Source: a bacterium (lineage in GTDB: Bacteria; Patescibacteriota; Minisyncoccia; Phycocordibacterales; UBA2100). From it: a stretch of DNA of 64,000 nucleotides. Position numbers and translations under genes: made by a program. The DNA lies in the NCBI GenBank assembly GCA_016789445.1, contig JAEUQT010000001.1, positions 131,603 through 195,602 on the forward strand. The letters run 5' to 3'. This document shows positions 1 to 64,000 of this stretch, piece by piece. The notes below the pieces were generated by a model. That model did not search any database, was not told the origin of the DNA, and worked only from the letters and a program-made list of their open reading frames with translations. Every line of letters begins with the position of its first letter. Positions within the stretch are counted from its first letter, which is position 1.

Positions 1-774
1 CACCGCACCGGCGGAAAGCGTGAAGAGATAGTCGGAATACGGGAGCCCTGCCAAGGCCATGAAATTCCAATCGTACTGGCGGAGGAAATTGAGACCGAAT
101 TCCGGATGCAGGATTTTTTCCGTAAAGCCCAGAATGAAAAGGGTCGCCCCCGTGCCGAGACGCAGGAGCGGCAATGCATACGAGCGATATGTATGCGCAA
201 GAGGCGCCACGGCGCGGAACGAGACGAGGCTGAAGTAGTCGTTCCCCATGATGAATACGAACGCGGCAGTCGAGAGTATCCAGACATCCTCGATCATCGG
301 GATGACGCCGATGACCGGAATGCCGATGAACCAAAGCGCCGCGAGCAGGATGGCGGCGAGACGCGCATAGATACCGAGGAGGAATGCGAGGCCGATGAGG
401 AATTGCAGATAGACGAAGAGCGGCGCGATCCCGAGATCTATCGCGAGATTCGGCGAGAACAGGAACCCATGGGTCCCGGCGATCATGAGGAACGCGCCCG
501 CCATCATCGTGAACGCCGATGCTGCACGATCAAACGAGTGCACTGCGCGTGGTTGCAGGAATCTCAGCGAGAGATACCCTCGCCGTTCAAGCCAGTACCC
601 GATGCCGACCGTTGCAGCTACGATGATCGTCCACGCACCGAGATAGAGGCCTGTCGGTTCTGATGCTTTGTACGGAAGCAGTTCTTCGTGTGCAAACCAG
701 CGTGTGTGCGCGGTCGTCACCGTCGGCACGATGAACATGAGAAGGCTGACGTAGAAGAACCGCTTGAGCATCAT
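1..774 (-). CDS. polytopic membrane protein; C-terminus lies beyond the window start
   Basis: Manual reverse translation from the ATG at 772-774 (MMLKRFFYVSLLMFIVPTVTTAHTRWF...) stays open to position 1 and shows several hydrophobic helices. The listed + ORF 106..663 is its R/E/D-rich antisense shadow. Confidence 0.55.
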   Translation of the reverse strand, partial: MMLKRFFYVSLLMFIVPTVTTAHTRWFAHEELLPYKASEPTGLYLGAWTIIVAATVGIGYWLERRGYLSLRFLQPRAVHSFDRAASAFTMMAGAFLMIAGTHGFLFSPNLAIDLGIAPLFVYLQFLIGLAFLLGIYARLAAILLAALWFIGIPVIGVIPMIEDVWILSTAAFVFIMGNDYFSLVSFRAVAPLAHTYRSYALPLLRLGTGATLFILGFTEKILHPEFGLNFLRQYDWNFMALAGLPYSDYLFTLSAGAV

Positions 775-820
775 CGTATTGTCGCGTGATTCCTCGCTCA
801 CCGCACTCCCCGCATGTGCA

Positions 821-1324
821 TTACAGTTTGCGACTATCGTACGCCCAATGCAGAAGCGCCTGGCGCTGCACCGGTCGGCATGAGATGTCCCCTGGTTGGC
901 ATGCGCGCACGAGCTGGCCGATGTGACGGCGGATGTTGATCCATCGCTGTATCTGCCGTGCATCCTCTTTCGGCAATCGACGACCCAGGTAGTAGCGGCA
1001 GTACCATTGGAACCAGCCGCGCGGATCATCCGCATAGATCCAGCCTTTGCGCTGCCATTCTTTAAGCGACTGCGATGCTTTCACTTTGAAGAAGTTCTTG
1101 CTTCGGTCGTACCCTTCCGGCGAAAGCTTCGCCTTCGTAAACCAATCCTTCGGGAATTCCTTCGTGCAATCGGTCATGTATTTACCGCCGAAGATTCCCA
1201 GCGCGAGCATCTGTTTCGGCGTGAGATCGGGCTTGAAGCGCTTATCGAACTGCTTCCCCATCGGCGCCGTGAGGGTGTAGCGGTACTTTTTCTGCATCCG
1301 GTCGTTTACCGTGATCGTGCGCAT
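821..1324 (-). CDS. conserved hypothetical protein (W/R-rich motif KEWQRKGWI..DPRGWFQWYCRYYLGRR)
   Basis: ORF 821..1345. Start moved to MRTITVN (1324), which abuts the upstream stop at 1326. I cannot name the family with certainty. Confidence 0.6.
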   Translation of the reverse strand: MRTITVNDRMQKKYRYTLTAPMGKQFDKRFKPDLTPKQMLALGIFGGKYMTDCTKEFPKDWFTKAKLSPEGYDRSKNFFKVKASQSLKEWQRKGWIYADDPRGWFQWYCRYYLGRRLPKEDARQIQRWINIRRHIGQLVRACQPGDISCRPVQRQALLHWAYDSRKL

Positions 1325-1325
1325 A

Positions 1326-2009
1326 TTAGCGGCGCATGATCGCACGTGCCGCGTACATGAACGGGATATCCACGATACCCACGAGCCACTTGGTCACCGT
1401 GAGCCCGATGACGAGCGGAAGAAGCGGCATCACACCCCAGAATGCGAAGGAAACGAAAACCACACTATCGATCGCCATCGCCGGGAGCGATGAGAACACA
1501 TTGCGCATCCAGAGATGTTTACCACCGGTGAGGGTGCGTAGCCATTGGTACAGATTCGCATCCAAGAGCTCGCTCACGAGGAATGCGAGAAGGCCTGCGA
1601 GCACGATACGAGGCACCATGCCGAAAACCGCCTCGAACGCGGCCTGATTCGTGAAGAACGGTGCGGCCGCTGCGTTGAGTACGAGATACGAAAAGACAAG
1701 GAATGCTACCTGTGCAAGAAGTCCCAGAAGGATCATGCGATATACCTCTTTTTTACCGAACTTCTCGTTGATGATGTCGGTAAGAAGAAACGTGACCGAG
1801 AATATAAGAACCGCACCCGGCGCGAAGAATTCCGCGAATCCGAAATCGAAAGAAATCGTCTTCGAAGCGAAGATGGAAGACGCGACCGCGAGCGTCACAT
1901 AGAATGCAAGGATCGCATCAGAGCGGTTGAAGGCGCGGACATACCACGCGCCGCCGAGCGCGAACAGCGCGATGACGGCTGACCAGATGACCGCGAGCGG
2001 AAGTGTCAT
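1326..2009 (-). CDS. yhhQ: queuosine-precursor transporter, VUT/YhhQ (DUF165) family
   Basis: ORF 1326..2021. Motifs FLLTDIINEKFGKK, SELLDANLYQWL and AMAIDSVVFVSFAF are typical of YhhQ. Start probably MTLPLAV (2009), just 3' of a hairpin. Confidence 0.75.
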   Translation of the reverse strand: MTLPLAVIWSAVIALFALGGAWYVRAFNRSDAILAFYVTLAVASSIFASKTISFDFGFAEFFAPGAVLIFSVTFLLTDIINEKFGKKEVYRMILLGLLAQVAFLVFSYLVLNAAAAPFFTNQAAFEAVFGMVPRIVLAGLLAFLVSELLDANLYQWLRTLTGGKHLWMRNVFSSLPAMAIDSVVFVSFAFWGVMPLLPLVIGLTVTKWLVGIVDIPFMYAARAIMRR

Positions 2010-2011
2010 AC

Positions 2012-2041
2012 GCGGCAGCATACCGGAAGGTATGCTGCCGC
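2012..2041 (-). promoter_or_regulatory. perfect 13-bp hairpin (GCGGCAGCATACC ggaa GGTATGCTGCCGC) 2 nt upstream of the yhhQ start
   Basis: Read directly from the sequence. There is no U-run. It could be a terminator remnant of the upstream gene or a translational control structure. Confidence 0.3.
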
Positions 2042-2050
2042 GCTACAGAG

Positions 2051-2608
2051 CTAGATGGACAATCGGTAGACCCGGGCATCGAAGGCACCGAGATTGCGGA
2101 AGAGCGAGAGGACGTCGGTCTTTTCCGGTGCGATGACGGCCACTACGACGTTCTTCGGTTCTGCTTCCCCGCTGTAGAGGCGCATGCGTCGTCCCGCGAG
2201 TGCGAGTTCGGAAAGCGCGCCGACCAAGACGCCGAGCACCGTACCCATGATCGCGGTACCGATGATGATCGCGAGATTGCCGCTGATCCCGGCAAGCGCG
2301 AGGAAATCCGCCATGGGACCGATGGCGATAAGGCTGCTCAGGAATGGCGTAAGGCCCAAGACGGTCGTCACGCCGACGACGGAACCGAGGACGGCGCCGG
2401 TGAGCGCGCCGACGGAGACGTTGGCAGTGAGAGAACCTTGCTGTTTCTCGATGAGCGCATCCGTACGCACTTCACGCACCTCCCCTTCCGTACTGCGGTA
2501 GAGGAACGAGATGTCATCTGCAGGGATATTAAGTTGCTTGTAGACGGTGTCGATCGCCTTTTCAGCGTCGGCACGTTCTTCGAATACTCCGATGGTGGTC
2601 TGCTTCAT
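2051..2608 (-). CDS. membrane protein with Gly-zipper transmembrane core (general-stress-protein-like)
   Basis: ORF 2051..2647. Start set at MKQTTIGVFEERADAEKAI (2608). The central G/A/V/I-rich hydrophobic segment is flanked by soluble ends. Confidence 0.55.
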   Translation of the reverse strand: MKQTTIGVFEERADAEKAIDTVYKQLNIPADDISFLYRSTEGEVREVRTDALIEKQQGSLTANVSVGALTGAVLGSVVGVTTVLGLTPFLSSLIAIGPMADFLALAGISGNLAIIIGTAIMGTVLGVLVGALSELALAGRRMRLYSGEAEPKNVVVAVIAPEKTDVLSLFRNLGAFDARVYRLSI

Positions 2609-2672
2609 AAGGCAAGTTTTAACGACTAACGTTCTCAATACAACCAAAGTCGGATGAAAGAATCGTTAAGCG

Positions 2673-2696
2673 AAAACGCCCCTTGCGGGGCGTTTT
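2673..2696 (-). terminator. hairpin AAAACGCCCC ttgc GGGGCGTTTT abutting the typA stop
   Basis: Perfect 10-bp stem including A/T extensions. It lies directly after the typA stop codon (2697-2699). Confidence 0.6.
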
Positions 2697-4487
2697 CTAG
2701 TTTCCTTCGCGCTTTGCCTTTGCTGCTGCGCTTTCGGTGAGATAGATCTTTCGCAGACGTACGCTCTCAGGAGTGACTTCGAGGTATTCATCCTTCTGCA
2801 TGAGCTCCAATCCGCGCTCGATGGAGAGCTCGTATGCCGGGACGAGATTGATGGCATCGTCGGTACCGGACGAACGCACGTTCGTGAGGTTCTTCCCCTT
2901 CGTCGGATTCACGTACATTTCGTCGCCCTTGGAGGTATCGCCGATGACCTGGCCTTCGTACACTTCGGTTCCCGGCGTGATGAAAAGACGGCCGCGATCC
3001 TGGAGATTCCAGAGCGAGAAGCCCAAGGCTTTTCCGGTCGCCATGGAAACCATCGAGCCCTGTGCACGGCGACGGATCTCTCCCGCGAACGGACGGAAGC
3101 CGATGACGCGTGCCGCGATGATACCCTCACCCTTCGTATCGATGATGAACTGGTTGCGGTAACCGAGAAGACCACGGGTCGGACCTTCGAAGATGAGACG
3201 CACCGTCGCTTCGTGGACGAGCATGTTGGTCATCTGGAAACCACGAGTACCGAGCTTTTCGATGACGGCGCCTTGGTATTCAGACGGGATATCGACGACG
3301 ACTTCTTCGAACGGCTCTTTCTTGACGCCCTCCTCTTCCTTCACGATGACCTGCGGCTGTGAGACCTGCATCTCGAAACCTTCACGGCGCATGTTCTCAA
3401 GGAGGATCGCGATATGGAGTTCGCCGCGACCAGAGACCTGGAAATTATCCGGCGACTGGAAGTCGACTTTGAGACCGACGTTGATCTCGAGCTCCTTCTC
3501 AAGGCGATCACGAAGCTGGCGCGAAGTGACGTACTTACCTTCGCGTCCGCCGAACGGAGAATTGTTGACGAGGAAGCTGAGTGTAATCGTCGGCTGATCG
3601 ACGGCGATTGCCGGAAGCGTCTCGACGTTGGCATCAGTCGTGACGGTCTCGCCGATTTCGATATCAGGCACGCCCGCGATGATGCAGATGTCTCCCGGTC
3701 CGACTTCCGTCGCTTCGACACGCTTGAGGCCCGTGAACGTGAACATCTTAGTGATCTTGCCGCTGCGGGTCTCTCCTGTAGGCTTCTTTACGAAGATGCT
3801 GCCGCCGGTCTTCAAAGTACCTTCGTACACGCGGCAGACCGCGAGGCGGCCGAGGAAGTTGTCGTACGCGAGGTTGAACGGCTGTGCGCGAAGTGCGGAA
3901 TCAGCAGACGCATTGGAGGCTACCGGAACCTTCTCAAGGATCATGTCGAGGAGCGGCGTGAGATCCTTGCGTTCATCATCGAGTTTGCGCATCGCGACAC
4001 CTTCGCGGCCGATGGCATACATGACCGGAAACTCTGCCTGCTCATCGGATGCGCCGAGCTCCAAGAAGAGTTCCAAGACCTGATCTTCTGCGCGAGCCGG
4101 ATCTGCGGCCGGCTTGTCGATCTTATTGAGGACGACGATCGGCTTGAGGCCGAGCTCGAGCGACTTCTTCAAGACGAATCGCGTCTGCGGCATCGGGCCT
4201 TCCTGCGCATCGACGACGAGAAGGACGCTGTCGATGGAGCGGAGCACGCGTTCGACCTCGGAACCGAAGTCAGCGTGGCCCGGCGTGTCAACGATGTTGA
4301 TCTTGGTACCCTTGTATTCCACCGAGGCATTCTTGGCGTAGATGGTGATGCCGCGCTCCTGTTCGAGCTTATTGGAGTCCATGGAAACCCCCTCCTCCGC
4401 TGCCCCGGTCTGCTTCAGGATGGCATCGGTAAGGGTCGTCTTCCCGTGGTCGACGTGGGCGATGATGGCGATGTTGCGGATTTCCAT
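2697..4487 (-). CDS. typA: translational GTPase TypA/BipA
   Basis: ORF 2697..4574. Start set at [19 protein letters not shown] (G1 motif). DTPGHADF and NKID motifs are present, and the length and C-terminal region match BipA. Confidence 0.95.
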
Positions 4488-4561
4488 AAAAAAGAGGGCG
4501 AGAGGCCCTTGGTTCGACAATACTAACCTAAAACCGTCAAAAATCAAACTTTTCACTTTGG

Positions 4562-4597
4562 CTAATCGGGTCATTTGTATACAAATGACCCGATTAG
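4562..4597. promoter_or_regulatory. 36-bp perfect palindrome CTAATCGGGTCATTTGTA|TACAAATGACCCGATTAG
   Basis: Read directly. It lies 4 nt after the NUDIX stop (4602) and about 75 nt upstream of the typA start. It is either a terminator-like hairpin or a dimeric-regulator operator. Confidence 0.5.
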
Positions 4598-4601
4598 GGG
4601 T

Positions 4602-5051
4602 TCAGGAATCCCAGAAATTCCTGCCGGTTTTCAACGCTTCGAAATAGGTCGGGAGCGCAGAGAAGTGCGGCGTCGGGATGTTTTCGATGTCACACCACTG
4701 CCATCCTTCCATCTTCTCTGGCTCCATCACCTTCGGGTCGCCATTCTTCCAGTCGGCAATGAGCCCGATGTCGACGTAGTGCTTTGGCGCATAATCTTTC
4801 AGATTGAGGAGACGGAGGAAGCGGACGTTCTCGATCTCGATCCCGGCTTCTTCCCTGACTTCGCGTTTCGCGCATTCTTCGAACGATTCCATATACTCCA
4901 TGTGTCCGCCGGGCCAGCTCCATTCGCCCGCGCCGTGCGAACTCACGCGCTTCCCCATGAGAACCTTCCCCTCCTTGAATACCATCACACCGACGCCGAC
5001 TTTCGGTCGTGGATTTTCTTCCATAGGGGAAGCATACGGGAAACGGGACAA
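4602..5051 (-). CDS. NUDIX hydrolase
   Basis: Nudix box GGHMEYMESFEECAKREVREEAGI. An alternative start is MEENPRPK at 5024. Confidence 0.85.
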   Translation of the reverse strand: MSRFPYASPMEENPRPKVGVGVMVFKEGKVLMGKRVSSHGAGEWSWPGGHMEYMESFEECAKREVREEAGIEIENVRFLRLLNLKDYAPKHYVDIGLIADWKNGDPKVMEPEKMEGWQWCDIENIPTPHFSALPTYFEALKTGRNFWDS

Positions 5052-5090
5052 AAAGAAACGGCGGCCGCGAAGCGGCCGCCGTACATGTCA

Positions 5091-5273
5091 TCAGAACCAA
5101 CTGACGACGATCTGGTATGCAGCGCGATACATCGCAACCGCTTGATCCTCAAGCCATTGCAGGGCGTCGTGCAAGTAATACACGAAGAGCCCCAAGATGA
5201 TGAACCCGATGATCAGTGCCAGAAAGCTGAGATCGCTCGGGGTCTCCGGCTTACGCGAATCCTCGTGATACAT
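5091..5273 (-). CDS. small membrane protein (60 aa)
   Basis: ORF-track entry with one hydrophobic helix (LSFLALIIGFIILGLFVYYL). GGGAG lies upstream of the ATG. Confidence 0.4.
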   Translation of the reverse strand: MYHEDSRKPETPSDLSFLALIIGFIILGLFVYYLHDALQWLEDQAVAMYRAAYQIVVSWF

Positions 5274-5283
5274 CGCGCACTCC

Positions 5284-5442
5284 CTAGAGCCACAGGAACG
5301 ACGTCGGGGCCATGAAGAACGGCGCGGCCGCGAGCATCATGATCCCGAACGAGACCATCATGCCGATCATGCCGTAGATGAAACCCTTCGTCATCCATTC
5401 GCTGTTGTCGCCTAGCGGCGACACCGGGGGTATCTTGAACAT
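5284..5442 (-). CDS. small membrane protein (52 aa; below the ORF-track cutoff)
   Basis: Manual translation gives MFKIPPVSPLGDNSEWMTKGFIYGMIGMMVSFGIMMLAAAPFFMAPTSFLWL. A strong AAAGGAGG lies 7 nt upstream of the ATG. Confidence 0.45.
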   Translation of the reverse strand: MFKIPPVSPLGDNSEWMTKGFIYGMIGMMVSFGIMMLAAAPFFMAPTSFLWL

Positions 5443-5573
5443 GCCACATCCTCCTTTCAGATGTACTGCCCCTCATACCCTACTCCTCTCTCGAGAAGGG
5501 TCAACTAGTGCGCGTGACCGAACCACTCCTCGACCCATGCACGTATTCACGATTCATAGCTCGAGTATACGGC

Positions 5574-6167
5574 CTAGTTCCCGTACCAGCTTGTTCTCCA
5601 GATGCGCATCATTTCGATCTCACGGCTCTGGGAAGTGATGATGTTGTCAGCAAGCGTGCGCATCTCATCACGAGCTGTGCTCGATTCCAACATCGAAGCC
5701 ATCATGACAGCCATCTCGTGATGCGGAATCATTTGGTCTATGAACTCACGATCGAATTGGGCGTCGGAAACGCTTCTGAGCTCGTCGTTGTCCCCGGTCA
5801 TGCCATCCATGTGCATGCCGTGCTCCGTTCCCATCCCGCCTTGCGGTGGCGCCGAGCCGAACCAATCCTGATACCAAGATTTCATTTCAGCGATCTCGCG
5901 CTCCTGTGCTTCGATGATGCCATTCGCCAATGAGATTATCTCTGGACGCTTCGAGCGCTCAAGCGCGATTTCTGCCATGGCGATCGCACCCTCGTGGTGC
6001 GGGATCATCTGTACGATGAAGTGCTGGTCGATATTCTGCCGCATCTCTGAGCCACCAGACATCATATGCATGCCTCCACGGCCTACGCTGGATTGTGTGA
6101 GGGTATATCCGATGCCGGTACCGAGAACAAGCATGGCTACACCGACAATAAGTGCGTTCTTTTCCAT
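5574..6167 (-). CDS. DUF305 domain protein (secreted or membrane-anchored; metal-associated family)
   Basis: ORF 5574..6464 trimmed to MEKNALIVGVAMLVLG (6167). It has two repeats of the F...MIPHH(E)GA/MA motif typical of DUF305. Confidence 0.85.
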   Translation of the reverse strand: MEKNALIVGVAMLVLGTGIGYTLTQSSVGRGGMHMMSGGSEMRQNIDQHFIVQMIPHHEGAIAMAEIALERSKRPEIISLANGIIEAQEREIAEMKSWYQDWFGSAPPQGGMGTEHGMHMDGMTGDNDELRSVSDAQFDREFIDQMIPHHEMAVMMASMLESSTARDEMRTLADNIITSQSREIEMMRIWRTSWYGN

Positions 6168-6210
6168 AGTGAAGTTGATTAGTTTCCGGATTAAGTGAAA
6201 CGTTACCGAG

Positions 6211-6558
6211 CTACGGTTCTTTGCGGTTATGGATACCGCGCGAGACAAGCTCTTGGTAGAGCGTCGGTCGTGGGTTCCATTGATATGAACGAAGCCGGAC
6301 AGTCTCAGATACGCACATCGGCGTTCCGACTCGAAACACAGCAAGGCCGATGAACAGGACGAAAACCGACAAGATGGAAGAGAACATACTCTGCCACAGC
6401 GAGAGATGTTCGAGAGCCGCTTCAGAGCAGAGCGCCGCCTGCGCGGTCTGCAGCGGACAACCAAAGTGATGATCGGTGTGCGAAAGCAGGACCGGTAGTC
6501 CGAAAGCAGCGACGAAAAGCAGGATCACGATAAGCACTGAGGCAAGCTGTGCTTTCAT
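6211..6558 (-). CDS. hypothetical membrane protein
   Basis: N-terminal and central transmembrane helices, a HHFGCP...C cysteine/histidine motif, and a position upstream of DUF305. Confidence 0.5.
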   Translation of the reverse strand: MKAQLASVLIVILLFVAAFGLPVLLSHTDHHFGCPLQTAQAALCSEAALEHLSLWQSMFSSILSVFVLFIGLAVFRVGTPMCVSETVRLRSYQWNPRPTLYQELVSRGIHNRKEP

Positions 6559-6593
6559 ACCTTCACGATACTCCTCCCTCAGGAAAACGCCAG

Positions 6594-7139
6594 CTAGAAC
6601 CAGCGACGTACTTTCTTCTTATATTCAAGATAGGTCTTCCCGAATTTCTTCTCGAGATACGCCTCCTCGCGCGCAACGACACCGTAGTGGAGGACGAAAT
6701 GCACGAAGACGATCATGCTCAGTATCCAGAGCGAATTGAGCCAGATCGCGAACCCAATGAGGATGAGCGTCATACCGAGATACATCGGATTGCGGCTCAG
6801 TGAATACGGAAGCGCCGTGACGATCGCAGTCGGAATCTTCCGCACATCGATCTCGGTTTTCGCATCAGCAAAGCGCTGCGCCGCCCACGCGATGAGGAAG
6901 ATGCCGAGCGCGATCACCGTGAGCCCGAGCGGCAGATCGTACGACTCAGGGATGAACGGCTTCGGTAAGAACCAATCGAGCACAAACCCGACGACAAGGC
7001 CGAAAAGGAAAATAAAAGGTGGTAATGCGATCACGTTCGGCGAATCAGTAGTGCTTTGCATGATCGTAGGATACGCGTTTGCGCCGCGGCTTTCAAGAAA
7101 GCGAAACGGCGGCTCTGTTGCCGCCGTTTCCATCATCAC
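6594..7139 (-). CDS. isoprenylcysteine carboxyl / phospholipid methyltransferase family membrane protein
   Basis: C-terminal motif SRNPMYLG...VAREEAYLEKKFGKTYLEYKKKVRRWF. An alternative start is MQSTTDSP (7061). Confidence 0.8.
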   Translation of the reverse strand: MMMETAATEPPFRFLESRGANAYPTIMQSTTDSPNVIALPPFIFLFGLVVGFVLDWFLPKPFIPESYDLPLGLTVIALGIFLIAWAAQRFADAKTEIDVRKIPTAIVTALPYSLSRNPMYLGMTLILIGFAIWLNSLWILSMIVFVHFVLHYGVVAREEAYLEKKFGKTYLEYKKKVRRWF

Positions 7140-7321
7140 CGCTTCCGGAAGAGCTTCGCTTTGAGAAGCATCATCATGCCTCCCGCCACCATTCCGCCGA
7201 GGAATGCGGCAAACGTCTTCTTCTGCGGCACGAATCGCCGCGGGACCGTAACCGGTAGTTTCGCGAGCGAGTTCGGACGCTTGAAATTCGCGAAGTCGAT
7301 GACGTTTGAATCCGTAATCAT
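7136..7321 (-). CDS. small protein with C-terminal transmembrane helix (61 aa)
   Basis: ORF 7136..7387 trimmed to MITDSNV, which is preceded by AAAGGAGGG. Confidence 0.4.
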   Translation of the reverse strand: MITDSNVIDFANFKRPNSLAKLPVTVPRRFVPQKKTFAAFLGGMVAGGMMMLLKAKLFRKR

Positions 7322-7420
7322 GACGCCCTCCTTTCGAGCCGACGGATCTCTCTGAAGCATACCTCCATGGATACGATGCACAAACAAGAAGCGCCGGGAT
7401 AATTCCGGCGCTCCGTTTTA

Positions 7421-7753
7421 CTAGTGGACACTTACGATCTCCAGCGCGCCTTCCATGGCATGACTGAGTGCAGCCTGTCGCGTATCAGTGAGTGCGATGG
7501 GCGTGCCGTCCGCCGCATGGAGTGCGAAGAGATTGATACCCAATGGGACTTCTTCAAGCGCTGGAAATCTCTTAAGCGCCTCCTCGGAAGATATCGTGGT
7601 AAGGTACGCGACCTGTCCACCACCGAGCCGAGCAAGCTCGATCTCAGTCATAACAGGCGCGTGGTGAGGTTCCTTGTGCCGTTTCCTCAGGCTTTTCTTC
7701 TTGGCCGAATCAGTTTTCCGAGCACGCATGGCAACCTCCTTTCCGTACGGCAA
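7421..7753 (-). CDS. DUF1150-like protein
   Basis: LGGGQVAYLTT...LFALHAADGTPIALTDTRQAA...VSVH resembles DUF1150 as I recall that family. Confidence 0.6.
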   Translation of the reverse strand: MPYGKEVAMRARKTDSAKKKSLRKRHKEPHHAPVMTEIELARLGGGQVAYLTTISSEEALKRFPALEEVPLGINLFALHAADGTPIALTDTRQAALSHAMEGALEIVSVH

Positions 7754-7858
7754 AGAACCGTATCAGCTGCATTCACACTAGCAACAGGCCAAAAAGGCGC
7801 AAGTGCACAACACAACGGCGGCCCAAGGGCCGCTGTTGTGTCTTTTAAGTGGAGGATT

Positions 7859-9217
7859 TTATTCGATGAACGTGAGCGCCTTGCCGGTCTGCCCTGCGCG
7901 GCCCGTACGACCGATGCGGTGCACGTAATCCTCGTAGGAATTCGGCTGGTCGAAGTTGATGACGTGGGTCACCTTCGGGATGTCGAGGCCACGTGCGGCG
8001 ACGTCCGTCGCGACAAGCACCTGCACATGCTCTTTCTTGAAGAGATCGAGTGCGCGCAAACGCTGACCGTGGGTCTTGTTGCCGTGGATGGATTCCGCAC
8101 TGAAACCTGAATCCTTGAGGATCTTCGAGAGCTTCTCGACGCCGTGTTTGGTGCGGCCGAAGACCAGCACCTTCGTAAACTCCGGATCACGGAGAAGATC
8201 TGCAAGATGATCGAACTTGGACTTGCCCGGTTCGACGCGGACGATGTCCTGATCGACATTCTTGGAAGTCTCATGCTTTTTCACCGAGACACGAAGCGGA
8301 TCGGTGAGGAATTCACCGATGAGCTTCTCGATCTCCGGCGAGAGTGTCGCCGAGAAGAAGAGCGTCTGGCGTTCAGGCGCCATGCTGCCGAGGATGCGGC
8401 GCATGCTGTCGATGAATCCCATGTCGAGCATGCGGTCGGCTTCGTCGAGGACGACGTTCGCGCACTTCGTGAGATTGAGCTCACGGCGCTCCATGAGGTC
8501 CATGAGACGGCCCGGAGTTCCTATAAGGAATTGGCCTCCACGGCGAAGATCACGGATCTGCGAATTGATGTTCGCGCCGCCGACCGCGACGATCGAGTGA
8601 AGGCCGAGGCCCGTGACGAAGCCCTTGAATTCATCGGCGATCTGGACGGCAAGTTCACGCGTCGGCGCCATGATGAGCACCTTCTCGTCCGGATTCTTCA
8701 GGACCTTGTCGATGAGCGGGATGAGGAATGCGCCGGTCTTGCCGGTACCGGTCTCCGCGAGCCCGACCATGTCGCGACCCGTAAGAGTAAGCGGCACCGA
8801 TTGGTCTTGGATCGGAGTCGGGGTCACGTAACCCTTCTTCGCGATGTTCGCCTTGAGGCGTGCATCGATGTCGAAATCATTGAAGGTGTGCTTCGGCTCA
8901 TACGGAGCCTCCGGCGCTACTGCTTCTGCCTTACGAATGAACTTCGAGTAGTGGATATCCTGTCCGCGATGCGCGTTGCGCTGCGGACGACCCCCGCGGA
9001 ATCCTCCGCCGCGTGAACCGCCACGGAAACCGCCCTGAGGACGCGAGCCGCCATACGAACTCCCGCTACGACCGCCTTGCGGACGAGAGTATGAACCACC
9101 ACGCTGACCGCCTCCCCCGGAGGAGCGGCGCTTGTGACGAGGCGTACTGTTAAATCGGAGGCGGAAACCGCCTACCATGTCGTCGCTATTCTGCGAACGA
9201 CTATCGTTCTGATGCAT
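7859..9217 (-). CDS. DEAD-box ATP-dependent RNA helicase with N-terminal RGG-rich extension
   Basis: Motifs AETGTGKT, PTRELA, VLDEADRMLDMGF, SAT and HRIGRTGRAG. The first ~85 aa are R/G/S low complexity. Confidence 0.95.
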   Translation of the reverse strand: MHQNDSRSQNSDDMVGGFRLRFNSTPRHKRRSSGGGGQRGGSYSRPQGGRSGSSYGGSRPQGGFRGGSRGGGFRGGRPQRNAHRGQDIHYSKFIRKAEAVAPEAPYEPKHTFNDFDIDARLKANIAKKGYVTPTPIQDQSVPLTLTGRDMVGLAETGTGKTGAFLIPLIDKVLKNPDEKVLIMAPTRELAVQIADEFKGFVTGLGLHSIVAVGGANINSQIRDLRRGGQFLIGTPGRLMDLMERRELNLTKCANVVLDEADRMLDMGFIDSMRRILGSMAPERQTLFFSATLSPEIEKLIGEFLTDPLRVSVKKHETSKNVDQDIVRVEPGKSKFDHLADLLRDPEFTKVLVFGRTKHGVEKLSKILKDSGFSAESIHGNKTHGQRLRALDLFKKEHVQVLVATDVAARGLDIPKVTHVINFDQPNSYEDYVHRIGRTGRAGQTGKALTFIE

Positions 9218-9375
9218 ATTCTATGATGCGTTGCGGGCGCGAGCGGCCCTGGCTAATTCAACGCGTCTCGAGAGATTTCGGCCCCTGCTTGAACACCGGG
9301 ACGGCCTTGAGTTCTCTCAAGACAAAAACCACAGAGAAGGTTGATATCAGTAGTGTAGCAGAAATAAGGATTTTG

Positions 9376-9927
9376 TCAATCCGTTTTCCAACTCAGGTCG
9401 TAGGCGTACCGTTTGCCGCCGAGATCTTCGGCATGCACCTCACCGTCCAAACGCCCGTAGTCCATTACGCCTTGGAAGAATCCGGCGAAATGATCCAAGG
9501 GATAGTCATTGTTCTCCATAATGATACGGATGTTTCCTTTCCCTCGCTCCTCAGAAATGAAGCGCACCCCATTGAATACATAGCCGGCGATGTGGTTGGC
9601 ATTCATAAAGAAAAGGCGGATGTTCGAACGGAAGAGCGGCAGGATGAGTCCGCCGAGTTCCGTCTTGGAAAAGTTCTCGAAATGCAGTTTTCCTGCACTG
9701 AACGCACGTCGCTCCGGCGGCACGCTCGGATCGAGGATGTCGAGCACATGCTCGATGATAGCGACTTCTTCCCGCACCGGAACATTCTCGAACATACCGA
9801 AGCGGGTCGGCTTCCCGTAGCGCGTCATCAGCTCGACAACACCGTCGCGACCCCGCTCTGCTTCAAGCGCATTGATGTGACTCATGACGAACAGGCCTCG
9901 TATTGTAGGCGTAGGCTCTGGTTCCAT
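9376..9927 (-). CDS. hypothetical protein, DUF2378-like
   Basis: The ~180 aa size and C-terminal ...YAYDLSWK resemble the myxobacterial TIGR02265/DUF2378 family as I recall it. Not verified. Confidence 0.55.
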   Translation of the reverse strand: MEPEPTPTIRGLFVMSHINALEAERGRDGVVELMTRYGKPTRFGMFENVPVREEVAIIEHVLDILDPSVPPERRAFSAGKLHFENFSKTELGGLILPLFRSNIRLFFMNANHIAGYVFNGVRFISEERGKGNIRIIMENNDYPLDHFAGFFQGVMDYGRLDGEVHAEDLGGKRYAYDLSWKTD

Positions 9928-10067
9928 ACTTATATGATACGAGACGTATCAGGAAGCGCCGCCTTTCACCCGTGCGCAAAGCACGGAGTACCCCTCACCC
10001 CCTTTTCATCCTCATGAAGGCACTATGGTATATTCACAAGGCTTATTAAGTTCACGAACCTATTGAT

Positions 10068-10556
10068 ATGAAAGGTTTCGCAGTACTTCTCGCAGCTCTC
10101 GTCGTCCTTGGTGGCGGCTATTACTGGTACATCTCGCAGCAGCCGGCCGCGACTGATCTCAATGTGACCGTCGACCAGATGGATGATATGGATCAGGATG
10201 ATATGGATCATTCGGCATCGACCAGCACCTCGACGTCGACCGCGACATCCTCTGCTCCTGCGACGGGCACACAGAACGGCAACGTGAAGGAATTCACCGT
10301 CACCGGCAAGAACTTCTCATTCGCACCTGCTGCGATGACGGTCAACAAGGGCGATCGCGTCCGCATCACCTTCGTCAACGACAGCGGTACGCACGATCTC
10401 GTCATCGATGAGTTCGATGTACGCACCAAGGTCATCCAAGGAGGCGCACGGGAGACGATCGAGTTCGTCGCCGACAAGACCGGCAGCTTCGAGTACTACT
10501 GCTCGGTCGGTCAGCATCGCCAGATGGGCATGAAGGGTACGCTTACGGTTAAGTAA
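10068..10556 (+). CDS. cupredoxin (plastocyanin/azurin-like type 1 copper protein), membrane-anchored
   Basis: N-terminal transmembrane helix and an S/T/D linker. Copper ligands are GTHD ... YYCSVGQHRQMGM (His, Cys, His, Met). Confidence 0.85.
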   Translation: MKGFAVLLAALVVLGGGYYWYISQQPAATDLNVTVDQMDDMDQDDMDHSASTSTSTSTATSSAPATGTQNGNVKEFTVTGKNFSFAPAAMTVNKGDRVRITFVNDSGTHDLVIDEFDVRTKVIQGGARETIEFVADKTGSFEYYCSVGQHRQMGMKGTLTVK

Positions 10557-10574
10557 GATCCCCTCTTCCGAAAG

Positions 10575-10599
10575 ACGCCGGCGCGTGCCGGCGTTTTTT
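10575..10599 (+). terminator. rho-independent terminator ACGCCGGC gcgt GCCGGCGT TTTTT
   Basis: Perfect 8-bp GC stem, 4-nt loop and T-run, 19 nt after the cupredoxin stop. Confidence 0.75.
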
Positions 10600-10617
10600 G
10601 GCATACCCCTGCCTGCT

Positions 10618-10884
10618 TCACGCGCCCGTCGTCTGCTTGGCGATGATACGGATGAGTACGAACAAGAAGGCATACAGCAGTCCGTTGAAGAGCGTGAGGA
10701 TGATTACCTCCCCCGTCGATCCATCCGCCCCACCGATGAGAGAACCGAGTGCGCGCCCCGGATACATCAAAGGACTCACGAGGAGCTCGAGTATCGGATG
10801 CATCAAGGAAAGCATGGCGACGACATAGAGACCGATGGTCCCGAAGAGGAATCCATACGTCCCGTACGTGAGCGCTTTATTCAT
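10618..10884 (-). CDS. hypothetical membrane protein (88 aa)
   Basis: Three predicted hydrophobic helices; ORF-track entry. Confidence 0.5.
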   Translation of the reverse strand: MNKALTYGTYGFLFGTIGLYVVAMLSLMHPILELLVSPLMYPGRALGSLIGGADGSTGEVIILTLFNGLLYAFLFVLIRIIAKQTTGA

Positions 10885-11022
10885 CCGGGAAGTATAGCAA
10901 GCCCGCTTTCATGAATACTGTGCAGAGGACAGAATTCATCGAAAATCAATCTTCCCGAATCCCACATCTCTGAGACAATGCATATATGTTAGTCGCTCAC
11001 TCACCTGCATCTATGTATCGCT

Positions 11023-11721
11023 ATGAGACCTCTCTTGTTTATTCTCTTCTTGGCGCTCTTCGTCGTACCTTTGGGAATCGATCGCCGTTCGCACGCCCCC
11101 TCGCCCTCCAACCTGTCCCCGTCCGAGTCGGAAACGGTAACGTGGGTAGATAGCAAACCTTCGCGGGTAAGCACCACTTCCGCACAAGCGACTGCTCGTG
11201 CAGAAACCCCTCAGCCCACAGTCGTCGCACCCGTGACGACTGTCGTTGCTGCTGAAGCAGCACCAGTGGTCGAGACCAAACCTGCTGCAGAGCCAACAAC
11301 CCCAATCGACGTCATCGCGGAGATGGAAACGGAGATCCTGCGTCTCACCAATGAAGAGCGTGTCGAACAAGGCCTACCAGCCCTCACCTTTGATACGAAA
11401 CTGCACAGCATCGCCACCCTCCACAGCGAGGACATGCTCGCGAATGATTATTTCGAGCACGAAGATCCGGATGGCTGCAGTTCATCGTGCCGCGCCACGA
11501 ATGCAGGATATCGCTGGCGAGCGATCGGCGAGAACATCTACATGATGTCGGGATATAAAATAGACCCTGCAAAGATGGCAGCACAGGTCGTTGCCGGCTG
11601 GATGGATTCCCCCGGTCATCGCGCCAACATCCTTGGCACGTCATTCGCTGAGAGCGGCGTCGGCGTCGCCATCAAAGGCAAAGACGTGTACGTTACGGCG
11701 GTGTACGGCAAGGAGCGCTGA
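11023..11721 (+). CDS. secreted CAP/SCP (YkwD-like) domain protein
   Basis: Signal-like N-terminus. NEER...GLP.L.....L...A..HS.DM....F.H......GEN....GWM.SPGHRANIL matches the CAP pattern. Confidence 0.85.
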   Translation: MRPLLFILFLALFVVPLGIDRRSHAPSPSNLSPSESETVTWVDSKPSRVSTTSAQATARAETPQPTVVAPVTTVVAAEAAPVVETKPAAEPTTPIDVIAEMETEILRLTNEERVEQGLPALTFDTKLHSIATLHSEDMLANDYFEHEDPDGCSSSCRATNAGYRWRAIGENIYMMSGYKIDPAKMAAQVVAGWMDSPGHRANILGTSFAESGVGVAIKGKDVYVTAVYGKER

Positions 11722-13038
11722 TTACTGCTTGAAACCGACGGCCTGGATGACTGCATCGGCGAAGCCAGCGGTGCGGAATGTCGAACGCACTTCCGCTTTC
11801 CAGTTCGCGCCCGTTATATCGATATGCGGATCGACGCCGCGACCCTCGATCGGTTCGCCGTCGTCACGCAGCGTGAGGCTGTGCACGAGGAGGACGGTGA
11901 ATTTTTCATCATCAGTGAGCTGTGTCGATATCGGGAACGTATTCTCGACCGTCCCCCATCCGCGCGTTTTCGTTCCGACGATCGTCGCCAGCCGCATGCG
12001 CTTGAAGATCGCCGTCGTGAGTTCCGCCGTCGATTGCGACATGGCGTCCGTGAGGATCACGATTTCTTTGAAATTGCTGAGTGACGGAATCTTCGGCACC
12101 GCGGGTGTGCGCTCGAGCTTCAACTCCCCCTGTTGGAAGAGATCGAACGCGTACTGATTCGGCCCGATGAAAAGCGCCAAGAGATACTTCGCGAAATCCA
12201 AGGTGCCACCCACGTTCCCACGCACATCAATCACCATCGAAGTGAGCTGTGGATTGTCTTTCGTCTTCTCAAGCGTGTTCACGAATTCCTGCAGTGTTGC
12301 CGGAGTGACCTTCGAGAGATCGAGGTAGAGCGTCCTCGAGCCGAGCACTTGGCTCACGACCGAGGGCAGTATCTTCGTCTCATCATAGATACTCTTGGAA
12401 CCTGCATCAGCAAGCACCTCCTTCGCCTTCTCGACTTGTGCCAGCTGCTCCTTCGCCTGCGGCGATGAGCTCGCCGCAAGTTCTGCGGCCTTGGTTTCGT
12501 ACGCCTGCTGCACTTGTTCTGGTGACGCGCTCTTGTCGACGCCGAGCTGCGCATAGAGATCATTCTCGCGCTCGATATTATTTGCTTGATCACGAAATGC
12601 GAGTTCCTGTTTCTCCGAAAGGAGTCCGCTGCGTCCCTGTGGTGCAAGATTCGCCAAGACGACGATACCGGTATCCACCGCCAGCTGACGCTTCTTCTCT
12701 TCAGGTGTGCGTGCAAACGCCTCGGCGAGCATCTGGGCGGTACCGGCACGATCCGGAGTTGGGAGCTTCTCTTCCGCGGTTCCAGCAGCTTTAGCGAGCG
12801 CAAGGCGATAGATTTCCGCGAGATCGGCTTCGGTTCCCTTCTGCCAGTAATTGGCCATCACGATATCGAAGATCTCCATGTCGAAGCGGACGTATTTGTC
12901 GGCCTCGGCCTCGGTCTTGTAGGCAGCGGCGCTTGCCGTCTGCGAGCGTGCATCAGCGCTGTAGTACCAGTATCCGCCGATTCCCGAGGTGATGACGAGC
13001 GAGAGAGCAGCGAAGGTGAAGAGCAATTTCCGTGTCAC
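11722..13038 (-). CDS. S41-family (C-terminal processing) peptidase with internal J-domain-like segment
   Basis: VIDVRGNVGG, ILTDAMSQSTAE and GTKTRGWG motifs. Residues ~159-221 look like a J domain without HPD. Confidence 0.85.
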   Translation of the reverse strand: MTRKLLFTFAALSLVITSGIGGYWYYSADARSQTASAAAYKTEAEADKYVRFDMEIFDIVMANYWQKGTEADLAEIYRLALAKAAGTAEEKLPTPDRAGTAQMLAEAFARTPEEKKRQLAVDTGIVVLANLAPQGRSGLLSEKQELAFRDQANNIERENDLYAQLGVDKSASPEQVQQAYETKAAELAASSSPQAKEQLAQVEKAKEVLADAGSKSIYDETKILPSVVSQVLGSRTLYLDLSKVTPATLQEFVNTLEKTKDNPQLTSMVIDVRGNVGGTLDFAKYLLALFIGPNQYAFDLFQQGELKLERTPAVPKIPSLSNFKEIVILTDAMSQSTAELTTAIFKRMRLATIVGTKTRGWGTVENTFPISTQLTDDEKFTVLLVHSLTLRDDGEPIEGRGVDPHIDITGANWKAEVRSTFRTAGFADAVIQAVGFKQ

Positions 13039-13156
13039 GCTGGATAGTGTAGCAGAAAAAAACCCGTCGGATTTCCTTCATCTTCGGTACATCATCAATC
13101 CGTACGATAAGCCGTATTAGTGCCTGTCTGCGACAGGTTCGTTAGACAAACAAACT

Positions 13157-13408
13157 ATGGGTATCATTGCATTCTTGGTTCTCGGAGGTGTCGCTGGATG
13201 GATCGCGTCGCTCATCATGGGCACCGACGCATCCCAGGGCGTCCTGGCGAACATCGTCGTCGGCGTCGTGGGGGCTATGATCGGCGGCCTTCTCTTCAAC
13301 GCATTCGGCAATGCCGGAGTTACAGGCTTCAATCTCTACAGCCTCGTCGTAGCGACGCTTGGCGCCATCATCGGCCTCTATATCGTCCGTCTCGTCAGGA
13401 CGGCGTAA
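13157..13408 (+). CDS. GlsB/YeaQ/YmgE (transglycosylase-associated) family membrane protein
   Basis: GGVAGWIASLIMG......ANIVVGVVGAMIGG is the typical family signature, and the protein is 83 aa. Confidence 0.85.
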   Translation: MGIIAFLVLGGVAGWIASLIMGTDASQGVLANIVVGVVGAMIGGLLFNAFGNAGVTGFNLYSLVVATLGAIIGLYIVRLVRTA

Positions 13409-13424
13409 CGAGGATCCTCGAGTC

Positions 13425-13454
13425 AAAACGGCCGCTCACGCGGCCGTTTTGTTC
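13425..13454 (+). terminator. rho-independent terminator AAAACGGCCGC tcac GCGGCCGTTTT GTT
   Basis: Hairpin plus T-run, 17 nt after the stop. Confidence 0.7.
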
Positions 13455-13518
13455 ATGAAATTTCTTGTATTGTCCCGCTCGCGCACGTGCATGAAGACGT
13501 TTATCCTACGGAGACTTC

Positions 13519-14118
13519 ATGGCGCGTTCACTTCTGATCTTCCTCTCTTCCCTTGCGCTTGCGGTACTCGTGGTACCCGTTATCGAGCATGCAGCGAGCA
13601 CTCCTACCCCGCTCGCTCCGGATGCCGGAGCCACTACCACCGCGATGGGCGATGCGCATTTCGAGGAACGTCTTCCGGATCCGACAGATAACCCTGCGCG
13701 CCTCATCATGCCCTCTATACAACTCGACACCTCGGTCATCGAAGTCGGTGTGACCGCGACGGGCGAGATGGACGTGCCGGATGGGAAGACGAAGAACGTC
13801 GGCTGGTATCGTTATGGCACTGTGCCGGGAGACCGGGGTAGCGCCGTCATGGATGCGCACGTCTATGCCGCCTTCAATAAGCTCCGGAATGTGAAGATCG
13901 GTGACGATATCTACGTGGTAAACATGCGCGGCGAGAAGCTCCACTTCCGCGTCACCGATTCGCGCGTGTACGAATACGACAAGCTCCCCTTGGAATACAT
14001 CTTCGCGAATAGCGACGGACGCCATCTCAATTTCATCACCTGTGCACGGAAATTCATCCCGTCGATCAACACCTACAGCCATCGCTTGGTGGTGTACACC
14101 GAACTCGTCGAAGATTGA
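13519..14118 (+). CDS. sortase (class F/E-like)
   Basis: N-terminal anchor. Catalytic-type residues are DAHV (His), FITC (Cys) and HRLVVY (Arg), and IPSI.LD-like RLIMPSIQLD is present. Confidence 0.8.
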   Translation: MARSLLIFLSSLALAVLVVPVIEHAASTPTPLAPDAGATTTAMGDAHFEERLPDPTDNPARLIMPSIQLDTSVIEVGVTATGEMDVPDGKTKNVGWYRYGTVPGDRGSAVMDAHVYAAFNKLRNVKIGDDIYVVNMRGEKLHFRVTDSRVYEYDKLPLEYIFANSDGRHLNFITCARKFIPSINTYSHRLVVYTELVED

Positions 14119-14997
14119 TTACTGTTGCGGAACGCCGAGGAGGACGGAATCGGCTACGGTACCGACCTTCGTACGCAGGAATTGTGCGGTCGCCTCGAAA
14201 AGGAGCACGGTCTGATCGATATCGCCGTCGGTATTCTCGTTCTTCGTCTTCACGATGAGTTCGTCGATGTCCCGCTGCAAGCCCTTCACGGTGAAGAACT
14301 TCCGTACGAAGAAGCGGTACCACGGCAGCTTCACGCTCACGCGCTCGTCCAAAGTAGGCGCCGCGGGAATCACCTTCACCCGCACCGGCAGCGACCACGG
14401 TATGATCGCCAGAAGATAGCCACGCGAACGATACACGATCTCATACGACGACGCGGTGAACGCGACCTCCTGCACGTTCGTATCGCGCAGCGCCGTAGAT
14501 GCGGCGATGAGACCGAGCTCTGCATCCGAAGCCTTCCCTTTTCCCTTACGCCAATACGAAAGTATTTCGCGCAGGTCGACGTCCCCCGAGAGAACTTGTC
14601 GCACTTTCGCGCCGATGACGCGTACGCCGAGTCCCCCGCTCGCCGTAGCCGCGGTCGTACCGCTGCCTTGCGCACCGACGCCTGTGAGCGCGCCGCCGCT
14701 AAGAAGCGTATTCACGAGCTCTTCCACGTCCGGATCATCGGAATCGTCTGGATCATCGGGAGTCGTCTCGGGTGTATTCGGTGCAGGATCATTCGGCACA
14801 ACGGTGCCCCCTGCCTGCGAACCGGGACCGTTTCCGCCGCCCGGTGTTGCAGTGCTGCCGGTATTGTTCGTCGAATCCGGACTCGGTTCCGGTAGCGAAC
14901 CGTCACCCACCTCGATCGTCTCCGTATTGTTGTAAAAAACCGCCTGCGCGTACCCTGTCGGCACCAAAAGAAGCGCGATGACGAGTGCGATCCTCAT
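14119..14997 (-). CDS. secreted hypothetical protein (P/T/G/D-rich linker)
   Basis: ORF 14119..15015. Start set at MRIALVIALLLVPTGYAQA (signal peptide). Confidence 0.55.
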   Translation of the reverse strand: MRIALVIALLLVPTGYAQAVFYNNTETIEVGDGSLPEPSPDSTNNTGSTATPGGGNGPGSQAGGTVVPNDPAPNTPETTPDDPDDSDDPDVEELVNTLLSGGALTGVGAQGSGTTAATASGGLGVRVIGAKVRQVLSGDVDLREILSYWRKGKGKASDAELGLIAASTALRDTNVQEVAFTASSYEIVYRSRGYLLAIIPWSLPVRVKVIPAAPTLDERVSVKLPWYRFFVRKFFTVKGLQRDIDELIVKTKNENTDGDIDQTVLLFEATAQFLRTKVGTVADSVLLGVPQQ

Positions 14998-14998
14998 A

Positions 14999-15637
14999 TT
15001 AGCGGAGTGCCACATAGATAAGGGTCGCGAGCAGCGTGTACGTCGCGGTATTCACCGGCGCAGAAGTACCGAAGAGTTTCGTCGCCCCACCGAAGGTGCT
15101 CTTCGGATTGAACAAGACGCCATCAAGCGTGATGCCCGCATAGATTTCATCGAGGATGAGGTGCGTGAAGAATCCCGCCGCCATGGCTCCGCCGAAATAG
15201 AGAGCGACTTCTTGAGAGAATCCGTAGTGTTTCGCGAGAAGAAAGGTTCCGACGGCGGCTATACCCAGAGCCGGCAGCGAGTGGAACATACCGCGATGAT
15301 GCGTGAGTCGCTTGATGATGCCGCCGACCACTACCCAGAAAAAGACCAAAGACGCTCCGGGGATGCCGACAAGATACCGCCAATCAGTCGCATACGCCGA
15401 AGCGAGCGTATAGAACGTAACCACCGTCGTCACCGCAAGCGTCATCGCCCCGAACACGAGATAGAACGGCATACTCGAATCGCTGTCCGTATCGGGCAAA
15501 AATGAGCCGATGACGGTAACGCCGAAAAGAAACACGAGGAGCGCGATGTCGGTGACGAGCGCGTATGAATAGAGCGCGACAACGACCACCATCGCGACGA
15601 TGGCACCCCATGCGATATGTTCCCTGAACATCGCCAT
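14999..15637 (-). CDS. membrane-bound metal-dependent hydrolase, YdjM/DUF457 family
   Basis: Multiple transmembrane helices with LPDTDS...HRGMFHS...THLILD motifs. Confidence 0.75.
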   Translation of the reverse strand: MAMFREHIAWGAIVAMVVVVALYSYALVTDIALLVFLFGVTVIGSFLPDTDSDSSMPFYLVFGAMTLAVTTVVTFYTLASAYATDWRYLVGIPGASLVFFWVVVGGIIKRLTHHRGMFHSLPALGIAAVGTFLLAKHYGFSQEVALYFGGAMAAGFFTHLILDEIYAGITLDGVLFNPKSTFGGATKLFGTSAPVNTATYTLLATLIYVALR

Positions 15638-15651
15638 GGGACTATTTTAAG

Positions 15652-15894
15652 CTACGCGCGACGGCGGCTGAGCAGTTTCCCTACTACGTAGAGGATATAG
15701 GCATTAAGTACGATAGGAGCGAGGATGAGCACGTACGCGAGATCGCCGCTCACGCCGCCGAACTCGAAAGAGGCGAGGATCAGCGTCCAGGGCATCCCCA
15801 GGATGAGCGCGATGAAGCTCTCGCCGAAAAGGCCTTGGGTGAAGATGAAGTAAGCGCTTATGGCGAGATAGATGCCGGGCAGGAGGTATTTCAT
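15652..15894 (-). CDS. hypothetical membrane protein (80 aa)
   Basis: Three hydrophobic helices. It lies immediately upstream of the ydjM-like gene. Confidence 0.5.
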   Translation of the reverse strand: MKYLLPGIYLAISAYFIFTQGLFGESFIALILGMPWTLILASFEFGGVSGDLAYVLILAPIVLNAYILYVVGKLLSRRRA

Positions 15895-15965
15895 GGGATT
15901 AAGTGTACCACTCTTCCCGTGCTAGATTGGAGCTAGTTGTATGGCTTTGACATGAGGAGACTCTG

Positions 15966-16199
15966 ATGAATAGTGAGAAACTGCCTGATTCTCTGACGTT
16001 GGCGACGAAGGTATTGCCGACCGGACAGGTCGAGGATCTTTCGAAGATTGATTTGATGGAACTCGTCGATCGAATGAATTTCGCAAGCCGGTACGCCCGA
16101 CAAGTCATTCCCACACATGGGAACGGAGACCTTTTCCGCCAAAGAACCGCGACTGCGATGAATGCGGTCGCTCACGGCAAGGATCCGCGTATCAAGTAA
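15966..16199 (+). CDS. hypothetical protein (77 aa)
   Basis: ORF-track entry in a locally lower-GC patch. It is followed by the hairpin GCCCCGC ttct GCGGGGC at ~16208-16225. Confidence 0.4.
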   Translation: MNSEKLPDSLTLATKVLPTGQVEDLSKIDLMELVDRMNFASRYARQVIPTHGNGDLFRQRTATAMNAVAHGKDPRIK

Positions 16200-16253
16200 T
16201 TTACCTTGCCCCGCTTCTGCGGGGCTTTACCTTTAAACGATTCGTACTGCACT

Positions 16254-16596
16254 TTAAGAAAGCTCGAAACCTAAAATGCCTTTAGCTTCTATTTTCTCGA
16301 GATATCGAGGGTATGAGGCATATCGATTCTTCACCTGCTCAACGGTAAGCAATCCTGGCATCACTTTTGCAATCGGAACCTCGGCAAGCATCGCCTCAAC
16401 TGTGGGCCAGAAATAAATTTTCCGGACTTTTCTTGAGAACGAATCGCTCCCGCAGATGAACTGGATATCGTCTCCTTCTTTATATTGAAGAGTGCTGCTC
16501 ATTAACGGCTCGTGTCTCTACACTTTTGAGCCCGCTCTTGATTTCATCAAAGCGAGCGCGGTCTACCTCCCTGAATTCTAGATTGTGAATTTCCAT
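16254..16596 (-). pseudogene. ASCH-domain gene split by a 1-nt frameshift
   Basis: The upstream 38-codon frame from the ATG at 16594-16596 (MEIHNLEFREVDRARFDEIKSGLKSVETRAVNEQHSSI*) and ORF 16254..16502 (MSSTLQYKEGDDIQF...GILGFELS) are in different frames. Together they reconstruct one ~113-aa ASCH-like protein. Confidence 0.55.
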
Positions 16597-16610
16597 ATTA
16601 CATGCGAGTA

Positions 16611-16747
16611 CGCCAGACAAGGATACTTTGGAAACCCTCGGTTTTCCAACGGTCGCCGAAGCGACCTGCCTTCCGACACGGGGAACTCCCGTTCCCCGAC
16701 CCCCTCCCTATCCAAGTCTGGCAACAAATCTCGTTGCACTCAATTTG
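16611..16747 (-). repeat. tRNA-trailing element, subfamily 2 (after tRNA-Gln)
   Basis: It shares gaaaccctcggttt and cttccgacacgg[hairpin]ccgacccctccc with the copy at 21842-21989. An inverted copy of the tRNA 3' end (16712-16729) forms an 18-bp hairpin with 16743-16760. A degenerate direct copy (cgccagacaaggat) lies at 16611-16624. Confidence 0.7.
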
Positions 16748-16818
16748 TTGCCAGACTTGGATTCGAACCAAGATACACTCCTCCAGAGGGAGTAGTCCTA
16801 CCATTAGACGATCTGGCA
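16748..16818 (-). tRNA. tRNA-Gln (anticodon CUG)
   Basis: Manual cloverleaf: TGCCAGA / GTCT..GGAC / ACTCC CTCTGGA GGAGT / CTTGG TTCGAAT CCAAG / TCTGGCA A. No encoded CCA. Confidence 0.85.
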
Positions 16819-16866
16819 ATTCCTAGCCATTCTACACATTTTTCCCCCGCCCTCAACGTAGCGTTC

Positions 16867-17073
16867 ATGCGGAAGATACGCGACAATAGGGATATGCAGG
16901 ACAATCTCCGGCTGATCTTTTCGGGCCTTTGGTTCCCCGCGACAGGATCGCTGTTCGCGAGCACCCTTCTTTTCGTACTTACTTTGGGTGACTATTGGGA
17001 ATTCCTCCTCTACGCACTCGGCGCATGGATCATCTGCACCAGCGTCGTGATCCTCACCTCCCTCAATTCGTAG
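16867..17073 (+). CDS. possible small membrane protein (68 aa)
   Basis: This is only the C-terminal part of ORF 16585..17073 (from MRKIRDNRD). It has two hydrophobic helices. The 5' part of that ORF runs through tRNA-Gln and the repeat, so it is discarded. Confidence 0.3.
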   Translation: MRKIRDNRDMQDNLRLIFSGLWFPATGSLFASTLLFVLTLGDYWEFLLYALGAWIICTSVVILTSLNS

Positions 17074-18738
17074 CTATTTGATCTTCCGTGCGAGCGAAGC
17101 TTTGACGAACGCACTGAACAAGGGGTGCGGTGTGAGCGGTCGCGCCTTGAGTTCCGGATGGAACTGGGTACCGAGGAAGAATGGATGCTCATCCTTCGGC
17201 AATTCCGCGATTTCCATCAGCTTTCCATCAGGCGAGGTGCCTGAAAATACCAGACCTGCATCAGAAAGCTGCTCAACATACTCCGGATTCACTTCGAAAC
17301 GATGACGATGGCGTTCGGAAATCTCCCCTGCCCCATACGCCTTCTGCGCGACGGAGCCGCTCTTCAATTTGCACGGGTATGCACCCAAGCGCATCGAACC
17401 GCCGTAATCCTTTTTCTGCATCTTCTCGATCTGCTCAGGCAGGATCATGATGATCGGATGCTTGGTCTTCGGATCGATCTCCGTGGTGTGCGCTCCCGCC
17501 AGTTTCGCTACATGACGCGCGTATTCCACCGTAAGGAGCTGCATGCCGTAGCAAAGACCGAAGTACGGGATCTTGTTCTCGCGCACATATTTGATCACGT
17601 TGATCTTCCCCTCGATACCGCTTTCCCCGAAGCCCCCCGGCACAAGGATGCCATGATACTGAGAGAGCTCTTTCACCTTTGAAGGATCCTTCTGGTAATC
17701 CTTGGCGTTGAGCCAATGGATCTCCGGCTTTACACCGAGATGGAACGCGGAGAATTTGATTGCCTCGATGACTGAAAGATACGCGTCTGAAAGCACGAAA
17801 TCCCCCGTATCGAAATACTTGCCGACGATACCGATCTTAACCTTCTCGCGACCATTGTGCGCATGCGCCGCGAACTTACGCCACTCATTCATGTCCGACG
17901 CCTGCTTACCTTTCTTATTGAGCGCTTTGAGGAGGATGTCAGAGAGATTGTCGCGCTCGAAATTGAGCGGCACATCGTAGATGGAATCGACGTCCGGTGC
18001 GGAAATGATGTGATCCGCCGGGATGTTCACTTGGATCGAAAGTTTCTCCTTGCGCTTATCATCGAGCGGCGTATTCGCACGCGCGATGAGGAAATCCGGC
18101 TGCACGCCGTAGGCATTAAGCTGGCGCACGGCATTCTGCGTCGGCTTGGTCTTCATCTCGCCGATGGTCCCCGGCACCGGCATGTAGGAGACCATTACGA
18201 AAAGACAATCAGCCGGATTCTGAAGATGGATGACGCGTGCGGCATCGATGAAGAGCGCGTTCGAGAAATCCCCCAATGTCCCGCCGATCTCGATCACGGT
18301 CACATCGGATTTCGCGAGCTGCGCGCTACGCTTCAAACGCTCCACGACGGCGTCACGCACATGTGGCACTGCCTCGACACACTTGCCGCCGTAGCCGAGG
18401 TTGCGCTCGCGATCGATCACCTGCTTATAGATCATGCCGGAGGTCATGTAGTCCTCGGGGCCGAGATCGCGATTGAGGAAGCGTTCGTAGTTCCCCATGT
18501 CCTGGTCGGTCTCGAGGCCGCTATCCAAGACGAACACCTCGCCGTGTTCCGTCGGGTTCATAGTCCCCGCATCTACGTTGAGATACGGATCGATCTTCAC
18601 GAGATTCACCTTGAGACCTCGTGCGGCAAGAATCTTGCCGATCGAGGCAGTCGCGATCCCCTTACCGACGCCTGACATGACGCCTCCGATCACGAATATG
18701 TATTTATGGTTGTTTGCGCGCGCACGCGTTGCCGTCAT
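17074..18738 (-). CDS. pyrG: CTP synthase
   Basis: KYIFVIGGVMSGVGKG N-terminus, the glutaminase domain GLCYGMQ...HRHR(F)EVN, and a length of 554 aa. Confidence 0.97.
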   Translation of the reverse strand: MTATRARANNHKYIFVIGGVMSGVGKGIATASIGKILAARGLKVNLVKIDPYLNVDAGTMNPTEHGEVFVLDSGLETDQDMGNYERFLNRDLGPEDYMTSGMIYKQVIDRERNLGYGGKCVEAVPHVRDAVVERLKRSAQLAKSDVTVIEIGGTLGDFSNALFIDAARVIHLQNPADCLFVMVSYMPVPGTIGEMKTKPTQNAVRQLNAYGVQPDFLIARANTPLDDKRKEKLSIQVNIPADHIISAPDVDSIYDVPLNFERDNLSDILLKALNKKGKQASDMNEWRKFAAHAHNGREKVKIGIVGKYFDTGDFVLSDAYLSVIEAIKFSAFHLGVKPEIHWLNAKDYQKDPSKVKELSQYHGILVPGGFGESGIEGKINVIKYVRENKIPYFGLCYGMQLLTVEYARHVAKLAGAHTTEIDPKTKHPIIMILPEQIEKMQKKDYGGSMRLGAYPCKLKSGSVAQKAYGAGEISERHRHRFEVNPEYVEQLSDAGLVFSGTSPDGKLMEIAELPKDEHPFFLGTQFHPELKARPLTPHPLFSAFVKASLARKIK

Positions 18739-18800
18739 AACCGGAATATCTGTATCTTAGTCAGTAATATCCATCGTGACCGGAATGACTGTGCATAACC

Positions 18801-19718
18801 CTAGCTACGCAAATACCGGCGGACCGCCAGGAAGCTCGAGATGGCTCCCAGCGCGATGCCGAGTCCGATGATGGTGAAGAAAAGGCTCGGGAACGAGCTC
18901 ACGTAGTAGTCGAACACGTTGAAAGTGCCGAAGAATGCCTCAGACGCAGGCCCAAGCCAGATGGCCAACGGGTACAGGATAAGAAGCACGATGATGCCGG
19001 AAATGAGGCCGTAGAGAATACCCGCAACAACGAAGGGGCCGCGGACATACCAATGCCCTGCACCGACGAGATTCATGACCCCGATCTCATCACGCGCGGT
19101 ATAGATGGCGAGACGGATGGTATTGAACGCGATAAGCACGCTCGCTGCGGCGAGGAAGATAGCCGCGGCGATGCCGACGGTGCGCGAGGTCTCGATGATG
19201 TTGGTGAGGCGATCGATCGCCGTCTTGTTCTGGAAGAAGTTGACCTTGCTGATGGTGCTATCCGTCCCCTGCTGGGTCTCCAAGAACTGCGCGATCGATG
19301 CGTACTGCGACGTCTCCTTCGCGCGGATAGCAAGCGACGGACCGAGCGGATTCTCCGAGAGCTGATCGAGCGCCTGGATGGTCATCTGCTCGTTCTTATG
19401 GCGCTCACGGAACTCCGTCAGCGCCTGCTCGCGTGAGGTATACGCGACCGACGCGACTTCCGGCAATCGCTCAAGATCCTGCTTCACGCGCATCACCTGC
19501 TCTTCCGACGCAGTGGTGGTGAAGTAGACGTTCACATCCACCTTGTTGGTAAGCTGATCGAGCGTGGACTGGAGTGCAGCGCCGGAAACCATAAGGCATG
19601 CCATCACGAAGAGCGTGATGAGCATGATGAAGATCGCGGAGAGCGAAACGAAACCGTTACGGATGAAGCCGATGAGACCGTAGCGCGCGACACGTTTGGT
19701 GGTTACCCAGAATGACAT
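18801..19718 (-). CDS. ftsX: cell-division permease FtsX
   Basis: Four-transmembrane FtsX topology with a large periplasmic loop, directly downstream of ftsE. Confidence 0.85.
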   Translation of the reverse strand: MSFWVTTKRVARYGLIGFIRNGFVSLSAIFIMLITLFVMACLMVSGAALQSTLDQLTNKVDVNVYFTTTASEEQVMRVKQDLERLPEVASVAYTSREQALTEFRERHKNEQMTIQALDQLSENPLGPSLAIRAKETSQYASIAQFLETQQGTDSTISKVNFFQNKTAIDRLTNIIETSRTVGIAAAIFLAAASVLIAFNTIRLAIYTARDEIGVMNLVGAGHWYVRGPFVVAGILYGLISGIIVLLILYPLAIWLGPASEAFFGTFNVFDYYVSSFPSLFFTIIGLGIALGAISSFLAVRRYLRS

Positions 19719-19719
19719 A

Positions 19720-20409
19720 TTACAGAGTGTATTTACCTTCCTTATCGTCGCGCACGACGCGACCCTGATCCAAGGTCACGACGCGACGGCCGACCGAGTC
19801 GACAACGGTCTTGTTGTGGGTAGTGAGAAGTACGGTCGTCCCGAGGTTGTTGATCTTCTTGAGGATCTCCACGACGTCATGCGTGTTCACCGGATCGAGG
19901 TTGCCCGTCGGCTCATCGGCGATGAGGACGTCCGGCTGGTTGACGATCGCGCGCGCGATCGCGACGCGCTGCTGCTCACCGCCGGAGAGCTGTCGCGGGA
20001 AATGCCAGAGCTTGTCGCTGAGACCCACGAGATCGAGTACATGCGGGACATCCGCCTGGATGTCCTCATCAGGCTTCCCTGCCACTTCCATGGCGAACGC
20101 TACGTTCTCGTAGATGTTCTTGGATGGGATAAGACGGAAATCCTGGAAGATGGTGCCGATGTTGCGGCGAAGACCGAGGAGCTCCCTATCAGAAAGACCC
20201 GCGATCTCTCGCGAGCCGAAATAGACCGTCCCTTCCGTCGGGAAGATCTCAGCGAACAGCATCTTGAGGAGGGTCGTCTTACCGGCACCGGAATGCCCGA
20301 CGATGGATACGAATTCTCCCGGATCGATCGAGAGGGTGATGTCTTCGACAGCGGGCACGCCATCGCTATATTTCTTCGTCACTCGATCGAAATAAATCAC
20401 GGACCTCAT
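19720..20409 (-). CDS. ftsE: cell-division ATP-binding protein FtsE
   Basis: Walker [24 protein letters not shown] and Walker [12 protein letters not shown]. Confidence 0.92.
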
Positions 20410-20533
20410 TATACCCCACTCATGCGAGGTGCAACAATTTCATGAATCCTAGGCCCCCAGCTCCTTTTCAGCGTCGATAGAAAGCCTCGCTTTATATAGA
20501 CTTGCTGGCTCGAGAATAGAAAACCCGGGTTTT

Positions 20534-21415
20534 CTATTCTACTCGCTGCGCGGCGTCTATGAACGACTGGATGTCCCCTTCGAGCACCTTCTCGATGTCA
20601 CGGCGCTCATGCTCGGTACGATGGTCTTTGACGAGCTGGTACGGATGCAGCACATACGAGCGGATCTGGCTTCCCCACTCGATCTTTGTCGAAGCCCCCG
20701 CCGAAAGTCCGCGCGCTTCCGCTTCCGCTGCCGCTTCACGCATCTGGAACAGCTTTCCGCGGATCATCTCGAGCGCTTTCTCTTTGTTCTGGAGCTGGCT
20801 GCGCTCCGACGTGACATGGACGGAAATTCCGCTCGGCTTGTGCGTCATGCGCACGGCCGTGTCGCGCTTATTTACGTTCTGTCCGCCGGGGCCGCCGCTG
20901 CGCGCGACAGTGATCTCAAGATCGGTCTCGGGGATATGGTCATCACCCACGTCGGGCAGTTTCGGCAATACTTCCGCGAGCGCGAACGAGGTCTGCCGCT
21001 TTCCCGCGGAGCCGAAGGGAGAAATACGCACCAAGCGATGCACGCCTGCTTCTTTCTTCAAGGCGCCGTATGCGCCGTTGCCGCTTACTTCGAATGAGAT
21101 ACTGCGGAATCCTCCCATCGAATTCTCGTTGGATGAGAGGAGTGCATTCTTCCATCCGCGGTTGGCAGCGTATTTGGCATACATGCTGTAAAGGATGCGC
21201 GCGAAATCCTCCGCATCATCCCCTCCCGCGCCTGCGATGATCGAGATGATTGCGTCACCCTTGTCGTAGGAGCCTGCACCCGCAAGTTTCGCCTTCAGAT
21301 CTTGGTACTCCTTCAGTGTCGCCTGTGCCTTATCTTTATCCGACCAGAAATCCGGCAACCCCATTGCCGCCTCGATCTCTACGATGCGTGCCTCGATCAC
21401 CTCTTTCCCTTGCAT
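20534..21415 (-). CDS. prfB: peptide chain release factor 2 (short form, no frameshift site seen)
   Basis: SPF and GGQ motifs ([18 protein letters not shown]). ORF 20534..21442. Start likely MQGKEV. Confidence 0.9.
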
Positions 21416-21451
21416 GGCGGGAGTATAGCAAGAGGGGCGCATCTGCGCCCC

Positions 21452-21685
21452 TCAATGCAACGGCACTGCACGTACCAACATGATACGTATCGCGCCTTCC
21501 CATTGGACGAGGTCCCACACTCGAAATCGCGAGATACCTTCACCGTCTCGCGACGGAAGCGGAATTTCTTCCGATGTCTCACCGATATTCAAAAGCATGA
21601 GTATGACTTCCTCGTGATCAGGGTCGAGCTCAGCAACAAACTGAGGCTCATTGAGCCGATTACGGCAGTCCGCGAATACTCGCAT
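21452..21685 (-). CDS. hypothetical protein (77 aa)
   Basis: A strong GGAAAGGAGG lies 6 nt upstream of the ATG at 21685. No recognisable domain. Confidence 0.5.
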   Translation of the reverse strand: MRVFADCRNRLNEPQFVAELDPDHEEVILMLLNIGETSEEIPLPSRDGEGISRFRVWDLVQWEGAIRIMLVRAVPLH

Positions 21686-21724
21686 GCGCGACCTCCTTTC
21701 CTCTTCCTGAAGTGTACACCCTCT

Positions 21725-21800
21725 TGGAGCCGAAGACCGGGATTGAACCGGTGACCCCGTCTTTACGAAAGACGTGCTCTACCAACTGAGCTACTTCGGC
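21725..21800 (-). tRNA. tRNA-Thr (anticodon CGU), CCA encoded
   Basis: GCCGAAG TA GCTC..GAGC A CGTCT TTCGTAA AGACG GGGTC ACCGG TTCAATC CCGGT CTTCGGC T CCA. Confidence 0.9.
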
Positions 21801-21841
21801 AATGCGGATATCCTACGCGAAAATGCTGGATTTTCAATCTT

Positions 21842-21989
21842 ACGGTCCGGGATTTCACTGCTCGCCGTATTCTCGGCTGCGCTTTCGAAACCCTCGGTTT
21901 CGAATAACTTCCGACACGGAGGGGGTCCGGTGGGTCCCCCTCCGACCCTCCCCCGTTCAATCCCGGTCGGGCCTCTCGCTACGCTCGTG
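21842..21989 (-). repeat. tRNA-trailing element, subfamily 2 (after tRNA-Thr GGU)
   Basis: Same conserved blocks as 16611-16747. The inverted copy gttcaatcccggtcg (about 21953-21967) is complementary to the tRNA T-arm/acceptor. The degenerate direct copy acggtccgggatt lies at 21842-21854. Confidence 0.7.
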
Positions 21990-22062
<73 letters not shown>

Positions 22063-22078
22063 TAGTGGAGCCAAGATA

Positions 22079-22735
22079 TCACGCAATCGCGTAGTCCCAA
22101 AGCTCCCCTATGCGGGCCGTTATGGACGCATCGGCGATGTCTTCAGGATTCAGGTCGATACCGGAAAAGAGCATCTCTTCAAGCTTCAGGACGTTTACCG
22201 GGAACGTATCAGCGATATGTGCGGTCCCGTCCTCTTTCCAGGCAGCCGCATATCGCGCGGCCCCGTCTGCAAGGCGCTCCTGTACCGAGAGGACACCGAA
22301 CGGTCCGACGCGCATGTCCGCATACTGCACGATCTGCAGATTCACATCCTCACTCATCAGTATCTGCATCATATTGCGCAACCCCAGCTGATCAAAGATC
22401 CTCCGCTCAGCCCCCTTGCCTAACTCATCCAGTATCGCGTCGGTCGCCTCATGCTCCTCTGCTCCATATCGAGACCGGATCTTCTCCTGCACCCCCTCCC
22501 AATGAGGGATCTCATCTGGTGGGCAGAGTGATCGCAGGGCAGAATGCGTGGTATAGGTGAAATCGAATTTCACGATCGCACCGATATCGTGCAAGAGACA
22601 TGTCGAGAGGACGAGCCTGCTGTCCGCGCCCTGAATATGCTTCGCGAGCATCTCCCCTACTGCGGCCACGCGCAGCTGGTGCAGCTGCAGCCACGGCGGC
22701 ACCTGATATCGCTCGTAGAGTTCGCGAACGGTCAT
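22079..22735 (-). CDS. HD-domain protein (metal-dependent phosphohydrolase superfamily)
   Basis: H...LLHDIG motif; 218 aa. Confidence 0.7.
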   Translation of the reverse strand: MTVRELYERYQVPPWLQLHQLRVAAVGEMLAKHIQGADSRLVLSTCLLHDIGAIVKFDFTYTTHSALRSLCPPDEIPHWEGVQEKIRSRYGAEEHEATDAILDELGKGAERRIFDQLGLRNMMQILMSEDVNLQIVQYADMRVGPFGVLSVQERLADGAARYAAAWKEDGTAHIADTFPVNVLKLEEMLFSGIDLNPEDIADASITARIGELWDYAIA

Positions 22736-22752
22736 CGGCCCACCTTAACACG

Positions 22753-24318
22753 TCAGACTAATGCGATACCCTTCTCTTCGATACGCTTCAAGAGGCGCAG
22801 AAGGACCTGCGGATCGACCGGCTTCACGAGGTGCTCGTCGAATCCGGCCGCCTTCGATTTCATGCGGTCACTCTCCTGCCCCCATCCGGTCATCGCGATG
22901 AGCGCCATATTCTGCCCCCACGACTGCTTACGGATGGTCTCCGCCGCTTCGTACCCGTTCATCCGCGGCATACCGATGTCCAAGAGGACCACATTCGGTC
23001 GGTACGTATTGGCGAGATCGACCGCCTCGATACCGTCACGTGCCGTCCGTGTCTGGTGTCCGGCAAGATGCAGCATCATGTTGAGTGTCGAGACCGCATC
23101 TTCGTTGTCGTCCACGATGAGGATGCGCATAGACGCCGCAGGGGTAGGCGCGCTTCGATGCGGTCGTTCCACTGATTCATCCACGACGATCGGCAAGTGG
23201 ACCGCGAACGAGCTTCCTTTGCCATGCCCCTTACTCTCCACATGGATGGAGCCGTGATGCATCTTGATGAGACGCTTCGCGAGCGTGAGCCCGATACCGA
23301 GCCCTCCTTTCGTTCCGGAAGAATTCTCCGCTTGCCGGAACATGTCGAACACGTGCGGGAGCATCTCCGCAGAGATACCGATACCGGAATCCCGCACGAC
23401 GATCACCACTTCCCTGCCACGACATTCTGCGGTGAGCCAGATATGTCCGCCGGATTCCGTGTACTTCGCCGCATTATTGAGGAGGTTCGAGATCGCCTGT
23501 GCGATGCGCACGAGATCTCCTTTCAGGAAGACAGAACCCTCCGGCATCGTGACCGAGAATTCATGGCCGGACGATTCGATGAGCGGCTTCGAGGTCTCGA
23601 TCGCGACGCGCAGCACATCGGCAAGCGGGATCACTTCTTTCTTAAGCTCGAGCTTGTTACCGGTGATGCGCGCGATATCCAGAAGATCATCGATGAGACG
23701 TGTCATCTGCTTCATCTGCCTGCTCATGATGTCGAGCGCCCATTGCGATTCCGCGCTGCGTTCTCCCTGCATCTGCAATATCTCTATGGCGTTACGCAAA
23801 GGAGCGAGCGGGTTGCGCAACTCATGCGCCAAAGTCGCCAGGAATTCATCCTTGGTGCGTGCGGAATTACGCAGTGCATCCTCCGCTTTGCGACGCGCGG
23901 TCACATCGCTCACGATCTTCATGACGCCCGTAATGCGCCCATCCTCGTATAGTGGCGCAGCGGAAAGATTCACATGCACGAGGGAACCGGATTTCGTGCG
24001 CCGGAATGTCTCGATATCATAGAAAGTCTCGCCGTGAGCGGCGCGGGTCCGGAAGTGCTCGAATTCCTCCACCTTGTCCCGCGGTACGAACGGTACCGGA
24101 TTCCCCAAAACCTCGGACGCCTTCCATCCGAAAAGACGCTCGGCCGCAGGATTCCAGAGACGCACGATACCGCTATCCGGATCAAGCACGATGATAGGAA
24201 GCGGCGCAGCCGCGATGAGCGTGCGCAGCATGGCGTTCGCACGACGCAATTCATCAAGCATGTGTGTCTCCTCGCCCGCGGGTCCTGACTGTCCATCCTG
24301 AGTGACGTAATGCGGCAT
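22753..24318 (-). CDS. PAS-domain hybrid sensor histidine kinase / response regulator
   Basis: PAS (IVLDPDSGIVRLWNPAAERLFGW), the H-box FLATLAHELRNPL, HATPase (N, G1, G2 boxes), and a C-terminal receiver (ILIVDDNED...LLDIGMPRMNG...KP). Confidence 0.92.
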   Translation of the reverse strand: MPHYVTQDGQSGPAGEETHMLDELRRANAMLRTLIAAAPLPIIVLDPDSGIVRLWNPAAERLFGWKASEVLGNPVPFVPRDKVEEFEHFRTRAAHGETFYDIETFRRTKSGSLVHVNLSAAPLYEDGRITGVMKIVSDVTARRKAEDALRNSARTKDEFLATLAHELRNPLAPLRNAIEILQMQGERSAESQWALDIMSRQMKQMTRLIDDLLDIARITGNKLELKKEVIPLADVLRVAIETSKPLIESSGHEFSVTMPEGSVFLKGDLVRIAQAISNLLNNAAKYTESGGHIWLTAECRGREVVIVVRDSGIGISAEMLPHVFDMFRQAENSSGTKGGLGIGLTLAKRLIKMHHGSIHVESKGHGKGSSFAVHLPIVVDESVERPHRSAPTPAASMRILIVDDNEDAVSTLNMMLHLAGHQTRTARDGIEAVDLANTYRPNVVLLDIGMPRMNGYEAAETIRKQSWGQNMALIAMTGWGQESDRMKSKAAGFDEHLVKPVDPQVLLRLLKRIEEKGIALV

Positions 24319-24427
24319 ATGACCCCCGAAAGCGCGAAGACGCTGACATCCGGATTAAACCATCTCGATGATGAGGTGAAGATGAAGATTCCCTTGCACG
24401 CTTCATTTTGGAGGTATACTGGTCGGT

Positions 24428-24811
24428 ATGAATGAGATGTTCAGGAAGCTATCCCACCGCGCAAGTGCAAGCTTGGGTTCCCCATGGGCATTCGCCATAG
24501 CCCTCTCCATCGTCTTGCTGTGGGCATTCGCGGGGCCGCTGGTCAATTTTTCCACCACGTGGCAGCTTTTCATCAATACGATGACGACCATCCTCACCTT
24601 CCTCATGGTCTTCCTCATCCAGAACACTCAGAACCGCGATGCGCGCGCGATGCAGCTCAAGCTCGACGAGCTCATCCGCGCCGTCCGCCCTGCGCGCGAC
24701 ATGCTCATCGACATCGAGGATATGGAAGAAGAAGAGCTCATGCTTCTCCAGGATGAATTCAAGAAGTTCCGCGAGACCAAGATCAACGAAATCAGATCGA
24801 AGCGCCGCTAG
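24428..24811 (+). CDS. low-affinity iron permease family protein
   Basis: SPWAF...STTWQLFINTMTTILTFLMVFLIQNTQNRDARAMQLKLDELIRA is the family signature as I recall it. Confidence 0.8.
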   Translation: MNEMFRKLSHRASASLGSPWAFAIALSIVLLWAFAGPLVNFSTTWQLFINTMTTILTFLMVFLIQNTQNRDARAMQLKLDELIRAVRPARDMLIDIEDMEEEELMLLQDEFKKFRETKINEIRSKRR

Positions 24812-24832
24812 TACGACTGCTACAATACGCAG

Positions 24833-25666
24833 ATGCTCGGTGTCATCCTGATCGCAGTCGGCGAACTCTTCGCCGAAGCAAGCGCTACGATCGGCCGCTA
24901 CGAAGTGAAGCACCGTAAAGAGACCCTCTATACGATGGGGTTCCTGAGCGGCTTCTGGGCCACGGTCTTCCTCGTCATCTACAGCTTCACGTGGGGAGAA
25001 TTCAGGTTTTCGTACGATAGTCTTCCGACATTCGGAGCGCGACTCGGCCTCGAGATAGCGCTTCTTCTTTTCTCATTGCACGCGATGGTTCAGGCCGATA
25101 GGAGCACGTTCGCGTTCCTGCGCACGTTCACTATCCCCCTGCTTCTTGCGGCAGACCTCGCGCTTGGATACCCGCTTTCCATCAATCAGGTATTCGGTGT
25201 ATCTCTTATCGTCATCGCGCTCCTCATCCTTCTTCTCAATCACGGCCTCAGCCGTCGCGGCAAGCTGCTCTCGCTCATGTCGGCGATCTGCGCGGTAGGG
25301 ACGATCACGCTCTACAAGTACAACATCACGTATTTCAATTCAGTCGAAGCCGAGCAGACATTGATGCACGTGTTCCTGCTGGTTGCGATCGCAGCAGCCG
25401 CAAAGCTTCAGACCGGCGAAGATGTCACCCGTCGCATGTTCAAACCGGTCTTCTTCGCACAATCGCTTCTCGCCGGTGTCGCGACCATGCTCTTCAGTTT
25501 CGCGTTCCTGTTCGCCCCGGCCTCTGTCATCACGGCGGTGAAGCGGTCCTTGGAGATCCTTGGTGCAATCGTCTTCGGTCGCAAGTATTTCCATGAGAAA
25601 CACGTGCTCCTGAAACTGCTCGCCTGTGCGCTCGTTGCGGGAGGGATCGGGCTGATGGTGGTGTAG
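24833..25666 (+). CDS. DMT/EamA-like 10-TM transporter
   Basis: 277 aa with ~10 hydrophobic helices in two halves. Family assignment is by topology only. Confidence 0.55.
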   Translation: MLGVILIAVGELFAEASATIGRYEVKHRKETLYTMGFLSGFWATVFLVIYSFTWGEFRFSYDSLPTFGARLGLEIALLLFSLHAMVQADRSTFAFLRTFTIPLLLAADLALGYPLSINQVFGVSLIVIALLILLLNHGLSRRGKLLSLMSAICAVGTITLYKYNITYFNSVEAEQTLMHVFLLVAIAAAAKLQTGEDVTRRMFKPVFFAQSLLAGVATMLFSFAFLFAPASVITAVKRSLEILGAIVFGRKYFHEKHVLLKLLACALVAGGIGLMVV

Positions 25667-25670
25667 GTTT

Positions 25671-25899
25671 GAGTGACGGGACTCGGTCACAGATATTTCT
25701 TGCGCCGTCGGACAGATTTTTTCGCGACCATAGGCATCGTCTCGGCCAAGAGCTCATTCGTCGCCGTCGCTCCTCATTCCTCTCGGCCCTGATTTTGCGA
25801 CCCCGTCTGCTGACGGGTCCGCCGCAAAATCTTTCGAGTCCCGCCACTCTGCTGAAAAACGCAACAACCCCGACGGCATGCGTCGGGGTTGGCGTTTTG
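25671..25899 (-). repeat. tRNA-trailing element, subfamily 1, composite (after tRNA-Asp)
   Basis: The direct copy gagtgacgggactcg at 25671-25685 matches tRNA 25903-25917 and is followed by GTCACAGATA. The inverted copy is ttcgagtcccgccactc at ~25832-25848. A terminator hairpin CCCCGACG/CGTCGGGG with U-run (25855-25888) lies next to the tRNA. Confidence 0.8.
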
Positions 25900-25973
25900 C
25901 GCGAGTGACGGGACTCGAACCCGCAGCCTTTCCCGTGACAGGGGAATGCTCTAACCAATTGAGCTACACCCGC
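25900..25973 (-). tRNA. tRNA-Asp (anticodon GUC)
   Basis: GCGGGTG TA GCTC AATTGGTTA GAGC A TTCCC CTGTCAC GGGAA AGGCT GCGGG TTCGAGT CCCGT CACTCGC G. Confidence 0.9.
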
Positions 25974-26088
25974 AAGTGAGGAGTAAAGAGGATGCTAGCA
26001 TACTCTTTCTCCGAGCGCAGCGGGTGTATGAGCTCACGATTACACCCGCATTCAGAGGCGGCTAAGCCGCATGAGCCCGTACAATATA

Positions 26089-26352
26089 TCACTTCCCTCC
26101 CCTTTTCAAACCCTTCTTCCCTAAGAGATGCTTCGCCACATCCATGCCGGAAACCAAGCCCCAGACAGCATTCACCACCATGAACGGCAGCACTCCCGAA
26201 TGGTACGCATACGTAAATAGGCCTATGGATGCGACGAAGTTCAAGAGGTCGTAGGTAAGGCTTTCCGCATCAAGTTTGCTCCACTCATTACCGACAAAGG
26301 CGGTCAGTGTAAGGGCCGCCGAGCCGATACCGATGATGTCTATAAACTCCAT
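26089..26352 (-). CDS. small membrane protein, CBU_0592-like
   Basis: 87 aa with three transmembrane helices. The pattern D..G..G..L...F........D...Y..LN...S resembles that family. Moderate recall only. Confidence 0.5.
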   Translation of the reverse strand: MEFIDIIGIGSAALTLTAFVGNEWSKLDAESLTYDLLNFVASIGLFTYAYHSGVLPFMVVNAVWGLVSGMDVAKHLLGKKGLKRGGK

Positions 26353-26370
26353 CTCTCTATTCTATCGTAG

Positions 26371-26539
26371 TGTCGAGGGTGGGGGTCGGTCACGAATAAT
26401 TTCTGTCCCGTCGGACAGAAATTTTCGCGACCCCGGCTCGCGGTCTCGCCTGCTGGCGAGACATCGCTCCGCCTTTCGACCCCCACACGCTGTGTGCGCA
26501 GGCACACAGCCCTCGACACAAATCCACTTCGTATATTTG
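26371..26539 (-). repeat. tRNA-trailing element, subfamily 1 (after tRNA-Met)
   Basis: The 18-nt direct repeat tgtcgagggtgggggtcg occurs at 26371-26388 and 26540-26557. Core hairpins lie at 26388-26432 and 26443-26462. The inverted copy is cgacccccac (26477-26486) + hairpin + cctcgaca (26511-26518). Confidence 0.85.
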
Positions 26540-26613
26540 TGTCGAGGGTGGGGGTCGAACCCACGACCTTGGCTTTATGAATGCCACGCTCTAACCAACT
26601 GAGCTACCCCGAC
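26540..26613 (-). tRNA. tRNA with CAU anticodon (elongator Met, or Ile2 if lysidinylated)
   Basis: GTCGGGG TA GCTC AGTTGGTTA GAGC G TGGCA TTCATAA AGCCA AGGTC GTGGG TTCGACC CCCAC CCTCGAC A. It has a 31:39 A-A mismatch. Confidence 0.85.
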
Positions 26614-26723
26614 AAGTGAGGAACAAAATGAGGATATACCATATTCTCATTTTTTCCGAACGCAGTCGGGCGCATGAGCATGCGAGGACCCGACGTCCTG
26701 CCAAACGTATCATTTTAACGTGC

Positions 26724-27143
26724 TTATTTCAACGTTCCTTTTACGCTCTCGAAAAACTCCTTGTCCTTGGGATGCGTGAGTAATTTCGAGACGTCATCGA
26801 TCGGAACCCATCGCGCCTCGGGATTATCAGCATCGGTCGGTGCAAGCGCTTGCTGCAGGGTCTTATAGAGGAACATATGGATACGCTTCAGCTCACTCGT
26901 ATCCTCTCCCTCCCCGCCCTTACCGATCTTGTAGCGCTCGTACGACCCGAGGTCGCGAATGAACGCCAGCTGCGTGACGCCTGATTCTTCGATAATCTCA
27001 CGCTCCGCCGCTTGCTGCGGCGTCTCTCCCGGATCAACATGACCTTTCGGCAGAGACCACGAATCACCGCGCTGACTGACGACGATCACCTCATTGAGCT
27101 GGTTAAGCACGATACCTCCTGCGCTTTCGGTCACGTTCTGCAT
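26724..27143 (-). CDS. NUDIX hydrolase
   Basis: ORF 26724..27446 trimmed to MQNVTESAGG. Nudix box GHVDPGETPQQAAEREIIEESG. The upstream 101 codons run through the repeat and the tRNA. Confidence 0.85.
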   Translation of the reverse strand: MQNVTESAGGIVLNQLNEVIVVSQRGDSWSLPKGHVDPGETPQQAAEREIIEESGVTQLAFIRDLGSYERYKIGKGGEGEDTSELKRIHMFLYKTLQQALAPTDADNPEARWVPIDDVSKLLTHPKDKEFFESVKGTLK

Positions 27144-27165
27144 GGCGGTAGTATGCCATATGTAC

Positions 27166-27425
27166 GCAGGGCGGGCTTGGTCAAGAACATTTCTTGCTTC
27201 CGTCGAAGCAAGAAATTTCTCGGCCCTGATGTTGCGGGGGCGGGCTTGGTCACGGATAATCTTCGCGCCGTCGCGCGAAGATTTCCGCGACCCCGGCTCG
27301 CGGTTTCGCCCACTGGCGAAACATCGCTCCGCCTTGCAAGTCCAGCACGAAAAGCGCACCGGCGCTTTTCTCCCCGCGACTGCACAAACACAAAACCGCC
27401 CGTACGGCGGCTTTGTGTTTGCTTG
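27166..27425 (-). repeat. tRNA-trailing element, subfamily 1, tandem (one short plus one full copy; after initiator-like tRNA)
   Basis: The direct copy gttgcgggggcggg at 27231-27244 matches 27425-27438. A second degenerate copy gcagggcgggcttg lies at 27166-27179. The core hairpin P-a is at 27303-27322. The inverted copy is tgcaagtcc + hairpin + ccccgc, and a terminator hairpin lies at ~27391-27415. Confidence 0.85.
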
Positions 27426-27497
27426 TTGCGGGGGCGGGACTTGCACCCGCGACCTCCAGGTTATGAGCCTGGCGAGCTACTACTGCTCCACCCCGCT
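27426..27497 (-). tRNA. tRNA-Met (CAU), initiator-like, with non-canonical D- and T-loops
   Basis: A GCGGGG TG GAGC AGTAGTA GCTC G CCAGG CTCATAA CCTGG AGGTC GCGGG TGCAAGT CCCGC CCCCGCA A. It has a 1:72 A-A mismatch, no GG in the D-loop, and G at T-loop position 55. Confidence 0.75.
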
Positions 27498-27539
27498 ATG
27501 AAGTGCGTAGTATACCTCACGAGGAAGTGTGAGGCAAAT

Positions 27540-28127
27540 CTAGATGAATCCGAATTCCTTGAAAACGCGGGCGTACTGACTGATGACGATATTCTTCTCA
27601 CGTTCGGTGAGGGGGTTTTCCGATCCTTCATGCGCGACGCGGTTACGGACCTTATGCGCTTCCCATGCCTCATCGATGGAATTGAAGTTCGCGCGGTTCA
27701 CCATTTTCATCTTCTCACCCATGGTCTCGCCCTTGTACCCCAGAACATCAAGAAGTTCATTGAGCATGATGTCCGCTTCGAGGATCGCCAATCGCCACTG
27801 GTGCTCATCGTTGGAATTCGCATGTTCCATGATGCGATTCCAGCGCAAGCGCGTTCGCGGCACGTCCTCGTGATGCACGGAGTGCGCGTGCCTATGGAAG
27901 TTCGCATGCTCGATCTTACGTATCTGCGAGATACGCAATGCGCAATATGCGATACCGACACAGAACAATAAGGAGACGATGACCGCCAAAGGATAGATCG
28001 GCCCCCACAAGAGAAAAACCGACTCGGGCGACCAGCCGGTACGCATCTCCTCTTGGGCGATCGCTGCCCAATCCGGATGTTCGGTAACCTCTATGAATTC
28101 GTATACCGGCGAATTTCCCTCCATCAC
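27540..28127 (-). CDS. hypothetical membrane protein
   Basis: 195 aa with one central transmembrane helix and a His-rich stretch (HANFHRHAHSVHHED). No family recognised. Confidence 0.55.
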   Translation of the reverse strand: MMEGNSPVYEFIEVTEHPDWAAIAQEEMRTGWSPESVFLLWGPIYPLAVIVSLLFCVGIAYCALRISQIRKIEHANFHRHAHSVHHEDVPRTRLRWNRIMEHANSNDEHQWRLAILEADIMLNELLDVLGYKGETMGEKMKMVNRANFNSIDEAWEAHKVRNRVAHEGSENPLTEREKNIVISQYARVFKEFGFI

Positions 28128-28153
28128 CGGATTATATCCTGCCCTGCTTGGCC

Positions 28154-29572
28154 TTAGGCAGCCTTCTCAACATCAGCGCCGATCATAAGAAGCGCGTCTT
28201 CTCCGTGATGTGGACCGATGAGCTGGAAACCTACCGGAAGAGCCTTTCCATCACGCTGCACTGATCCCGATGGAACCGAGAGCGCAGGGACACCTGCGAG
28301 ATTGACCGGCACGGTAAAGATGTCCGCTGCATACATCGCGACCGGATCCGATTTCTCACCAAGCTTCCACGCCGGGATCGGCGACGTCGGTGTTGCAATA
28401 GCATCGACACCCTCGAATGCTTTCTCGAGATCGGAACGGATGAGCGCACGGACAGCACGCGCCTTTCGATAGTACGCATCGGCGTATCCGGACGAGAGAA
28501 CGAACGTCCCCACGAGGATGCGGCGGCGCACTTCCGGACCGAAGCCCTGACCGCGCGATTTCTCATAGACGCTCGAGATATCTTCCGCAGGAACGGAGAG
28601 TCCGTAGCGGATGCCGTCGTAGCGCGCAAGGTTGGTCGAGACTTCGGCAGGATTGATGATGTAGTAGACCGCGAGCGAATGCGCAAGGTTCGGCAGCTCG
28701 ATATCACGGACCTCATATCCTGCGGTACGAAGATCGGTGAGCGTCTTTTCGAACGCAGCAAGCACATCGGGATCTACCCCCTTTTCAAGGAGCGCACGAG
28801 GTACGCCGATGACTTTCTTCAGATTCTTCGCCGCGGTGCGCACATTCTCAGGAAGCGACGTGCTGTCATTCGCGTCATATCCTGCGATCGCTTCGCGCAT
28901 GATGCGCGCGTCTTCGGTGTTCTTCGTGATGGGACCGATCTGATCGAGCGATGATGCTGCGGCCATGAGTCCGAAACGCGATACGGTGCCATACGTGGTC
29001 TTCAGTCCCACGACGCCACAGAATGCGGACGGCTGACGGATGGAGCCGCCGGTATCCGATCCAAGTGCTGCAAGCGCGAGATTCCCCGCGACCGCTGCCG
29101 ACGAACCACCGGAAGTGCCGCCCGGCACACGTGCCGTATCGATCGGATTCTTCGTCGGTCCGAATGCCGAGTTCTCGGTAGAACCGCCGAGCGCGAATTC
29201 ATCCATGTTGGTGCGGCCAAGAAAGATTGCCCCCTGTTCTTTCAGCTTGGTGATGACCGTCGCATCGTATGACGCACGATAGTTCTCCAACATCTTCGAT
29301 GCGGAAGATGCGATGCGACCCTTGATGAGAATATTGTCTTTCACCGCGATCGGGATACCGGTAAGCGGCTTCACATCGCCTTTTGCGATGCGCTCATCAG
29401 CCGCCTTCGCTTCTTCTCGCGCCGAATCCTTCCACACCTCGAGGTAGGCATGGATTTCCGGATCGCGCTTCTCGATCTCCGCAAGATACGCATCGGTGAG
29501 TTCGAGCGCCGTGAATTCCTTCGCATCAAGAGCTTTACGCGCCGAGGAGATAGTGAGTTTCGAGAGATCCAT
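28154..29572 (-). CDS. gatA: Asp/Glu-tRNA amidotransferase subunit A
   Basis: Amidase signature GGSSGGSAAAVA. 472 aa, downstream of gatC. Confidence 0.95.
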   Translation of the reverse strand: MDLSKLTISSARKALDAKEFTALELTDAYLAEIEKRDPEIHAYLEVWKDSAREEAKAADERIAKGDVKPLTGIPIAVKDNILIKGRIASSASKMLENYRASYDATVITKLKEQGAIFLGRTNMDEFALGGSTENSAFGPTKNPIDTARVPGGTSGGSSAAVAGNLALAALGSDTGGSIRQPSAFCGVVGLKTTYGTVSRFGLMAAASSLDQIGPITKNTEDARIMREAIAGYDANDSTSLPENVRTAAKNLKKVIGVPRALLEKGVDPDVLAAFEKTLTDLRTAGYEVRDIELPNLAHSLAVYYIINPAEVSTNLARYDGIRYGLSVPAEDISSVYEKSRGQGFGPEVRRRILVGTFVLSSGYADAYYRKARAVRALIRSDLEKAFEGVDAIATPTSPIPAWKLGEKSDPVAMYAADIFTVPVNLAGVPALSVPSGSVQRDGKALPVGFQLIGPHHGEDALLMIGADVEKAA

Positions 29573-29573
29573 A

Positions 29574-31864
<2,291 letters not shown>

Positions 31865-31891
31865 TTAGCGTCTTTCGACGCTTTTTTCTAC

Positions 31892-32344
31892 CTAGTAGCT
31901 GAGCTCGACGGAGCGCTGGAGCGCGCGACCGGAGAGCGAAATATCCGAGCAGGGCGTGCTGAAACCATCGGCATGGATGACCGTCCGCGGATCGGTCGTC
32001 TTTTTCTCCACCGCCACCTGCACGCAGTAGCCATTCGGTTCGAACTCGAATTCCATGGTGTATGGCAGCGCTCCCGGCGCGCCGGTAATGGTGAGCGGTG
32101 CACCGTTGCATGCCGGATCGAGTCCCGGGGTCGTGCTGCTGAAATATTCATAGCGCACGTCCCAGTACAGCGCACACTCAGCGCCGGTATCCGCCGCATA
32201 GAATGCATATTGCGAACTGCGCCCCAAGGACGAGAGGATGACCTGTTTCTGCGCAACGCTGAAAATCGAGATGCCCAGCGTAAGGACCAAGGACGCTACG
32301 AGTGCCGAGAACAATATCGTGAAGCCGCGCTGGTTTTTCATCAT
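31892..32344 (-). CDS. pseudopilin / minor pilin (PilX-like)
   Basis: N-terminal QRGFTILFSALVASLVL hydrophobic helix, within the pilus operon. Confidence 0.6.
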   Translation of the reverse strand: MMKNQRGFTILFSALVASLVLTLGISIFSVAQKQVILSSLGRSSQYAFYAADTGAECALYWDVRYEYFSSTTPGLDPACNGAPLTITGAPGALPYTMEFEFEPNGYCVQVAVEKKTTDPRTVIHADGFSTPCSDISLSGRALQRSVELSY

Positions 32345-32889
32345 ACGCTTCCATCGTTAACCCAGCGGTACAGATTCTCGTAGATCGTAAACGTGCGGAG
32401 CTGATTGAGGCCGCCCGTCGTCCATTCGACAGTGACGGTGACGCGGATCTCATCCTGCGTACCTTCGACGTACTCCGCCTCGACGGTCCGACGATATTTG
32501 GTACTCGCCCATCCGGTACTGTACCCGTAGAGGTCCCCATCAGTCTGCAGATACTGACAGGTGCCCGAGCAGGTAGCGATGGCGTTATTGCGCGTATCGA
32601 TGGTGAATGGTGTGCCGATCGGGATATTGCATAGCAGCGTCATCGGGGTGCACGCCGGATCAGGCTGATCATAGGCGATGCGCAGGATATTCCCGTCGCG
32701 GATCGAGCGCACCGATTCGATCGCCTCCTGTCCGAGATTGAATGCCGCGATCTGGTCACGTGCGTAATACGCAGCGGAAAGCGATTGCATGGTGAGTGAC
32801 ATCGGCGCCACGATCGCCACCGTGAGGATGGTGATCGCGACCAAGGTCTCGATGAGCGTCATCCCTTTTTGTGATTCGTGCGTTTTCAT
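32341..32889 (-). CDS. pseudopilin with prepilin-type N-terminal cleavage/methylation motif
   Basis: ORF 32341..32967 trimmed to MKTHESQKGMTLIETLVAITIL. The ATGA overlap with the upstream stop supports this start. Confidence 0.7.
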   Translation of the reverse strand: MKTHESQKGMTLIETLVAITILTVAIVAPMSLTMQSLSAAYYARDQIAAFNLGQEAIESVRSIRDGNILRIAYDQPDPACTPMTLLCNIPIGTPFTIDTRNNAIATCSGTCQYLQTDGDLYGYSTGWASTKYRRTVEAEYVEGTQDEIRVTVTVEWTTGGLNQLRTFTIYENLYRWVNDGSV

Positions 32890-32890
32890 A

Positions 32891-33466
32891 TCAGATATCG
32901 AGCGCACGCTGCACCGCGGTTGCCTGGATGTAGAACGTGGTACGGGTTTTCTCGTCATTGCCGGCACTTCCCTTCACCACGACCACGACCTTCGGCTGGG
33001 TGATGTCTCCCGGCTGGGTTCCGATGACATAGAACGTCAGTTCTTCGATGGAGATCTCCGGTGCCGTGATCGGGATCGAATTCGTGCCGCCGTTGAGCGA
33101 TCGATAGATGCGCCCTCCCTGGATGAAATATACCGCGCGCTCATTCTGCTGGGTGCTATCTGATCCATATGGAGCGAACGAAAAGAGATCGTCACCATTC
33201 GCGCAGTCTGCTCCTACGGCGCCTGGAATACCTGATCCGTTGCAATTGTAATGCGTACCCATGCGCGCGGCGCGTACCATGCTGTCCAGAGAGATATTGA
33301 GGTTGTTCATGACGCTCTCGAGCGTACGCGCCTTACGGTTCGCGTCCACGAGAGCCAGGAGCGCACCGACGGCGACCAGCATGATGATCGCGAAAAGCGA
33401 TACGGAAACCATCATCTCGACGAGCGAGAAACCCTTCTCAGAACGTATGTCGCGAGAAGATGTCAT
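32891..33466 (-). CDS. pseudopilin with prepilin-type N-terminal motif
   Basis: SEKGFSLVEMMVSVSLFAIIML. Confidence 0.7.
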   Translation of the reverse strand: MTSSRDIRSEKGFSLVEMMVSVSLFAIIMLVAVGALLALVDANRKARTLESVMNNLNISLDSMVRAARMGTHYNCNGSGIPGAVGADCANGDDLFSFAPYGSDSTQQNERAVYFIQGGRIYRSLNGGTNSIPITAPEISIEELTFYVIGTQPGDITQPKVVVVVKGSAGNDEKTRTTFYIQATAVQRALDI

Positions 33467-34053
33467 TGTACGGAGATCTGGCCCGAAGCTTCGACGATGA
33501 CTTCTGATTGTTCGCCGCTGCGAGACTGCAGCACGATACGCGCCCGGTCATCGAGCGTGGCCCCTGCGGAGCGGCGGATCATCGCATCCGGCTCGGGACG
33601 CCTGAAGAGCATGCTCAGCTGGGACAAACTACAGGTCTCGATCCCGTTCATCGCTCGGGCGCAGATATTCGCGATGCGGTATCCGCCGTTGAGCGTGGTC
33701 GAGGTGACCGTCTCTCCTGTATCGAAAACGCCGTTCTGGTTCACATCCCCGAACAGCACGTACGAACTCAGGGCATCCTCTGCCGGCTGCGTGATATGGA
33801 TCCCGTATCCCACATCGAAATTGACTCCTTGATACCGACGCACGGCGATACCGTAGACCTGTGCCTGACGGACCGAAAGCGCCATGTCATGCGCGAGGTT
33901 CTGTAAGACGATGAGATTGCCGAAGCGCGCGTTCGTCGAGAGGACCACGCCAGAGAGGATCATGAAGATCCCGGTCACTACCATCAATTCCACAAGACTA
34001 AAGCCCCGGGAAAGCCGAGAATCGGTGCGTAGGAATATATGAGAGCGAACCAT
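33463..34053 (-). CDS. pseudopilin with prepilin-type N-terminal motif
   Basis: ORF 33463..34467 trimmed to MVRSHIFLRTDSRLSRGFSLVELMVVTGIF. This is the only canonical start upstream of the G|F site, and it overlaps the pilD 3' end by 70 nt. Confidence 0.6.
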   Translation of the reverse strand: MVRSHIFLRTDSRLSRGFSLVELMVVTGIFMILSGVVLSTNARFGNLIVLQNLAHDMALSVRQAQVYGIAVRRYQGVNFDVGYGIHITQPAEDALSSYVLFGDVNQNGVFDTGETVTSTTLNGGYRIANICARAMNGIETCSLSQLSMLFRRPEPDAMIRRSAGATLDDRARIVLQSRSGEQSEVIVEASGQISVQ

Positions 34054-34835
34054 ACGATGCTGGTGCCGATGATGAGGAACGGTCCGAACGGCACTTCGCT
34101 CTTCATTGTAAATCCCTCCTTCCCTCCTCCCAAGCGAGTTATCCCAAGAGAATGGAGGACCTTCACGATATGCGGAAGCGGAATAAGGATGAATACTCCT
34201 ATGATCGCGCCGATGACGAAAGAATACATGAGCGCCAAATATCCGTACCCAAGGCCGAGAAGCCATCCCATACCGAGCGCGAATTTCACATCGCCGAACC
34301 CCATCCACGTACCACGCGAGATGAGCCACATGAGGAAAAGCGGGAGCGAAACCAGCGGCCCTGCCACGAGAAGCCACACGTAGGGCACCCACTCCCCCGT
34401 TGGCGCAAAGAGATACATGAGATAGAGGGAGAATACGAGCGCCAGAGCATTGAAACTCCACACCCATCGATCAGGCATGATCATGTGGTAGAGGTCGTAC
34501 ACGAATATCGCGATGCAGAAAATCGCAATCGCGCACCCGATCACCTGCGCGATAAGAGGAAGCGGCGCGAGACCGAGCATAAGAAACGAGATTCCTGCCG
34601 CGAGTTCGACTACGGGATACTGGACGGAGATCGAGGCACGGCACGAGGAGCACTTCCCGCGCAGCATGAGCCACGAAAGGACGGGAAGAAGCTCGTGCCA
34701 TGCAAGCACCCTGCCGCATTTCGGACACGAACTTCGTCCATCAAGCGCGCGCGTGCCGTGGCGAAGGATGAGCACATTCGTGAAGCTGCCGAAGATGAGG
34801 CCGAATCCGAGCCAGACGACGGCCTCGTAGAGCAT
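33984..34835 (-). CDS. pilD: prepilin peptidase (A24 family)
   Basis: The N-terminal C..C...L......P..S......G.C..C zinc motif, plus a polytopic region with GFGDVKF-type aspartates. Confidence 0.9.
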   Translation of the reverse strand: MLYEAVVWLGFGLIFGSFTNVLILRHGTRALDGRSSCPKCGRVLAWHELLPVLSWLMLRGKCSSCRASISVQYPVVELAAGISFLMLGLAPLPLIAQVIGCAIAIFCIAIFVYDLYHMIMPDRWVWSFNALALVFSLYLMYLFAPTGEWVPYVWLLVAGPLVSLPLFLMWLISRGTWMGFGDVKFALGMGWLLGLGYGYLALMYSFVIGAIIGVFILIPLPHIVKVLHSLGITRLGGGKEGFTMKSEVPFGPFLIIGTSIVWFALIYSYAPILGFPGALVLWN

Positions 34836-34896
34836 GCGGAGATTCTAACAGAAAAGCACACCTCTCGGTGTGCTTTTCCTTCAGAACAGAGAGAAA

Positions 34897-35388
34897 CTAC
34901 GGCGTTACGCAGAAGCGCGCGGTCGCACCACTGTCAGAGCAGTCGATGCCGCCGATCGGATTGGTATCAACATCGCCCGCAGGAACGGCCGAAGATCCAC
35001 CTTCGATATCAGCACCAATGACATAGCCTGGGCACGCTGGAGACGTTGTCGTACATGCAGTCGTACCGTCTGCCGCGAGCGCTGCATAGCTGTACGGCGC
35101 GAGCGTCGTCGGATCAAGCGGAAGCGCCGAGATGTACTTGCTGGTGACGAGCACCGACGTGGTTGCTGAGGCAAACGCTTCGGTAGCCGTCGGGAAACGC
35201 TGGTTTGCATCGTAGTAAAGCTCAAGCGCCAACTGAAGCTGCTTGATGTCGGAGATACGGCGTGCATCGCGACCCTTCTTACGGGCGCTGTTGAGTGACG
35301 CCAGGACGACCGACGAGAGGATACCGATGATGGCGATCACCACGAGGAGCTCGATGAGGGTGAAGCCGCGCTGAGATCGATTAAACAT
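34897..35388 (-). CDS. type IV pilin (major-pilin-like), paralog A
   Basis: MFNRSQRGFTLIELLVVIAIIGILSSVVLASL. The C-terminal domain contains Cys pairs. Confidence 0.88.
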   Translation of the reverse strand: MFNRSQRGFTLIELLVVIAIIGILSSVVLASLNSARKKGRDARRISDIKQLQLALELYYDANQRFPTATEAFASATTSVLVTSKYISALPLDPTTLAPYSYAALAADGTTACTTTSPACPGYVIGADIEGGSSAVPAGDVDTNPIGGIDCSDSGATARFCVTP

Positions 35389-35425
35389 AGTTATGATTGC
35401 GTTAATCCGCTAATGAATAACAAAC

Positions 35426-35872
35426 TTACGGTTGCTGACAGTACATCGGATCGGTGCAGGTTACGCTACCCACCGTACCGTCGATGTCCTGACTGAGCGC
35501 TGCGTTCGCCGTATCCTCAAGCGTTGCGCCGAGGATGTAGCTCGCACAGACACCGCCGCTTTGCGTACATGCTGCACCCGCGCTCGTAAGGTTATCGAAC
35601 GAGTACGAGCCCGATTGAGGATCTGTCGGCACGACTGAGATGTATGTCGGCGCAAGCTGCGAGAGAGCATCCGGATACTCGCTCGAGTTATTGTCATAAA
35701 AGAGCTCGAGCGCCAACTGAAGCTGCTTGATGTCGGAGATACGGCGTGCATCGCGACCCTTCTTACGGGCGCTGTTGAGTGACGCCAGGACGACCGACGA
35801 GAGGATACCGATGATGGCGATCACCACGAGGAGCTCGATGAGGGTGAAGCCGCGTTCATTTCGTGAAAACAT
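35426..35872 (-). CDS. type IV pilin (major-pilin-like), paralog B
   Basis: MFSRNERGFTLIELLVVIAIIGILSSVVLASL. Residues 8-56 are identical to paralog A at the DNA level. Confidence 0.88.
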   Translation of the reverse strand: MFSRNERGFTLIELLVVIAIIGILSSVVLASLNSARKKGRDARRISDIKQLQLALELFYDNNSSEYPDALSQLAPTYISVVPTDPQSGSYSFDNLTSAGAACTQSGGVCASYILGATLEDTANAALSQDIDGTVGSVTCTDPMYCQQP

Positions 35873-35978
35873 AGAATTGTGAATAAACGGTTAAAATTTG
35901 ATCGCTATGCACGCTACGCGCGATGCAATCATCATACGGCACATCACACTCCCCTTGTCGAGTGGGTGTGTATAACCG

Positions 35979-37184
35979 CTAGATACCTGACGCGATGTTG
36001 TAGATAGGCACGAGGACCGACGCGAGAAGGATGGCGACGCCGACGGCGAGCATGACGATCATGAACGGCTCGATGAGTGAGACGAGCGTGTCCACTGCGT
36101 TATTCACTTCGCGGCGGTAGAACTTCGCAATGGAATCAAGGATCGAACCCATATTGCCGGTCTCTTCGCCGATCTTGATCATCGCCACCATGATGCCCGG
36201 GATCTCCGGATGCTTACGGAACGCTTCGGAAACCGGCATACCGGCCTTCACGTCGACCGCTGCTTCGCGCAGGACGCGCTCGTACGTCGGGTCTTCGACG
36301 ACGGTGCCGGTGATCTCGAGTCCGCGCAGCATCTGAATACCCGATCGGAGCATGGTTGAGAGGTTGTCAGCGAGACGCGAGAGATAGAGGTTCTGATAGA
36401 TACCGCCGAGGACCGGGACCTGTAATCGTGCACGCGAGAAGACCACCTGACCGGTTTGTGTCTTGATGTAGCGATAGAGGAAAAAACCCGCAAGGACGAC
36501 GAGGATACCCCAGAGCAGTGCGTAATTGGCGAAGAGATTACTCATGCCGATGACGACGCGAGTATAGACCGGCACCGACTGCCCCACTTCCGTGAGCATG
36601 CCCGCGAGCTTCGGGATCACCAGCGTCATCATGAGCACCATGACGATGACGAACGTTCCCACGATGAACGCCGGATAGATGAGTGCGTTCTTCGCTTTCG
36701 CCGTGATTTCGTAGTTACGATCGAGGTAATCCGCGAGATAGGCAAACGTCTCATCGAGCTTGCCGGATTCCTCGCCGGCACGGATCATGTTCACATAGAA
36801 ACCGGAGAAGACTTCCGGATGCCGGGAAAGCGCCGCTGAAATCGCGCTACCCGCTTGGATATCCGATGCGATCGCGGAGAGTTTTGCAGCAAGCTGCGGC
36901 GTGCGTGCCTCCGCCGCAAGGAGCTGGAATCCGCGAAGCGCGGAAACCTGCGCCTCGAACAGCGTCGTCATCTGACGCGAGAGCATCACGATATCGCTCC
37001 CCTTGATACCGCTGAATATCTGGATGCTCCTCTGAAGGCCGACTTTCTGATCCGCCGGATCGATGGATGCGATGATGAGGCCGCGGCGCTGCAGAGCCGC
37101 GATCGCGACATCGATGTTCACCGCATCGACCGTACCGCTACGATCCGCTCCCTTATCGTCGACTGCCTTGTAGGAAAACAACAT
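35979..37184 (-). CDS. pilC: type IV pilus platform protein PilC (GspF family)
   Basis: Two GspF repeats, three transmembrane helices, 401 aa. Confidence 0.9.
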   Translation of the reverse strand: MLFSYKAVDDKGADRSGTVDAVNIDVAIAALQRRGLIIASIDPADQKVGLQRSIQIFSGIKGSDIVMLSRQMTTLFEAQVSALRGFQLLAAEARTPQLAAKLSAIASDIQAGSAISAALSRHPEVFSGFYVNMIRAGEESGKLDETFAYLADYLDRNYEITAKAKNALIYPAFIVGTFVIVMVLMMTLVIPKLAGMLTEVGQSVPVYTRVVIGMSNLFANYALLWGILVVLAGFFLYRYIKTQTGQVVFSRARLQVPVLGGIYQNLYLSRLADNLSTMLRSGIQMLRGLEITGTVVEDPTYERVLREAAVDVKAGMPVSEAFRKHPEIPGIMVAMIKIGEETGNMGSILDSIAKFYRREVNNAVDTLVSLIEPFMIVMLAVGVAILLASVLVPIYNIASGI

Positions 37185-37190
37185 ACTGGC

Positions 37191-38258
37191 TTAGAGCAAT
37201 TTCTGGAGCACGTTCGGATTGAGCGAATACTGGTAGGCGGTCTCGACGGTGATCTCTCCGCGCGAGACGAGTTCCGAAAGCGAGCGATTCATATCGATCA
37301 TGCCTTCCGCGGAAGAGGTCTCGATGACCGTATTGATCTCGTGCGTGCGTTTCTCGCGGATAAGATTCGCGACGGCTTTATTGTTGATGAGAAGCTCGTA
37401 CGCCGGGATGAGACCACCGGAAATGCGCGGCACGAGACGCTGCGAGAAGATCCCCGCGAGCGATGAGCCGAGCTGCAGGCGGATCTGATCCTGCTGCGAC
37501 GCCGGGAAGGTATCGATGATGCGGTCGATGGTCTGTGCTGCGTTGTTCGTGTGGAGCGTCGAGAAGACGAGGTGACCCGTTTCTGCCGCCGTGACCGCCG
37601 CGGCCATGGTTTCCGGTCCACGCATCTCCCCCACCAATATCACGTCCACGTCCTGACGGAATGCGCTCACCAGCGCGGTCGCGAAATCCTTCGTATCAAG
37701 AAGCACTTCACGCTGATCGATGATGGAGCGCTTCGGTTCGTAGATGTATTCGATCGGGTCCTCGATGGTGACGATGTGCTCCATGCGTTCCATGTTGATC
37801 ATCTCGATCATCGCGGAGAGCGTAGTCGATTTGCCCTGCCCGACCGGACCGACTACCAGGAAGAAGCCTTGGTTCTTGCGAGCGAACGTCGTGAGGATAT
37901 CCGGCAGGTTGAGCTCCTGCAGCGTCTTGATCTGCTTCGGAATAAGACGCAAAGCTATACCTACTGCACCGCGCTGGAAGAAAGCATTGCCGCGGAAGCG
38001 GTTTCCATCTGCGGTTTGATACGCGAAATCCAGCTCGAGCGTCGAGAAAAACCGGCTCTGCTGGTCCTGGTTGAGAAGCACCTTCGCGTACCCCATCGTG
38101 TCCTCTGCAGTAAGAACCGGCTCCTTGAGCATCGGGGTGAGATTCCCCGCGACACGGATCGTCGGGTGTGCACCGGTAGAAAAATGAAGGTCGGATCCGC
38201 CTTCATGCGTCAGGACCGTGATGTACTTCTTCAGCTGTGCATCGTAATCGAGCGCCAT
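37191..38258 (-). CDS. pilT: twitching-motility retraction ATPase PilT
   Basis: Walker A GPVGQGKST, Asp box, Walker B ILVGEMR, His box TGHLVFSTLHT. The 355 aa size fits PilT. Confidence 0.9.
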   Translation of the reverse strand: MALDYDAQLKKYITVLTHEGGSDLHFSTGAHPTIRVAGNLTPMLKEPVLTAEDTMGYAKVLLNQDQQSRFFSTLELDFAYQTADGNRFRGNAFFQRGAVGIALRLIPKQIKTLQELNLPDILTTFARKNQGFFLVVGPVGQGKSTTLSAMIEMINMERMEHIVTIEDPIEYIYEPKRSIIDQREVLLDTKDFATALVSAFRQDVDVILVGEMRGPETMAAAVTAAETGHLVFSTLHTNNAAQTIDRIIDTFPASQQDQIRLQLGSSLAGIFSQRLVPRISGGLIPAYELLINNKAVANLIREKRTHEINTVIETSSAEGMIDMNRSLSELVSRGEITVETAYQYSLNPNVLQKLL

Positions 38259-38319
38259 GAAATATATTGTAACGTACTTTTATAGGTCCCCCTCCCTATC
38301 CACACGCCGATGACGCGTA

Positions 38320-38706
38320 TCACTTCATTCCGATCTCTTCCTTCACCATTGAGACGACTTCCGACGGGATCATACTCGCCTTCACGACGTATTTCTGCGC
38401 ACCGAGCTCTTCCGCGTGCTTGCGATCGGCATCGTTGCTCTGGTTCGTGAGCGCGATGAGACGCGCGGTGCCGCCGAGCTTCTCGTCGCGGACGCCTTTC
38501 AGGAATTCGAAACCATCCTGTCCCGGCATGGTGATATCGAACAGGATGACATCAGCTTTCGCACCGCCGCGCAGCGCTTCTATTGCCTCATGCACTGAGA
38601 AACACGAGATCACCGTGAATCCTTCCTGCGTGAATTTAAGGCTGTACATGTCGAGGAGGAACTTATCATCGTCCACCAACATCACTGTCTTTCCGTTTTC
38701 TGCCAT
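38320..38706 (-). CDS. single-domain response regulator (CheY-like receiver)
   Basis: VMLVDDD...ILFDITMPGQDG...K receiver pattern; 128 aa. Confidence 0.85.
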   Translation of the reverse strand: MAENGKTVMLVDDDKFLLDMYSLKFTQEGFTVISCFSVHEAIEALRGGAKADVILFDITMPGQDGFEFLKGVRDEKLGGTARLIALTNQSNDADRKHAEELGAQKYVVKASMIPSEVVSMVKEEIGMK

Positions 38707-38714
38707 AGTGAAAA

Positions 38715-40442
38715 TTAATTCGTTTTCGTATCTTCTGGTTCTTCAGTATCAGCGGGCGTCTCTTCGGTAGCGGCAGGCTTTTTCTCTTCCGGCTCTTCCT
38801 CCGTATCCAAGAGGAGCGATGAGAGCGTATTCACTTCAGAGAACGGGACCTGCTTCGCGAACGCTTTCATTGTAGCATCCTCGCGCATCGTGAGCATTCC
38901 CTGCTCGCGTGCCGACGCCCAGATCTTCGAATCCACCGGGTTGGTAAGGACGATCTTCTCGATTGCGGTCGTCATTTCCATCACCTCGAAGACCGCGGCA
39001 CGTCCACGCATACCCGTCGGACATGCGGCGGTACGCTCTGGCTCATACACGGTGTCTTGTATCGGGAATCGGTATTCCTTCGGAAGGCTCGCCATATCCA
39101 TTTCCATCGACTTTCGATCGCTGGCGGAGAGCGGTACTGCCTTGCCGGTACCAGGACAAAGCGTACGCACGAGACGCTGCGCCATCGAAAGGATAAGCAC
39201 CGGTGGAATGAGGTACGGCTCCACTCCCATATCGATAAGGCGAGGGATGGTGCCGACCGCATCGTTGGTGTGGATCGTTGAGAGCACCAAGTGACCGGTG
39301 AGCGCCGCCTGCATCGCGAGCTTCGCCGTCTCACCGTCGCGGATTTCGCCGACCATGATGACATCCGGGTCCTGACGGAGCGTCGTGCGCAGACCGTTCG
39401 CGAACGTATACCCGATCTCAGGACGCACTTGTGACTGGATGATACCGTCGACGTGATATTCGATCGGATCCTCGAGTGAGAGCACGTTCTTATGCTCGCG
39501 ATCGAGCTCCGCAAGCATCGAGTAGAGCGTCGTGGATTTACCGGAACCGGTCGGACCCGAGATGAGGATGAGTCCGTGCGGTCGTTGGATCGCGTCGCGC
39601 ATGAGACGGAGATTGCGTTCCGAAAGACCGATCTGATCAAGTGGGATGAATCCCTGATCACGATCGAGGATACGCATCACCACCTTCTCACCGGCATACG
39701 ACGGGAATGTGGAGACACGGAAGTCGATCTGGCGATTGTCGAATGACGCCGAAAAGCGTCCGTCCTGCGGCTTACGTCGCTCGTCGAGTCGGATCGAGGA
39801 GAGGACCTTGATACGGGCGACAACTGCGCGATGCGTCTCAAGCGGCAAGACGACGCTGGTATGCAGATCGCCGTCGACACGATAACGGACGCGAAGCCCG
39901 GCGGAGGTCGGTTCGACGTGGATATCGGATGCTTTTCCGTCGATCGCATAGCGCAGGATCGTCGAGACGATCTTGATCGCTGGCGCGTCCTCGGTGATTG
40001 AACCTCCTCCTTCGGTAGCTCCCGCAAGATTGCCGAGCTGCAGCATCCCTTCATCGTCGGTCTCTTCTTTCTTGCGACCACTGGTACGCTCTTCCGATTC
40101 GAGGTCAGAGAGCGCCTTATCGACCTCCCCACCCAAACCCTTATACATCGAGAGGATCTTCTGCAGATCCTGTTCGCTCATGCGGAAGATCTTGAACGGC
40201 ATTCCCGTCTTGCGGGCGATGAAGTTCAATGCATCGATAGCAGCGATGTTATCGGGATCCACCATGCCGACCTCCAAGACATCCTCGACGACACCGAGCG
40301 GCGCGAGCTTATAGTGTTCCGCGGATTCCTGCGGGATGAATTTGAGGACATCGTACGGGATCTTCTGCTCGCCAAGAGTACGCGTCGGGATCGCGTTCGC
40401 GGCATTTCCCTGCCCTGCGCCTGCCTGGACCTCAGGAGGCAT
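38715..40442 (-). CDS. pilB: type IV pilus assembly ATPase PilB (GspE family)
   Basis: Walker A GPTGSGKST, Walker B MVGEIRD, His box TGHLVLSTIHT, and a tetracysteine-like region. Confidence 0.92.
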   Translation of the reverse strand: MPPEVQAGAGQGNAANAIPTRTLGEQKIPYDVLKFIPQESAEHYKLAPLGVVEDVLEVGMVDPDNIAAIDALNFIARKTGMPFKIFRMSEQDLQKILSMYKGLGGEVDKALSDLESEERTSGRKKEETDDEGMLQLGNLAGATEGGGSITEDAPAIKIVSTILRYAIDGKASDIHVEPTSAGLRVRYRVDGDLHTSVVLPLETHRAVVARIKVLSSIRLDERRKPQDGRFSASFDNRQIDFRVSTFPSYAGEKVVMRILDRDQGFIPLDQIGLSERNLRLMRDAIQRPHGLILISGPTGSGKSTTLYSMLAELDREHKNVLSLEDPIEYHVDGIIQSQVRPEIGYTFANGLRTTLRQDPDVIMVGEIRDGETAKLAMQAALTGHLVLSTIHTNDAVGTIPRLIDMGVEPYLIPPVLILSMAQRLVRTLCPGTGKAVPLSASDRKSMEMDMASLPKEYRFPIQDTVYEPERTAACPTGMRGRAAVFEVMEMTTAIEKIVLTNPVDSKIWASAREQGMLTMREDATMKAFAKQVPFSEVNTLSSLLLDTEEEPEEKKPAATEETPADTEEPEDTKTN

Positions 40443-40445
40443 ACG

Positions 40446-40814
40446 TTAGCGTGAACCTTGCGAGGTGGAAGTTGCAGCTCGTGTCGTCGTCGCGGTCTGG
40501 GTCGGCGTCTGGGTCATTCCAGGAAGCGGGAGGAACGGATTCTCACGACCCACCGGCTCAGGAACAATCTGCGTACCGTTATCCTTGAGCGCGACGAATG
40601 CGGGATCAGAGAAAATCGTGCCCGAGAGCGTGATGGCGCGCAGTTGCAACAACGTCTCGACGACATCCTTGTCCGCTCCGCTGGACGTCGTCAGATCCTC
40701 GGTCGTAAGAAGCGCCTGTGGCGTCGTGTCACGCAAGAAGAGGTACCACGCCGCGGTGGCAGCGACCACGCTACCCAGGATCAGTATCACGAATTTATTC
40801 TGGAGTATCGCCAT
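40446..40814 (-). CDS. pilus-locus membrane-anchored protein (PilP-position)
   Basis: N-terminal transmembrane helix and a T/S-rich tail. The role is inferred from position only. Confidence 0.45.
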   Translation of the reverse strand: MAILQNKFVILILGSVVAATAAWYLFLRDTTPQALLTTEDLTTSSGADKDVVETLLQLRAITLSGTIFSDPAFVALKDNGTQIVPEPVGRENPFLPLPGMTQTPTQTATTTRAATSTSQGSR

Positions 40815-40817
40815 ACA

Positions 40818-41399
40818 TTATTTGAGCCAGTAGGTACGGAGCGTAATGTCGAATCGGTAGATCGGCTCACCCCCTGCTGCAGAAGCCGCATCAGCATCGA
40901 GCGTAAGGTTTACGACATCGACCAAACGGAGACTTCCCTCAAGGGCGGTAATGAACTCGACGAATTTCGGATACGTACCGCTGGTTGCGAATTTGAGAGT
41001 AAGCGAGTCGTAGGTCTGACGACTTGGCCCGATCGAGACCTGCTGTTCCGCACCGTTCGCACCCGCGGTGCCGGTACCCGGAGCATTGATGACGACGTTC
41101 TGCAGCGCGAATCCGTACTGGCTCGCAAGCGTATCGAGATCCAAGACCAGTCGGACGTTATCGACGTGATCCGGAAGCAGTTTGTGGAGTCGATCGACAT
41201 CCGTAGGATTGAACGCGTTATAGCGAGACAGCAACTGTTGCTTGAGACGCTGCAATTCGGCTGCTTTATTGAGCGCCTGATCATATTGGGCGATCTGGGC
41301 CTGCACGCTTCGGACACCATCGTAAGCAGGACGGGTGTAGAAGAAGAACAGTCCGCCGGCTGCTGCTAGGAAAAGGAGCGAGAAAAGTGTGCGTGTCAT
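40818..41399 (-). CDS. pilO: PilO-like pilus assembly protein
   Basis: N-terminal transmembrane helix, a coiled coil and a ferredoxin-like C-terminus, in the pilM-N-O order. Confidence 0.6.
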   Translation of the reverse strand: MTRTLFSLLFLAAAGGLFFFYTRPAYDGVRSVQAQIAQYDQALNKAAELQRLKQQLLSRYNAFNPTDVDRLHKLLPDHVDNVRLVLDLDTLASQYGFALQNVVINAPGTGTAGANGAEQQVSIGPSRQTYDSLTLKFATSGTYPKFVEFITALEGSLRLVDVVNLTLDADAASAAGGEPIYRFDITLRTYWLK

Positions 41400-42130
41400 A
41401 GCTGGGGTTCAGGTTGTGCGTCTTGTGCGGGCGGCGTCTGTTGTTGTGATCCCTGCGGCTGGGCGCCGGTCATGTCCTGCGGGAGACCGAACGGCGTAGC
41501 TGGCTCTTCGGGCGCCGCCTGCTGCTGCATGCTTGCGCCCCCTGCACGCACCGAGCGGTATCGCAGGCCTTCAGGATTGATACCGGACGTAAAATCGAAA
41601 CGGACGCCCTGCGGCGTACGATTCATATTCGAGAAGATCGGACTCGTGATGACGCCGCTCTTGGACAGGAGGTCCGCTTCAAGCGCGATGGAATTCACAC
41701 TCTGCGCGACACCCTGCATGGCAAGCGTCATGTCGCTGGAGTTCTGCGCCGAGAAATCAAGGGTCGAGAACGCGACGGTCTGAAGCGTCAGCTGCTGGAG
41801 CACATTGAAAAGCGCGGACGGTGCCACGTGGATCGAAAGGACTTCATCCGCAGCGCGCATACGATCATCAAGACGCGTGAGCTCCGCGATGAGCGCCGGT
41901 TCGAATGCCGCCTTGGCACGATTGAGCTGATCGAGCTTGCTCGTCGCGGTGGTGTTCAGGAACTGCACATACAGGAAGACACCGACAGCCAGCACCGCCG
42001 ACGCGATGAAGAGAATGAGCCCCAGCAGCATGAACATGTCGAAACCGCCGCCTCCGGGTCCTTTCGATCCGGGAGTCGGTGCAGCTACAGGCGATTGCGG
42101 TATGAACGATGAGCGTATGTTTGATTCCAT
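41396..42130 (-). CDS. pilN: PilN-like pilus assembly protein
   Basis: Single transmembrane helix after a short cytoplasmic N-terminus, a coiled coil, and a position after pilM. Confidence 0.6.
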   Translation of the reverse strand: MESNIRSSFIPQSPVAAPTPGSKGPGGGGFDMFMLLGLILFIASAVLAVGVFLYVQFLNTTATSKLDQLNRAKAAFEPALIAELTRLDDRMRAADEVLSIHVAPSALFNVLQQLTLQTVAFSTLDFSAQNSSDMTLAMQGVAQSVNSIALEADLLSKSGVITSPIFSNMNRTPQGVRFDFTSGINPEGLRYRSVRAGGASMQQQAAPEEPATPFGLPQDMTGAQPQGSQQQTPPAQDAQPEPQL

Positions 42131-42133
42131 ATC

Positions 42134-43285
42134 TTAGCCTTGTCGAAGTTCCCTTAAGGCCAGACCGACGGCTACCGCGAAACCAGGACCGATCGCCTGA
42201 AGGACCTGATCGAGGAATGCCGGTGATTCCGTACGACTGAACGGATTCGCGATTTCGACCTGCGCATGCAGGGCCTGATTCGCGAAACCAAGAAGACCGG
42301 GAAGCGATGCCCCGCCCCCGGTCAGGAGGACGTGCGATACGTCTTTATTGTATCGTTTCCCGTAGCTCAATAGTACCTTATCCGCTTCACCGAAGATCCT
42401 TTCCAGTGTGGATATGAGCGACGACTTGATGCGATCGTTCTCGTCCGTCGAATACGCAGCGGATTCCGTGAGGCCGCGCTCACGCTTCACGCGCTCGGCC
42501 TTCTCGAATTCCCACGAGAGCGATCGCGCGAGCTGCTCGGTCATCTGCTGTCCTCCCATGTTCGCGAGGTGGGTCATGCGCACGACACCGCGTTCGACGA
42601 TGTACATCTTCGTAGTCGACGCACCCAAGTCGATGACGAGGACGGGCGCAACGCCGTGCCCCAACGAGGAACGGATCGCGCTGAAGATCTCGATCTCGTA
42701 GAAATGCGTGGAAAGACCGGCACCCGTTGAGATGACCTGGTAGTTGCGGACCGTATCGTTATGGATGGCGACGAGCAGCACCTCCTGCCCTTTCGCCTGC
42801 AGCGGCGCTTTCCCTTGGATGCGATCGAACGCTTCATTCGAGCCCTCATCCGGCGGGATGATGAACCAATCGAGCATGACTTCGGAGACCTGCATCGGGA
42901 TATATTTGCGCGCCTCGATCGGAATCATCTGCTTCAGCTGTTCAGGATCGGTCTTCGGAAGATCCAGGATGGAGACGAGACTCGAGGAGAATGGAATAGA
43001 GATGCCCGCTGCCTTTGCGGTCACGTTCGCCTCCTTCATGAGATCCAGGAGCACCTGGGTGGTCTGCTCGGGAGAGAGCTTCACCACCTTACCGACGGGT
43101 TCTTTTGCGTAGGGGCCAAGCGCGATCTCACCATACGTTTCAAGAACGGCAGCGCCATGCGCGCCACGCAACTGCACGACTTTCGCAGAAGATGCGCCGA
43201 TATCCACTCCGATCACGCTCGTATCACCTTTTCCCGTGAGTGCACCGGTCAATTTCTGCGTCAAAGATCCCAGCGACAACGCCAT
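42134..43285 (-). CDS. pilM: PilM (actin-like ATPase of the type IV pilus)
   Basis: GVDIGASSAKVV and VIDLGASTT phosphate-binding motifs; 383 aa. Confidence 0.85.
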   Translation of the reverse strand: MALSLGSLTQKLTGALTGKGDTSVIGVDIGASSAKVVQLRGAHGAAVLETYGEIALGPYAKEPVGKVVKLSPEQTTQVLLDLMKEANVTAKAAGISIPFSSSLVSILDLPKTDPEQLKQMIPIEARKYIPMQVSEVMLDWFIIPPDEGSNEAFDRIQGKAPLQAKGQEVLLVAIHNDTVRNYQVISTGAGLSTHFYEIEIFSAIRSSLGHGVAPVLVIDLGASTTKMYIVERGVVRMTHLANMGGQQMTEQLARSLSWEFEKAERVKRERGLTESAAYSTDENDRIKSSLISTLERIFGEADKVLLSYGKRYNKDVSHVLLTGGGASLPGLLGFANQALHAQVEIANPFSRTESPAFLDQVLQAIGPGFAVAVGLALRELRQG

Positions 43286-43307
43286 GGGCGGAATTATATC
43301 ACTGATA

Positions 43308-43679
43308 TTAGGTGATCTTGTCTATCTTTGCGGCCAGGATGAAGTCATTTTCCGAGAGGCCGCCGATCGCGTGCGTCGAGAGCTCGATCTCCACCCTTCC
43401 CCACGAGATAAGAAGATCGGGATGATGTCCTTCTTCTTCAGCCAGCGCAGCGATCTTCGTCGCGCACGCGAATGCATCTTTGAAATTCTTGAATTTAAGC
43501 GAGCGCGATATGGTCGATGCATCCGGCCAGAGCATCCATGCGGGAGTATCTTTGAGCAGTTTCTCCGCCTCGTCTCGTGTGAGCGGAAACGCGCCCCCTT
43601 CGCACGGCACACACTTCTTAGCCGCAAGATCCACCCCGTTAGAAGCTTTGCCCCGATCTGCATCGTCCGACTGGTTCAT
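43308..43679 (-). CDS. pterin-4a-carbinolamine dehydratase (PCD/DCoH)
   Basis: ORF 43308..43865 trimmed to MNQSDDAD. GHHPD...W..V...L.TH motif. Confidence 0.85.
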   Translation of the reverse strand: MNQSDDADRGKASNGVDLAAKKCVPCEGGAFPLTRDEAEKLLKDTPAWMLWPDASTISRSLKFKNFKDAFACATKIAALAEEEGHHPDLLISWGRVEIELSTHAIGGLSENDFILAAKIDKIT

Positions 43680-43746
43680 ATCGTTCGATACGTTACTGTT
43701 CCGACAGAGAGATGGCTTCTGACGGGGTCCATGCCACAATGCTAGC

Positions 43747-44412
43747 ATGCTCGGCCTCTTCTCCAGGGCTGCCGCATCCATCCAGACGCTGCTCGACATC
43801 GTCCTGCCGCGTAACGAGCGCGTGATCCGCGCCGACGCGTACACTCTTGAGGATATTGCGGTCAATCCGCAGGTTCACGAAGCGTCCCGCATCGCGATCA
43901 CCACACTGCTCTCCTATCGCGATACGGTGGTCGAAGACCTGATACGTGCGGTCAAATATGACGGATCCCGACATGCCGCTGGACTGCTTGCCGAGGTGCT
44001 TGCCGAATACCTTCGGGAGGAAATCGCTTCCCTGCACGCCTTCTCGACGCGATCGATCATCCTCATCCCGCTGCCTCTCCATGTACGACGCGCACAAGAG
44101 CGCGGATTCAATCAGATCGCATTCATCATGGAACAGCTCCCGGAGGAATTCCGGGACGGATCACTCGCGCGGATCGAACATGACGCACTCATGCGCATCC
44201 GTGAGACGAGACCGCAGACGCGTCTCACACGCGCCGAGCGGCTCGTCAATGTAAAAGACGCTTTCGCGGTGCGCGACATCGCGGCAGCCCTTGATTGTCA
44301 CGCCTTCGTCATCGATGACGTGACGACAACGGGGGCCACCCTCGCCGAAGCTGTGCGTCCGTTACAGGGACTCAATATACCGGTGAGTCCGCTCGCGTTA
44401 GCAAAAGCCTAG
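43747..44412 (+). CDS. comF: ComF-family phosphoribosyltransferase-like competence protein
   Basis: RAQERGFNQ and the VIDDVTTTGATL PRTase motif. Confidence 0.85.
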   Translation: MLGLFSRAAASIQTLLDIVLPRNERVIRADAYTLEDIAVNPQVHEASRIAITTLLSYRDTVVEDLIRAVKYDGSRHAAGLLAEVLAEYLREEIASLHAFSTRSIILIPLPLHVRRAQERGFNQIAFIMEQLPEEFRDGSLARIEHDALMRIRETRPQTRLTRAERLVNVKDAFAVRDIAAALDCHAFVIDDVTTTGATLAEAVRPLQGLNIPVSPLALAKA

Positions 44413-44415
44413 AAT

Positions 44416-44585
44416 TGCGGAGAGGGAGGGATTCGGTCACGGATAATTTTCTGCTGAAAATTTCCGCGACCCCGCCTCGTCGCCTACGCTCCTGCGACTT
44501 TCGAATCCCTCCGTTTCGCTATGCGAAACCGCCACCCTTTCGGGCGGCGCTCTCCGCAAAAAACTTGCGGGTCTCGTTTTTTTTG
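44416..44585 (-). repeat. tRNA-trailing element, subfamily 1 (after tRNA-Ser) - clearest exemplar
   Basis: The 20-nt direct repeat tgcggagagggagggattcg occurs at 44416-44435 and 44584-44603. The hairpin GGTCACGGATAATTTTC tgct GAAAATTTCCGCGACC lies at 44435-44471. The inverted copy is ttcgaatccctcc + two small hairpins + ctctccgc. Confidence 0.88.
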
Positions 44586-44674
44586 CGGAGAGGGAGGGAT
44601 TCGAACCCTCGAGACAGTTTGACCCGCCTAACACGTTAGCACCGTGCCGCCTTCGACCACTCGGCCACCTCTCC
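44586..44674 (-). tRNA. tRNA-Ser (anticodon GCU), long variable arm
   Basis: GGAGAGG TG GCC GAGTGGTCGAA GGC G GCACG GTGCTAA CGTGT + variable arm + GAGGG TTCGAAT CCCTC CCTCTCC G. Confidence 0.9.
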
Positions 44675-44708
44675 TTCGTTCGCTACCCTACCATAAAACC
44701 GCGCCGTT

Positions 44709-45338
44709 TTATACCGCTTTCGCCCCCTCACGCGCATGCATCTCTAGTGAGAGGATGCATCCCTCGGCATCAATCTCATAGATGCGCGCCTCGGCAACAC
44801 CGATTTCCACCTGCGCGACCTCGCGGTCATCCAGATCCTCGAGATGACGCATGAGTGCTCGAAGCGAATTGCCATGCGCGACGATGAGCACATTCTTTCC
44901 CTCTTCGATGACAGGAAGTATGGAATTCACGTAGTACGGCACCACGCGATCATAGACATCCTTCAGCGATTCCCCTTCCGGAATCGGCACATCCCAGCCG
45001 CGACGCAGTCTCTGGAAGGCTTCCTCGCCGATCTCATCGCGGACTTCCCACTTGTTCTTTCCCGTGTAGGTGCCGTAATTGCGTTCATTGAGCGCTTCGT
45101 GCGCGATCGTCGGGAGGTTCGTGATACCGAGCTTCTCTTTCAGCTTACGGAGCGTCTCCGACGCGCGGCGGAGCGTAGAAGTGAACGCCGCGTGATACTC
45201 GATCTCAGGAAGCCGTTCGGCAAGGATCGCTACCTCCTCATCGGCGTGCGCGGAGAGCCCGACATCACGCCAGCCGGTCCACATACCTTTAGCGTTCCAC
45301 TCCGATCGGGCGTGGCGCACGAGAACAAGCTGCGCCAT
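44709..45338 (-). CDS. gpmA: histidine-phosphatase family, 2,3-bisphosphoglycerate-dependent phosphoglycerate mutase-like
   Basis: LVLVRHARSEWN...TGW.D..LS and HGNSLRAL motifs. At 209 aa it is shorter than typical GpmA. Confidence 0.75.
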   Translation of the reverse strand: MAQLVLVRHARSEWNAKGMWTGWRDVGLSAHADEEVAILAERLPEIEYHAAFTSTLRRASETLRKLKEKLGITNLPTIAHEALNERNYGTYTGKNKWEVRDEIGEEAFQRLRRGWDVPIPEGESLKDVYDRVVPYYVNSILPVIEEGKNVLIVAHGNSLRALMRHLEDLDDREVAQVEIGVAEARIYEIDAEGCILSLEMHAREGAKAV

Positions 45339-45339
45339 G

Positions 45340-45675
45340 TTACAAGGCCTTCTGGATGAACCACGAGATAATCGAAAGCACTATCGAACCCAAGAGCGCC
45401 GGCACGAAACCCGCAATAGTGAATCCGGGCACGATCAGTGTCATCGCCCAGAACAGGAGCGCATTGAGGATGAATGAGAAAAGACCGAGCGTCACGATCG
45501 TAATCGGAAGCGCGAGAAGCTGCAGTACCGGTCGGATCACCGTGATGATCACCGACCACACGAGACTCACCAGAAGAAGCGTCGTCCACCCTCCGGCAAC
45601 CGAAATACCCGGGACGATATTGACCGTGAGATAGACCGCGACGGCGACGGCGACGAATTTAAGAAGGAAATGCAT
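45340..45675 (-). CDS. DUF360 / phage-holin-4-like membrane protein
   Basis: ORF 45340..45714 trimmed to MHFLLKFVAV. It has 4 transmembrane helices, and the LFSFILNALLFW pattern is typical of YvlD-like proteins. Confidence 0.65.
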   Translation of the reverse strand: MHFLLKFVAVAVAVYLTVNIVPGISVAGGWTTLLLVSLVWSVIITVIRPVLQLLALPITIVTLGLFSFILNALLFWAMTLIVPGFTIAGFVPALLGSIVLSIISWFIQKAL

Positions 45676-45762
45676 GCCGTATGCTACCGAGACTCGGTGC
45701 TCTATGCAAGACAAAAGAAAAAACCCCGCGCAACTCGGGGCCTTTTCCTGATCCTCCCTATT

Positions 45763-45885
45763 CTACTCGCTTGTCTCCTCTTCGTCTTCACCTTCTTCGA
45801 CTTCATCATCATCTACTTCCTCGGCAAGCTCGTCAATCGCTGCAGGATCAAGCACATCATCTTTCTCGTCGTCACTCATCATCAT
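45763..45885 (-). CDS. possible 40-aa highly acidic peptide
   Basis: Manual translation gives MMMSDDEKDDVLDPAAIDELAEEVDDDEVEEGEDEEETSE*. It is followed on the same strand by a CCCCG..CGGGG hairpin plus T-run at ~45722-45745. No clear RBS. Confidence 0.3.
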   Translation of the reverse strand: MMMSDDEKDDVLDPAAIDELAEEVDDDEVEEGEDEEETSE

Positions 45886-46029
45886 AACGCCGCTGCATTT
45901 ATCACTTCTAAATTACAAACTCCGCTATCGTACCCGGGACACGCATTCGTGCAAGCCGGGATGATCGGCGCGCATGTGTATAACTCATCCTCCCCTCGCA
46001 TGCAAGCGCATCCTCGCTACAATGCGGCT

Positions 46030-48189
46030 ATGCATCCAGACGACGCACTGACAAAATCCCTTCGCCTTGCAGCGCCACAGGTGAGCGCACTGCGCCGCCT
46101 TGGAATCGTAAGCGTACGCGATCTCCTGTATCACTTCCCCTCCCGTCATGAGCGCGCAGGAGCCAGCGCGTCGACGACGCAGCTCATTCCCGGGACGAAG
46201 GTGACGCTCATCGGCCAACTCAGCAAGCTCGAAGCCAAGCGGCTCTGGAAAAGCCGTCGTCCCGCAACAGAAGGATGGTTTACCGATGCGCACGGCCGCG
46301 TGAAAGTCATGTGGTTCAACCAGCCGTACATGGCGAAGATGGCGCCGCAGGAAGTACCGGTGCGTCTCACCGGTTCTGTCGGCGGCTCTGCCGAGCGCCC
46401 TTACATCACGAATCCAGAAGTTGTCGCGGTAACTACCGAGGAGCTCGCCGCCGGTCTTTTCAAACCGGAAAACGAATCTGAAGCAAAGCTGGAAATATTT
46501 CCGATCTATCCTGAGAGCCGCGGCATATCATCGAAATGGTTTTACCACGCCCTGAAGCGGGTCTTTGAAGCAAAAGTGCACGAAACCATACAGGATCCGA
46601 TTCCGGCAGAATTACGCGAACGCTATCATCTCCCTGACCTCTCCACCGCCCTTCTCTGGATTCACCTTCCTGAAGAAGAAAAACATGCCGTCGCCGCGCG
46701 GAAGCGTTTCGCGTTCGAGGAGATATTCACGCTCCAGGTCGCGCGTGCGAAGGATAAGGCAGAGAACGCGTCACTGCCTTCGTTCCGTATCACCGACGCC
46801 CGCGAGCACGCCGCACGATTCCTGAAAGACATCCCGTTTCCGCCGACGAACGCACAGAAACGCGCGATCGAGGAGATCATCACGGATTTCGAGAAGCCGC
46901 ATCCGATGGCACGCCTCCTCGAGGGTGATGTCGGCGCCGGCAAGACGCTCGTCGCCGCGGCAACGGCATATGCCGCCGTCCATTCCCGTCCACCGGGACG
47001 CCTCTCCGGCACGCTGCAGGTCGCGTATATGGCCCCGACGGAAATCCTCGCGACGCAGCATTTCGAATCATTCATCGAGTATTTCAAAGACCTCCCTATC
47101 AACATCGCACTTGTCACCGGCTCCGGTGCCAAGAAATTCCCCTCGAAGACGGCACGCGGCGGCGCAACCGACATCTCGCGCACCCAGCTCCTGAAGTGGA
47201 TCAAGAACGGTGAGATCGCGATGCTCGTCGGGACGCATGCACTCATCCAGAAGAAAGTAGGCTTCCAACATCTCGCATATGCGATCGTCGATGAACAGCA
47301 CCGATTCGGTACGCGGCAGCGCCGCGAACTCGCGCACAAGGGTGACGCCGCACCGCACTTCCTTTCCATGACCGCGACGCCGATCCCACGTACGCTCGCC
47401 CTCACCATCTACGGTGATCTCGATCTTTCGATTCTCGATGAACTTCCACCGGGCCGCGCAAAGATCACGACGGAAATCGTGATGCCGAAGGATCGCGCGA
47501 AGGCCTACGCAAGAATCCGCGAGGAATTGGAGAAAGGTCGTCAGGCGTATGTCATTTGTCCGCGCATCAACGAACCCGATCCTCAGAAAATGAATGCCAT
47601 CCAGGCGAAGAGCGCAAAAGCAGAGGCCGAGCGATTACAGAAAGACGTGTTCCCAGATTATGAAGTGGGACTCCTTCATGGCGGTATGAAGCCTGCGGAA
47701 AAAGACAGGGCGATGACGCGATTCGAAAATGGCGAGACGCACATCCTCGTCGCAACCTCCGTCGTCGAGGTCGGTATCAACGTGCCGAACGCGACCTGCA
47801 TCCTCATCGAGGGCGCCGAACGCTTCGGCTTGGCCCAGCTCCATCAGCTGCGCGGTCGTGTCCAGCGCTCGTCACATCCCCCGTTCTGTTTTCTCTTGCC
47901 GGAGACCAAGGGCGAAGCGGCAATGAAGCGCTTGAAAGCACTCGAGAAATCGAGTGATGGATTCAAATTGGCCGAAGCGGATCTTGAGACCCGCGGCGCA
48001 GGAGATCTCTACGGCAGCCGTCAATGGGGCATGTCGGATCTGGGTATGGAAGCGCTCCAGAATGCGAAACTCATCCAAGCCGCACGCTCTGAAGCACATG
48101 ACCTTGTCGCGAAAGACCCTTCGCTCTCGCGACACCCTGCCCTTCTCGCGAAAGTCGAGAAGGCACAGGCGGCACATCATCGCGAATGA
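46030..48189 (+). CDS. recG: ATP-dependent DNA helicase RecG
   Basis: ORF 45670..48189 trimmed to MHPDDALTKSL. Wedge domain, GDVGAGKT, DEQHRFG, and the TPIPRTL and QLHQLRGRV motifs. Confidence 0.93.
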   Translation: MHPDDALTKSLRLAAPQVSALRRLGIVSVRDLLYHFPSRHERAGASASTTQLIPGTKVTLIGQLSKLEAKRLWKSRRPATEGWFTDAHGRVKVMWFNQPYMAKMAPQEVPVRLTGSVGGSAERPYITNPEVVAVTTEELAAGLFKPENESEAKLEIFPIYPESRGISSKWFYHALKRVFEAKVHETIQDPIPAELRERYHLPDLSTALLWIHLPEEEKHAVAARKRFAFEEIFTLQVARAKDKAENASLPSFRITDAREHAARFLKDIPFPPTNAQKRAIEEIITDFEKPHPMARLLEGDVGAGKTLVAAATAYAAVHSRPPGRLSGTLQVAYMAPTEILATQHFESFIEYFKDLPINIALVTGSGAKKFPSKTARGGATDISRTQLLKWIKNGEIAMLVGTHALIQKKVGFQHLAYAIVDEQHRFGTRQRRELAHKGDAAPHFLSMTATPIPRTLALTIYGDLDLSILDELPPGRAKITTEIVMPKDRAKAYARIREELEKGRQAYVICPRINEPDPQKMNAIQAKSAKAEAERLQKDVFPDYEVGLLHGGMKPAEKDRAMTRFENGETHILVATSVVEVGINVPNATCILIEGAERFGLAQLHQLRGRVQRSSHPPFCFLLPETKGEAAMKRLKALEKSSDGFKLAEADLETRGAGDLYGSRQWGMSDLGMEALQNAKLIQAARSEAHDLVAKDPSLSRHPALLAKVEKAQAAHHRE

Positions 48190-49530
48190 TTACTGTACGA
48201 TCGTGATCGCTGCGGTATCGGTATTCTGCAGCGAAGCACCGCGCTTGAGCGTAATAGTGTATGAACCAGGACCCGAATACGTGTGCGTGAGATCCTTGCC
48301 GATGACCCCTGAAGAGCACGAGCCTTCCGCCTGTACGGCATGCGCCGTGCCATCACCCCAATCGAGATCGTAGCGCGAGCACGAAGAATTGATATCGAAG
48401 AGTGCACGCGCCTGCAGCGGATTGCCGTTGATGCCGCCGGAGACCGAGAACTGACCACCCGATGAGGACACAGAGCCGCCCGCATTGACCGAGACCGAGC
48501 CGACATTCACTGCCGGAGTACCACGATAAAGACGCGCGACATACGTGCCGCTGGAAGTATAGGTGTGCGGCACCGAGAAGTTCGTCGCACTGCAGCCTGC
48601 GACCGCGATATTCGCACTGGAGCCGTCACCGAAATCGATTCGATACGGACCGGAATTACACTGCGCACCCGAATTCACGAGACCCGTGAAATTGACCGTG
48701 AGCGGCGTTGCACCTGAAGTCGGCGAGCCGGTTACCGTATCAGAGGATGGATTTACCACTTCATTACCCTGCGTGACCGTGACCGTTGCCGAGACCTGGT
48801 GCGTTCCTGCACGCAACAACACCTGATACGTGCCTCCGCGCTGATACGTATGCGGGAAGGTCTGCTGGATCTCATTGCATCCGTTTTGCGGCACGGAGAC
48901 CGAAGAGCTAGGCGTGCCGTCTCCGTAATCGATGACGTAATTCATGGAACCGCAGTTGCGCGCCGTATTCACGGTCGCTTCGACCATGACATTGAGCGGT
49001 GAGACGCCGGTCGTCGGGGTGACGCGGATGAATCCGCTTACCTGCCCTGCCGTACCGCCAGTCGAGGTCGTTGCGCCGCCATCAGGACACTGCAGCGCAA
49101 GCAACGCCGCAGTACGCGGACCCGTGACGCCATATCCGGTCGTCGCCGGCGTTCCATCGCAGACGAGCTTGTTCTTGCACTGGAAGCGCTTCACCGCAGC
49201 CTCGGTAAGTGCGCCGTAATAACCGGTGACTGAGCGCTCAGGATAGACGGATGAATCCTGCGCGAGGAATTGCTGGAGACGCGTGACATCCGCACCACTA
49301 TCTCCAAGTTTAAGGACGCGACTGACGCGCGGACATGAACCCGCTGGTGCGGGCGACGTCGGCGTCGAAGTGGTAGGAGTCGTCGGCGTGCTGCCTATCT
49401 GCTGCTGTAGCTGTTGGATGCGCTGCAAGAGGCTGCTGATCTGGGCGGCAAGCTCTTCCTGCGTTGCGGCACTGACAGCGACCGGGACGAGGATCGCGCT
49501 GATAATCAGGGTCTGGATGATTCGTGACAT
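48190..49530 (-). CDS. secreted protein: peptidoglycan-binding domain plus PKD-like repeats
   Basis: Signal peptide MSRIIQTLIISAILVPVAVSA. PG_binding_1-like LKLGDSGADVTRLQQFLA...GYYG..T..AV..FQ. Three or four repeats of DYGDG....HTY...GTY. Confidence 0.8.
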   Translation of the reverse strand: MSRIIQTLIISAILVPVAVSAATQEELAAQISSLLQRIQQLQQQIGSTPTTPTTSTPTSPAPAGSCPRVSRVLKLGDSGADVTRLQQFLAQDSSVYPERSVTGYYGALTEAAVKRFQCKNKLVCDGTPATTGYGVTGPRTAALLALQCPDGGATTSTGGTAGQVSGFIRVTPTTGVSPLNVMVEATVNTARNCGSMNYVIDYGDGTPSSSVSVPQNGCNEIQQTFPHTYQRGGTYQVLLRAGTHQVSATVTVTQGNEVVNPSSDTVTGSPTSGATPLTVNFTGLVNSGAQCNSGPYRIDFGDGSSANIAVAGCSATNFSVPHTYTSSGTYVARLYRGTPAVNVGSVSVNAGGSVSSSGGQFSVSGGINGNPLQARALFDINSSCSRYDLDWGDGTAHAVQAEGSCSSGVIGKDLTHTYSGPGSYTITLKRGASLQNTDTAAITIVQ

Positions 49531-49567
49531 GGGACAATTGTCCCACACCCTACCCTCGCCGCAACCG

Positions 49568-50029
49568 TCAATTCACAAGCGCCATCCTCAGAGCAGCAAT
49601 GGTCGCCTCGATGCCTTTATTCGCTTTGCCGCGCGATCGCGCCTTCGCCTGTGCGAGATTATTCGGAGTGATGACGCCAAATCCGATGGGTACGCCGGTA
49701 GTGAGCATAAGCTGGGTGAGGCCGTGCGCGACGGCGTTGGCGATGTATTCATCGTGCTTGGTCTCGCCCTTGATGATGCACCCAAGTGTGATGACGACGT
49801 CCACCTTCTTCTTGATCAGTTTCGCGCTGGCGAGCGGCAATTCGAAACTACCAGGGGCACGCATGACCGTAATGGCCTTTTCAGGAACCCTCCACTCTTT
49901 GAGCGTTGCGAGTGCCGCCTCGAACATCGAGCCGGTTATATCATCGTTGAATTCGGATATGGCTATACCAACTTTGAGGCGGGACGCGTCACCGACTGCC
50001 TGCGCCTTCGCATAGTGGGAACGTTGCAT
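49568..50029 (-). CDS. ribH: 6,7-dimethyl-8-ribityllumazine synthase
   Basis: VPG(S)FELP, TKHDEY and GVPIGFGV motifs. Confidence 0.92.
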   Translation of the reverse strand: MQRSHYAKAQAVGDASRLKVGIAISEFNDDITGSMFEAALATLKEWRVPEKAITVMRAPGSFELPLASAKLIKKKVDVVITLGCIIKGETKHDEYIANAVAHGLTQLMLTTGVPIGFGVITPNNLAQAKARSRGKANKGIEATIAALRMALVN

Positions 50030-50041
50030 CGGGACACCGTA

Positions 50042-50623
50042 TCACCTTCCCTTCAGGGTCGCTAGATGACGAGCGATCAGATCTGTTTCGATATTCACAC
50101 GGCTGCCTTTTTTGAGCGCGCCGAGTGTCGTGTGCAGGAGCGTATGTGGAATGAGGGCGACCGTGAATGAGTCCGCGGTACGCGCGGCCACGGTCAGGCT
50201 GACCCCGTTCACGGTAATCGAACCCTTCGGCGCCAGATATTTCATATGGATGCGCGGGATGCCGATGCGTATCTCTCGCGAAGTCCCGCGCACCTTGATT
50301 TCTTTCACAACACCGAGACAATCGACGTGACCTTGCACGAAGTGCCCGTCGAGCCGGTCCCCTATTTTGAGTGATCGCTCCAGGTTTACGATGCTACCCT
50401 GCGTAAAATCTGCCGCGGTCGATACGCGAAGTGTCTCGGGCATATACGTCGCGCTGAACGAGCCCTTCCCAATCCCTTCGACGGTCGTACAGATTCCATC
50501 AACTGAGATGCTCTGTCCGGGTATCAGCTTCCATCCATGCGGCTTCTCGATGCGGACCTGGAGGCTTTTCGCTTTCTCCACTGCACGGATGCGCGCCTTC
50601 GCCTCAATGATGCCCGTAAACAT
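50042..50623 (-). CDS. ribE: riboflavin synthase alpha chain
   Basis: MFTGII start and a duplicated GxSIxVxGxCLT-like barrel motif (SISVDGICTTV / SITVNGVSLTV). Confidence 0.92.
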   Translation of the reverse strand: MFTGIIEAKARIRAVEKAKSLQVRIEKPHGWKLIPGQSISVDGICTTVEGIGKGSFSATYMPETLRVSTAADFTQGSIVNLERSLKIGDRLDGHFVQGHVDCLGVVKEIKVRGTSREIRIGIPRIHMKYLAPKGSITVNGVSLTVAARTADSFTVALIPHTLLHTTLGALKKGSRVNIETDLIARHLATLKGR

Positions 50624-50625
50624 AG

Positions 50626-50979
50626 TTATGCGAAATACGCCATGATCGCATCGATGTCGGCCGCGATCGCCTTCTTGAGTTCCGCCTCGTCTTCAAATCG
50701 CTGGTCCTCGCGAATCTTCTTCTTCAATTCAATCGTCGCCTCGAGGCCATAGAGGTCATCTTCAAAATGCAGGAGATGCGCTTCAAGGAGCTTGCGGCGC
50801 GTGTCTGCATACGCAGCCGCGTGATACGGAGAACCTTTGATCGTCACGATGGCAGCATAGATTCCGGAAACCGTCTCGTCCTCGAGCGGGATATTCAGCG
50901 TCGGGAAACCGAGCGTCTTTCCGGTCCCATTGCCGTGCTGGATGATGCCTTTGAAGATCATGTGCACGCACTGTCTCAT
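50626..50979 (-). CDS. riboflavin kinase domain protein (monofunctional RibF C-terminal type)
   Basis: G.V..G.G.G..LGFPTLN and E.H....D.DLYG motifs. An alternative start is MIFKG at 50961. Confidence 0.8.
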   Translation of the reverse strand: MRQCVHMIFKGIIQHGNGTGKTLGFPTLNIPLEDETVSGIYAAIVTIKGSPYHAAAYADTRRKLLEAHLLHFEDDLYGLEATIELKKKIREDQRFEDEAELKKAIAADIDAIMAYFA

Positions 50980-50982
50980 GTC

Positions 50983-51148
50983 GTCACGGATAATTCAATG
51001 AGTGTCAATATCGAGTCCCCAGGGATAATTTTGTCGCCGTCGCTCCAAAATTTCCCCGGGCCTGGCTCGCGGTCGCGCGTACTCGCGCGACATCGCTCCG
51101 CCTCGGACCAGTAAACAAAAACAGCGCTCAATGCGCTGTTTTTGATTC
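50983..51148 (-). repeat. tRNA-trailing element, subfamily 1 (after tRNA-Ile), no distal direct repeat
   Basis: GTCACGGATAAT at 50983. There is an inner hairpin CCCAGGGATAATTTTG..CAAAATTTCCCCGGG, P-a GTCGCGCG tact CGCGCGAC (51072-51091), catcgctccgcc, and a short inverted match ggaccag. A bidirectional terminator ACAGCGC tcaat GCGCTGT lies at ~51121-51139. Confidence 0.8.
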
Positions 51149-51225
51149 TGGTCCGCCCTCTTGGATTCGAACCAAGGACCGCAAAGGTATAAGCTTTGTG
51201 CTCTAACCAACTGAGCTAAGGGCGG
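51149..51225 (-). tRNA. tRNA-Ile with genuine UAU anticodon, CCA encoded
   Basis: CCGCCCT TA GCTC AGTTGGTTA GAGC A CAAAG CTTATAC CTTTG CGGTC CTTGG TTCGAAT CCAAG AGGGCGG A CCA. Confidence 0.85.
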
Positions 51226-51260
51226 ATGCAAGCGATTATAGGCGCGCTTCCCTGTGGACG

Positions 51261-52400
51261 CTAGCGTATGACTTTCGCGACCGCCTTCGCGACTCGTTTG
51301 TCGAACATATCCGGCAATATCTTCCCTGCAGTCGGCTTCGGCGTGAGCGCCGCAATCGCCTTCGCGGCTTTCAGTTTCATTTCTTCGGTGATGCGCGTCA
51401 CCTTATGGTCGATCGCACCGCGGAAGATTCCCGGAAAGACGAGCGAATTGTTGAGCTGATTCGGGAAATCACTGCGTCCGGTTGCAATAACTGCCGCTCC
51501 ACCCTTCTTCGCTTCGTCCGGCATGATTTCAGGAATCGGATTCGCGAGCGCGAAGACGATCGCGCCCTTCTTCATGAGTTTGATATCTTTTGCTGTTGCG
51601 AGCCCAGGACCGGAAACACCGATGAGTACATCCGCACCGATGAGCGCATCCTGCAAGTTTCCGGCAAGATTCTCCGGATTCGTAAACCCCGCAAGCTCCA
51701 TCTTCTGGCGAGAAAGATCTTCGCGATGCACGCCGATGAGACCCTTGCTATCGAGGATGAGGATGTGTTTTGCACCCGCAGCACGCAAGAGATACGTGAC
51801 CGCCGCACCTGCGGCCCCTGCCCCGCTCACCACGATGCGTACATCTGACATCTTCTTCTTCACGACTTTCAGTGCATTGATGAGCCCCGCAAGGACGACG
51901 ATCGCGGTCCCGTGCTGATCATCGTGCATGACCGGTACATTCAATCGCTCGATGATACGTCGTTCGATATCGAAACACTTCGGCGCGGCGATGTCTTCCA
52001 AGTTTATGCCGCCGAACGCCGGCGCGATGCGCACCACTGTTTCTACGATCTCATCCGGCTCCTGTGTGTCCAGAACGATCGGCACCGCATCGAGATCGGC
52101 GAAGGTCTTGAAAAGAGCAGCTTTCCCTTCCATGACCGGCAACGCGCCAAGTGCGCCGATATTACCCAAACCGAGAACCGCGGAGCCATCCGAGATAACA
52201 GCGACCGTCCGGCCTTTCATGGTGTACTCGCGGGCCTTCTCTTTATTCTTCGCAACGAAGGTAGAGACCGCTCCCACTCCCGGCGTATAGACGAGCGAGA
52301 GATCGATGCGGTTCTTGATGGGTTTTGCCGGCACAATACGAAGCTTGCCGCCTAATTTCTTGTGGAGCGCGAGGGCTTTCTTGGAGACGTCTTTTGCCAT
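51261..52400 (-). CDS. NAD(P)-dependent malic enzyme (short, MaeB N-terminal type)
   Basis: LSLVYTPGV, the GLGNIG dinucleotide motif and FNDDQHGTA-like MHDDQHGTA. Confidence 0.93.
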   Translation of the reverse strand: MAKDVSKKALALHKKLGGKLRIVPAKPIKNRIDLSLVYTPGVGAVSTFVAKNKEKAREYTMKGRTVAVISDGSAVLGLGNIGALGALPVMEGKAALFKTFADLDAVPIVLDTQEPDEIVETVVRIAPAFGGINLEDIAAPKCFDIERRIIERLNVPVMHDDQHGTAIVVLAGLINALKVVKKKMSDVRIVVSGAGAAGAAVTYLLRAAGAKHILILDSKGLIGVHREDLSRQKMELAGFTNPENLAGNLQDALIGADVLIGVSGPGLATAKDIKLMKKGAIVFALANPIPEIMPDEAKKGGAAVIATGRSDFPNQLNNSLVFPGIFRGAIDHKVTRITEEMKLKAAKAIAALTPKPTAGKILPDMFDKRVAKAVAKVIR

Positions 52401-52495
52401 ATCAGCGGGAGTATAGCACCCGGTCTCCAGCGCTTGCTATTCCCTCCCAGAAGTGGATACTGGGCTTTTAGTGTGCTCTTACAAAGGAGGAATTA

Positions 52496-53722
52496 ATGGC
52501 ACCTCGTAGAGCGACCGCACCTGCGGCTCGCACGAAGCCGAAACTGAGGCGTAACCACGAGCTTCTGCCGTGGTACGACCAGGAAGTGCTGCGCATGTGC
52601 GCAGAGTTCGGCGGAATCTTCAACGCACACGCACATCTTGACCGTGCGCATACGCTTGAAGATACGTACTTGCGACACATCGGCACCACGCCGCTTGAAG
52701 CAAGCAGCCTCCCCCTCTCGGTGAAGCAGAATCTCGTCGGTGACCTCCACAAAGGACCCGCCTATACGAGAGAGAATCTCACCAAACGGATGAGTTACGC
52801 GATCGACCTTCAGATCGCGTATGGCGTTACGCGGCTCGATACCAATATCGACGCAACGCCTGATCTTCCGGATGATGGCCTGCTCGCTATCAACGTCGCC
52901 CTTGAGCTGAAGAAGAAGTACGCAGCGCAAGGATTCGATCTTCGCATCGCGCCGACACCCATCTTCGGGTTCAAGCACGATGAAAACGATCGACTGAGCC
53001 GATGGGAGGTCTTCGCGAAGGCAGCCGAGAAGTGCGATTACCTCTCGTTGCTGCCGGAAAAGGACGACTACCCCAAAGGAAGCAATCCTGACGGGAAAGT
53101 CGGTTTCAAGCGACACATTCGCATGGGAATGGAGCTTGCCTGCAAGCTCGGCAAGGAGGTGCAGTTCCACCTCGACCAGATGAATGTTCCCGGCGAATGC
53201 GGCACCGAGCGATTGCTCGATGTCCTCGAAGTACTGGACATGCCGTTCGTCTCCGGCCAGAAATTGCCGGCACCGACGGTCTGGATCATTCACATGATCT
53301 CGCCGTCGGCATACGACGAACTGCGGTTCGCACGCCTCATTGACCGCCTCTTGGAATTCCATGTGGGCGTCATCGTCTGCCCCAGTGCCGCGCTCTCGAT
53401 GCGTCAGCTTCGTTCTATCGAAGCCCCGACGCACAACTCGATCGCACGCGTTCTGGAGCTGGTGAAGCGCAGGGTCCCGATCCGACTTGGTACCGACAAC
53501 ATCGCAGATGTCTTCGTCCCGCAAGGCGACGGCGACATGCTTACCGAGATCAAGATAGGCGGCGTGGGCCTTCGGCTCAATCCTCCATCGATCTGGGCGA
53601 AGCTCGCGAGCGGCAAAGCGCCGAACAATGTCGATATCAACGGCGTCGGACGGATCCTCCACGAGGAACGCAAGGCCAACAGCAACGTCGGGCCTCCCGG
53701 CTGGAAACCAGCCGTCGAATAG
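52496..53722 (+). CDS. amidohydrolase-superfamily protein (cytosine-deaminase-like)
   Basis: HxH metal motif (FNAHAHLD), a later HLDQ, and GTDN..D. The opposite-strand ORF 52493..53746 is its shadow. Confidence 0.7.
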   Translation: MAPRRATAPAARTKPKLRRNHELLPWYDQEVLRMCAEFGGIFNAHAHLDRAHTLEDTYLRHIGTTPLEASSLPLSVKQNLVGDLHKGPAYTRENLTKRMSYAIDLQIAYGVTRLDTNIDATPDLPDDGLLAINVALELKKKYAAQGFDLRIAPTPIFGFKHDENDRLSRWEVFAKAAEKCDYLSLLPEKDDYPKGSNPDGKVGFKRHIRMGMELACKLGKEVQFHLDQMNVPGECGTERLLDVLEVLDMPFVSGQKLPAPTVWIIHMISPSAYDELRFARLIDRLLEFHVGVIVCPSAALSMRQLRSIEAPTHNSIARVLELVKRRVPIRLGTDNIADVFVPQGDGDMLTEIKIGGVGLRLNPPSIWAKLASGKAPNNVDINGVGRILHEERKANSNVGPPGWKPAVE

Positions 53723-53778
53723 TCGCAAAAAAGCCGCGGCGCACATGCGCCGCGGCTATTCTTTATTGGCTTTTTTTG

Positions 53779-55707
53779 TTAGACGAGCGGCGCGTGCTCG
53801 ATGTCCTCCTTCTTCTTCGGCACGATGCCGTTGGCGATGAGAATCTTCTCGAATTCATCGCGCTCAAGGTTTTCTACTTCGACGAGCGCTGCGGCAATCG
53901 CATCGAGTGCCTTGCGATGCTTCTTGATGACGTCTTCCGCGCGCTTATACGCACCCATCACGATCTCCTTCACTTCATCGTCGATCTTCGCGGAGACATC
54001 CTGCGAGAGCTCGCCCGGTTCGATACCGGCACCGAAGAGCGTGCGGCCCGGCGCCATTTCAAGCGCCATCGGTCCCATCTTTTCGGACATGCCGTACTTC
54101 GTGACCATATCGCGCGCAAGCGCGGTCAAGACCTGCAAGTCGTTCGATGCACCGGTCGTGATGTCGCCATACACCTCCTTCTCGGCGATGTAACCGCCAA
54201 GGGAGACTGCGATGTCATCGAGGAACTCGAGCTTGGACTGCATGCGGCGATCTTCGAGCGGAAGCTTCAACGTGTACCCTGCTGCGCGACCGCGGGAGAT
54301 GATCGAGACCTTGTGGACCGGATCTGCGTACTTGAGGATGGATGCGATGATCGCATGACCCGCCTCGTGATACGCCGTGATCTCCTTCTCCTTCTTGTTG
54401 AGGACATGCGAGCGGCGCTCAGGTCCGAGCATGACCTTCTCGATCGAACGGATGAGGTCGTACTGCGTGATTTCCGTGCGATCTTCGCGCGCCGCGAGGA
54501 TGGCACCTTCGTTCATGAGATTCGCGAGATCAGCGCCTGAGAAACCAGGAGTTCGCTCGGAGATGACACCGAGGTTCACATCCGGACCCATCGGCTTCTG
54601 GCGTGCATGGACATTGAGGATCTCCTCGCGATCACGACGGTCCGGCAGATCGATGGTGACACGGCGGTCGAAGCGACCCGGGCGAAGAAGCGCAGGGTCG
54701 AGGACATCCGGTCGGTTGGAGGCAGCCATCACGATGACTTTCTCGTTCGGCTCGAAGCCATCCATCTCGACGAGGATCTGGTTGAGGGTCTGTTCGCGCT
54801 CATCGTTACCGCCACCGACGCCCGTACCGCGGATGCGGCCGACGGCATCGATTTCATCCATGAATACGATCGCGGGAGCTGCACGCTTTGCCTGTTGGAA
54901 GAGATCACGTACACGCGATGCGCCGACACCCACGAACATCTCGACGAATTCTGAACCGGAGATCGAGAAGAACGGGACACCCGCCTCGCCGGCAACTGCA
55001 CGAGCGAGAAGCGTCTTACCGGTTCCCGGAGCACCCATGAGAAGCACACCCTTCGGGATACGCGCACCGATCTGGATGAACTTCTTCGGATTCTTCAAGA
55101 AATCGACGATCTCGGTGAGTTCGACTTTCGCTTCGCGTGCACCGGCGACGTCCTTGAACGTGACTTTCTGGCCATCATCTTCCGGCGAGACGAGGCGCGC
55201 CATCGAGCGACCGAAGGTGAATGCCTGCATGCCTGCGCCGCGCACCTGACGCGAGAGGTACCACATGATGCCGAGCAAGAGGAGGACCGGGATGAGAAGC
55301 GGGGCGAGCGTGAGCGCCCAGAAGCGGACACCACCCTGATCTTCCACCGTCACCTTCACGCTCGCGATCTCATCCGGCGTGAGGCCGTAGTTCGCGAGGG
55401 TCTCCGTAAACGACGCTTCGGTTTCCTTGCGGGATTCCTTTTCGGATTTGTCGTTGTAGGTCGCGGTGATGGTGTCCCCTGCTACCGTGAGTTCGGCAAC
55501 GATGCCCGAGCGGACATCCGCAGCGATCTGCGAGAGCGGGACCTCTTCGGTCTCCGTCATGAAATATTCGCGCACCGCACTGTAACCAGCGGAGAGCACG
55601 AGGAAGATCGCAAACGCGATCGCGAGCTGGGTCCAGATGTTCGGACCCTGCGGCAGGACGACTGGCTTCTTGCCTTTCTTCGGCTTCTCGGAGTTCTCTT
55701 CGGCCAT
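53779..55707 (-). CDS. ftsH: ATP-dependent zinc metalloprotease FtsH
   Basis: Two transmembrane helices, AAA Walker [14 protein letters not shown], the SRH, and the HEAGHA zinc site. Start set at [11 protein letters not shown]. Confidence 0.96.
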
Positions 55708-55782
55708 GATTGGCGCATTATACATATATGGGCACTGAACGGAAGATGAAGCCAGCGGCACCATGAATGCTATAGTCTCCCC

Positions 55783-56226
55783 ATGTCTCTCATCCGGAAC
55801 GACAAAGTCGGATTCGATTACACCATCCTTGAGGAGATCGAGGCAGGTTTGGAATTACTCGGCCTTGAGGTGAAATCCCTGCGTGCCGGACAAGGTTCTC
55901 TTAAAGGAGCACGCGTCGTCGCCCGCGGCGGTGAGGCATACTTGGTAGGAGCAACGATCCCCGCTTGGCAGGTGCTCAACGCTCCGAAGACCTACGACGC
56001 CCTGCGGACCCGCAAACTCCTCCTCTCAAAGAAACAAATTGCCCATATTTCAAGCGCCGAAGGACAGGATGGCTTGACAGTAGTGCCTCTTGCGGTGTAT
56101 AATAAAGGAAGGAGATTGAAGCTCGGTATCGCCATCGCCCGCGGTAAGAAGAAGGCTGACAAACGTCAGACTATCAAGGAACGCGACACGAAACGGCAGA
56201 TCGAGAGGACATTGAAAACTAAATAG
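55783..56226 (+). CDS. smpB: SsrA-binding protein SmpB
   Basis: GLELLGLEVKSLR...YD..R.RKLLL...I pattern and a basic C-terminal tail. It lies directly upstream of tmRNA. Confidence 0.93.
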   Translation: MSLIRNDKVGFDYTILEEIEAGLELLGLEVKSLRAGQGSLKGARVVARGGEAYLVGATIPAWQVLNAPKTYDALRTRKLLLSKKQIAHISSAEGQDGLTVVPLAVYNKGRRLKLGIAIARGKKKADKRQTIKERDTKRQIERTLKTK

Positions 56227-56346
56227 CGACTGATTCCCTTTCAGTCCTTCCCCATGAGATATTGGTCATTTTGCAGAGTACGACAGTTACAGAAAATTCC
56301 TGACACGAAAGAACTCGGTAGCAGAACAGTAATTCGATATCTCACG

Positions 56347-56730
56347 GGGGATGATTGGCTTCGACAGGGAGATCGATGCATATACATGCATGGCGGAAGT
56401 GGGTATCTTCCCAAAAACACCCAAACTCTAAGTGCAAACAAAACTGCACGGGGGGTTCTCTCGCCTATTCAGGTGAAGGACCTCGGCTTTGCTTTCGCGT
56501 AAGCCAAGGCAACCGTTCGTTCAGAGGTCTCCAATACTCTGATGCGAGCGTCATATCATTGGATACGGCTTCCCTATCACACCGTAGGTTAGTCTAAAGA
56601 AAGAGTGTCCGACGCGAAGCGATCTTGTGCGTTCCATACTCTCCGCGTTCAAAACCTTTGAACGCCCTACGCCTTGTAGATGTGTGTATGCGTTTCTCTT
56701 TGCACCGCGGTTCGATTCCGCGCATCTCCA
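56347..56730 (+). ncRNA. ssrA: tmRNA (SsrA)
   Basis: The 5' GGGGATGATTGGCTTCGACAGGGA pairs with the 3' ...GCGG TTCGATT CCGCG CATCTCC A (G3-U70). The tag frame 56434-56499 encodes ANKTARGVLSPIQVKDLGFAFA, then TAA. No encoded CCA. Confidence 0.93.
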
Positions 56731-56921
56731 CAGCCAATGCAAGCCGCCTTCCAGGCGGCTTTTGCATTTGCATTGCGACGGTGGAGATGAAGAAAGCGCC
56801 TGCGCGCTTTCTGCGGGGGTCTCGAAAGGCGGAGCGCTGTTCCGACAGCAGGCGGAACCGCGAGCCGGGGTCGCGGAAATTCAAAGGCGACGGCGTTTGA
56901 ATTATCTGTGACCGATTCCGC
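56731..56921 (+). repeat. trailing element, subfamily 1 (after tmRNA)
   Basis: Terminator AAGCCGCC ttcca GGCGGCTT TT (56741-56765). Inverted copy GGTGGAGATG + hairpin + GCGGGGGTCTCGAA. Core AGGCGGAGCGCTG, P-a 56839-56858, CCGCGAGCCGGGGTCGCGGAAAT...ATTATCTGTGAC (ends 56912). The direct copy cgattccgc at 56913-56921 matches 56713-56721. Confidence 0.85.
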
Positions 56922-56972
56922 CGCCGATATTCCTTCATGCAACCTTATGTGTTTTGATACGTCCACTGAGAT

Positions 56973-58298
56973 ATGCCGAAGCGATACTGGTGGAAGGATG
57001 CGAAGATATACGAGCTCTACGTCGATCGCTTCGCGGGGAATTTCCAGAACCTGACGGCACAATTGGATTACCTGGAGCGTCTTGGCATCAACGCACTCCA
57101 CATCCTCCCCCACTACCCGTCGCCCATGGCCGATGGCGGCTATGACGTGATGGAATATCTCAACGTCCGGCCGGAACTCGGCACGATCGAGGATTTCGAT
57201 ACCTTCCTCAAAGAAGCGCACCGCCGCGATATCAAAGTCATCATCGACTTCGTCCTCAATCACGTCTCAGAACATCATCCTTGGTTCTTGGAGGCGCGAT
57301 CATCGAAAGACAACAACAAGCGCGATTACTTTTTATGGAGCGAGAGCGGACACGAACTCGCCCTCGGTTGGAATGCCTTCCCCGACATCAAGCCTGGCAA
57401 TTGGATATTCAACGAAGAGACGCAGGACTACTACTATGCGACCTTCTATCCGCAGCAGCCGGATCTGAATTGGGACAATCCGGAAGTCTTCGCAAGCATG
57501 ATGCAGAACATGGATTTCTGGGCCGGCCGCGGCGTGGACGGCTTCCGCTTGGACGCAGCGGTGACGCTCATCAAACGAGACGGCACGCTCTCGAAAGGAT
57601 TGCCGGAAACGCACCAGCTCATCAAACGCATCCGCAAACACTTGGACACGAAATTCGGCGGCGAGATCGTCCTTCTTGCTGAAGCGCATCAGCACGTCAA
57701 AGAGATGAAGACGTATTTCGGGGACGGCGACGAATGCCATCTCGTGTACCATTTCTCACTCACCGAGCAGCTCTTCCTCGCTCTTATGCGCAATGATCGC
57801 ACCGAACTCGATGCGATGCTTGAGGAATCACGCGACATCCCGGAGAACTGCCAGTGGGCGATCTTTCTGCGCAATCACGACGAACTCTCGCTCGCGACAC
57901 TCGCCCCTGAAGTACGCACCGAGCTCATCACCTATCTTGATCCGAAGAGCGAATATCTTTTCAATGGCGGCGCAGCGACCGCCAAGAGGTTGGGCAGCAT
58001 GTTCGACGAAGCGAAGCTGCGCGAAGCGATTTCTCTCCTCTACTCGCTTCCGGGGGCGCCTATCATGTACTACGGCGACGAGATCGGCATGCAGAATCTT
58101 CCACGTACGGAAGGCGTGATCGACAGCCGCGTGTACGTCCGCGGTGAATTCGATTGGCTTGAGGCCGGGCTGCAGCGCAGTGATCCTGATTCCCTCTACA
58201 ACTTCACGAAGGGTGTCATCCGTAAATCACTCTGGCCATATAAGCGGGATTTCAATTCACCTCCCCCAGAAGAGGGATCGCCAAGCGACGACGAGTAG
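56973..58298 (+). CDS. GH13 alpha-amylase-family glycosidase (trehalose-synthase/amylosucrase-like N-terminal and catalytic domains)
   Basis: WWKDAKIYELYVDRF, GYDV.DY, DFVLNH, GFRLDA and the LLAE...NHD motif series. Confidence 0.85.
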   Translation: MPKRYWWKDAKIYELYVDRFAGNFQNLTAQLDYLERLGINALHILPHYPSPMADGGYDVMEYLNVRPELGTIEDFDTFLKEAHRRDIKVIIDFVLNHVSEHHPWFLEARSSKDNNKRDYFLWSESGHELALGWNAFPDIKPGNWIFNEETQDYYYATFYPQQPDLNWDNPEVFASMMQNMDFWAGRGVDGFRLDAAVTLIKRDGTLSKGLPETHQLIKRIRKHLDTKFGGEIVLLAEAHQHVKEMKTYFGDGDECHLVYHFSLTEQLFLALMRNDRTELDAMLEESRDIPENCQWAIFLRNHDELSLATLAPEVRTELITYLDPKSEYLFNGGAATAKRLGSMFDEAKLREAISLLYSLPGAPIMYYGDEIGMQNLPRTEGVIDSRVYVRGEFDWLEAGLQRSDPDSLYNFTKGVIRKSLWPYKRDFNSPPPEEGSPSDDE

Positions 58299-59556
58299 TC
58301 TCACCTTTGAAGAGTTGCCGCGTCCGCTCCGGCATGTCTCCTCGCTCGCCAAGATGCGCGCCGAATTTCATCGCCTGGAAACTCGAACCGAGGAAGACTG
58401 CGTGTTTACCGTATCGTTCCGATATCGCATCCACGCTCTCGAACACCATCTTCAATCCTTGGGATTCTTCCACTTTGCCGAAAAGATCGAGCTGAAGACT
58501 GTCCGCGGGGCGCAGCTGCGCGAGGGTCACGCCGCTCGCACGATACAGCTTCCCGTTCTCGAAAACCTGCGGGAAGAATTTAGCGACCTCGCGCAGGACA
58601 TCCTGCGGGACATTCGTGGGGTGCGGGAGCTTCACTTCGATACCGTGGTATCTGAAATCCTGTGTCTTGAGAAAGAAGAACACGCGATCACTCGCGAGAT
58701 TCCATCGGCGCGCCTTGATGCACGCATTCTCGACATTTTTGGAGAGCTGACTGAAGATAAACTTCGCATCGCGCAATGGTGGCGTGAAGGTCTTGGTCTT
58801 CTGGATGCTCTGGTAGCTGGTCTTCTTTTCCGTCGTGAGTGGATAGATGGCTTCGCCATTGAGCTCCCGCCAGATCTCCTGCACCGGCTTCGAAACTTTC
58901 GCACGCACCCATGGTTCGTTCTTGCGCGCAAAATCGAGCGCGCTCTGAATACCGAACTTATTGAGATACGCCGCAGTGTTTGGCCCGATCCCCCATACAT
59001 TCCCTACCGGCAGCTTTCCGAGAAATTTTGATGCGTCGCTGAGCGGTATCGAGGTGAGACCATCAGGCTTCTTCCATTTCGAACCGACCTTCGCCAGGAC
59101 TTTCGTCGCCGAGAGACCCACACTGAACGTGATGCCGAGCTTCACCTGCAGCTCCTGCTTAATGGAATGCGCCATGTCGTGGTAGTTCATCCGATTCACG
59201 CGGCGCATACCGGTGAGGTCCGCGAAGCATTCATCAATGGAATACTCCTCGACGGCAGGCGTGTAGCGACGCACGATCTCGTACATACGCTCTGAATATA
59301 GACTGTAGGTCTCGTAATCCGACGGCAGCACGATCGCATCTGGGCACGCTTCAAGAGCTTCGCTTAATTTGACCCCGCGCTTCACGCCGCGACGCTTCGC
59401 CTCGTAGGTGCACGCAGAGACGATGCCGCGCTCTTTGCCGGTGATGACCGGCTTACCGCGCAGCTTTGGATTCTTTGCCACTTCGACTGCAGCAAAGAAA
59501 GAGTCACCATCCACGTGCAGGATGGCTCTGGGATACGAGTATGACTTACCCCACAT
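58252..59556 (-). CDS. dinB: Y-family DNA polymerase IV
   Basis: ILHVDGDSFFAAVE, SIDECFADLTG and SVGLSATKVLAK motifs. It converges on and overlaps the GH13 gene by 47 nt. Confidence 0.93.
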   Translation of the reverse strand: MWGKSYSYPRAILHVDGDSFFAAVEVAKNPKLRGKPVITGKERGIVSACTYEAKRRGVKRGVKLSEALEACPDAIVLPSDYETYSLYSERMYEIVRRYTPAVEEYSIDECFADLTGMRRVNRMNYHDMAHSIKQELQVKLGITFSVGLSATKVLAKVGSKWKKPDGLTSIPLSDASKFLGKLPVGNVWGIGPNTAAYLNKFGIQSALDFARKNEPWVRAKVSKPVQEIWRELNGEAIYPLTTEKKTSYQSIQKTKTFTPPLRDAKFIFSQLSKNVENACIKARRWNLASDRVFFFLKTQDFRYHGIEVKLPHPTNVPQDVLREVAKFFPQVFENGKLYRASGVTLAQLRPADSLQLDLFGKVEESQGLKMVFESVDAISERYGKHAVFLGSSFQAMKFGAHLGERGDMPERTRQLFKGETTRRRLAIPLLGEVN

Positions 59557-59576
59557 AGGCCATGTACGTCCGGACT

Positions 59577-59635
59577 GTCACGGATAATTTTCTGCTGAAA
59601 ATTTCCGCAACCCCGCCTCGACACCTAAAGTGTCT
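59577..59635 (-). repeat. solo partial copy of the subfamily-1 core (no tRNA adjacent)
   Basis: GTCACGGATAATTTTCTGCTGAAAATTTCCGCAACCCCGCCTCG differs at one base over 44 nt from the Ser-linked copy at 44436-44479. It lies 20 nt upstream of the dinB start. Confidence 0.8.
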
Positions 59636-59682
59636 CCGGCCTTGCGAAGCTCCATGTATTCGCTTCTCACCCCAGACCATAG

Positions 59683-60168
59683 CTACCTGAACTTAAGCGT
59701 GTAGGCTGGCTTGAATGCAGGAAGTGGTGCGTACCGCGAAGTGCGTGGTAGCGGCGTCCGCATGCGTGATGGCCGGATCTGTTTCGCAGGCTTTACCGGA
59801 TTCGTCTCGGCAAGAAATTCCATGACCGCGAGATTCACCGTAGCGAATTGCCGATCACTGATGCGACCGAGACGACGGATAAGCTGGTCCTTCCGCAGCA
59901 TGCGCATCTGCGAAAGGGTTCCGGTGCGGTTCGCACCCTTGAGTGACGTAAGAAAATAAAACGGGGTTTCCTTACCGCTCGCACGCGACGTAAGCGGCAA
60001 TCCCCAGAACGTATCGGTACCGAGCGTACGGAACACCAAGACCGGCCTCTCAGCTGCAGCGTCGGTTGCCGAAGGCACCGAACACCACCAGATATCCTGC
60101 GCACGATATTTCACTTCTCGTACGCGCGCTGTCTTCTTCGAAAAAATGTGGGAAAGCTGTTTAAACAT
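59683..60168 (-). CDS. MazF/PemK-family toxin-like protein with basic C-terminal tail
   Basis: DIWWCSV......ERPVLVF.......FWGLPLTS.........F......G...TLSQMRMLRKDQLIRRLG.IS...F matches the solitary PemK-like pattern. Confidence 0.7.
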   Translation of the reverse strand: MFKQLSHIFSKKTARVREVKYRAQDIWWCSVPSATDAAAERPVLVFRTLGTDTFWGLPLTSRASGKETPFYFLTSLKGANRTGTLSQMRMLRKDQLIRRLGRISDRQFATVNLAVMEFLAETNPVKPAKQIRPSRMRTPLPRTSRYAPLPAFKPAYTLKFR

Positions 60169-60187
60169 ATGCTGGTTGGTTCCGCTA

Positions 60188-60760
60188 CTAATACTTCCGT
60201 ACGACGCCCGTGACTACTGCTTCGACTTTGAACGATTCTGTCGGATAAATGTTGCTGAACTTCTCATTCGCCGGCTCCAGATAATGATTCCCCTTCTTGT
60301 CCTGTCTCAGGTATTTCATGGTGTACTCGCCGTCGACCATCGCGATCACGATCTGCCCGACCTTGTACGTGTTGCGACGCTCGACGACTACCATGTCTCC
60401 CGGACGGATCCCCGCATCGATCATGGATTCGCCTTTTACTTTCAAGATGTAACTCGATTCCTTATTCGGCGTCAGGAACTCGTCGAAATCCATCGTATCG
60501 AGCAGCTCCTCCTCCGCTGCCGACGGAAAGCCCGCTTCGACTAAGCCAAGGAGAGGGACACCTCCTCCGAAATTTCCGGGAGAAAGACGGCCCTGTCGGT
60601 CTTTGACGACCACACCCTCGTCGACAAGTTTTTCGATGAGCTTGAACACAGCGTTCTTGGATCTAAAACCCGTGAAGACCATGATCTCCTTGTAGCCCGG
60701 GAAACGCCCATGCTTCTCATAAAACGCGACCAACTTCTGTTTATAGTGCTCATACGTCAT
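60188..60760 (-). CDS. lexA: LexA repressor (wHTH plus S24 peptidase)
   Basis: VEAGFPS, the cleavage region, KVKGESMIDAGI (Ser) and AMVDGEYTMKYL (Lys). ORF 60188..60808. The first ATG lies inside the operator, so the start is set at MTYEHYKQK. Confidence 0.88.
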   Translation of the reverse strand: MTYEHYKQKLVAFYEKHGRFPGYKEIMVFTGFRSKNAVFKLIEKLVDEGVVVKDRQGRLSPGNFGGGVPLLGLVEAGFPSAAEEELLDTMDFDEFLTPNKESSYILKVKGESMIDAGIRPGDMVVVERRNTYKVGQIVIAMVDGEYTMKYLRQDKKGNHYLEPANEKFSNIYPTESFKVEAVVTGVVRKY

Positions 60761-60793
60761 ACATGTTTTCCCTAGTAATTCCTTATGGAGTTC

Positions 60794-60822
60794 AGTGTAG
60801 TGAACCATGGTTCACCAGTCAA
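60794..60822 (-). promoter_or_regulatory. lexA promoter TTGACT-N17-TACACT with an embedded SOS (Cheo-type) box GTGAACCATGGTTCAC
   Basis: The -35 is at 60817-60822 and the -10 at 60794-60799. The perfect 16-bp palindrome at 60800-60815 contains GAAC-N4-GTTC. Confidence 0.75.
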
Positions 60823-60843
60823 ATATTTTGCTGTGGATAAACG

Positions 60844-60870
60844 AAAAAGGCGGCTTGCGGCCGCCTTTTT
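60844..60870 (-). terminator. hairpin AAAAAGGCGGC ttgcg GCCGCCTTTTT (bidirectional shape)
   Basis: It follows the stop of the 60888..61181 gene and is flanked by A- and T-runs. Confidence 0.65.
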
Positions 60871-60887
60871 CCGAGAGGAATGCTGGG

Positions 60888-61181
60888 TTACTGCGTCGGT
60901 GTCGGAGTGTTCGTAGTGCCCCCCGATGGCTGCGTTCCCTGCTGGGCGCCCGCGCCTGCTCCGGCGCCCTGGATTCCTTGCTGGACGCCTTCCGGAAGCT
61001 GGACGTTCACATCGATAGCTCCTGGTGTCGATGCGTTGCCAGTAGAAGTACGGGTCATGCCCGGCCACACGAAGAGGCCGAAGAGAACGACGCCGAGAAG
61101 TACGATGACCGCGACAGCCCAACCGGCCGCGCTGGAATCGTTACGCTCATATGCACTCGGGGTGATGACGGTGTCTGCCAT
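60888..61181 (-). CDS. small membrane protein with G/Q/T-rich tail (97 aa)
   Basis: One transmembrane helix (WAVAVIVLLGVVLFGLFVW) and a low-complexity C-terminus. Confidence 0.5.
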   Translation of the reverse strand: MADTVITPSAYERNDSSAAGWAVAVIVLLGVVLFGLFVWPGMTRTSTGNASTPGAIDVNVQLPEGVQQGIQGAGAGAGAQQGTQPSGGTTNTPTPTQ

Positions 61182-61251
61182 AGATATTGCAGTTATATTC
61201 GCTTGCTAATACCTAGCAGAATAGCGAGGGGGCGTGAAGCGAGGGTGAATC

Positions 61252-62136
61252 TCACGCGCGTACGATACGTATGTACGAACGGTCGTCGATGTTCTCAGGC
61301 ATGACGCCACGGGTCGAGAGCATGTCGCCGATTGCGAGCTTGTCGCGATCCCTGATCTCTTTCAAGGCCGCTTCAGTCTCTGCGAGACTCGGTTTCAGGG
61401 ATTGCGGCGGATAACCATCTGTAGCAAGGATGATCGATGATGCCCCTTTGGGCACTTCGATATACTCGACGAGATCTTCAGGCACATCATGACCGTTCAT
61501 GACGGGATATCGGTATGTATCGAAAATCGTATCGTTGCCGGAGAGCGGCGCGTTCGCGAGACGTGGTTGGATATCTTTCGTAAGCGCGCGCATGCGAGGA
61601 CGCGTAGGATCATTGGCAAGTAACGCATCCACATCAGCTCCCTGTTCGATCTCTTCACGCAGGCGACGTGCACGATCTTTTGATTTCAGACGATCGATCG
61701 CAAGACCAGGATTATCCCCCACACCATCAATGAGGTACGAACAATCCGCAACGCGGATGATCATCCCGTTCTCCCCAAAATTCGGGAAGAACGCCGCGAA
61801 GACGAAGCTTGGCGTCGTAGTGAGTGTGTACGGCCCCAACGCTTCGCGTAGACGACGCGAAACGAACGGAACTACTTCCTTTGGATCAGAGAGCTTCGCC
61901 GCATCCTTCAGAGCTTCCATACCTACTTGCACGGCGAATTGTCCCGGCGTGAGGCCTTCGATCTTCTCTGTCGAATCTCCGGATGAGACGCCGTCGAGGG
62001 CCGCGATGCATTCAGGATCGGTCAGCGTGCCATCTTCAGACGGACGACGCGCTTCATCTCGTGCGATATTCACTCGCTCGGCGATCCGCCATGCCTGAGG
62101 CGTCTCACGCCCTTCACGTCGCCGGATGCGTTCCAT
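61252..62136 (-). CDS. hypothetical protein (294 aa)
   Basis: Long ORF with balanced composition. No motif that I can name. Confidence 0.6.
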   Translation of the reverse strand: MERIRRREGRETPQAWRIAERVNIARDEARRPSEDGTLTDPECIAALDGVSSGDSTEKIEGLTPGQFAVQVGMEALKDAAKLSDPKEVVPFVSRRLREALGPYTLTTTPSFVFAAFFPNFGENGMIIRVADCSYLIDGVGDNPGLAIDRLKSKDRARRLREEIEQGADVDALLANDPTRPRMRALTKDIQPRLANAPLSGNDTIFDTYRYPVMNGHDVPEDLVEYIEVPKGASSIILATDGYPPQSLKPSLAETEAALKEIRDRDKLAIGDMLSTRGVMPENIDDRSYIRIVRA

Positions 62137-62198
62137 TGCCGAAGCGTACTATGCGAGATGCTCACTCTCAAGAAGCGGGCGGTTCGTAATGAGGTATA

Positions 62199-63206
62199 GT
62201 GTGCCGCATGCAGCCAGACCTCAGCGTGATTGCCGCCGCATTCCCCATCGGCACTATCCGTTCAATCGAACCTCTCGGCAATGGACGCATACACGCGACC
62301 TATCTCGTACGGAGCGATATGGGAGAATACGTCCTTCAGAAGATTGGAGTTCTCTTCGTTCCAGCACTGCCTGACATCGAAGCCGTCACCGCACACATCG
62401 CCGCAAAAGGGCTCCTGACGAGCCGAGTGGTCCGGACGGAGGACGGCGCACTGTCCCGACAGGACGGTGATAGTGCATGGCGCCTCATGACATTCATCCC
62501 TGGTATGACGATCGAGACAGAACCGACGCCCGCACAGGCGGCGAACGGTGCAGCATTCATCGCACAGTTCCATACCGCACTCGCCGACTATACCCAGCCC
62601 TTCGCTTACCGCATCCCGCACTATCGCGACACTGGCTATGCTCTTGGACATCTGCACGAACTCGACCGCAGAAATACGGGATCATCCAAATATGAGAAAT
62701 GCCACCCGCTTGCCGAGGAGATCGAGCATCGGCGAACCCTCCTCTCTCCCGCAATGTCCGCACTCCCTCTGCATACACTTCATGGTGACCTCAAGCTCAA
62801 CAACCTCCGATTCGACACGGAAGGCGTGGAAGCGATCGCGCTCCTCGATCTGGATACGCTCGGCAGCTATCCTCTGCCGCTCGAGCTCGGAGACATGCTT
62901 CGGAGCTGGTGTAAGCGCGGAACAGGAATCGACACGGAAACATGGAAGACTCTTATGAAGACATATCGCGAACATGCCGCATTCATGCACGATGACGAAT
63001 GGAGACTCATCCCCGACGGATTCTTCGAGATAACGCTTTCGCTCGCTGCGCGCTACTGCGCAGATGCGTATGAAGAAACATGGTTCAAGCACAACCCAGA
63101 GTACCCTTCTCTGTTCGAACAGAATGTCGCGAGCACCGAGCGATGCCTCGCGCTTCTTGATGATTTCACCACGAAGCTGCCCGAACTGCGTCAACTGCAC
63201 GATTAA
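62199..63206 (+). CDS. aminoglycoside/choline-kinase-type phosphotransferase family protein
   Basis: Catalytic-loop LHGDLKLNNLRF and the downstream LLDLDT (DxD) motif. Confidence 0.8.
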   Translation: MCRMQPDLSVIAAAFPIGTIRSIEPLGNGRIHATYLVRSDMGEYVLQKIGVLFVPALPDIEAVTAHIAAKGLLTSRVVRTEDGALSRQDGDSAWRLMTFIPGMTIETEPTPAQAANGAAFIAQFHTALADYTQPFAYRIPHYRDTGYALGHLHELDRRNTGSSKYEKCHPLAEEIEHRRTLLSPAMSALPLHTLHGDLKLNNLRFDTEGVEAIALLDLDTLGSYPLPLELGDMLRSWCKRGTGIDTETWKTLMKTYREHAAFMHDDEWRLIPDGFFEITLSLAARYCADAYEETWFKHNPEYPSLFEQNVASTERCLALLDDFTTKLPELRQLHD

Positions 63207-63234
63207 AAAACAAGCGCCCGATCATGGGCGCTTG

Positions 63235-64000
63235 TCAGGTCTGATTCTTTTTTGCACGAATCACAGCGATCAGGGCACTGCGAAAGATGTCGTCGCTCGA
63301 TGCGCCACGCGAGAGGTCGTGCACCGGACTCTTGAACCCGTGAACGATAGGTCCGAGCGCCTGCGCACCAGGCACGAGACGCTCGACGAGCTTGTACGCG
63401 ATGTTCGCAGCATCAAGCGATGGGAAGATAAGCACGTTCGCTGTTCCGGCAACCGCGCTTCCTGGCACCTTACGTTCAGCGACCGAGGCAACGAGTGCCG
63501 CATCTCCTTGCAATTCGTGTTCGGCAAGCAAGATATCAGGACGTCGTTTCTGAACGAGACCGATCGCGTCGCGCACGCGCGCAACCGATTCGCTCGTTCC
63601 CCCTGAACCCTTCGTGCTGAACGAGAGAAATGCGAGACGCGGCTCGTCGCCGACGATGAACGTTCGCGCATCGGCGGCGGCAATCGCGATATCCGCAAGC
63701 TGCTCCGAGGTTGGTGTCTCCACGACGCCACAATCAGCGAACGTGATGACTTCTTCGAAACCGCCACGAAACGGTGGCACAAGCATGTAGAAGGAACTTG
63801 AGATCGTCTTGATCCCCTCTTCCTTCTCGACAAGCCAGAGACCTGCGCGGAGCACATCGGACGTAGTGCGTACCGCACCCGCCACAAGTGCATCTGCTTC
63901 ACCAATGCGAAGCAGATACATCCCATAGATCAAAGGATCGCGAGAGAGACGTTTCGCCTCATCCTCGGTCATGCCTTTGTGTCCGCGCAGTTCGACGAGC
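63235..64000 (-). CDS. pta: phosphate acetyltransferase (N-terminus beyond the window end)
   Basis: GAVRTTSDVLRA, LSFSTKGS, LQGDAAL and ANVLIFPSLDAANIAYKL motifs. The frame stays open to position 64000. Confidence 0.88.
   Translation of the reverse strand, partial: LVELRGHKGMTEDEAKRLSRDPLIYGMYLLRIGEADALVAGAVRTTSDVLRAGLWLVEKEEGIKTISSSFYMLVPPFRGGFEEVITFADCGVVETPTSEQLADIAIAAADARTFIVGDEPRLAFLSFSTKGSGGTSESVARVRDAIGLVQKRRPDILLAEHELQGDAALVASVAERKVPGSAVAGTANVLIFPSLDAANIAYKLVERLVPGAQALGPIVHGFKSPVHDLSRGASSDDIFRSALIAVIRAKKNQT

Follow-up and report, generated by a model that had tools for sequence, protein, structure and literature searches.

The 168-bp unit behind the tRNA-Ser gene of the window (the whole 64-kb stretch of DNA analysed here) is probably one copy of an insertion cassette that is specific to Patescibacteria (CPR), is neither coding nor autonomous and regenerates the end of the gene it enters. 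Such a cassette sits in the 3' portion of a conserved gene (for this copy, in tRNA-Ser at the T-loop) and carries the intact gene end (DR1) at one edge. DR1 is followed by an element-specific trailer, which holds a terminator hairpin in many copies, and then by X', a short complement of the first bases of the repeat. Distally stands a structured core (P2 and P3) ending in GTGAC, followed by the second repeat, DR2, which pairs with X' and closes a three-way junction. All the segments that an earlier note on this DNA had described for the Ser copy (repeat, complements, hairpins and core) were located on the minus strand, and the parts are as follows.

44585..44674, minus: intact tRNA-Ser(GCT), the host (target) gene (ARAGORN; Rfam tRNA model, 54.7 bits)
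44583..44603, minus: DR1, CGAATCCCTCCCTCTCCGCAA, from the T-loop to 2 nt beyond the discriminator and within the functional tRNA; regenerated target end (sequence, repeat search, empty-site alignment)
44558..44582, minus: element-borne trailer, from an A-run to a T-run (sequence)
44550..44557, minus: X'a, GCGGAGAG, which complements the 3' strand of the acceptor together with the discriminator and the C after it
44513..44549, minus: two small hairpins, GCCGCCC-GAAA-GGGTGGC and TTTCGC-ATA-GCGAAA (sequence, fold)
44502..44512, minus: X'b, GGAGGGATTCG, which complements the first bases of the repeat and forms the 5' strand of the closing helix P1
44436..44501, minus: core as a whole
44499..44501, minus: junction J1/2 (AAA)
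44474..44498, minus: P2, short form: GUC/GGC at the base, next a GCA/GA internal loop, then a stem that contains tandem G.A pairs and is capped by a GUAG loop
44471..44473, minus: junction J2/3 (GGG), invariant in the collected copies by construction, as it was set by the search pattern
44436..44470, minus: P3, GUCGCGGAAAUUUUC-AGCA-GAAAAUU(A)UCCGUGAC, with a never-varying G.U pair and a bulged A; the GTGAC at its 3' end marks the boundary of the element
44415..44435, minus: DR2, displaced copy of the tRNA 3' end and 3' strand of P1 (empty-site alignment; BLAST break points 44435/44583)

The inserted unit contains no ORF; the 21-nt repeat delimits it, and its coordinates are either 44436..44603 or 44415..44582. 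The native trailer of tRNA-Ser begins right after DR2. On the plus strand the element-borne trailer reads as a terminator-like hairpin with a T-run, facing the convergent comF gene. No minus-strand terminator lies between tRNA and core, so the Ser core may be co-transcribed with its tRNA. The two small hairpins stand where other copies have an H1 hairpin or a terminator module.

Filled and empty sites were compared among close relatives taken from Logan assemblies. A conspecific contig (L129/L122), 97.4-99.5% identical to the window, is without exactly 44436..44582 and one copy of the repeat, and its tRNA-Ser continues as ...CTCTCCGCAATACTAGGCTTTTGC, the sequence that stands after DR2 in the window. 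The junction reads ...CTCTCCGCAAAAAAAACGAG at the filled site and ...CTCTCCGCAAT(A/T)CTAGGC at the empty one. The regenerated target and the displaced fragment lie at the two ends of the insert, as they also do at topA and rplL ends, a logic described for tDNA islands (PMC4383910). Four more assemblies stop exactly at the tRNA-Ser 3' end, and L130, 99.06% identical to the window, has the unit with its acceptor-like part deleted. Of the relatives whose GpmA is 77-84% identical, L125, L126, L135, L136 and L138 have no cassette, and L134 has at the same tRNA a different variant with long-form P2 and P3 and another hairpin. From these alignments we infer that the cassette was gained recurrently at tRNA-Ser; precise loss via the 21-bp repeat, rather than gain, could account for part of the filled/empty polymorphism. 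The Ser copy changes at least as fast as its flanks, with 3 substitutions in 148 nt and an indel against a background of 0.94%. A circular or tandem form, which is hypothetical, would be expected to show the junction ...CCGTGAC-CGAATCCCTCCCTCTCCGCAA-AAAAAACGAG.

The family, whose core motif sequences are GGGGTCGCGRAAAT...ATTATYYGTGAC, was found on at least 120 Patescibacteria contigs. A tRNA or tmRNA gene on the same strand, of many isoacceptor types, lies directly upstream in 87 of 127 copies, and the insertion points in tRNA genes are the T-loop and the 3' terminus. Williams is said to have named these two places, in 2002, as the classic sublocations of tyrosine integrases in tRNA genes. Protein genes are entered as well: three copies lie in the 3' end of topA, where the last ~22 codons (KTIPERCSNK...) occur both before and after the cassette in two versions that differ, and two in rplL, where KVTFK* occurs twice; by ORF clustering, topA adjoins the core at four loci in all. 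The flanking repeat duplicates the end of the host gene and was 7-8 nt long in the shortest cases and 25 nt or more in the longest. No conserved terminus marks the left end, and the inverted segment X' changes with the target. A MITE was rejected, as conserved terminal inverted repeats are absent and the repeat length is not fixed. Terminators between gene end and core were present in at least 28% of copies compared with 4% of control windows, and tandem arrays and decayed distal remnants also occur. Copies inside one genome are as divergent as copies between genomes, with the structure kept by compensatory change. Target-specific core lineages did not show, as cores grouped by neither target nor anticodon (identity 0.559 vs 0.547, p = 0.39), but saturation of the signal may make this comparison a weak one.

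What the copies have in common is a three-way junction made up of the closing helix P1 (6-10 bp), P2 and P3, with a core of 63-90 nt and junction strands RAA, GGG and none (alignments A2 and A3). P1 is composed of whichever sequence stands at the insertion point, and the acceptor-like extension is not conserved across the family. The region holds a real, non-random structure, which bears out part of the earlier note's reading: P2, P3 and the junction-proximal closing helix are supported by covariation among 94 homologues. In the 59 long-form copies 85.3% of cells were paired and the covariation score was 0.455, compared with 0.181 in shuffles (reached by 0 of 500) and at most 0.146 with slid partners; the 35 short-form copies gave 86.4% and 0.321 vs 0.135. 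P1 was evaluated by duplex energies with permutation controls and was copy-specific (p = 5e-8 and 9e-7); a count of contiguous pairs is too harsh here, because many copies start P1 with G.A pairs. The sense strand folded better in all 115 of 115 cores (-34.1 vs -23.6 kcal/mol; 255 G.U pairs), covariance-model matches reached at most 21 bits on the antisense strand against 31-122 bits on the sense strand, and the core always has the orientation of the upstream gene. Selection acts on the fold of a single strand, which is the host gene's sense strand. The family shows the strand-specific fold, maintained by compensatory change, that marks a folded att site. The G.U pairs, tandem G.A pairs and tetraloops suit RNA at least as well as single-stranded DNA (ssDNA).

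The other copies in the window are listed below, with their covariance-model scores.

26370..26557, minus: Met copy, unit of 169 nt, 122.5 bits; DR1 26557..26539 in tRNA-Met (26613..26539), GTGAC end at 26389, DR2 26388..26370
27161..27424, minus: copy behind a second tRNA-Met (27497..27425), with a terminator after the tRNA, 115 bits; core 27346..27239, DR2 27248..27230
27226..27180, minus: P3-like hairpin of an older remnant after the preceding copy, with a decayed third repeat, 21.1 bits
56734..56921, plus: copy behind the tmRNA (56347..56733), 105.8 bits; core 56815..56922, repeat reduced to 9 nt (CGATTCCGC, 56913..56921)
51008..51115, minus: copy behind tRNA-Ile(UAU), 93.7 bits
25735..25844, minus: degenerate copy behind tRNA-Asp, then the repeat CGAGTCCCGTCACTC, 31.4 bits
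59569..59648, minus: copy not adjoining a tRNA, after a PemK/MazF-like gene (60168..59683) and before dinB, 41.3 bits

Seven of the nine tRNA/tmRNA genes of the window have a family-1 or family-2 copy, and Rfam at gathering thresholds matched only the eight tRNAs and the tmRNA across the whole window. In the Ile copy all pairs of the P3 base (CCCGGGG/CCCTGGG) are changed save the retained G.U pair. This copy is less divergent than its flanks, with 1 difference in 331 nt against a background of ~2.6%. Competence and type IV pilus genes are present in CPR genomes, this window included.

An unlikely alternative is a host-serving cis-acting RNA, namely a structured 3' module made by read-through of the upstream tRNA or mRNA and selected in place as a processing signal, exonuclease block, fail-safe terminator or protein-binding platform. 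Such a module would pass between genomes by ordinary homologous recombination only, with the duplicated gene end as its right-hand homology arm, and the competence and pilus genes would favor this route. The invariable placement on the sense strand of the upstream gene, the strong covariation with its RNA-like features (the never-varying G.U pair, tandem G.A pairs, tetraloops), the occupancy of seven of nine genes, the within-genome copies that are old yet structurally intact and the slowly changing Ile copy all speak for it. Nevertheless, it is opposed by the presence or absence of the cassette among conspecific genomes and its patchiness in relatives, by the rate of change of the Ser copy, by the terminators that frequently stand upstream of the core and by X', which in a co-transcript would, by prediction, capture the 3' strand of the tRNA itself and whose match to each target it does not account for. 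The conservation of the Ile copy and the diverged, structure-keeping copies fit selection in place (host-level function) and selection for mobility alike. The insertion cassette, which we prefer, likewise gives no account of how X' became a perfect 20-nt complement of each target despite the interrupting hairpins.

The earlier note had suggested that the Ser and Met copies resemble a tRNA-like minihelix RNA (acceptor plus T arm) and could serve RNase P, the CCA-adding enzyme, an aminoacyl-tRNA synthetase or tRNA-targeting nucleases as substrate or decoy. We give very little credence to this model, also when RNase Z and tRNA-targeting toxins are counted among the possible partners. The fold it drew was indeed the minimum-free-energy structure when each copy was folded alone, with -88.5 kcal/mol for Ser (shuffles -50.5 +/- 4.2; z -9.0) and -91.3 kcal/mol for Met (z -9.6), and DNA parameters also gave it (-52.9 kcal/mol, z -8.2). 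The Met copy also matched its description, with GTCGAGG in the element vs GTCGGGG in the tRNA. With the upstream tRNA included, however, the minimum-free-energy fold was a different one: the internal complement paired with the 3' strand of the real tRNA in a helix of ~32 bp, lengthened by A6/T6 runs, and the terminal copy paired with the tRNA 5' acceptor strand. The acceptor strand and discriminator claimed for the 3' end are present in DR2 but paired, with no free discriminator or NCCA-like end. In a minihelix the discriminator would be unpaired and the 3' end would extend freely beyond an acceptor/T stack of 12 bp; here pairing extends over the discriminator and one or two trailer bases (GC-GGAGAG / CTCTCC-GC in Ser, likewise in Met), and the acceptor/T-type helix is broken by one or two hairpins in both copies.

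Whether further copies keep complementarity where the host tRNA differs was a check set by the note. The complement does track the host tRNA sequence (p = 0.0055 for T-loop-anchored and 0.048 for 3'-terminus copies), but the acceptor-like helix is not a feature of the family: it is weakly copy-specific (p = 0.03 vs the terminal repeat) and deleted in L121/L130, a relative 99.06% identical over 15.6 kb. Mimicry of a tRNA as the purpose of the structure is not supported: the terminal repeat is a fragment displaced from the target gene, the conspecific contig has the empty site, and the same junction is closed elsewhere by non-tRNA sequence, such as CACAAA/TTTGTG at tRNA 3' termini and topA or rplL codons. 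Nor did the proposed resemblance to a tRNA or the tmRNA tRNA-like domain appear in the Rfam tRNA and tmRNA models (RF00005, RF00023; clan CL00001); with cmscan at E <= 10 over 44380..44700, the real tRNA-Ser was the sole tRNA/tmRNA match, with none in 44415..44584. The tRNA-like fold is a by-product and the mimicry incidental, since the acceptor/T-arm look of the Ser copy arises solely because its target happens to be a tRNA 3' end. The fallback reading of the note, that the inverted repeats are DNA-level recombination arms, lies nearer to the evidence, the recombination itself being a proposed step.

No mobility protein is encoded inside or beside the cassette. When the 1131 ORFs lying up to 4 kb to either side of 120 loci were clustered all against all, no mobility-protein family was enriched, the families there being housekeeping ones (SmpB, FtsH, IF2, MurE, RuvA, TopA, RplL, ComF and the CCA-adding enzyme), and Pfam detected no recombinase, transposase or reverse transcriptase in 50 of the 64 selected ORFs of the window. 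Rfam at E <= 10 returned tRNAs only for the Ser and Gln regions, apart from chance-level matches such as Deinococcus Y RNA (15.9 bits). The cassette has no Rfam family, and full-text literature searches gave no description of it. The core motif had 0 matches in 2.9 million viral contigs and BLAST against phage and plasmid collections gave no match, so a phage or plasmid origin was dropped. The same searches bear on the view of the unit as the scar of ordinary integrase-mediated phage or island integration, that is, an attL/attR remnant left by internal deletion of a larger element. This view would account for the T-loop and 3'-end insertion points, and for the regenerated target with its displaced fragment (PMC4383910), yet at least 120 contigs have this same ~100-nt core, complete at its boundaries and free of coding remnants, and we hold the scar view to be highly improbable.

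Several known classes of element were also considered and rejected. A group I intron splits its gene, has a P3-P9 core of at least 200 nt and is modelled in Rfam as Intron_gpI, whereas here the upstream tRNA needs no splicing to be complete, the core measures 63-90 nt and Rfam gave no match. Introns of this group occur commonly in tRNA genes of Patescibacteria (PMC13011429). Small self-cleaving ribozymes (hammerhead, twister, pistol, hatchet, HDV-like, hairpin) had no Rfam match at E <= 10, and a hammerhead or kink-turn reading of the GSA/GA loop misfits the junction strands and bulge lengths (alignments A2 and A3). IS200/IS605 derivatives (PATE) and TnpB/IscB omega RNAs were excluded by the absence of a match to Rfam, whose models for them are IS605-orfB and HEARO, the absence of any such protein near the loci and the presence of flanking repeats. 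Kinship with TIGR-Tas or bridge RNA was rejected because the TIGR architecture, 36-nt tandem units beside Nop-domain genes (PMC12045711), does not fit the cassette.

A programmable mechanism, RNA-guided in a bridge-RNA-like or dual-guide manner, appears improbable to us. In it, X' and X of the transcript would flank a protein-binding core, base-pair with the two strands at the end of the target gene and guide a recombinase or nuclease encoded in trans to that place. It draws on the fit of X' and X to each separate target (tRNAs, tmRNA, topA, rplL), on the cores ungrouped by target and on the conserved, strand-specific core, which may resemble a protein-binding scaffold. It is weakened by the lack of a candidate effector near the 120 loci or in the window, by the pairing of X' and X with one another in the predicted fold, by the terminators upstream of the core and by the lack of likeness to Rfam bridge, TIGR or omega RNA families, TIGR arrays being built differently.

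For the insertion cassette we propose the following mechanism. DR1 would be brought in by the cassette and DR2 would be the original gene end, displaced; this reading follows from the diverged topA copies and from decay confined to DR2, the two origins being indistinguishable where the repeat is perfect. Repeated gain would occur by recombination at the GTGAC|X boundary, probably on a folded single strand, either ssDNA or, less likely, RNA. With P3 stacked on the X'/X helix, the fold would form an att-like site whose outer arm imitates the target duplex, by analogy with the folded attP of CTX phage or integron attC. A putative recombinase encoded elsewhere, possibly a host enzyme, would act on the folded strand. 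A further-reaching version, which we offer only tentatively, is a so far undescribed class of protein-less homing element. In this version, ~100 nt of folded ssDNA or RNA with a target copy and an anti-copy would constitute a structure-defined, retargetable att site (or a dual guide), and a trans-encoded, possibly universal CPR enzyme would insert the cassette in the 3' ends of the most conserved genes and rebuild them, a change of X'/X alone sufficing to retarget it.

If the cassette reading is true, many CPR bacteria have a structured cassette, selfish or semi-domesticated, behind most of their tRNA genes, and current annotation misses it. The cassette would then account for partial duplicates of tRNAs and gene ends, for breaks in CPR metagenome assemblies at the 3' ends of tRNAs and for part of the intergenic DNA in very small CPR genomes. 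Among insertion elements it would be a natural example of one that encodes the match to its target in a short paired segment beside a conserved scaffold. The trans-acting enzyme, if found, could give a compact, retargetable integration system; if no such enzyme exists, the element would be one that spreads in naturally competent bacteria with conserved genes as homology arms. In either case, tRNA-like paper folds beside tRNA genes can be integration scars rather than mimics.

Among known systems, the tRNA-like domains (tmRNA, viral tRNA-like structures, mascRNA) share with the Ser copy 8-bp and 11-bp helices built from a true acceptor/T 3' strand, but the Ser copy has no T-loop, a paired discriminator and no CCA, and the mimicry is absent from most family members and not maintained. 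MITEs (Correia, RUP), BOX and REP/REPIN elements with RAYT are likewise small, non-coding, structured, intergenic and multi-copy, and can carry terminators and depend on trans factors. Unlike these elements, the cassette has no conserved terminal inverted repeats and is flanked, instead of by a fixed-length target-site duplication, by a copy of the host gene end that is 7 to more than 30 nt long; its copies within a genome are highly diverged but co-varying and its insertion is gene-end specific. In tDNA islands and prophages with tyrosine integrases (Islander; PMC4383910), the target is split, the inserted DNA restores the gene and the displaced fragment lies at the far end, as in the cassette. 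Both insert at the T-loop or 3' terminus, and successive insertions accumulate at one gene. The cassette differs in its size of 100-170 bp without integrase or cargo, in its internal inverted target copy and strand-specific three-way junction, and in the use of one core family at dozens of targets, including the protein genes topA and rplL. With CTX attP(+) (XerCD) and integron attC it shares the use of one strand only and of structure over sequence, functional in those systems and a predicted fold here, as well as an inverted partner of the target-like sequence that gives a duplex by folding, and target-like sequence that flanks the element after insertion. It differs from them in having no dif-like arms and no R boxes (RYYYAAC/GTTRRRY), in an outer helix that is the host gene end and varies per copy, in a P2 branch that interrupts the hairpin, and in that its ssDNA form and recombinase are putative. 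In CTX phage the recombinase is supplied in trans by the host, which may be the case for the cassette as well.

The 168-bp structured insertion at the 3' end of tRNA-Ser (the cassette) lies on the minus strand, with the following layout:

44674..44585, minus strand: tRNA-Ser(GCT)
44603..44583, minus strand: first copy (DR1) of the repeat CGAATCCCTCCCTCTCCGCAA, the last 19 nt of tRNA-Ser plus two trailer bases
First segment between the repeat copies, minus strand: A-run/T-run trailer
44557..44550, minus strand: GCGGAGAG, after the trailer
Between GCGGAGAG and GGAGGGATTCG, minus strand: two small hairpins
44512..44502, minus strand: GGAGGGATTCG, 3' of the hairpins
After GGAGGGATTCG, minus strand: 66-nt core, with its GTGAC end at 44440..44436
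44435..44415, minus strand: second repeat copy (DR2)

These segments follow the order listed in the earlier note, and the tRNA-Met counterpart has the identical plan, with GTCGAGG in the element against GTCGGGG in the tRNA, as described there. The structure drawn in that note is the minimum-free-energy fold of the Ser and Met copies alone, about 9 standard deviations below shuffles. It changed when the upstream tRNA was included in the fold: the internal complement then paired preferentially with the 3' strand of the tRNA itself, and the terminal copy with the tRNA 5' strand. Because of this preference, and because the element helix extends over the discriminator and one or two bases beyond it, the proposed tRNA-like minihelix or decoy is unlikely. 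Among the genes read closely, tRNA-Ser (44585), both tRNA-Met (26539, 27425) and tmRNA (56347..56733) encode no CCA, and CAA follows the discriminator in tRNA-Ser and both tRNA-Met.

The gene directly upstream of tRNA-Ser encodes GpmA, and contigs encoding GpmA at 97% identity are of two kinds. L130, which is 99.06% identical to the window across 15.6 kb, has the unit; the acceptor half of its DR2 is gone, leaving CGAATCCCTC alone. L129 (97.4-99.5% identity to the window) is without exactly 44436..44582 plus one repeat copy, so the 168-bp unit is an indel with the repeat at its borders. Its tRNA-Ser runs on into the sequence found after DR2 in the window, which makes DR2 and the following sequence the native tRNA end and trailer. 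Four further assemblies stop exactly at the tRNA-Ser 3' end, as expected at an assembly-graph branch. The last bases of tRNA-Ser are where contigs from independent Logan assemblies of this species terminate (L131, L132, L133, L124, L123), and metagenome assemblies of Patescibacteria (CPR) are likely to break systematically because of the cassettes. More distant relatives are patchy: five are without the cassette and L134 has a clearly different variant at tRNA-Ser (long-form P2 and P3 helices, another hairpin), which speaks for separate gains and against one ancestral copy. Compared with window 44585..44720, the complete tRNA-Ser unit of L134-L138 (77-84% GpmA identity), made up of a promoter-like leader and the gene, has the opposite orientation with respect to gpmA and comF; inverted tRNA-end copies within cassettes could mediate such inversions.

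Aligned copies share the order X' - 3-nt joiner - P2 - GGG - P3 - X, where X' and X form the closing helix P1 of a three-way junction. P2 leads from a G-N-C/G-N'-C base through a GSA/GA internal loop into the stem, which carries an AU bulge and AGYA loop in the long form; P3 reads GUCGCGR-AAAU...AUU(A)U-YYGUGAC. Across the 59 long-form copies, 85.3% of cells were paired, both sides had changed in 482 cells against 165 in shuffles, and the covariation score was 0.455 against 0.181 shuffled (reached by 0 of 500; slid partners at most 0.146). The short form (35 copies, the Ser copy among them) was 86.4% paired, with covariation of 0.321 against 0.135. The search pattern had fixed part of P3, but neither P2 nor P1. 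The sense strand was stabler in all 115 cores (-34.1 against -23.6 kcal/mol), its folds containing 255 G.U pairs; one G.U pair is invariant, and the Ile copy keeps it while all other P3-base pairs differ. A loop (A)CUGC(UU) is frequent in the hairpin that precedes X' (e.g. L016, L032, L054, L071, L098; window 26487..26510, 56790..56812). It is complementary to the AGCAG loop carried by P2 in the long form or by P3 in the short form, and judged from this complementarity a loop-loop contact is possible. The short and long forms also seem to have the AGCA-type and GACG-type loops swapped between P2 and P3.

The window has five occurrences of the core motif (at most 1 mismatch), and a pattern scan over one genome per GTDB species matched at least 120 contigs. 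Patescibacteria made up nearly all of the 80 titles among the matches listed, with Saccharibacteria, Paceibacterota, Kaiser-, Adler-, Nomura-, Zambryski- and Taylorbacteria represented. A same-strand tRNA or tmRNA end, of almost any isoacceptor type, lies 46-250 nt upstream of 87 of the 127 copies. A covariance model trained on 59 copies found seven copies and one remnant in the window, each copy on the strand of the preceding gene (tRNA-Met, a second tRNA-Met, tmRNA, tRNA-Ile, tRNA-Ser, tRNA-Asp and a mazF-like gene). The copy away from tRNA (59569..59648, minus strand) has on one side a PemK/MazF-like toxin gene (60168..59683), which lies downstream of a gene for a LexA-like S24 peptidase, and on the other dinB (59556..58252); its conserved hairpin loop, GCGAAUACUUGGAGC, also occurs in the L036, L045 and L048 copies. 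A tRNA-Ile with anticodon UAU lies at 51149..51225. L030 (CAZRVE010000018.1, a Saccharibacteria MAG) has, about 85 nt upstream of its cassette, an ARAGORN tRNA with anticodon UUA (reading UAA, 'tRNA-Stop'), which may represent a suppressor tRNA or an erroneous call. No Rfam family matched the cassette, no copy was found in viral contigs, phage records or plasmid records, and full-text literature searches yielded no description of it. No mobility gene was linked to it within 4 kb on either side of 120 loci or among 50 window ORFs; a prophage scar is an unlikely explanation.

Many copies are anchored at the extreme tRNA end (X CACAAA/X' TTTGTG; CAAATAG/CTATTTG), and their P1 is not tRNA-like. 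The topA 3' end holds a cassette in three genomes, the last ~22 codons (KTIPERCSNK...stop) standing before it and again, diverged or decaying, directly after GTGAC; the end of rplL (KVTFK*) is likewise duplicated around the cassette in two genomes. Near the junction, P1 is specific to its copy whichever the anchor type (p = 9e-7 and 5e-8); further out, the acceptor-like part shows hardly any such specificity (p = 0.03 in one anchor type, not significant in the other), and the complement tracks the end of the upstream tRNA to a certain extent (p = 0.0055 and 0.048). Non-tRNA closing helices, protein-gene copies and P1 specificity thus identify the three-way junction as the conserved object, and P1 is built from any sequence at the insertion point. 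Given the same helices and gene copies and the weak specificity of the acceptor-like part, tRNA likeness is incidental: fold and covariation sustain the structured element of the earlier note, but not its tRNA minihelix. An RNA-guided, retargetable insertion mechanism is possible.

Cassettes lie within the 3' ends of conserved genes, with an intact gene-end copy on the upstream edge and a second copy behind GTGAC. Because the topA versions have diverged and DR2 decays, the upstream copy would be element-borne and the downstream one the displaced original. In 28% or more of the copies, compared with 4% of control windows, a terminator-like hairpin separates gene end and core, and the second Met copy has one; the Ser cassette has a plus-strand terminator facing comF. 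Copies pile up in tandem, older remnants being distal. Behind the second tRNA-Met cassette, a P3-like hairpin AGAAATTTCTTGCTTCGACGGAAGCAAGAAATGTTCTTGACC and a decayed third tRNA-end copy (27161..27226, minus strand) indicate serial insertion at one gene. A host-serving cis-acting RNA, possible in that copies within a genome are diverged yet structurally intact and the Ile copy is unusually conserved, sits uneasily with strain-level presence and absence, the fast change of the Ser copy, terminators upstream of the core, and a co-transcript predicted to trap the tRNA 3' strand.

Other insertions lie near tRNAs. A second cassette family follows tRNA-Gln and tRNA-Thr(GGU) (window 16590..16746 and 21860..21988, both minus strand; also L043, L059). 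It has a different core, GGGGGTCGGGGAAC..GTTCCCCGTGTCGGAAGG...GGAAAACCGAGGGTTTCC, and no Rfam match; like the first family it opens with 15-16 nt perfectly complementary to the tRNA 3' end and closes with a decayed copy of that end, and its first hairpin (GUCG..CGUGUC) resembles family-1 P3. On the 5' side of tRNA-Ser, L125 (~3166..3330; also L126-L128, L136, L138) carries a ~166-nt insertion that mirrors the 3' cassette: the initial 18 nt of tRNA-Ser (GGAGAGGCGGCCGAGTGG) are duplicated upstream, followed by a terminator-like hairpin, and another small cassette thus seems to target tRNA 5' ends. The motif (G)AGCGTAGCGA / AGCGAACGAAG(TGAGT) recurs in the tRNA-Ser 5' leader (window 44675..44690, minus strand) and just 3' of the regenerated tRNA end (L006, L018, L033, L099, L106; window ~21970..21985), in L106 within a 29-nt repeat.

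We favour the reading that the folded single strand would serve as an att site for a trans-encoded recombinase, because the structure appears selected on one strand, an upstream terminator is frequent, and the cassette would hold an inverted partner of the target start, P3 stacked on X'/X giving a continuous duplex across the junction. The perfect extended complement of the Ser and Met copies might, speculatively, be kept through template-switch correction of the hairpin in which it pairs with the functional tRNA end. Spread within species by homologous exchange would be enzyme-free; CPR bacteria, the window's included, carry competence and pilus genes. Tyrosine integrases insert into tRNA genes at the T-loop and the 3' terminus, and the cassette insertion points match these. 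Folded single-strand att sites are known from CTX phage attP and integron attC, analogues for the proposed mode. The cassette adds a new, widespread and non-coding variant to the theme of integrative elements that regenerate their target; tDNA islands (PMC4383910) follow the same logic of a regenerated target and a displaced fragment.

Follow-up and report, generated by a model that had tools for sequence, protein, structure and literature searches.

How AUA is told apart from AUG is the textbook example of one wobble modification, lysidine, fixing the codon as well as the amino-acid specificity of a tRNA. TilS, which together with tRNA-Ile2(CAU) forms the canonical bacterial system, is regarded as essential and nearly universal among bacteria, and the published exceptions are few: nine species in three clades with a TAT gene and no tilS were described in 2013 (PMC3575796), a survey with tRNAscan-SE 2.0 reported Ile3(UAU) in place of Ile2 in 17 genomes in 2021 (PMC8450103), and tRNADB-CE contains 19 species with TAT genes. 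The statement of an earlier note on the present DNA that UAU tRNA-Ile genes are known from few bacterial lineages, often lacking TilS, agrees with both studies (PMC3575796, PMC8450103), provided that it is limited to cellular bacteria.

The described systems fall at different distances from the locus reported here. In Mycoplasma mobile, a small-genome member of the Tenericutes, the encoded UAU of tRNA-Ile2(UAU) decodes AUA; U34 is unmodified, and AUG is misread by this tRNA on the ribosomes of E. coli but not on those of M. mobile itself, with competition from tRNA-Met helping (PMC3575796). Bifidobacterium (Actinomycetota) and Neorickettsia (Alphaproteobacteria) have no tilS, a TAT gene and a eukaryote-type IleRS (Taniguchi et al. 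2013, PMC3575796). Double systems, in which the same kind of gene occurs together with tilS, are known from Lactobacillus casei and L. plantarum, Cyanothece PCC 7424 and Ferrimonas balearica, and were described as a transition state (PMC3575796). In archaea, the tRNA-Ile3(UAU) of Nanoarchaeum equitans and Korarchaeum cryptofilum encodes UAU and dispenses with C34 modification, agmatidine or lysidine (PMC8450103).

We analysed a 64-kb stretch of bacterial DNA (the window) that carries a gene of this kind. The window comes from the core chromosome of a Patescibacteria/CPR bacterium rather than from a mobile element, with a GC content that is even along its length (52-60% per 2-kb stretch, near 57%); protein matches place the bacterium in the Parcubacteria/Paceibacteria group, near Ca. 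Kaiserbacteria and Ca. Adlerbacteria. Directly upstream of the tRNA lies the gene of an NAD(P)-malic enzyme (51261..52400, minus strand; Pfam malic and Malic_M), whose stop codon precedes the tRNA by 35 nt. Among 185,579 species genomes, the best matches of this enzyme are in CPR/Patescibacteria MAGs, at 73% identity in Ca. Kaiserbacteria and 68% in Ca. Adlerbacteria, followed by Moranbacteria, Nomurabacteria and others, and the exact protein was found elsewhere only on a 10-kb Logan contig (L001) with identical gene order. Downstream of the tRNA are a stand-alone riboflavin kinase of 117 aa (50626..50979, minus strand; Pfam Flavokinase), riboflavin synthase (50042-50623; Pfam Lum_binding) and lumazine synthase (49568-50029; Pfam DMRL_synthase). 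Besides the malic enzyme and riboflavin genes, the housekeeping genes around the tRNA include RecG, FtsH and SmpB/tmRNA; elsewhere the window encodes BipA, CTP synthase, FtsEX, a release factor, GatA, LigA, a type IV pilus cluster, DinB and a LexA-like peptidase, and no integrase, repeat or other mobile-element gene was seen near the tRNA.

ARAGORN recovered nine RNA genes in the 64-kb window, among them, at 51149-51225 (minus strand), a tRNA-Ile whose anticodon is tat; this gene has 77 nt including an encoded CCA (51149-51151). Rfam RF00005 matches the same strand at 51152-51225 with 69.3 bits (gathering score 29, E = 4.9e-13), and on the plus strand the TAT anticodon appears as its reverse complement, ATA, at positions 51189-51191. 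The RNA reads CCGCCCU UA GCUC AGUUGGUUA GAGC A CAAAG CUUAUAC CUUUG CGGUC CUUGG UUCGAAU CCAAG AGGGCGG A CCA. Its acceptor stem of 7 bp (CCGCCCU/AGGGCGG) consists of C1-G72, C2-G71, G3-C70, C4-G69, C5-G68, C6-G67 and U7-A66; the D arm, GCUC-AGUUGGUUA-GAGC, contains the pair U12-A23; the anticodon arm, CAAAG-CUUAUAC-CUUUG, holds a 7-nt loop (C32 U33 U34 A35 U36 A37 C38) with UAU at 34-36, U33 and a purine at 37; and a variable loop of 5 nt, a T arm of CUUGG-UUCGAAU-CCAAG and the discriminator A73 complete the structure. The earlier note's description of a TAT-anticodon tRNA with this anticodon arm, a canonical cloverleaf and an encoded CCA is therefore borne out by ARAGORN, Rfam and the structure itself, the arm being an exact match. 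This is a genuine gene with a canonical cloverleaf and, as far as its sequence can tell, a working one.

Candidate expression signals flank the gene. A perfect TATAAT hexamer (51235..51240, minus strand), read by eye, sits 9 nt 5′ of the mature end and may serve as the -10 box of a promoter belonging to the tRNA itself; at 17-nt spacing from it there is no good -35 hexamer, with TAGCGT in its place. On the other side, an intrinsic-terminator-like hairpin (51109..51144, minus strand; AAAAACAGCGC-AUUGA-GCGCUGUUUUU, followed by GUUU) begins 5 nt past the CCA end and folds at -21.3 kcal/mol (z = -4.75, with 0/200 shuffles equally stable). A scan of this strand for consensus promoters and terminators called neither signal, the TATAAT because the -35 is weak and the hairpin because the T-run is absorbed into its stem.

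The isotype of this tRNA and of the two CAU tRNAs of the window was set by published positional discriminators (PMC1635315). Similarity to E. coli tRNAs, which these discriminators replaced, was uninformative: the UAU tRNA had its best match in a tRNA-Arg (77%), and the CAU elongator matched only over positions 8-57 or 8-63, to tRNA-Arg or 'tRNA-Ile' genes. By the positional rules, C3-G70 denotes Met or fMet, whereas G3, A3, C70 or T70 denotes Ile(CAT) (Silva et al., PMC1635315); Ile(CAT) often has C4-G69 and C5-G68, and A11-T24 and G12-C23 mark fMet (PMC1635315). The tRNA(CAU) at 27425..27497 (minus strand; ARAGORN structure, Rfam 60.6 bits) has an unpaired 1-72 position (A1xA72), A11-U24, G12-C23 and two G-C pairs closing the anticodon stem, and is thus of initiator type. 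That at 26539..26613 (minus strand; ARAGORN structure, Rfam 65.2 bits) carries G1-C72, U2-A71, C3-G70, G4-C69, G5.U68 and A73; its C3-G70, G4-C69 and G5.U68 make it Met-type and not Ile2. The two CAU tRNAs are accordingly one fMet-type and one elongator, as the earlier note had said. Unlike the Met-type CAU tRNA, the UAU tRNA has the Ile-type acceptor signature G3-C70, C4-G69 and C5-G68, and its A73, U12-A23, G3-C70 and C4-G69 are features of Ile type. Its acceptor stem fits a tRNA-Ile with T as the wobble base, on this reading of the sequence. If a major CPR class uses UAU throughout, the Met-type CAU tRNAs of these genomes should not be relabelled Ile2 in annotation. Isoleucine identity was judged here by the published positional rule (PMC1635315) and by the identity set of E. 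coli IleRS.

Both CAU tRNAs have peculiarities of their own. The initiator shows A1xA72 in place of the usual bacterial C1xA72, stacks just two successive G-C pairs at the base of its anticodon stem (with A29-U41) and carries a T-loop, UGCAAGU, with G in place of the near-universal U55. The elongator has an A31xA39 mismatch closing the anticodon stem, a U32 and no encoded CCA. They belong to a minus-strand cluster at 25899-27497 in the order tRNA-fMet, a NUDIX protein gene, tRNA-Met and tRNA-Asp(gtc); the Ca. Yanofskybacteria MAG PMX_810_sub lists Met(cat), a hypothetical gene, Met(cat) and Asp(gtc) in the same order, and the cluster appears to be conserved across Paceibacteria orders.

To recover homologs of the UAU tRNA, a generic D-arm and anticodon pattern (TAGCTCA..TGG..TAGAGC-N6-CTNATAC) proved not to be CPR-specific, as it also matches viral contigs; relatives were therefore sampled with the malic enzyme as an anchor, which yielded 80 loci each from species genomes and metagenomes (160 loci, 2.19 Mb). 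ARAGORN identified 22 tRNA-Ile(tat) genes in these loci, 21 from CPR and one from a DPANN archaeon, along with 20 tRNA-Ser(gct). Thirteen loci have a malic enzyme with 64% or more identity to that of the window; 12 of them carry the gene, the exception being a 3-kb contig. In all, the tRNA adjoins the malic enzyme in 21 CPR contigs of relatives, among them L002-L006, L204, L205, L207, L209, L211, L215 and L217. This synteny spans genomes labelled as Kaiserbacteria, Adlerbacteria, Nomurabacteria and Parcubacteria. All 21 CPR homologs share the TAT anticodon of the window copy, none having CAT, and when 20 distinct CPR copies are aligned, the loop CUUAUAC, A73 and U12-A23 are invariant, while G3-C70 is found in 17/20 copies and C4-G69 in 14/20, the remainder having U-A. 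Across the 20 distinct homologs, 99.8% of stem cells are paired, two-sided changes occur in 16 of 21 pairs, and the covariation score of 0.585 compares with 0.167 after shuffling (reached in 0/500 cases) and at most 0.141 with slid partners. These comparisons indicate that the gene is under purifying selection for tRNA function, and that its UAU anticodon is neither a sequencing error nor a recent mutation. The CCA encoded by the window copy is missing from most homologs in relatives.

The central question is whether UAU acts instead of, or in addition to, the lysidine system, as the earlier note had put it. The Pfam annotation of the roughly 58 window genes contains neither the PP-loop TilS domain PF01171 nor an IleRS, and ileS was likewise not found in the window. 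A phmmer search with E. coli TilS against the window and the six-frame ORFs of the fetched loci (2.2 Mb) returned no homolog, and ARAGORN found no Ile2-type CAT tRNA in the 160 malic-enzyme-anchored loci (2.19 Mb). The window's 64 kb represent about 6% of a genome of roughly 1 Mb, and the related loci all sample one syntenic neighborhood, so that their lack of tilS is not independent evidence and its absence there says little about the genome as a whole. A wider view comes from PMX_810_sub, a 0.8-Mb, 90.7%-complete MAG of the class Paceibacteria (PMC9600506), whose full CDS annotation table has no entry for K04075, PF01171 or COG0037. One of its genes bears the label 'lysidine synthase', which is a Prokka name only; UniRef identifies the product as an N-acetyl sugar amidotransferase. 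Its RNA table lists one Ile(gat) and two Met(cat) and does not list Ile(tat); as this MAG is incomplete and from a different order, the full replacement pattern is not displayed there. No TilS was found in the first ~603 of the 1305 genes (~46%) in the gene table of the cultured Minisyncoccus archaeiphilus, and the supplement of Beam et al. 2020 has no COG0037 or TilS entries. The combined picture leans toward 'instead of', by virtue of the missing tilS and Ile2-type CAU tRNA in the window and 2.2 Mb of related loci and of the missing TilS annotation in PMX_810_sub.

The main competing explanation is a redundant isoacceptor, with TilS and a tRNA-Ile2(CAU) encoded elsewhere in the genome and the UAU tRNA as a second AUA decoder. 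We regard this as possible but rather doubtful. Lactobacillus casei/plantarum, Cyanothece PCC 7424 and Ferrimonas offer precedents and would be the right comparison if tilS were present here, and with only ~6% of the genome seen, both genes could lie outside the window. The UAU tRNA also keeps C4-G69 and C5-G68, pairs that are read by E. coli TilS; Ikeuchi and colleagues are said to have reported in 2005 that the enzyme reads them on tRNA-Ile2. Against redundancy, the TAT genes of the known double systems are sporadic at the strain or species level, whereas the CPR gene is syntenic over deep divergence, conserved and invariant in its loop; the annotation of PMX_810_sub, which is from the same class and 90.7% complete, contains no TilS, and no Ile2-type CAU tRNA occurs in any fetched locus. 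The reading that we consider probable is instead that AUA is decoded by the UAU tRNA alone, which has taken over from tRNA-Ile2(CAU) and TilS/lysidine: retention of the tRNA in relatives suggests that the lineage probably reads AUA directly, without lysidine, and the tRNA would be the sole decoder because the lysidine route had been lost in the lineage.

Replacement of this kind requires an IleRS able to charge a U34 tRNA, defined as one with a type-2 C-terminus or as a type-1 enzyme with a Trp -> Arg/Lys change. When the fetched loci were searched with E. coli IleRS by phmmer, the sole IleRS was archaeal (L074), with none from CPR; of two further candidates, L026 lacks any IleRS-specific domain and is probably a ValRS, and L229 is LeuRS-like. 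Published Paceibacteria genomes are more informative: the IleRS of PMX_810_sub carries DUF5915, that is, the type-2 C-terminus, as does that of M. archaeiphilus, an enzyme with its best match in Treponema. Many bacteria with a type-2 IleRS retain TilS (bioRxiv 10.64898/2026.02.03.703510), so that the IleRS type is permissive evidence only.

On the replacement reading, a minor isoleucine tRNA with a genomically encoded UAU would decode AUA in this Paceibacteria-group CPR bacterium, in place of tRNA-Ile2(CAU) plus TilS, as in M. mobile, Bifidobacterium and Neorickettsia. It would be charged by the lineage's IleRS, the two published Paceibacteria examples of which have a type-2 (archaeal/eukaryote-like) C-terminus; this C-terminus would take the place of the Zn-binding domain whose Trp disfavors U34. 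A37 would carry t6A37. Three candidate devices may then guard against misreading of AUG: an unmodified U34 combined with a discriminating ribosome and tRNA-Met competition, as in M. mobile; a modification of U34; or tuning by the context of the invariant C32/C38 loop.

Comparison with the described systems places the inferred one closest to Bifidobacterium and Neorickettsia, which keep the TAT gene lineage-wide and pair it with a type-2 IleRS (PMC3575796, PMC8450103). The differences are in phylum, here Patescibacteria, and in the footing of the tilS loss, which was established on complete genomes for those bacteria and is deduced here from a 64-kb window and a single MAG of 90.7% completeness. 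With M. mobile, the locus shares an encoded UAU that decodes AUA in a small-genome bacterium and a body resembling that of an Ile-type tRNA with a wobble C -> T change, with A37 after the anticodon (t6A37 in M. mobile) (PMC3575796). Unlike that isolated species-level case, the tRNA is conserved over a broad CPR group, and whereas the M. mobile IleRS is a bacterial type-1 enzyme adapted by Trp -> Arg865, that of the Paceibacteria relatives has the type-2 C-terminus. Relative to the canonical tRNA-Ile2(CAU)/TilS pair, the task of reading AUA and not AUG as Ile is the same, and so is the acceptor signature G3-C70, C4-G69 and C5-G68 (PMC1635315); the TAT anticodon, by contrast, makes C34 modification neither possible nor needed, and no TilS occurs in the sequences examined. 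The resemblance to archaeal tRNA-Ile3(UAU) lies in ultrasmall, host-dependent prokaryotes encoding UAU and forgoing C34 modification, but those tRNAs belong to another domain, replace TiaS rather than TilS and have unrelated bodies. Among our loci, a DPANN (Ca. Diapherotrites) contig, L074, has a tRNA-Ile(tat) at 2600-2676 (minus strand) adjoining an IleRS gene at 3-2537 (minus strand), and this archaeon seems to encode UAU directly, like Nanoarchaeum.

A recent acquisition from a phage or mobile element, retained to help translate AUA-rich foreign genes, is very improbable. TAT tRNAs with an identical D-arm are admittedly frequent in viral contigs (T34 in 60 of the 120 matches listed), yet the flanks here are housekeeping genes, GC is uniform, no integrase or repeat was seen beside the tRNA, and the gene stands beside the malic enzyme in distant relatives too and diverges with them, a synteny that effectively refutes foreign origin. 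In the viral loci L084-L203, the 120 matches listed for the D-arm plus NAT pattern comprise 60 with T34 and 56 with G34, and ARAGORN called at least 34 tRNA-Ile(tat) genes; UAU isoleucine tRNAs are common in viral genomes, and their rarity holds for cellular bacteria.

Codon usage bears on what the tRNA reads. Across the 67 predicted genes of the window (17,910 codons), ATC occurs 949 times, ATT 107 times and ATA 76 times (4.2 per 1000), with ATA present in 46/67 genes and accounting for 52 of 13,723 codons in the 41 Pfam-supported ones; AUA is thus in regular use. When 30 ATA positions were aligned to orthologs in the fetched loci, the matching residues were Ile in 68%, Val in 21%, Leu in 4% and Met in 1.5%, a profile like that of ATC and ATT and unlike that of ATG (Met 51%). 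Because ATA aligns with Ile as ATC and ATT do, AUA means Ile and needs a decoder. Hardly credible, then, is the idea that the tRNA is not an Ile acceptor, AUA being reassigned to Met as in many mitochondria, or that it is a decaying pseudogene: a bacterial tRNA-Ile would not usually have C1-G72 or C38, and Ile charging is deduced here from sequence, but AUA has the profile of AUC/AUU rather than AUG, A73, U12-A23, G3-C70 and C4-G69 are of Ile type, and near-perfect pairing with compensatory changes excludes decay. The tRNA is almost certainly a functional, AUA-reading tRNA-Ile, if its sequence features are taken at face value.

Whether the pattern extends to the whole branch is a tentative matter. 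It is quite possible that the lysidine system is absent from the Paceibacteria/Parcubacteria branch (Kaiserbacteria, Adlerbacteria, Nomurabacteria and relatives; thousands of species) and that AUA is read there by an encoded tRNA-Ile(UAU) charged by a type-2 IleRS. If this were true class-wide, the branch would form the largest bacterial clade, by a wide margin, to depart from the rule that bacteria use lysidine, and the exception would cover a large share of bacterial diversity. The branch would also have converged on the solution of ultrasmall archaea of the DPANN group (Nanoarchaeum, the Diapherotrites contig L074), and this would imply a lineage-specific block on the reading of AUG by U34, through U34 modification, the C32/C38 loop or ribosomal adaptation, for which the cultured M. 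archaeiphilus would provide an experimental system. In these lineages, moreover, a missing TilS would no longer point to an incomplete genome; TIGR02432, the TilS N-terminal model, is one of the GTDB bac120 markers. A literature search on lysidine or TilS together with Patescibacteria or CPR found nothing relevant, and the CPR tRNA-Ile(UAU) therefore appears undescribed within the literature searched, even though it is visible to anyone running a tRNA finder on such MAGs. An encoded tRNA-Ile(UAU) as a kind is already known.

Several other features of the window deserve mention. The riboflavin kinase (50626-50979, minus strand), upstream of ribE and ribH, consists of a Flavokinase domain alone and lacks the FAD-synthetase half found in bacterial RibF. 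A gene for a 408-aa protein without a Pfam match (52496-53722, plus strand) separates the malic enzyme from ftsH; it overlaps an equally long antisense ORF at 52493-53746 (minus strand), with gene callers and codon-position GC favoring the plus strand, and has a single ortholog among the fetched loci. The tmRNA (56347-56731, plus strand), directly downstream of smpB (55783-56226, plus strand), has an unusually long tag, ANKTARGVLSPIQVKDLGFAFA, which is near-identical in the relative L004 (ANKTARGILSPIQAKDLGLVFA) and differs in L027. The release-factor gene at 20534-21442 (minus strand) is short, at most 302 aa, and its PCRF match starts from profile position 86, so that much of the N-terminal domain is seemingly missing; no programmed frameshift site (CUU UGA) was seen upstream of this RF2-like gene. 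Finally, the type IV pilus cluster at 32891-43285 (minus strand) encodes PilM, a PilO-like protein, two T2SSE ATPases, T2SSF, a prepilin peptidase and three N_methyl pilins, and is of a kind typical of episymbiotic CPR bacteria.

Follow-up and report, generated by a model that had tools for sequence, protein, structure and literature searches.

The window analysed here, the whole stretch of 64,000 nucleotides of DNA, contains an intact tmRNA gene (ssrA), whose 3' end is followed by a series of short features on the same strand. The gene and these features, with the names used below, are as follows.

56347-56731 (+): intact tmRNA gene, ssrA, predicted by ARAGORN
56347-56733 (+): the tmRNA gene, ssrA, as matched by Rfam RF00023 (112 bits, full length)
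56713-56731 (+): copy X, the gene end in current use, the last 19 nt of ssrA from the T-loop C to C74 (CGATTCCGCGCATCTCCAC)
56732-56779 (+): spacer containing a terminator hairpin and forming the middle of the imperfect palindrome that links X and the arm (terminator scan, fold)
56780-56789 (+): acceptor arm GGTGGAGATG, which complements the 3' acceptor strand of the tmRNA plus the discriminator plus C (CATCTCCAC)
56790-56812 (+): inter-arm hairpin AAGAAAGCGC-CTGC-GCGCTTTCT with a CTGC loop (fold)
56813-56826 (+): T-arm position GCGGGGGTCTCGAA, where a complement of the T-loop and the 3' strand of the T-stem is expected
56827-56912 (+): conserved core ending in GTGAC (covariance model, 96.5 bits, E ~5e-20)
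56828-56866 (+): core hairpin domain D1
56870-56912 (+): core hairpin domain D2
56908-56912 (+): GTGAC closing the core
56913-56921 (+): X' remnant CGATTCCGC, the remainder of the displaced original 3' end of ssrA, repeating 56713-56721

The sequence behind ssrA is one worn copy of a widespread and apparently undescribed family of protein-less cassettes of ~100-250 nt. The initial annotation had described five features after the gene, i.e. an inverted copy of its acceptor end, a small hairpin, a further short sequence, a core and a GTGAC followed by a short repeat of the tmRNA. We found all five in their places, the third being degenerate in this copy. The discriminator A of the gene lies at 56730 and is followed by genomic CAG, hence the CCA end is only partly encoded. 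A terminator-like hairpin with an adjoining T run was located in the spacer at 56741-56761 by the terminator scan. The acceptor arm GGTGGAGATG is the reverse complement of CATCTCCACC, which agrees with the genome at nine of its 10 bases and differs at the A at 56732; it is paired with 56723-56731 in the predicted fold, and its homologues are present in 10 other tmRNA-linked copies. The CTGC-loop hairpin recurs as well, in Met1, Met2, L012, L032, L036, L053, L059, L104, L110, L117 and others (L numbers are our labels for loci). The T-arm GCGGGGGTCTCGAA matches the tmRNA of the window at 8 of 14 bases and is nearer to tmRNAs with a CCCCC T-stem, e.g. that of L199, and the T-stem CCGCC in the X' remnant agrees with the relatives L123, L124 and L133. 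The T-arm match of 8/14 and the repeat remnant of only 9 nt indicate that the copy at ssrA is old and decayed. Its arrangement is not a product of chance, since a given 10-mer is expected within 200 nt at ~2e-4 and a 9-mer at one fixed position at ~4e-6, and the same arrangement recurs with a fixed register in 43 other tRNA-linked copies.

Members of the family also lie behind tRNA genes of the window, as the initial annotation had proposed. For each tRNA we surveyed the 330 nt that follow it, read in the orientation of the tRNA, and found a shared layout behind tRNA-Asp, both tRNA-Met, tRNA-Ser and tRNA-Ile(tat), while a second core type with the same layout occurs behind tRNA-Gln and tRNA-Thr(ggt). 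A family covariance model built from 35 copies gave nine matches in the window, including the one at ssrA, which spans 56827-56914, and the following:

27247-27334 (-): copy behind tRNA-Met (27425-27497), covariance model 103 bits
27178-27246 (-): second, partial copy at that tRNA-Met, covariance model 22 bits
26387-26474 (-): copy behind tRNA-Met (26539-26613) with a full arm and an X/X' repeat of 19 nt without mismatch (covariance model, anatomy)
51016-51103 (-): copy behind tRNA-Ile(tat), with its junction at the tRNA 3' end and the arm TGGTCCG (covariance model)
44434-44499 (-): short-D1 copy behind tRNA-Ser(gct) with a 21-nt X/X' repeat (covariance model)
25684-25832 (-): composite copy behind tRNA-Asp, comprising the matches 25743-25832 and 25684-25742 (covariance model)
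59575-59641 (-): copy with no adjacent tRNA, between a MazF-like gene and dinB (covariance model 51.8 bits; neighbours by Pfam)

The matches adjoining a tRNA or tmRNA gene share the strand of that gene. The sense strand scored 97-103 bits with the model, as opposed to 12-25 bits for the antisense strand at the same places in the window, and at ssrA the corresponding scores are 96.5 and 11.6 bits. An isolated GAATTATCCGTGAC was seen after the tRNA-Ile copy, and the module upstream of the copy at 59575-59641 is common to L076 and L082.

The core folds into a structure that, our data indicate, is under selection on the gene-sense strand, in the form of RNA or single-stranded DNA. RNAalifold applied to 35 copies gave two hairpin domains with compensatory changes in 20 of 30 pairs. 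In 81 copies aligned by, and thus fitted to, the covariance model, 96.2% of the cells are paired, versus ~40% after shifting the partners a few columns; double (compensatory) changes occur in 26 of the 30 pairs, and none of 500 shuffles reaches the observed values. One G-T pair is kept in 79 of the 81 copies, and among the variable stem pairs G-T was counted 46 times versus eight for A-C. It is the covariation together with this excess of G-T that points to selection on one strand. The cores of L123 and L199 differ in every stem with the pairing kept. The distance to the core end is 14 nt for hairpin D1 and 12 nt for hairpin D2. Searches against Rfam, at the gathering threshold on the window and with E up to 10 on 56700-56960, returned only tmRNA and tRNA and no intron, ribozyme or guide RNA family.

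The cassettes are spread widely over Patescibacteria. A genome scan with a core-derived pattern (GGGTCGCG and, 12-32 bases further on, TTATYYGTGAC) matched at least 120 loci, and nearly all of the matches listed are from Patescibacteria (CPR), covering Saccharibacteria, Paceibacteria/Parcubacteria and related groups, with a few from Elusimicrobia. The loci L001-L120 were collected with a pattern of hairpin D2, so that the conservation of D2 is partly a selection effect. A tRNA or tmRNA gene on the same strand ends no more than 350 nt upstream in 94 of the 125 core matches found by nhmmer, and one on the opposite strand lies upstream in eight. Besides tmRNA, 37 anticodon species are represented among the genes upstream of the core matches. 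The tmRNA gene ranks with the most frequent targets, with at least 11 linked copies (the window, L008, L036, L038, L057, L085, L088, L114, L123, L175 and L199) when tmRNA genes detected by Rfam only are included; L044 has a displaced copy in addition. Clustering of the cores by genome or by target is uninformative at the core length. No true matches were found in 2.9 million viral contigs, the four hits all being chance matches in coding sequence, and no autonomous version of the cassette was seen.

The members share one layout: the gene, the replacement end X, a terminator, an arm complementary to the insertion site, the two-hairpin core, GTGAC and the displaced end X'. The elements are 100-250 nt long and have no open reading frame. 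Relative to the joining point, the arm covers 2 nt on the upstream side and 8-25 nt on the downstream side. The core of 43 tRNA-linked copies is directly preceded on its 5' side by this arm, reverse-complementary to the 3' region of the tRNA, with the inner end of the arm opposite tRNA position 54 in 32 copies and opposite position 70 in the other 11. The direct repeat after GTGAC starts exactly 2 nt beyond the arm end, i.e. at position 56 or 72, so a second class of tRNA copies is joined at position 71/72 and not in the T loop. Over the first 10 nt of the T-arm, 8-10 of the 10 bases match in 32 other copies. The two bases before the junction (-2/-1) vary, being TT, AG, GA, CG, GG, TC, GT or CA. 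The X/X' repeats are 9-27 nt long at tRNA and tmRNA genes, with intact X' copies of 15-27 nt in other members, and ~75 nt at topA, the whole range of flanking repeats being 3 to ~75 nt; the end of the repeat mostly coincides with the mature tRNA 3' end or is within a few bases of it. A terminator-like hairpin is normal between X and the arm, its flanks extending the pairing of X and its trailer with the arm, and a CTGC-loop hairpin often divides the arm into an acceptor part and a T part.

The arm seems to travel with the element instead of being re-copied at each insertion, judging from the sequences compared. The T-arm of the window is unlike both X and X' (8/14), and the imperfect arms of L008 are identical in its two copies, which argues that the arm is carried along. 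The spacer of the tmRNA copy, AATTACAAAAAC...GTTTTTGTTTGTG, is conserved between the distant genomes L123 and L199, so the spacer is carried by the element too. Mismatches between arms and tRNAs have no strand bias, with 21 G-T and 21 A-C in a noisy count.

The cassettes are not confined to tRNA and tmRNA genes. In L011, L105, L043 and L027 the 3' end of topA (gene assigned by Pfam) carries one ~75 nt before the stop codon, where X completes the reading frame and X' is the displaced native end. X and X' encode one peptide, KTIPERCSDKLCPNHNPHK in L105, with ~11 synonymous differences, which means that X' served as a working gene end until recently and that X did not arise by local duplication but was brought by the element from another lineage. 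The arm is reverse-complementary to positions -2 to ~+10; its match to X is perfect and its match to X' involves G-T pairs, and its last two bases follow the host codon (GA or CA). The junction reads ..TGTGAC followed by CAAAAACC in the element and ..GGGCA followed by CGAAGACC in the target, with no identity of 6-8 bp. In L034 a cassette lies 18 nt before the stop codon of rplL (again assigned by Pfam), with X = AAAGTTACATTCAAGTAG, arm = TTGAATGTAACTTTTC and X' = AAAGTTACATTCAAATAA, and L116 is a third protein-gene case with the same core, arm and repeat layout. We had also considered a local origin of X, by staggered-cut target-site duplication, a hairpin-capped break or a tandem-inversion-duplication, and set it aside, as X at topA and rplL has been brought from elsewhere.

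These protein genes bear on what the cassette recognises. Because tmRNA shares only its acceptor stem and T-arm with tRNAs, the initial annotation had argued that this module must be what is recognised. The same layout at the ends of topA and rplL, as well as at L116, argues against the module being the thing recognised, and so does the second tRNA class joined at 71/72. The constant property of the targets is complementarity to the arm and not the shape of the acceptor/T-arm.

The copy at ssrA is an insertion, as comparison of relatives indicates. We collected 80 metagenome loci anchored on SmpB, the gene just upstream of ssrA, ~50 of which contain ssrA, and the core is present at three of these ssrA genes (L123, L175 and L199). 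Of the closest relatives, with SmpB 90-93% identical, L121, L122, L124 and L125 have no copy at ssrA and L123 is the only carrier; that close relatives mostly do without the copy identifies it as an insertion. In L123 and L175 the tmRNA body, X, the element, GTGAC, the displaced original end and the native terminator follow one another in this order, the displaced end in L123 reading CGAT..CCCATCTCCACCA. The recombination origin at the ssrA 3' end that the initial annotation had favoured thus stands, and the comparison of ssrA loci it had called for revealed presence/absence polymorphism. Further signs of movement are the tandem or partial copies in L066, L074 and the window Met2 locus, the two units of L008, which are 98.8% identical and 813 nt apart, and L097, where another core type sits inside the T loop, upstream of an older copy. 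Natural transformation with homologous recombination could account, with no dedicated enzyme, for part of the patchy distribution.

Whether the inverted arm might be a cDNA of a mature, CCA-ended tRNA or tmRNA, made through tRNA priming or template switching of a reverse transcriptase, can be judged from the bases where the arm runs past the gene end. The window arm, read as CATCTCCACC, fits CCA at +2 where the genome has A, and L054 has an arm reading CCAG versus genomic CAAG. By eye, however, ~25 clear arms, including those of eight tmRNA copies, continue into the genomic trailer (CAAA, CTGA, CACG, CATA, CTTG, CTCG and others). Among the tmRNA genes, the arms follow the trailers TGG in L175 (arm CCATGG), CCG in L038, CTGA in L036 and CAA in L085, L114, L057, L123 and L199. 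A strict automatic arm test gave eight genomic cases, one CCA case, which is a mis-hit, and two ties; a loose version, noisy and with many spurious arm calls, gave 18 genomic, 11 CCA and seven ties. The check proposed in the initial annotation, CCA-extended versus genomic trailers, therefore came out for the genomic trailers. The annotation had itself called its single-base CCA point weak, and rightly, since the extra C belongs to a variant: the window arm CCACCG... and its own trailer CCACAG... differ by one base, located where a mismatched part of the palindrome begins, and CCACCG is the genomic trailer in L038 and is also found in the arm of L044, with G and not A as the next base. Moreover, the arms span the entire T loop. 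The genes topA and rplL, which have no CCA, show the same arm layout, so that an RNA-templated origin is unnecessary. Some copies seem shortened at the 5' side (27178-27246; the isolated GAATTATCCGTGAC), as polar copying could produce, but most apparent 5' truncations are short-D1 variants. For the same reason we dropped an estimate of polar copying from nhmmer counts of 5'-truncated copies, which such variants confound. A scan of 27 ORFs of the window found no reverse transcriptase. A retro-origin is largely refuted, and we regard it as very improbable.

Behind ssrA, then, lies an insertion with a fixed layout, an X borne by the element, a strand-specific folded core and a strict orientation to the target gene. 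We put the probability at roughly 0.55 that 56732-56912 and the gene end 56713-56731 make up a copy, old and partly decayed, of a non-autonomous integrative cassette with no protein gene. On insertion, GTGAC is joined to the first base of X'; X' is displaced downstream and decays, and the gene works with X. The active form may be a folded single strand of gene sense, either ssDNA or RNA. The arm might pair either to the target or to the X of its own cassette, and the cut would be set 2 nt from the junction of arm and core, beside D2. The arm would then be an internal guide or a target mimic, with which one conserved core could serve dozens of targets; such a role is suggested by the occurrence of one core at more than 40 unrelated targets, the unconserved junction bases and the lack of an identity stretch at topA. 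We speculate that arm and two-hairpin core could together be a guide and scaffold, of RNA or ssDNA, for a trans-acting enzyme working at a fixed 2-nt register, i.e. a programmable insertion retargeted many times to conserved gene 3' ends across Patescibacteria, with the spare gene end in each cassette keeping the insertion harmless, a proposal we hold tentatively. Candidates for the enzyme might be an IS200/IS605-like single-strand transposase or a recombinase of folded sites, of the CTX phage or integron attC type. We found no enzyme for the cassette among 27 of the 68 ORFs of the window, which include all those around ssrA and are housekeeping genes, and no integrase beside the copies examined, the neighbours in the window, L011, L034 and L044 being housekeeping or restriction-modification (R-M) genes. 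The R-M genes beside the L044 unit were considered as an autonomous element and rejected, because the same genes occur after dnaK with no core and so form an unrelated cassette.

The cassettes may instead be deletion remnants, or cis-mobilisable mini-versions, of islands or prophages that integrate by classical double-stranded site-specific recombination, with arm and core as accessory sequence of attP. In its logic the cassette follows classical integrative elements, which enter the end of a conserved gene and restore that end: phage, ICE and island attP elements, phage 21/e14 at icd and CIMEs likewise insert in the last bases of tRNA, tmRNA or protein genes, supply a replacement 3' end and leave the displaced end as a direct repeat, as found here with a full-length tmRNA. 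The tmRNA gene is a favoured target of such elements as well, and their joining points in tRNAs also lie in the T loop or the 3'-terminal bases; Williams is said to have described in 2002 tyrosine integrase sublocations in tRNA genes that include both, and the joining points of the cassettes mirror them. In L044 and L008 a stretch with cargo genes has a unit at its far end, and other insertions, with GIY-YIG ORFs, are found at ssrA 3' ends in relatives. However, the R-M genes beside the L044 unit are found elsewhere without the core, the cassettes are only ~100-250 nt with no protein gene, no integrase adjoins any copy examined, and viral contigs gave no true matches. One type of integrative element has one att site for which its protein integrase is specific, whereas one structured core is found here at more than 40 target sequences, among them 37 anticodon species, tmRNA, topA and rplL. 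The built-in complementary arm with its fixed 2-nt register is also unlike these elements, the topA junction lacks the 6-8 bp of element/target identity, and the strand-specific G-T pairing of the core would be needless for a double-stranded site. We consider such an origin unlikely.

Still less probable, in our judgement, is that core and arm are a host-beneficial RNA, a 3' extension of highly expressed transcripts that acts in processing, termination or stability or as a tRNA-like decoy, with mobility being secondary. The sense-strand structure with strong covariation across a divergence as deep as that of L123 and L199, the constant co-orientation with the upstream gene and the high expression of the targets (tRNA, tmRNA, rplL) would agree with it. 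Against it, gene and core are usually separated by a terminator, a promoter-like site was not found, Rfam gave no match, and close relatives live without the element. Free decay is seen in X', arms and cores, e.g. those of the tmRNA, Ile and Asp copies of the window, and the tandem and nested copies look selfish.

The cassette has partial parallels in several known systems. Elements of the IS200/IS605 family (IS608, ISDra2) and the protein-less PATEs likewise have a structure on one strand with hairpins near both ends, cleavage ~12 nt 3' of a hairpin, which is similar here, and a choice of site by internal base pairing of guide and target; precise restoration of the donor site, as in this family, is plausible for the cassette. 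The guides of IS608 are 4 nt with fixed tetra- or pentanucleotide targets, whereas the arm has 8-25 nt and the targets vary freely; furthermore, IS200/IS605 elements carry no copy of a target gene end, whereas the cassette does and its junction motif is not fixed. No Y1 transposase was seen among the ORFs scanned in the 64 kb of genome covered by the window. In the attP(+) of the CTX phage, used by XerCD, and in integron attC, inverted target-like copies in one strand fold into a target duplex, a single strand is active, structure counts over sequence, and after integration the two copies adjoin each other at one end. All of this resembles the cassette, in whose predicted fold X or X' pairs with the arm and whose structure is strand-specific. 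Those systems have one fixed target (dif or attI) and known recombinases, in contrast to the cassette, where the target-like stem differs per lineage and a conserved three-way junction core is added.

Guide-bearing RNAs provide another parallel. In the internal guide of group I introns, the EBS of group II introns, the IS110 bridge RNA and the omega RNA of TnpB/IscB, a variable segment next to a scaffold complements an uninterrupted target, as in the cassette, and the order of arm, core and 3' target part is the product layout expected of a guide-bearing ribozyme after reverse splicing. The 86-nt core is too small for a group I or II intron and has no Rfam match, though, and no recombinase, TnpB or IscB is adjacent; the cassette guide also pairs with one strand only. 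MITEs and REPINs are likewise small, non-coding, repeated, hairpin-rich and intergenic. The inverted repeats of the cassette are target-specific and not element termini, however, and its orientation and position relative to genes are strict; in contrast to MITEs, it has no fixed target-site duplication, the flanking repeat of 3 to ~75 nt ending at the gene end. In its small size, lack of a protein gene, shared structured core, antisense arm and breadth of targets taken together, the cassette fits none of the families tested.

No description of such cassettes was found in the literature within our limited access, so an earlier description is possible; papers of 2025/2026 on group I introns within patescibacterial tRNA genes concern anticodon-loop introns, which are unrelated. 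If our reading is true, Patescibacteria hold minimal mobile elements in abundance, of a class apparently undescribed, and the insertion address of these elements is written in nucleic acid, unlike that of a protein integrase with one fixed site. This would explain how one type of element can occupy most tRNA genes, the tmRNA gene and some protein genes of very small genomes harmlessly, and would point to a perhaps reprogrammable enzyme still to be found. The annotation of tRNA and tmRNA in CPR genomes is affected as well, since the cassettes produce decoy 3' fragments of tRNAs, change encoded CCA ends and introduce terminators, and they provide presence/absence markers for strain-level comparison.

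The insertion family at gene 3' ends is not the only one with its arrangement as our comparison indicates. A second core type, GGGGGTCGGGGAAC..GTTCCCCGTGTCGGAAG..GGAAAACCGAGGGTTTCC, has the arm, the core and the repeat placed as in the main family, and at least two further core types were found in the loci that we gathered from other genomes and metagenomes (L numbers). The copies are as follows.

Window 16600-16746: second core type, 3' of tRNA-Gln
Window 21800-21988: second core type, 3' of tRNA-Thr-ggt
L074 and L097 (outside the window): second core type
L017, L040, L079 and L024: additional core type ..GGGGTACTGAnnCTGTAAGnnTCGA..
L026: additional core type CGGAWT..GCACCAGCG..AWTCCGCGTTTT

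One layout is common to several cores that look unrelated.

Most tRNA and tmRNA genes carrying an element, in the window and in many of the L loci, end in N73-C-A, i.e. one C fewer than CCA. The full CCA is encoded in genes without an element, e.g. tRNA-Thr(cgt), and in the ssrA of many relatives. In L123, L112, L117 and L073, the CCA is present in the displaced original gene end (X') and absent from the end now in use (X), while L005 and L090 have the opposite pattern. Since X and X' differ in the CCA, the repeat they form tends to stop within the CCA positions.

C-GAA-G mini-hairpins (GCGAAGC, ACGAAGT) seem frequent in the stems and spacers of the elements at many loci, e.g. L059, L055, L104, L014, L095 and L026. 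This motif is exceptionally stable in single-stranded DNA, which would favour DNA over RNA as the intermediate. An 18-20 nt palindrome, CTGCCTRCCGGCAGGCAGG, interrupts the displaced 3' fragment of tRNA-Ser in L056, L059 and L071, and may be a further miniature palindromic element. L056 also has a cassette of the family at a tRNA called by ARAGORN (1213-1286). With its assigned anticodon, TTA, this tRNA would decode the stop codon UAA; the gene may encode a suppressor tRNA, or the call may be wrong.

One complete copy in the window has no adjoining tRNA. It and the genes around it are listed below.

Window 58252-59556: dinB, with the copy immediately upstream
Window 59575-59641, minus strand: complete family copy with the short-D1 variant core
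Window 59683-60168: MazF-like ORF, its stop codon 40 nt before the copy
Window 60188-60808: LexA-like gene, near the copy

This copy has an additional upstream module, GGGTGAGAAGCGAATACnTGGAGCTTCGCAAGG, found too in L076, L082, L066 and L062.

The ssrA 3' end of some relatives (L124, L191 and L173) holds a different insertion, a small GIY-YIG-like ORF read as MYYVYILKS..YIGCTGDL..HNSG with flanking repeats, e.g. GCTTCGCTAAAGC and GAAGCTTTAGCGAAG; in L173 the repeat CCACCTCCAC lies 985 nt downstream. In L133, the stretch after the ssrA terminator contains the arm-like sequence GTGGAGAGG and lacks a core. This sequence may be left over from a lost element.

The displaced family copy in L044 adjoins a gene pair encoding a Type II DNA methyltransferase and a 760-aa protein without a Pfam domain. 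The 760-aa protein is widespread in Patescibacteria, and in other places the pair follows dnaK. A LOOT RNA (Rfam RF03000) is close by in L044. These observations come from L044 2471-6177 and 6513-6628 and from L205-L208.

The window also contains a direct repeat.

Window 35210-35390 and 35694-35874: 181-nt direct repeat, 93% identical, spacing 484 nt

Its copies fall in two neighbouring small minus-strand ORFs, 34897-35388 and 35426-35872. By their appearance these ORFs are tandem paralogues.

Follow-up and report, generated by a model that had tools for sequence, protein, structure and literature searches.

A folded insert in front of dinB belongs to an element family of Patescibacteria with filled and empty sites among relatives

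The gene for a Y-family DNA polymerase, dinB, is preceded in the window (the whole stretch of DNA analysed here, 64,000 nucleotides) by a folded insert of 126 nt. The dinB site is an insertion polymorphism: among 85 dinB loci sampled, the relatives compared being metagenomic contigs, the element is absent at about 75, and there the upstream stop codon and the dinB ATG lie only 1-6 nt apart. The insert, which we call the solo copy, belongs to a family of folded elements of which at least 120 loci, almost all in Patescibacteria, were collected with one P4-pattern scan of 185,579 species genomes. We consider it somewhat probable that the solo copy and its family are non-autonomous mobile DNA elements, that the fold is needed for their propagation, and that the copy at dinB is tolerated because an upstream open reading frame (ORF) reads through it.

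The solo copy lies within a string of three genes, lexA, a PemK/MazF-like gene and dinB, as had been described in an earlier reading of the sequence alone (the sequence-only reading), and all three genes have Pfam matches (Table 1). Homologues of DinB carry the name DNA polymerase IV in Kaiserbacteria and Paceibacterota, and, judged from these homologues, the host is placed in the Patescibacteria (CPR), near Ca. Kaiserbacteria/Paceibacterota. The true start of lexA is probably M17, because the proteins of relatives have 190 aa. The insert is bounded by the PemK/MazF-like stop codon (TAG, 59685-59683) and by the dinB ATG at 59556, and it is informative on the minus strand, the one that is sense for dinB and for the tRNAs that bear other copies. 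A covariance model of the family matches the solo copy at 59567-59652 (minus) with 57.4 bits and E = 5.6e-11 (64-kb window, filters off), covariance-model E-values being rough. A tRNA search of the lexA-dinB unit found no tRNA adjoining the solo copy, in agreement with the sequence-only reading.

Table 1. Positions of the solo copy and its parts, the neighbouring genes and the other family copies in the window.
Feature	Position	Strand	Remarks
Whole insert (dinB-linked solo copy)	59557..59682	-	spacer between PemK/MazF-like stop and dinB ATG
dinB, Y-family DNA polymerase IV	58252..59556	-	Pfam PF00817, PF11799, PF11798
PemK/MazF-like ORF, 161 aa	59683..60168	-	Pfam PF02452, E = 2e-9
lexA (S24 peptidase)	60188..60808	-	PF00717; upstream of PemK/MazF-like ORF
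Upstream ORF, 44 codons (MVWGEKRIHGASQGRRHFRCRGGVAEIFSRKLSVTVRTYMAYVG)	59546..59680	-	opens at old dinB ATG; TAA 59548-59546, within dinB codons 3-4
X1, left target repeat CTATGGTCTGGGG	59670..59682	-	old dinB start in its native place, 2 nt past the pemK stop
5' module TGAGAAGCGAATACATGGAGCTTCGCAAGG	59640..59669	-	holds small hairpin at 59646-59666
P2 (3 bp), enclosing P3	59615..59640	-	GCC 59640-59638 pairs with GGC 59617-59615
P3, hairpin GACACTTTAGGTGTC	59620..59634	-	from MFE fold and covariance-model alignment
P4, long hairpin GUUGCGGAAAUUUUC-AGCA-GAAAAUUAUCCGUGAC	59577..59611	-	conserved G.U pair and bulged A; core/P-b hairpin of the sequence-only reading
X', tail AGTCCGGACGTACATGGCCT	59557..59576	-	imperfect inverted target copy; pairs with X1 to form stem P1
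X2, right target repeat CTATGTGGGG	59549..59558	-	holds functional dinB start codon 59556-59554
Ser-linked copy	44426..44510	-	74.3 bits; 3' of tRNA-Ser 44585-44674
Met2-linked copy	27239..27345	-	103.7 bits; remnant of older copy at ~27165-27235
Met1-linked copy	26379..26485	-	95.8 bits
tmRNA-linked copy	56816..56922	+	93.1 bits; 3' of tmRNA gene 56347-56731
Ile-linked copy	51008..51114	-	73.4 bits; P4 lower stem changed and compensated (GCCCGGGG/CCCUGGGG)
Asp-linked composite	25668..25843	-	16 bits; divergent type B core plus type A hairpin

Read on the minus strand, the locus runs from the TAG stop through CT and ATGGTCTGGGG (X1) into a module of TGAGAAG, a hairpin and CAAGG, then through P2/P3 and P4 to the tail, and then to ATGTGGGG..., which is the dinB start. 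With ATGGTCTGGGG on the left and ATGTGGGG on the right, the dinB start is thus repeated directly, though imperfectly, on either side of the insert. X1 is identical to the genuine dinB start of a relative with an empty site (L129, ATGGTCTGGGGT) and close to that of another (L213). The tail is the inverted left flank, and by pairing with it closes the core; therefore, the solo copy has arms, and these come from its own target, which is present three times, in direct, inverted and direct orientation. The sequence-only reading had given the copy no recognizable tRNA-derived arms, and indeed none comes from a tRNA, but arms built from the dinB start region (X1, X' and X2) do exist. The RNA fold of the insert has an MFE of -54.6 kcal/mol (z = -4.9), and none of 200 shuffles was equally stable. 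In the MFE folds, the tail pairs with X1 (stem P1) in the window and in L001, and with X2 in L149. P4 is intact in the solo copy, with one additional U.G pair, and it lies in the dinB leader where the same reading had put it, ending 20 nt before the dinB ATG. The order of the parts at dinB is X1-core-X'-X2, as against X1-terminator-X'-core-X2 in tRNA-linked copies.

In the family as a whole, the core measures about 60-110 nt and consists of the 3-bp helix P2, the variable hairpin P3 and the long hairpin P4 with its G.U pair and bulged A, closed by stem P1; whole units measure 100-250 bp and have no ORFs inside. A typical tRNA-linked unit begins with the tRNA, a terminator-like hairpin, a 5' arm complementary to the 3' part of the tRNA and AAAG, and continues with P2 enclosing a variable P3, GGG, P4 (GGUCGCGGAAAU...AUUAUCCGUGAC) and, with no spacer, a second copy of the tRNA 3' part. 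The sense strand of an element is that of its host gene, and in the window this is the minus strand for every copy except the tmRNA-linked one. Five of the eight tRNA genes in the window, the tmRNA gene and the dinB leader each bear one folded element. A divergent core (type B), with a compensated lower stem (GGCCGAGA/UUCUUGGCC), occurs at the Asp site and, in the form of a remnant, at the Met2 site.

The fold is well supported by covariation among 66 family cores, which make up alignment A1 and covariance model R1. Pairing is found in 99.4% of cells, and the covariation score of 0.187, compared with 0.071 for shuffled alignments, was reached by none of 500 shuffles and collapsed in slid controls. 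The middle pair of P2 is CG in 33 copies, GC in 26, AU in 4 and UA in 3, and is broken in none; the P4 pair at alignment columns 75/106 is GC in 50 and AU in 13. Wobble pairs of the fold are workable on the sense strand only. The lower stem of P4 was fixed by the collecting pattern, and the family sample is biased accordingly; therefore, the invariance of this lower stem is partly a matter of ascertainment.

Most family copies lie next to tRNA genes. A tRNA on the same strand ends no more than 300 nt upstream in 75 of 122 matches, with 17 amino-acid identities represented, and about 53 of the 80 copies linked to tRNAs have a downstream repeat that begins precisely with tRNA position 56 (between GGTT and CGA), both counts being among the matches listed. 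This position lies 19-21 nt before the tRNA 3' end, according to whether CCA is counted, and the repeat ends 0 to +15 nt beyond the tRNA end; since it takes in trailer bases, the duplication is one at the DNA level. A second class of tRNA-linked copies has a repeat that begins 3 nt short of the end of the tRNA. The second tRNA copy follows directly on the last bases of the element (..GTGAC) in most tRNA-linked copies, so that the junction falls at T-loop position 55/56, and the same target, copied in inverse orientation, provides the other strand of P1. Flanking repeats measure from about 6 to 34 nt across sites, and the arms differ at every site, each copying its target. Further copies are linked to tmRNA (the window copy, L008 and L020), lie 3' of rplL (L016, L047 and L122) or adjoin 5S rRNA genes (L104 and L027), and those 5S-adjacent copies that belong to the dinB-type sub-lineage lie antisense to the 5S gene. 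Where the target copies have diverged, the 5' arm is nearer to the functional tRNA copy in 11 cases and to the downstream copy in 2, with one tie. Such a bias would arise if the element supplied the new gene end and evolved together with it, and a functional pairing with the tRNA would account for it just as well.

Sites are filled in some genomes and empty in others, at dinB as well as at the tRNA and tmRNA genes, with this variation seen among relatives at 84-96% protein identity. The dinB site is empty in relatives with DinB identities of 93% (L213), 90% (L004-6), 88% (L214), 86% (L003) and 84% (L129), and filled in L001/L002/L127/L128 (86%) and in L149 (69%), where lexA lies directly upstream and there is no pemK. 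In the empty relatives named, 2-6 nt separate the upstream stop codon from the dinB ATG, and about 70 more distant loci show the same. Each of the three filled lineages has its own dinB start on both sides of the element and inverted in the tail (ATGACGTGGGG and ATGACTTGGGG in L001, ATGGCATGGGG and ATGGCTTGGGG in L149, and the pair given above in the window), and X1, X' and X2 bear lineage-specific variants of codon 2. The 5' module (TGGGGTGAGARGCGAATACNTGGAGCYTYGCAAGGCCGGAG) is common to all three, is also found in the 5S-adjacent copies of L027 and L104, and is missing from the Ser-linked copy. In the window, the left repeat is the ATGGTC allele, which is the genuine start in L129 (L213 has the near-identical ATGGTG), and the real dinB start is the ATGTGG allele, as in L004 and L214. 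Simple local duplication does not predict such a mixture, which would be compatible with the arrival of an element together with its own target copy, or with the transfer of a filled allele. The presence of the element in three DinB lineages could equally reflect one old insertion followed by repeat-mediated losses.

Turnover at the tRNA sites was compared using GatA neighbours at 96-90% identity. Among these, the Met1 site is filled only in the window and is empty in L207, L210 and L211, and the Asp site is filled in the window and in L211. The arrangement at the Met2 site varies among these genomes. In the window, a type A unit precedes the 3' half of a type B unit, after which comes a second copy of the target; L207 carries a type B unit plus one more remnant, and L209 a different variant. 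In L210 the tRNA and terminator stand alone, and in L211 the tRNA is inverted. The tmRNA site is filled in the window, L004 and L005 and empty in L001, L003 and L129, a distribution incongruent with that at the dinB site. Nested remnants of older copies are found at the Met2 site, at the Ile site (...ATTATCCGTGAC, downstream of the Ile-linked copy) and in L207. This nesting, with the newest copy next to the gene, and the strain-level presence and absence are the pattern that serial site-specific integration produces. The filled and empty sites and the nested remnants bear out the earlier suggestion that the family behaves like mobile DNA.

Several other explanations have been proposed or can be envisaged for the copy at dinB. 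The sequence-only reading had pointed to the near-identity of 59577-59620 to the Ser-linked core at 44436-44479, and the sequence is as it was quoted, with one mismatch in 44 nt; no such match arose in 100 dinucleotide shuffles, and the similarity reaches 51 nt at 94% identity. The sole mismatch, at 59609, replaces a C-G pair in the long hairpin with U.G on the minus strand, so the pair in the solo P4 survives on that strand only. Recent copying or gene conversion from the Ser-linked copy, which that reading had suggested on this basis, did not hold up. At least four unrelated CPR genomes (L017, L037, L052 and L108) contain the Ser 44-mer without any change, and it is therefore the consensus of the short-hairpin variant. 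Among the matches listed, 12 loci of other genomes have the identical 35-nt hairpin, and 22 foreign copies differ from the 44-mer by no more than 2 mismatches, which makes them as near to the solo copy as the Ser-linked copy is. The remainder of the solo copy is unlike the Ser-linked copy and matches the dinB-linked copies of other lineages: full-length identity is 60% to the Ser-linked copy, with 5' halves that are unalignable, compared with 71% to the dinB-linked copy of L149. This shows the solo copy to be of its own sub-lineage, common to two other DinB lineages, and not derived from the Ser-linked copy; a recent transposition or gene conversion of the latter into the dinB site is very improbable. 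Equally improbable is an old, fixed regulatory leader of dinB, inherited vertically with the SOS operon. The identical position in lineages with 86% and 69% DinB identity and the common 5' module speak for it, but all the empty relatives named above, the nearest included, speak against it, as does the preference of the family for tRNA genes. The sequence-only reading had set a transposed copy against an old leader; an element present in the distant L149 and absent in most relatives, including the nearest, is neither an old fixed leader nor a fresh copy of the Ser-linked element. We also give scant credence to the idea that the region between pemK and dinB holds an intrinsic terminator or attenuator, or that it encodes a type III-like RNA antitoxin for the PemK/MazF-like toxin. 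A strong hairpin directly 3' of a toxin-like gene would suit both, but P4 is followed by AGUCCGGACG and not by a U tract, and a terminator scan found no minus-strand terminator in 59557-59682. As for an antitoxin, L149 has the element without pemK, L004-6, L129, L213 and L214 have pemK without the element, and the element is present as a single copy with no tandem repeats.

A more serious contender, although one that we still consider unlikely, is a structured RNA that serves the host, that is, a cis-acting module behind highly expressed genes (tRNA, tmRNA, 5S and rplL), which might act in the handling of read-through transcripts, in 3'-end processing or stability, or in protein binding. At dinB such an RNA would be a translational switch, which is possible because X' can pair with X1 or with X2: pairing with X1 would hide the upstream ATG and free the dinB start, and pairing with X2 would hide the dinB start. 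The two alternative folds in the filled lineages and the retention of lineage-specific variants in all three repeats are in keeping with such a switch. Covariation in P2, P3 and P4, with G.U pairs that work on one strand only, and the shared orientation of element and host gene at nearly all tRNAs argue in the same direction. The junction and the lower stem of P4 are very strongly conserved even between distant CPR classes; this, like the compensatory changes, would also be expected of a host-functional RNA, and the 5' arms, which stay complementary to the functional tRNA end despite a decayed downstream copy (11 versus 2), could represent functional RNA-RNA pairing. Against a host function, however, stands the dispensability of the element, since close relatives have empty sites at dinB, Met1, Met2 and tmRNA. 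In addition, the antisense orientation of the 5S-adjacent dinB-type copies is unexpected for such a module, the dead nested remnants resemble serial insertion, and no Rfam family matches. Moreover, a strong terminator-like hairpin precedes most of the tRNA-linked copies, which would therefore be poorly transcribed.

As judged from Rfam and the literature, the family matches no described RNA family or repeat element that we could find. In a search against Rfam 15, only tRNA and tmRNA in the window pass the gathering threshold, the element regions give nothing other than snoRNA and miRNA noise at E <= 10, and the matches to YrlA and tRNA-like families are weak overlaps with genuine tRNAs. A literature search found no description of the element family; the group I introns of Patescibacteria tRNAs are anticodon-loop introns and unrelated to it (PMC13011429). 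Other identities were tried and rejected. A TnpB/IscB guide RNA or IS200/IS605-type ends were set aside, there being no constant motif at the junction, where the preceding bases are GGTT, GCGCG/GGGCG or TGCT/AGGA by class. A retron, a SINE, a split or permuted tRNA and a group I/II intron were dismissed as well: there is no reverse transcriptase, the T loop is replaced and not interrupted, and the element is too small. A kissing interaction between the CUGC-loop hairpin and AGCA loops was also dropped, as by eye some copies fit and others do not.

Under the mobile-element reading that we favour, integration would occur through structure- or homology-guided recombination, and the incoming element would bring its own copy of the gene end that it interrupts, so that the tRNA, or in this case dinB, stays intact. 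If only copies that keep the fold propagate, this would explain the compensatory changes. A bolder version, which we put forward as tentative and rather doubtful, is that these ORF-less units of about 100-250 bp are mobile elements of an undescribed kind, with the three-way junction as the recombination site, perhaps in single-stranded DNA (ssDNA), and that they are self-addressed to a gene end that is repaired upon insertion. Each lineage of elements would then carry a direct and an inverted copy of its target and hence be addressed to one gene end; the addresses would include position 55/56 of the tRNA T loop, tmRNA, 5S, rplL and the dinB start, and the dinB copy would show that an address can be rewritten to the start of a protein-coding gene. 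ORF clustering at about 110 loci found no recombinase, transposase or other recurrent ORF family within 2.5 kb of the copies. No copies were found on phages, viruses or plasmids (two patterns gave no matches among viral contigs, and BLAST searches of phage and plasmid collections gave none either), and neither an excised form, a circle junction nor identical recent copies were seen among the copies examined.

The favoured reading has partial precedents. Elements of the kind that Williams is said to have described in Nucleic Acids Research in 2002 reportedly integrate into tRNA and tmRNA genes by means of tyrosine integrases, at a sublocation in the T loop. Like these tRNA-gene integrative elements, the family shows a direct repeat that runs from the T loop past the tRNA 3' end, most often from position 56. 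Likewise, the incoming element would supply the gene end and so leave the tRNA intact, tmRNA is also a target, and repeated integration would lead to tandem or nested arrays beside the regenerated gene. Unlike them, the family members are only about 100-250 bp long, have no integrase or ORF, and are not found on phages or plasmids; their core is folded and covarying, they bear the target in inverted form as well, and the copy at dinB has a gene start as its repeat in place of a tRNA T loop.

Folded single strands serve as recombination sites in integrons (attC) and in CTX-phi (the attP(+) hairpin). The family resembles these in that structure and not the sequence of the upper stem is conserved, in the bulged base, which looks extrahelical, and variable terminal part, in the direct-inverted-direct footprint at the recombination point, and in the position of the newest insertion beside the target. 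However, the R''/R' core sites of attC (RYYYAAC / GTTRRRY) are absent, the P4 stem ending instead in GUYGCGG / CCGUGAC, and the family has no cassette ORFs, intI or attI and targets tRNA T loops and other gene ends. It also has a three-way junction in place of a simple hairpin, and its folding as ssDNA is putative. Small intergenic repeats and MITEs, such as REP/BIME, ERIC, the Correia elements of Neisseria and the pneumococcal BOX and RUP, form a further group. They too are short, non-coding, multi-copy and hairpin-forming, are often co-transcribed with their neighbours and can alter expression. The present family, however, has neither fixed terminal inverted repeats nor a target duplication of fixed length, its arms being copied from each target; its junction lies at one exact tRNA position, and the copies within a genome are divergent, with compensatory changes. 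Finally, the arms can form acceptor- and T-like helices with a genuine tRNA 3' strand, which recalls tRNA-like RNAs (the tRNA-like domain of tmRNA, YrlA and viral tRNA-like structures), but the core takes the place of the T loop, no homology to D or anticodon arms is present, and the dinB-linked copy lacks any tRNA-like part. Within its own family, this copy differs from the others in not lying 3' of a tRNA or tmRNA and in having copies of the dinB start as its flanking repeats.

The insertion would have separated dinB from its native initiation context, and the old ATG now appears to start a read-through ORF of 44 codons that would cross the whole element and stop 8-10 nt inside dinB. As this ORF ends inside dinB, DinB would probably be synthesized through coupling of termination and reinitiation, with the P1 and P4 structures as a possible brake on translation. 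Coupled translation of DinB, with the hairpins as a possible brake, is plausible from the arrangement of the reading frames. Counterpart ORFs in the other filled lineages have 39 codons (L149) and 70 codons (L001); all are open from the left ATG through the element, and their ends in the three lineages lie from 2 nt upstream of the dinB ATG to 10 nt inside dinB. The same frame is open in 40 of 66 family cores, and 8-26% of shuffles are also open. Because so many family cores are open in that frame, the openness of the upstream ORF is weak evidence, and we have downgraded it as a sign of selection. Tolerance of the element at dinB may nevertheless depend on this read-through.

DinB is the translesion polymerase of the SOS response, and in this genome a structured insert of 126 nt, together with an upstream ORF, stands between it and its native start context. 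Therefore, the expression of DinB may differ from that in near-identical relatives that are free of the insert. More generally, the genomes of Patescibacteria are tiny and have little room for non-coding DNA, yet folded elements are abundant in the window. If the elements are mobile, they would constitute a compact system that targets gene ends and repairs them upon insertion without a known enzyme, which would be of interest to recombination biology and would offer a marker of strain-level genome flux in the CPR. If they are instead functional RNAs, they would be among the most widespread unannotated RNA motifs in the phylum.

A complete copy of the insertion element lies 3' of the tmRNA gene, with arms complementary to the acceptor and T strands of tmRNA and the T-loop region present as a partial second copy. 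Among the dinB relatives, L004 and L005 carry an element at this site, and the site is empty in L001, L003, and L129. At two loci from other genomes (L104 and L027), an intact 5S rRNA gene has on its downstream side a member of the dinB-type sub-lineage (GGGTGAGAAGCGAAWAC...) in antisense orientation, followed by a 5'-truncated second 5S copy. In L104, helix IV and loop D of that second copy are replaced by a sense-strand core. At four further loci, the arms are derived from the final rplL codons; one of these sites (L047) carries tandem units, and another (L122) has an L10 leader (RF00557) upstream.

Features discussed in the text (L-handles denote loci from other genomes)
Feature	Location	Strand	Context
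tmRNA-linked copy	window 56816-56922	+	3' of tmRNA gene (56347-56731)
5S-linked copies	L104:2235-2520	-	5S rRNA
	L027:4255-4340		5S rRNA
rplL-linked copies	L016, L047, L092, L122 (e.g., L122:3782-3870)		immediately 3' of rplL stop codon
(A/C)CUGC(U/G)-loop hairpin, examples	L022, L043, L093, L114, L120; window 26480-26500, 56785-56808		immediately 5' of T-like arm
GAGAAAG-junction copies	L010, L019, L035, L038, L106, L117		tRNA-Ser
	L042, L079, L113		tRNA-Leu
Truncated older copies	window 27165-27235, 50975-51010	-	downstream of intact copies
	L207:7330-7370		downstream of intact copy
Type B core	window 25668-25843	-
	L207:7190-7330
Initiator-like tRNA-Met	L211:7070-7142		beside 194-aa gene
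PemK-like gene	window 59683-60168; L001:4309-4740; L003:4521-4994		lexA-dinB string
Sigma-70-like TTGACT-17-TACACT	60822-60794 (window region 60760-60822)	-	shortly upstream of probable lexA start (M17)
tRNA-Ile (UAU)	window 51149-51225	-
181-nt direct repeat (D1)	window 35210-35390, 35694-35874		spacing 484 nt

In the lexA-PemK-like-dinB string, the window's PemK-like gene shares only 43% identity with its counterpart in L001 and 29% with that in L003, with lexA and dinB at 81-92% in the same comparison, and L149 has no PemK-like gene between lexA and dinB. This middle gene seems to have been exchanged between lineages. The listed lexA ORF encodes 206 aa versus 190 aa in relatives; therefore, the true start is probably M17, with a sigma-70-like TTGACT-17-TACACT a short way upstream. 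Elsewhere in the window, the two units of the D1 repeat are 93% identical and unrelated to the element, and a tRNA-Ile gene encodes its TAT anticodon (UAU) genomically, which is uncommon in bacteria, where AUA is usually decoded by a modified CAU tRNA.

The type B core, a divergent form with the layout AAAG-AUUUUGCGG..CCGCAAAAU-C-AGGGCCGAGA...UUCUUGGCC, has a P4 lower stem altered with compensation and scores only 16-24 bits with the type A model, i.e., it is barely detected. The truncated older copies hold the 3' half of this core or merely ...ATTATCCGTGAC, each with one more copy of the tRNA 3' part after it, an arrangement that looks like serial insertion at the regenerated tRNA end. In L211, a GatA relative (90%), the tRNA-Met is inverted relative to the window, L207, and L210, which points to a local rearrangement at this element-bearing tRNA site.

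At many loci, the hairpin that immediately precedes the T-like arm frequently combines a conserved (A/C)CUGC(U/G) loop with variable stems, and at times also serves as the tRNA terminator. In different genomes, class II tRNA-linked copies have the junction GAGAAAG in common in place of UCGAAAG, giving tandem G.A pairs opposite CGA. The shared junction suggests that there are element lineages specific to tRNA type.
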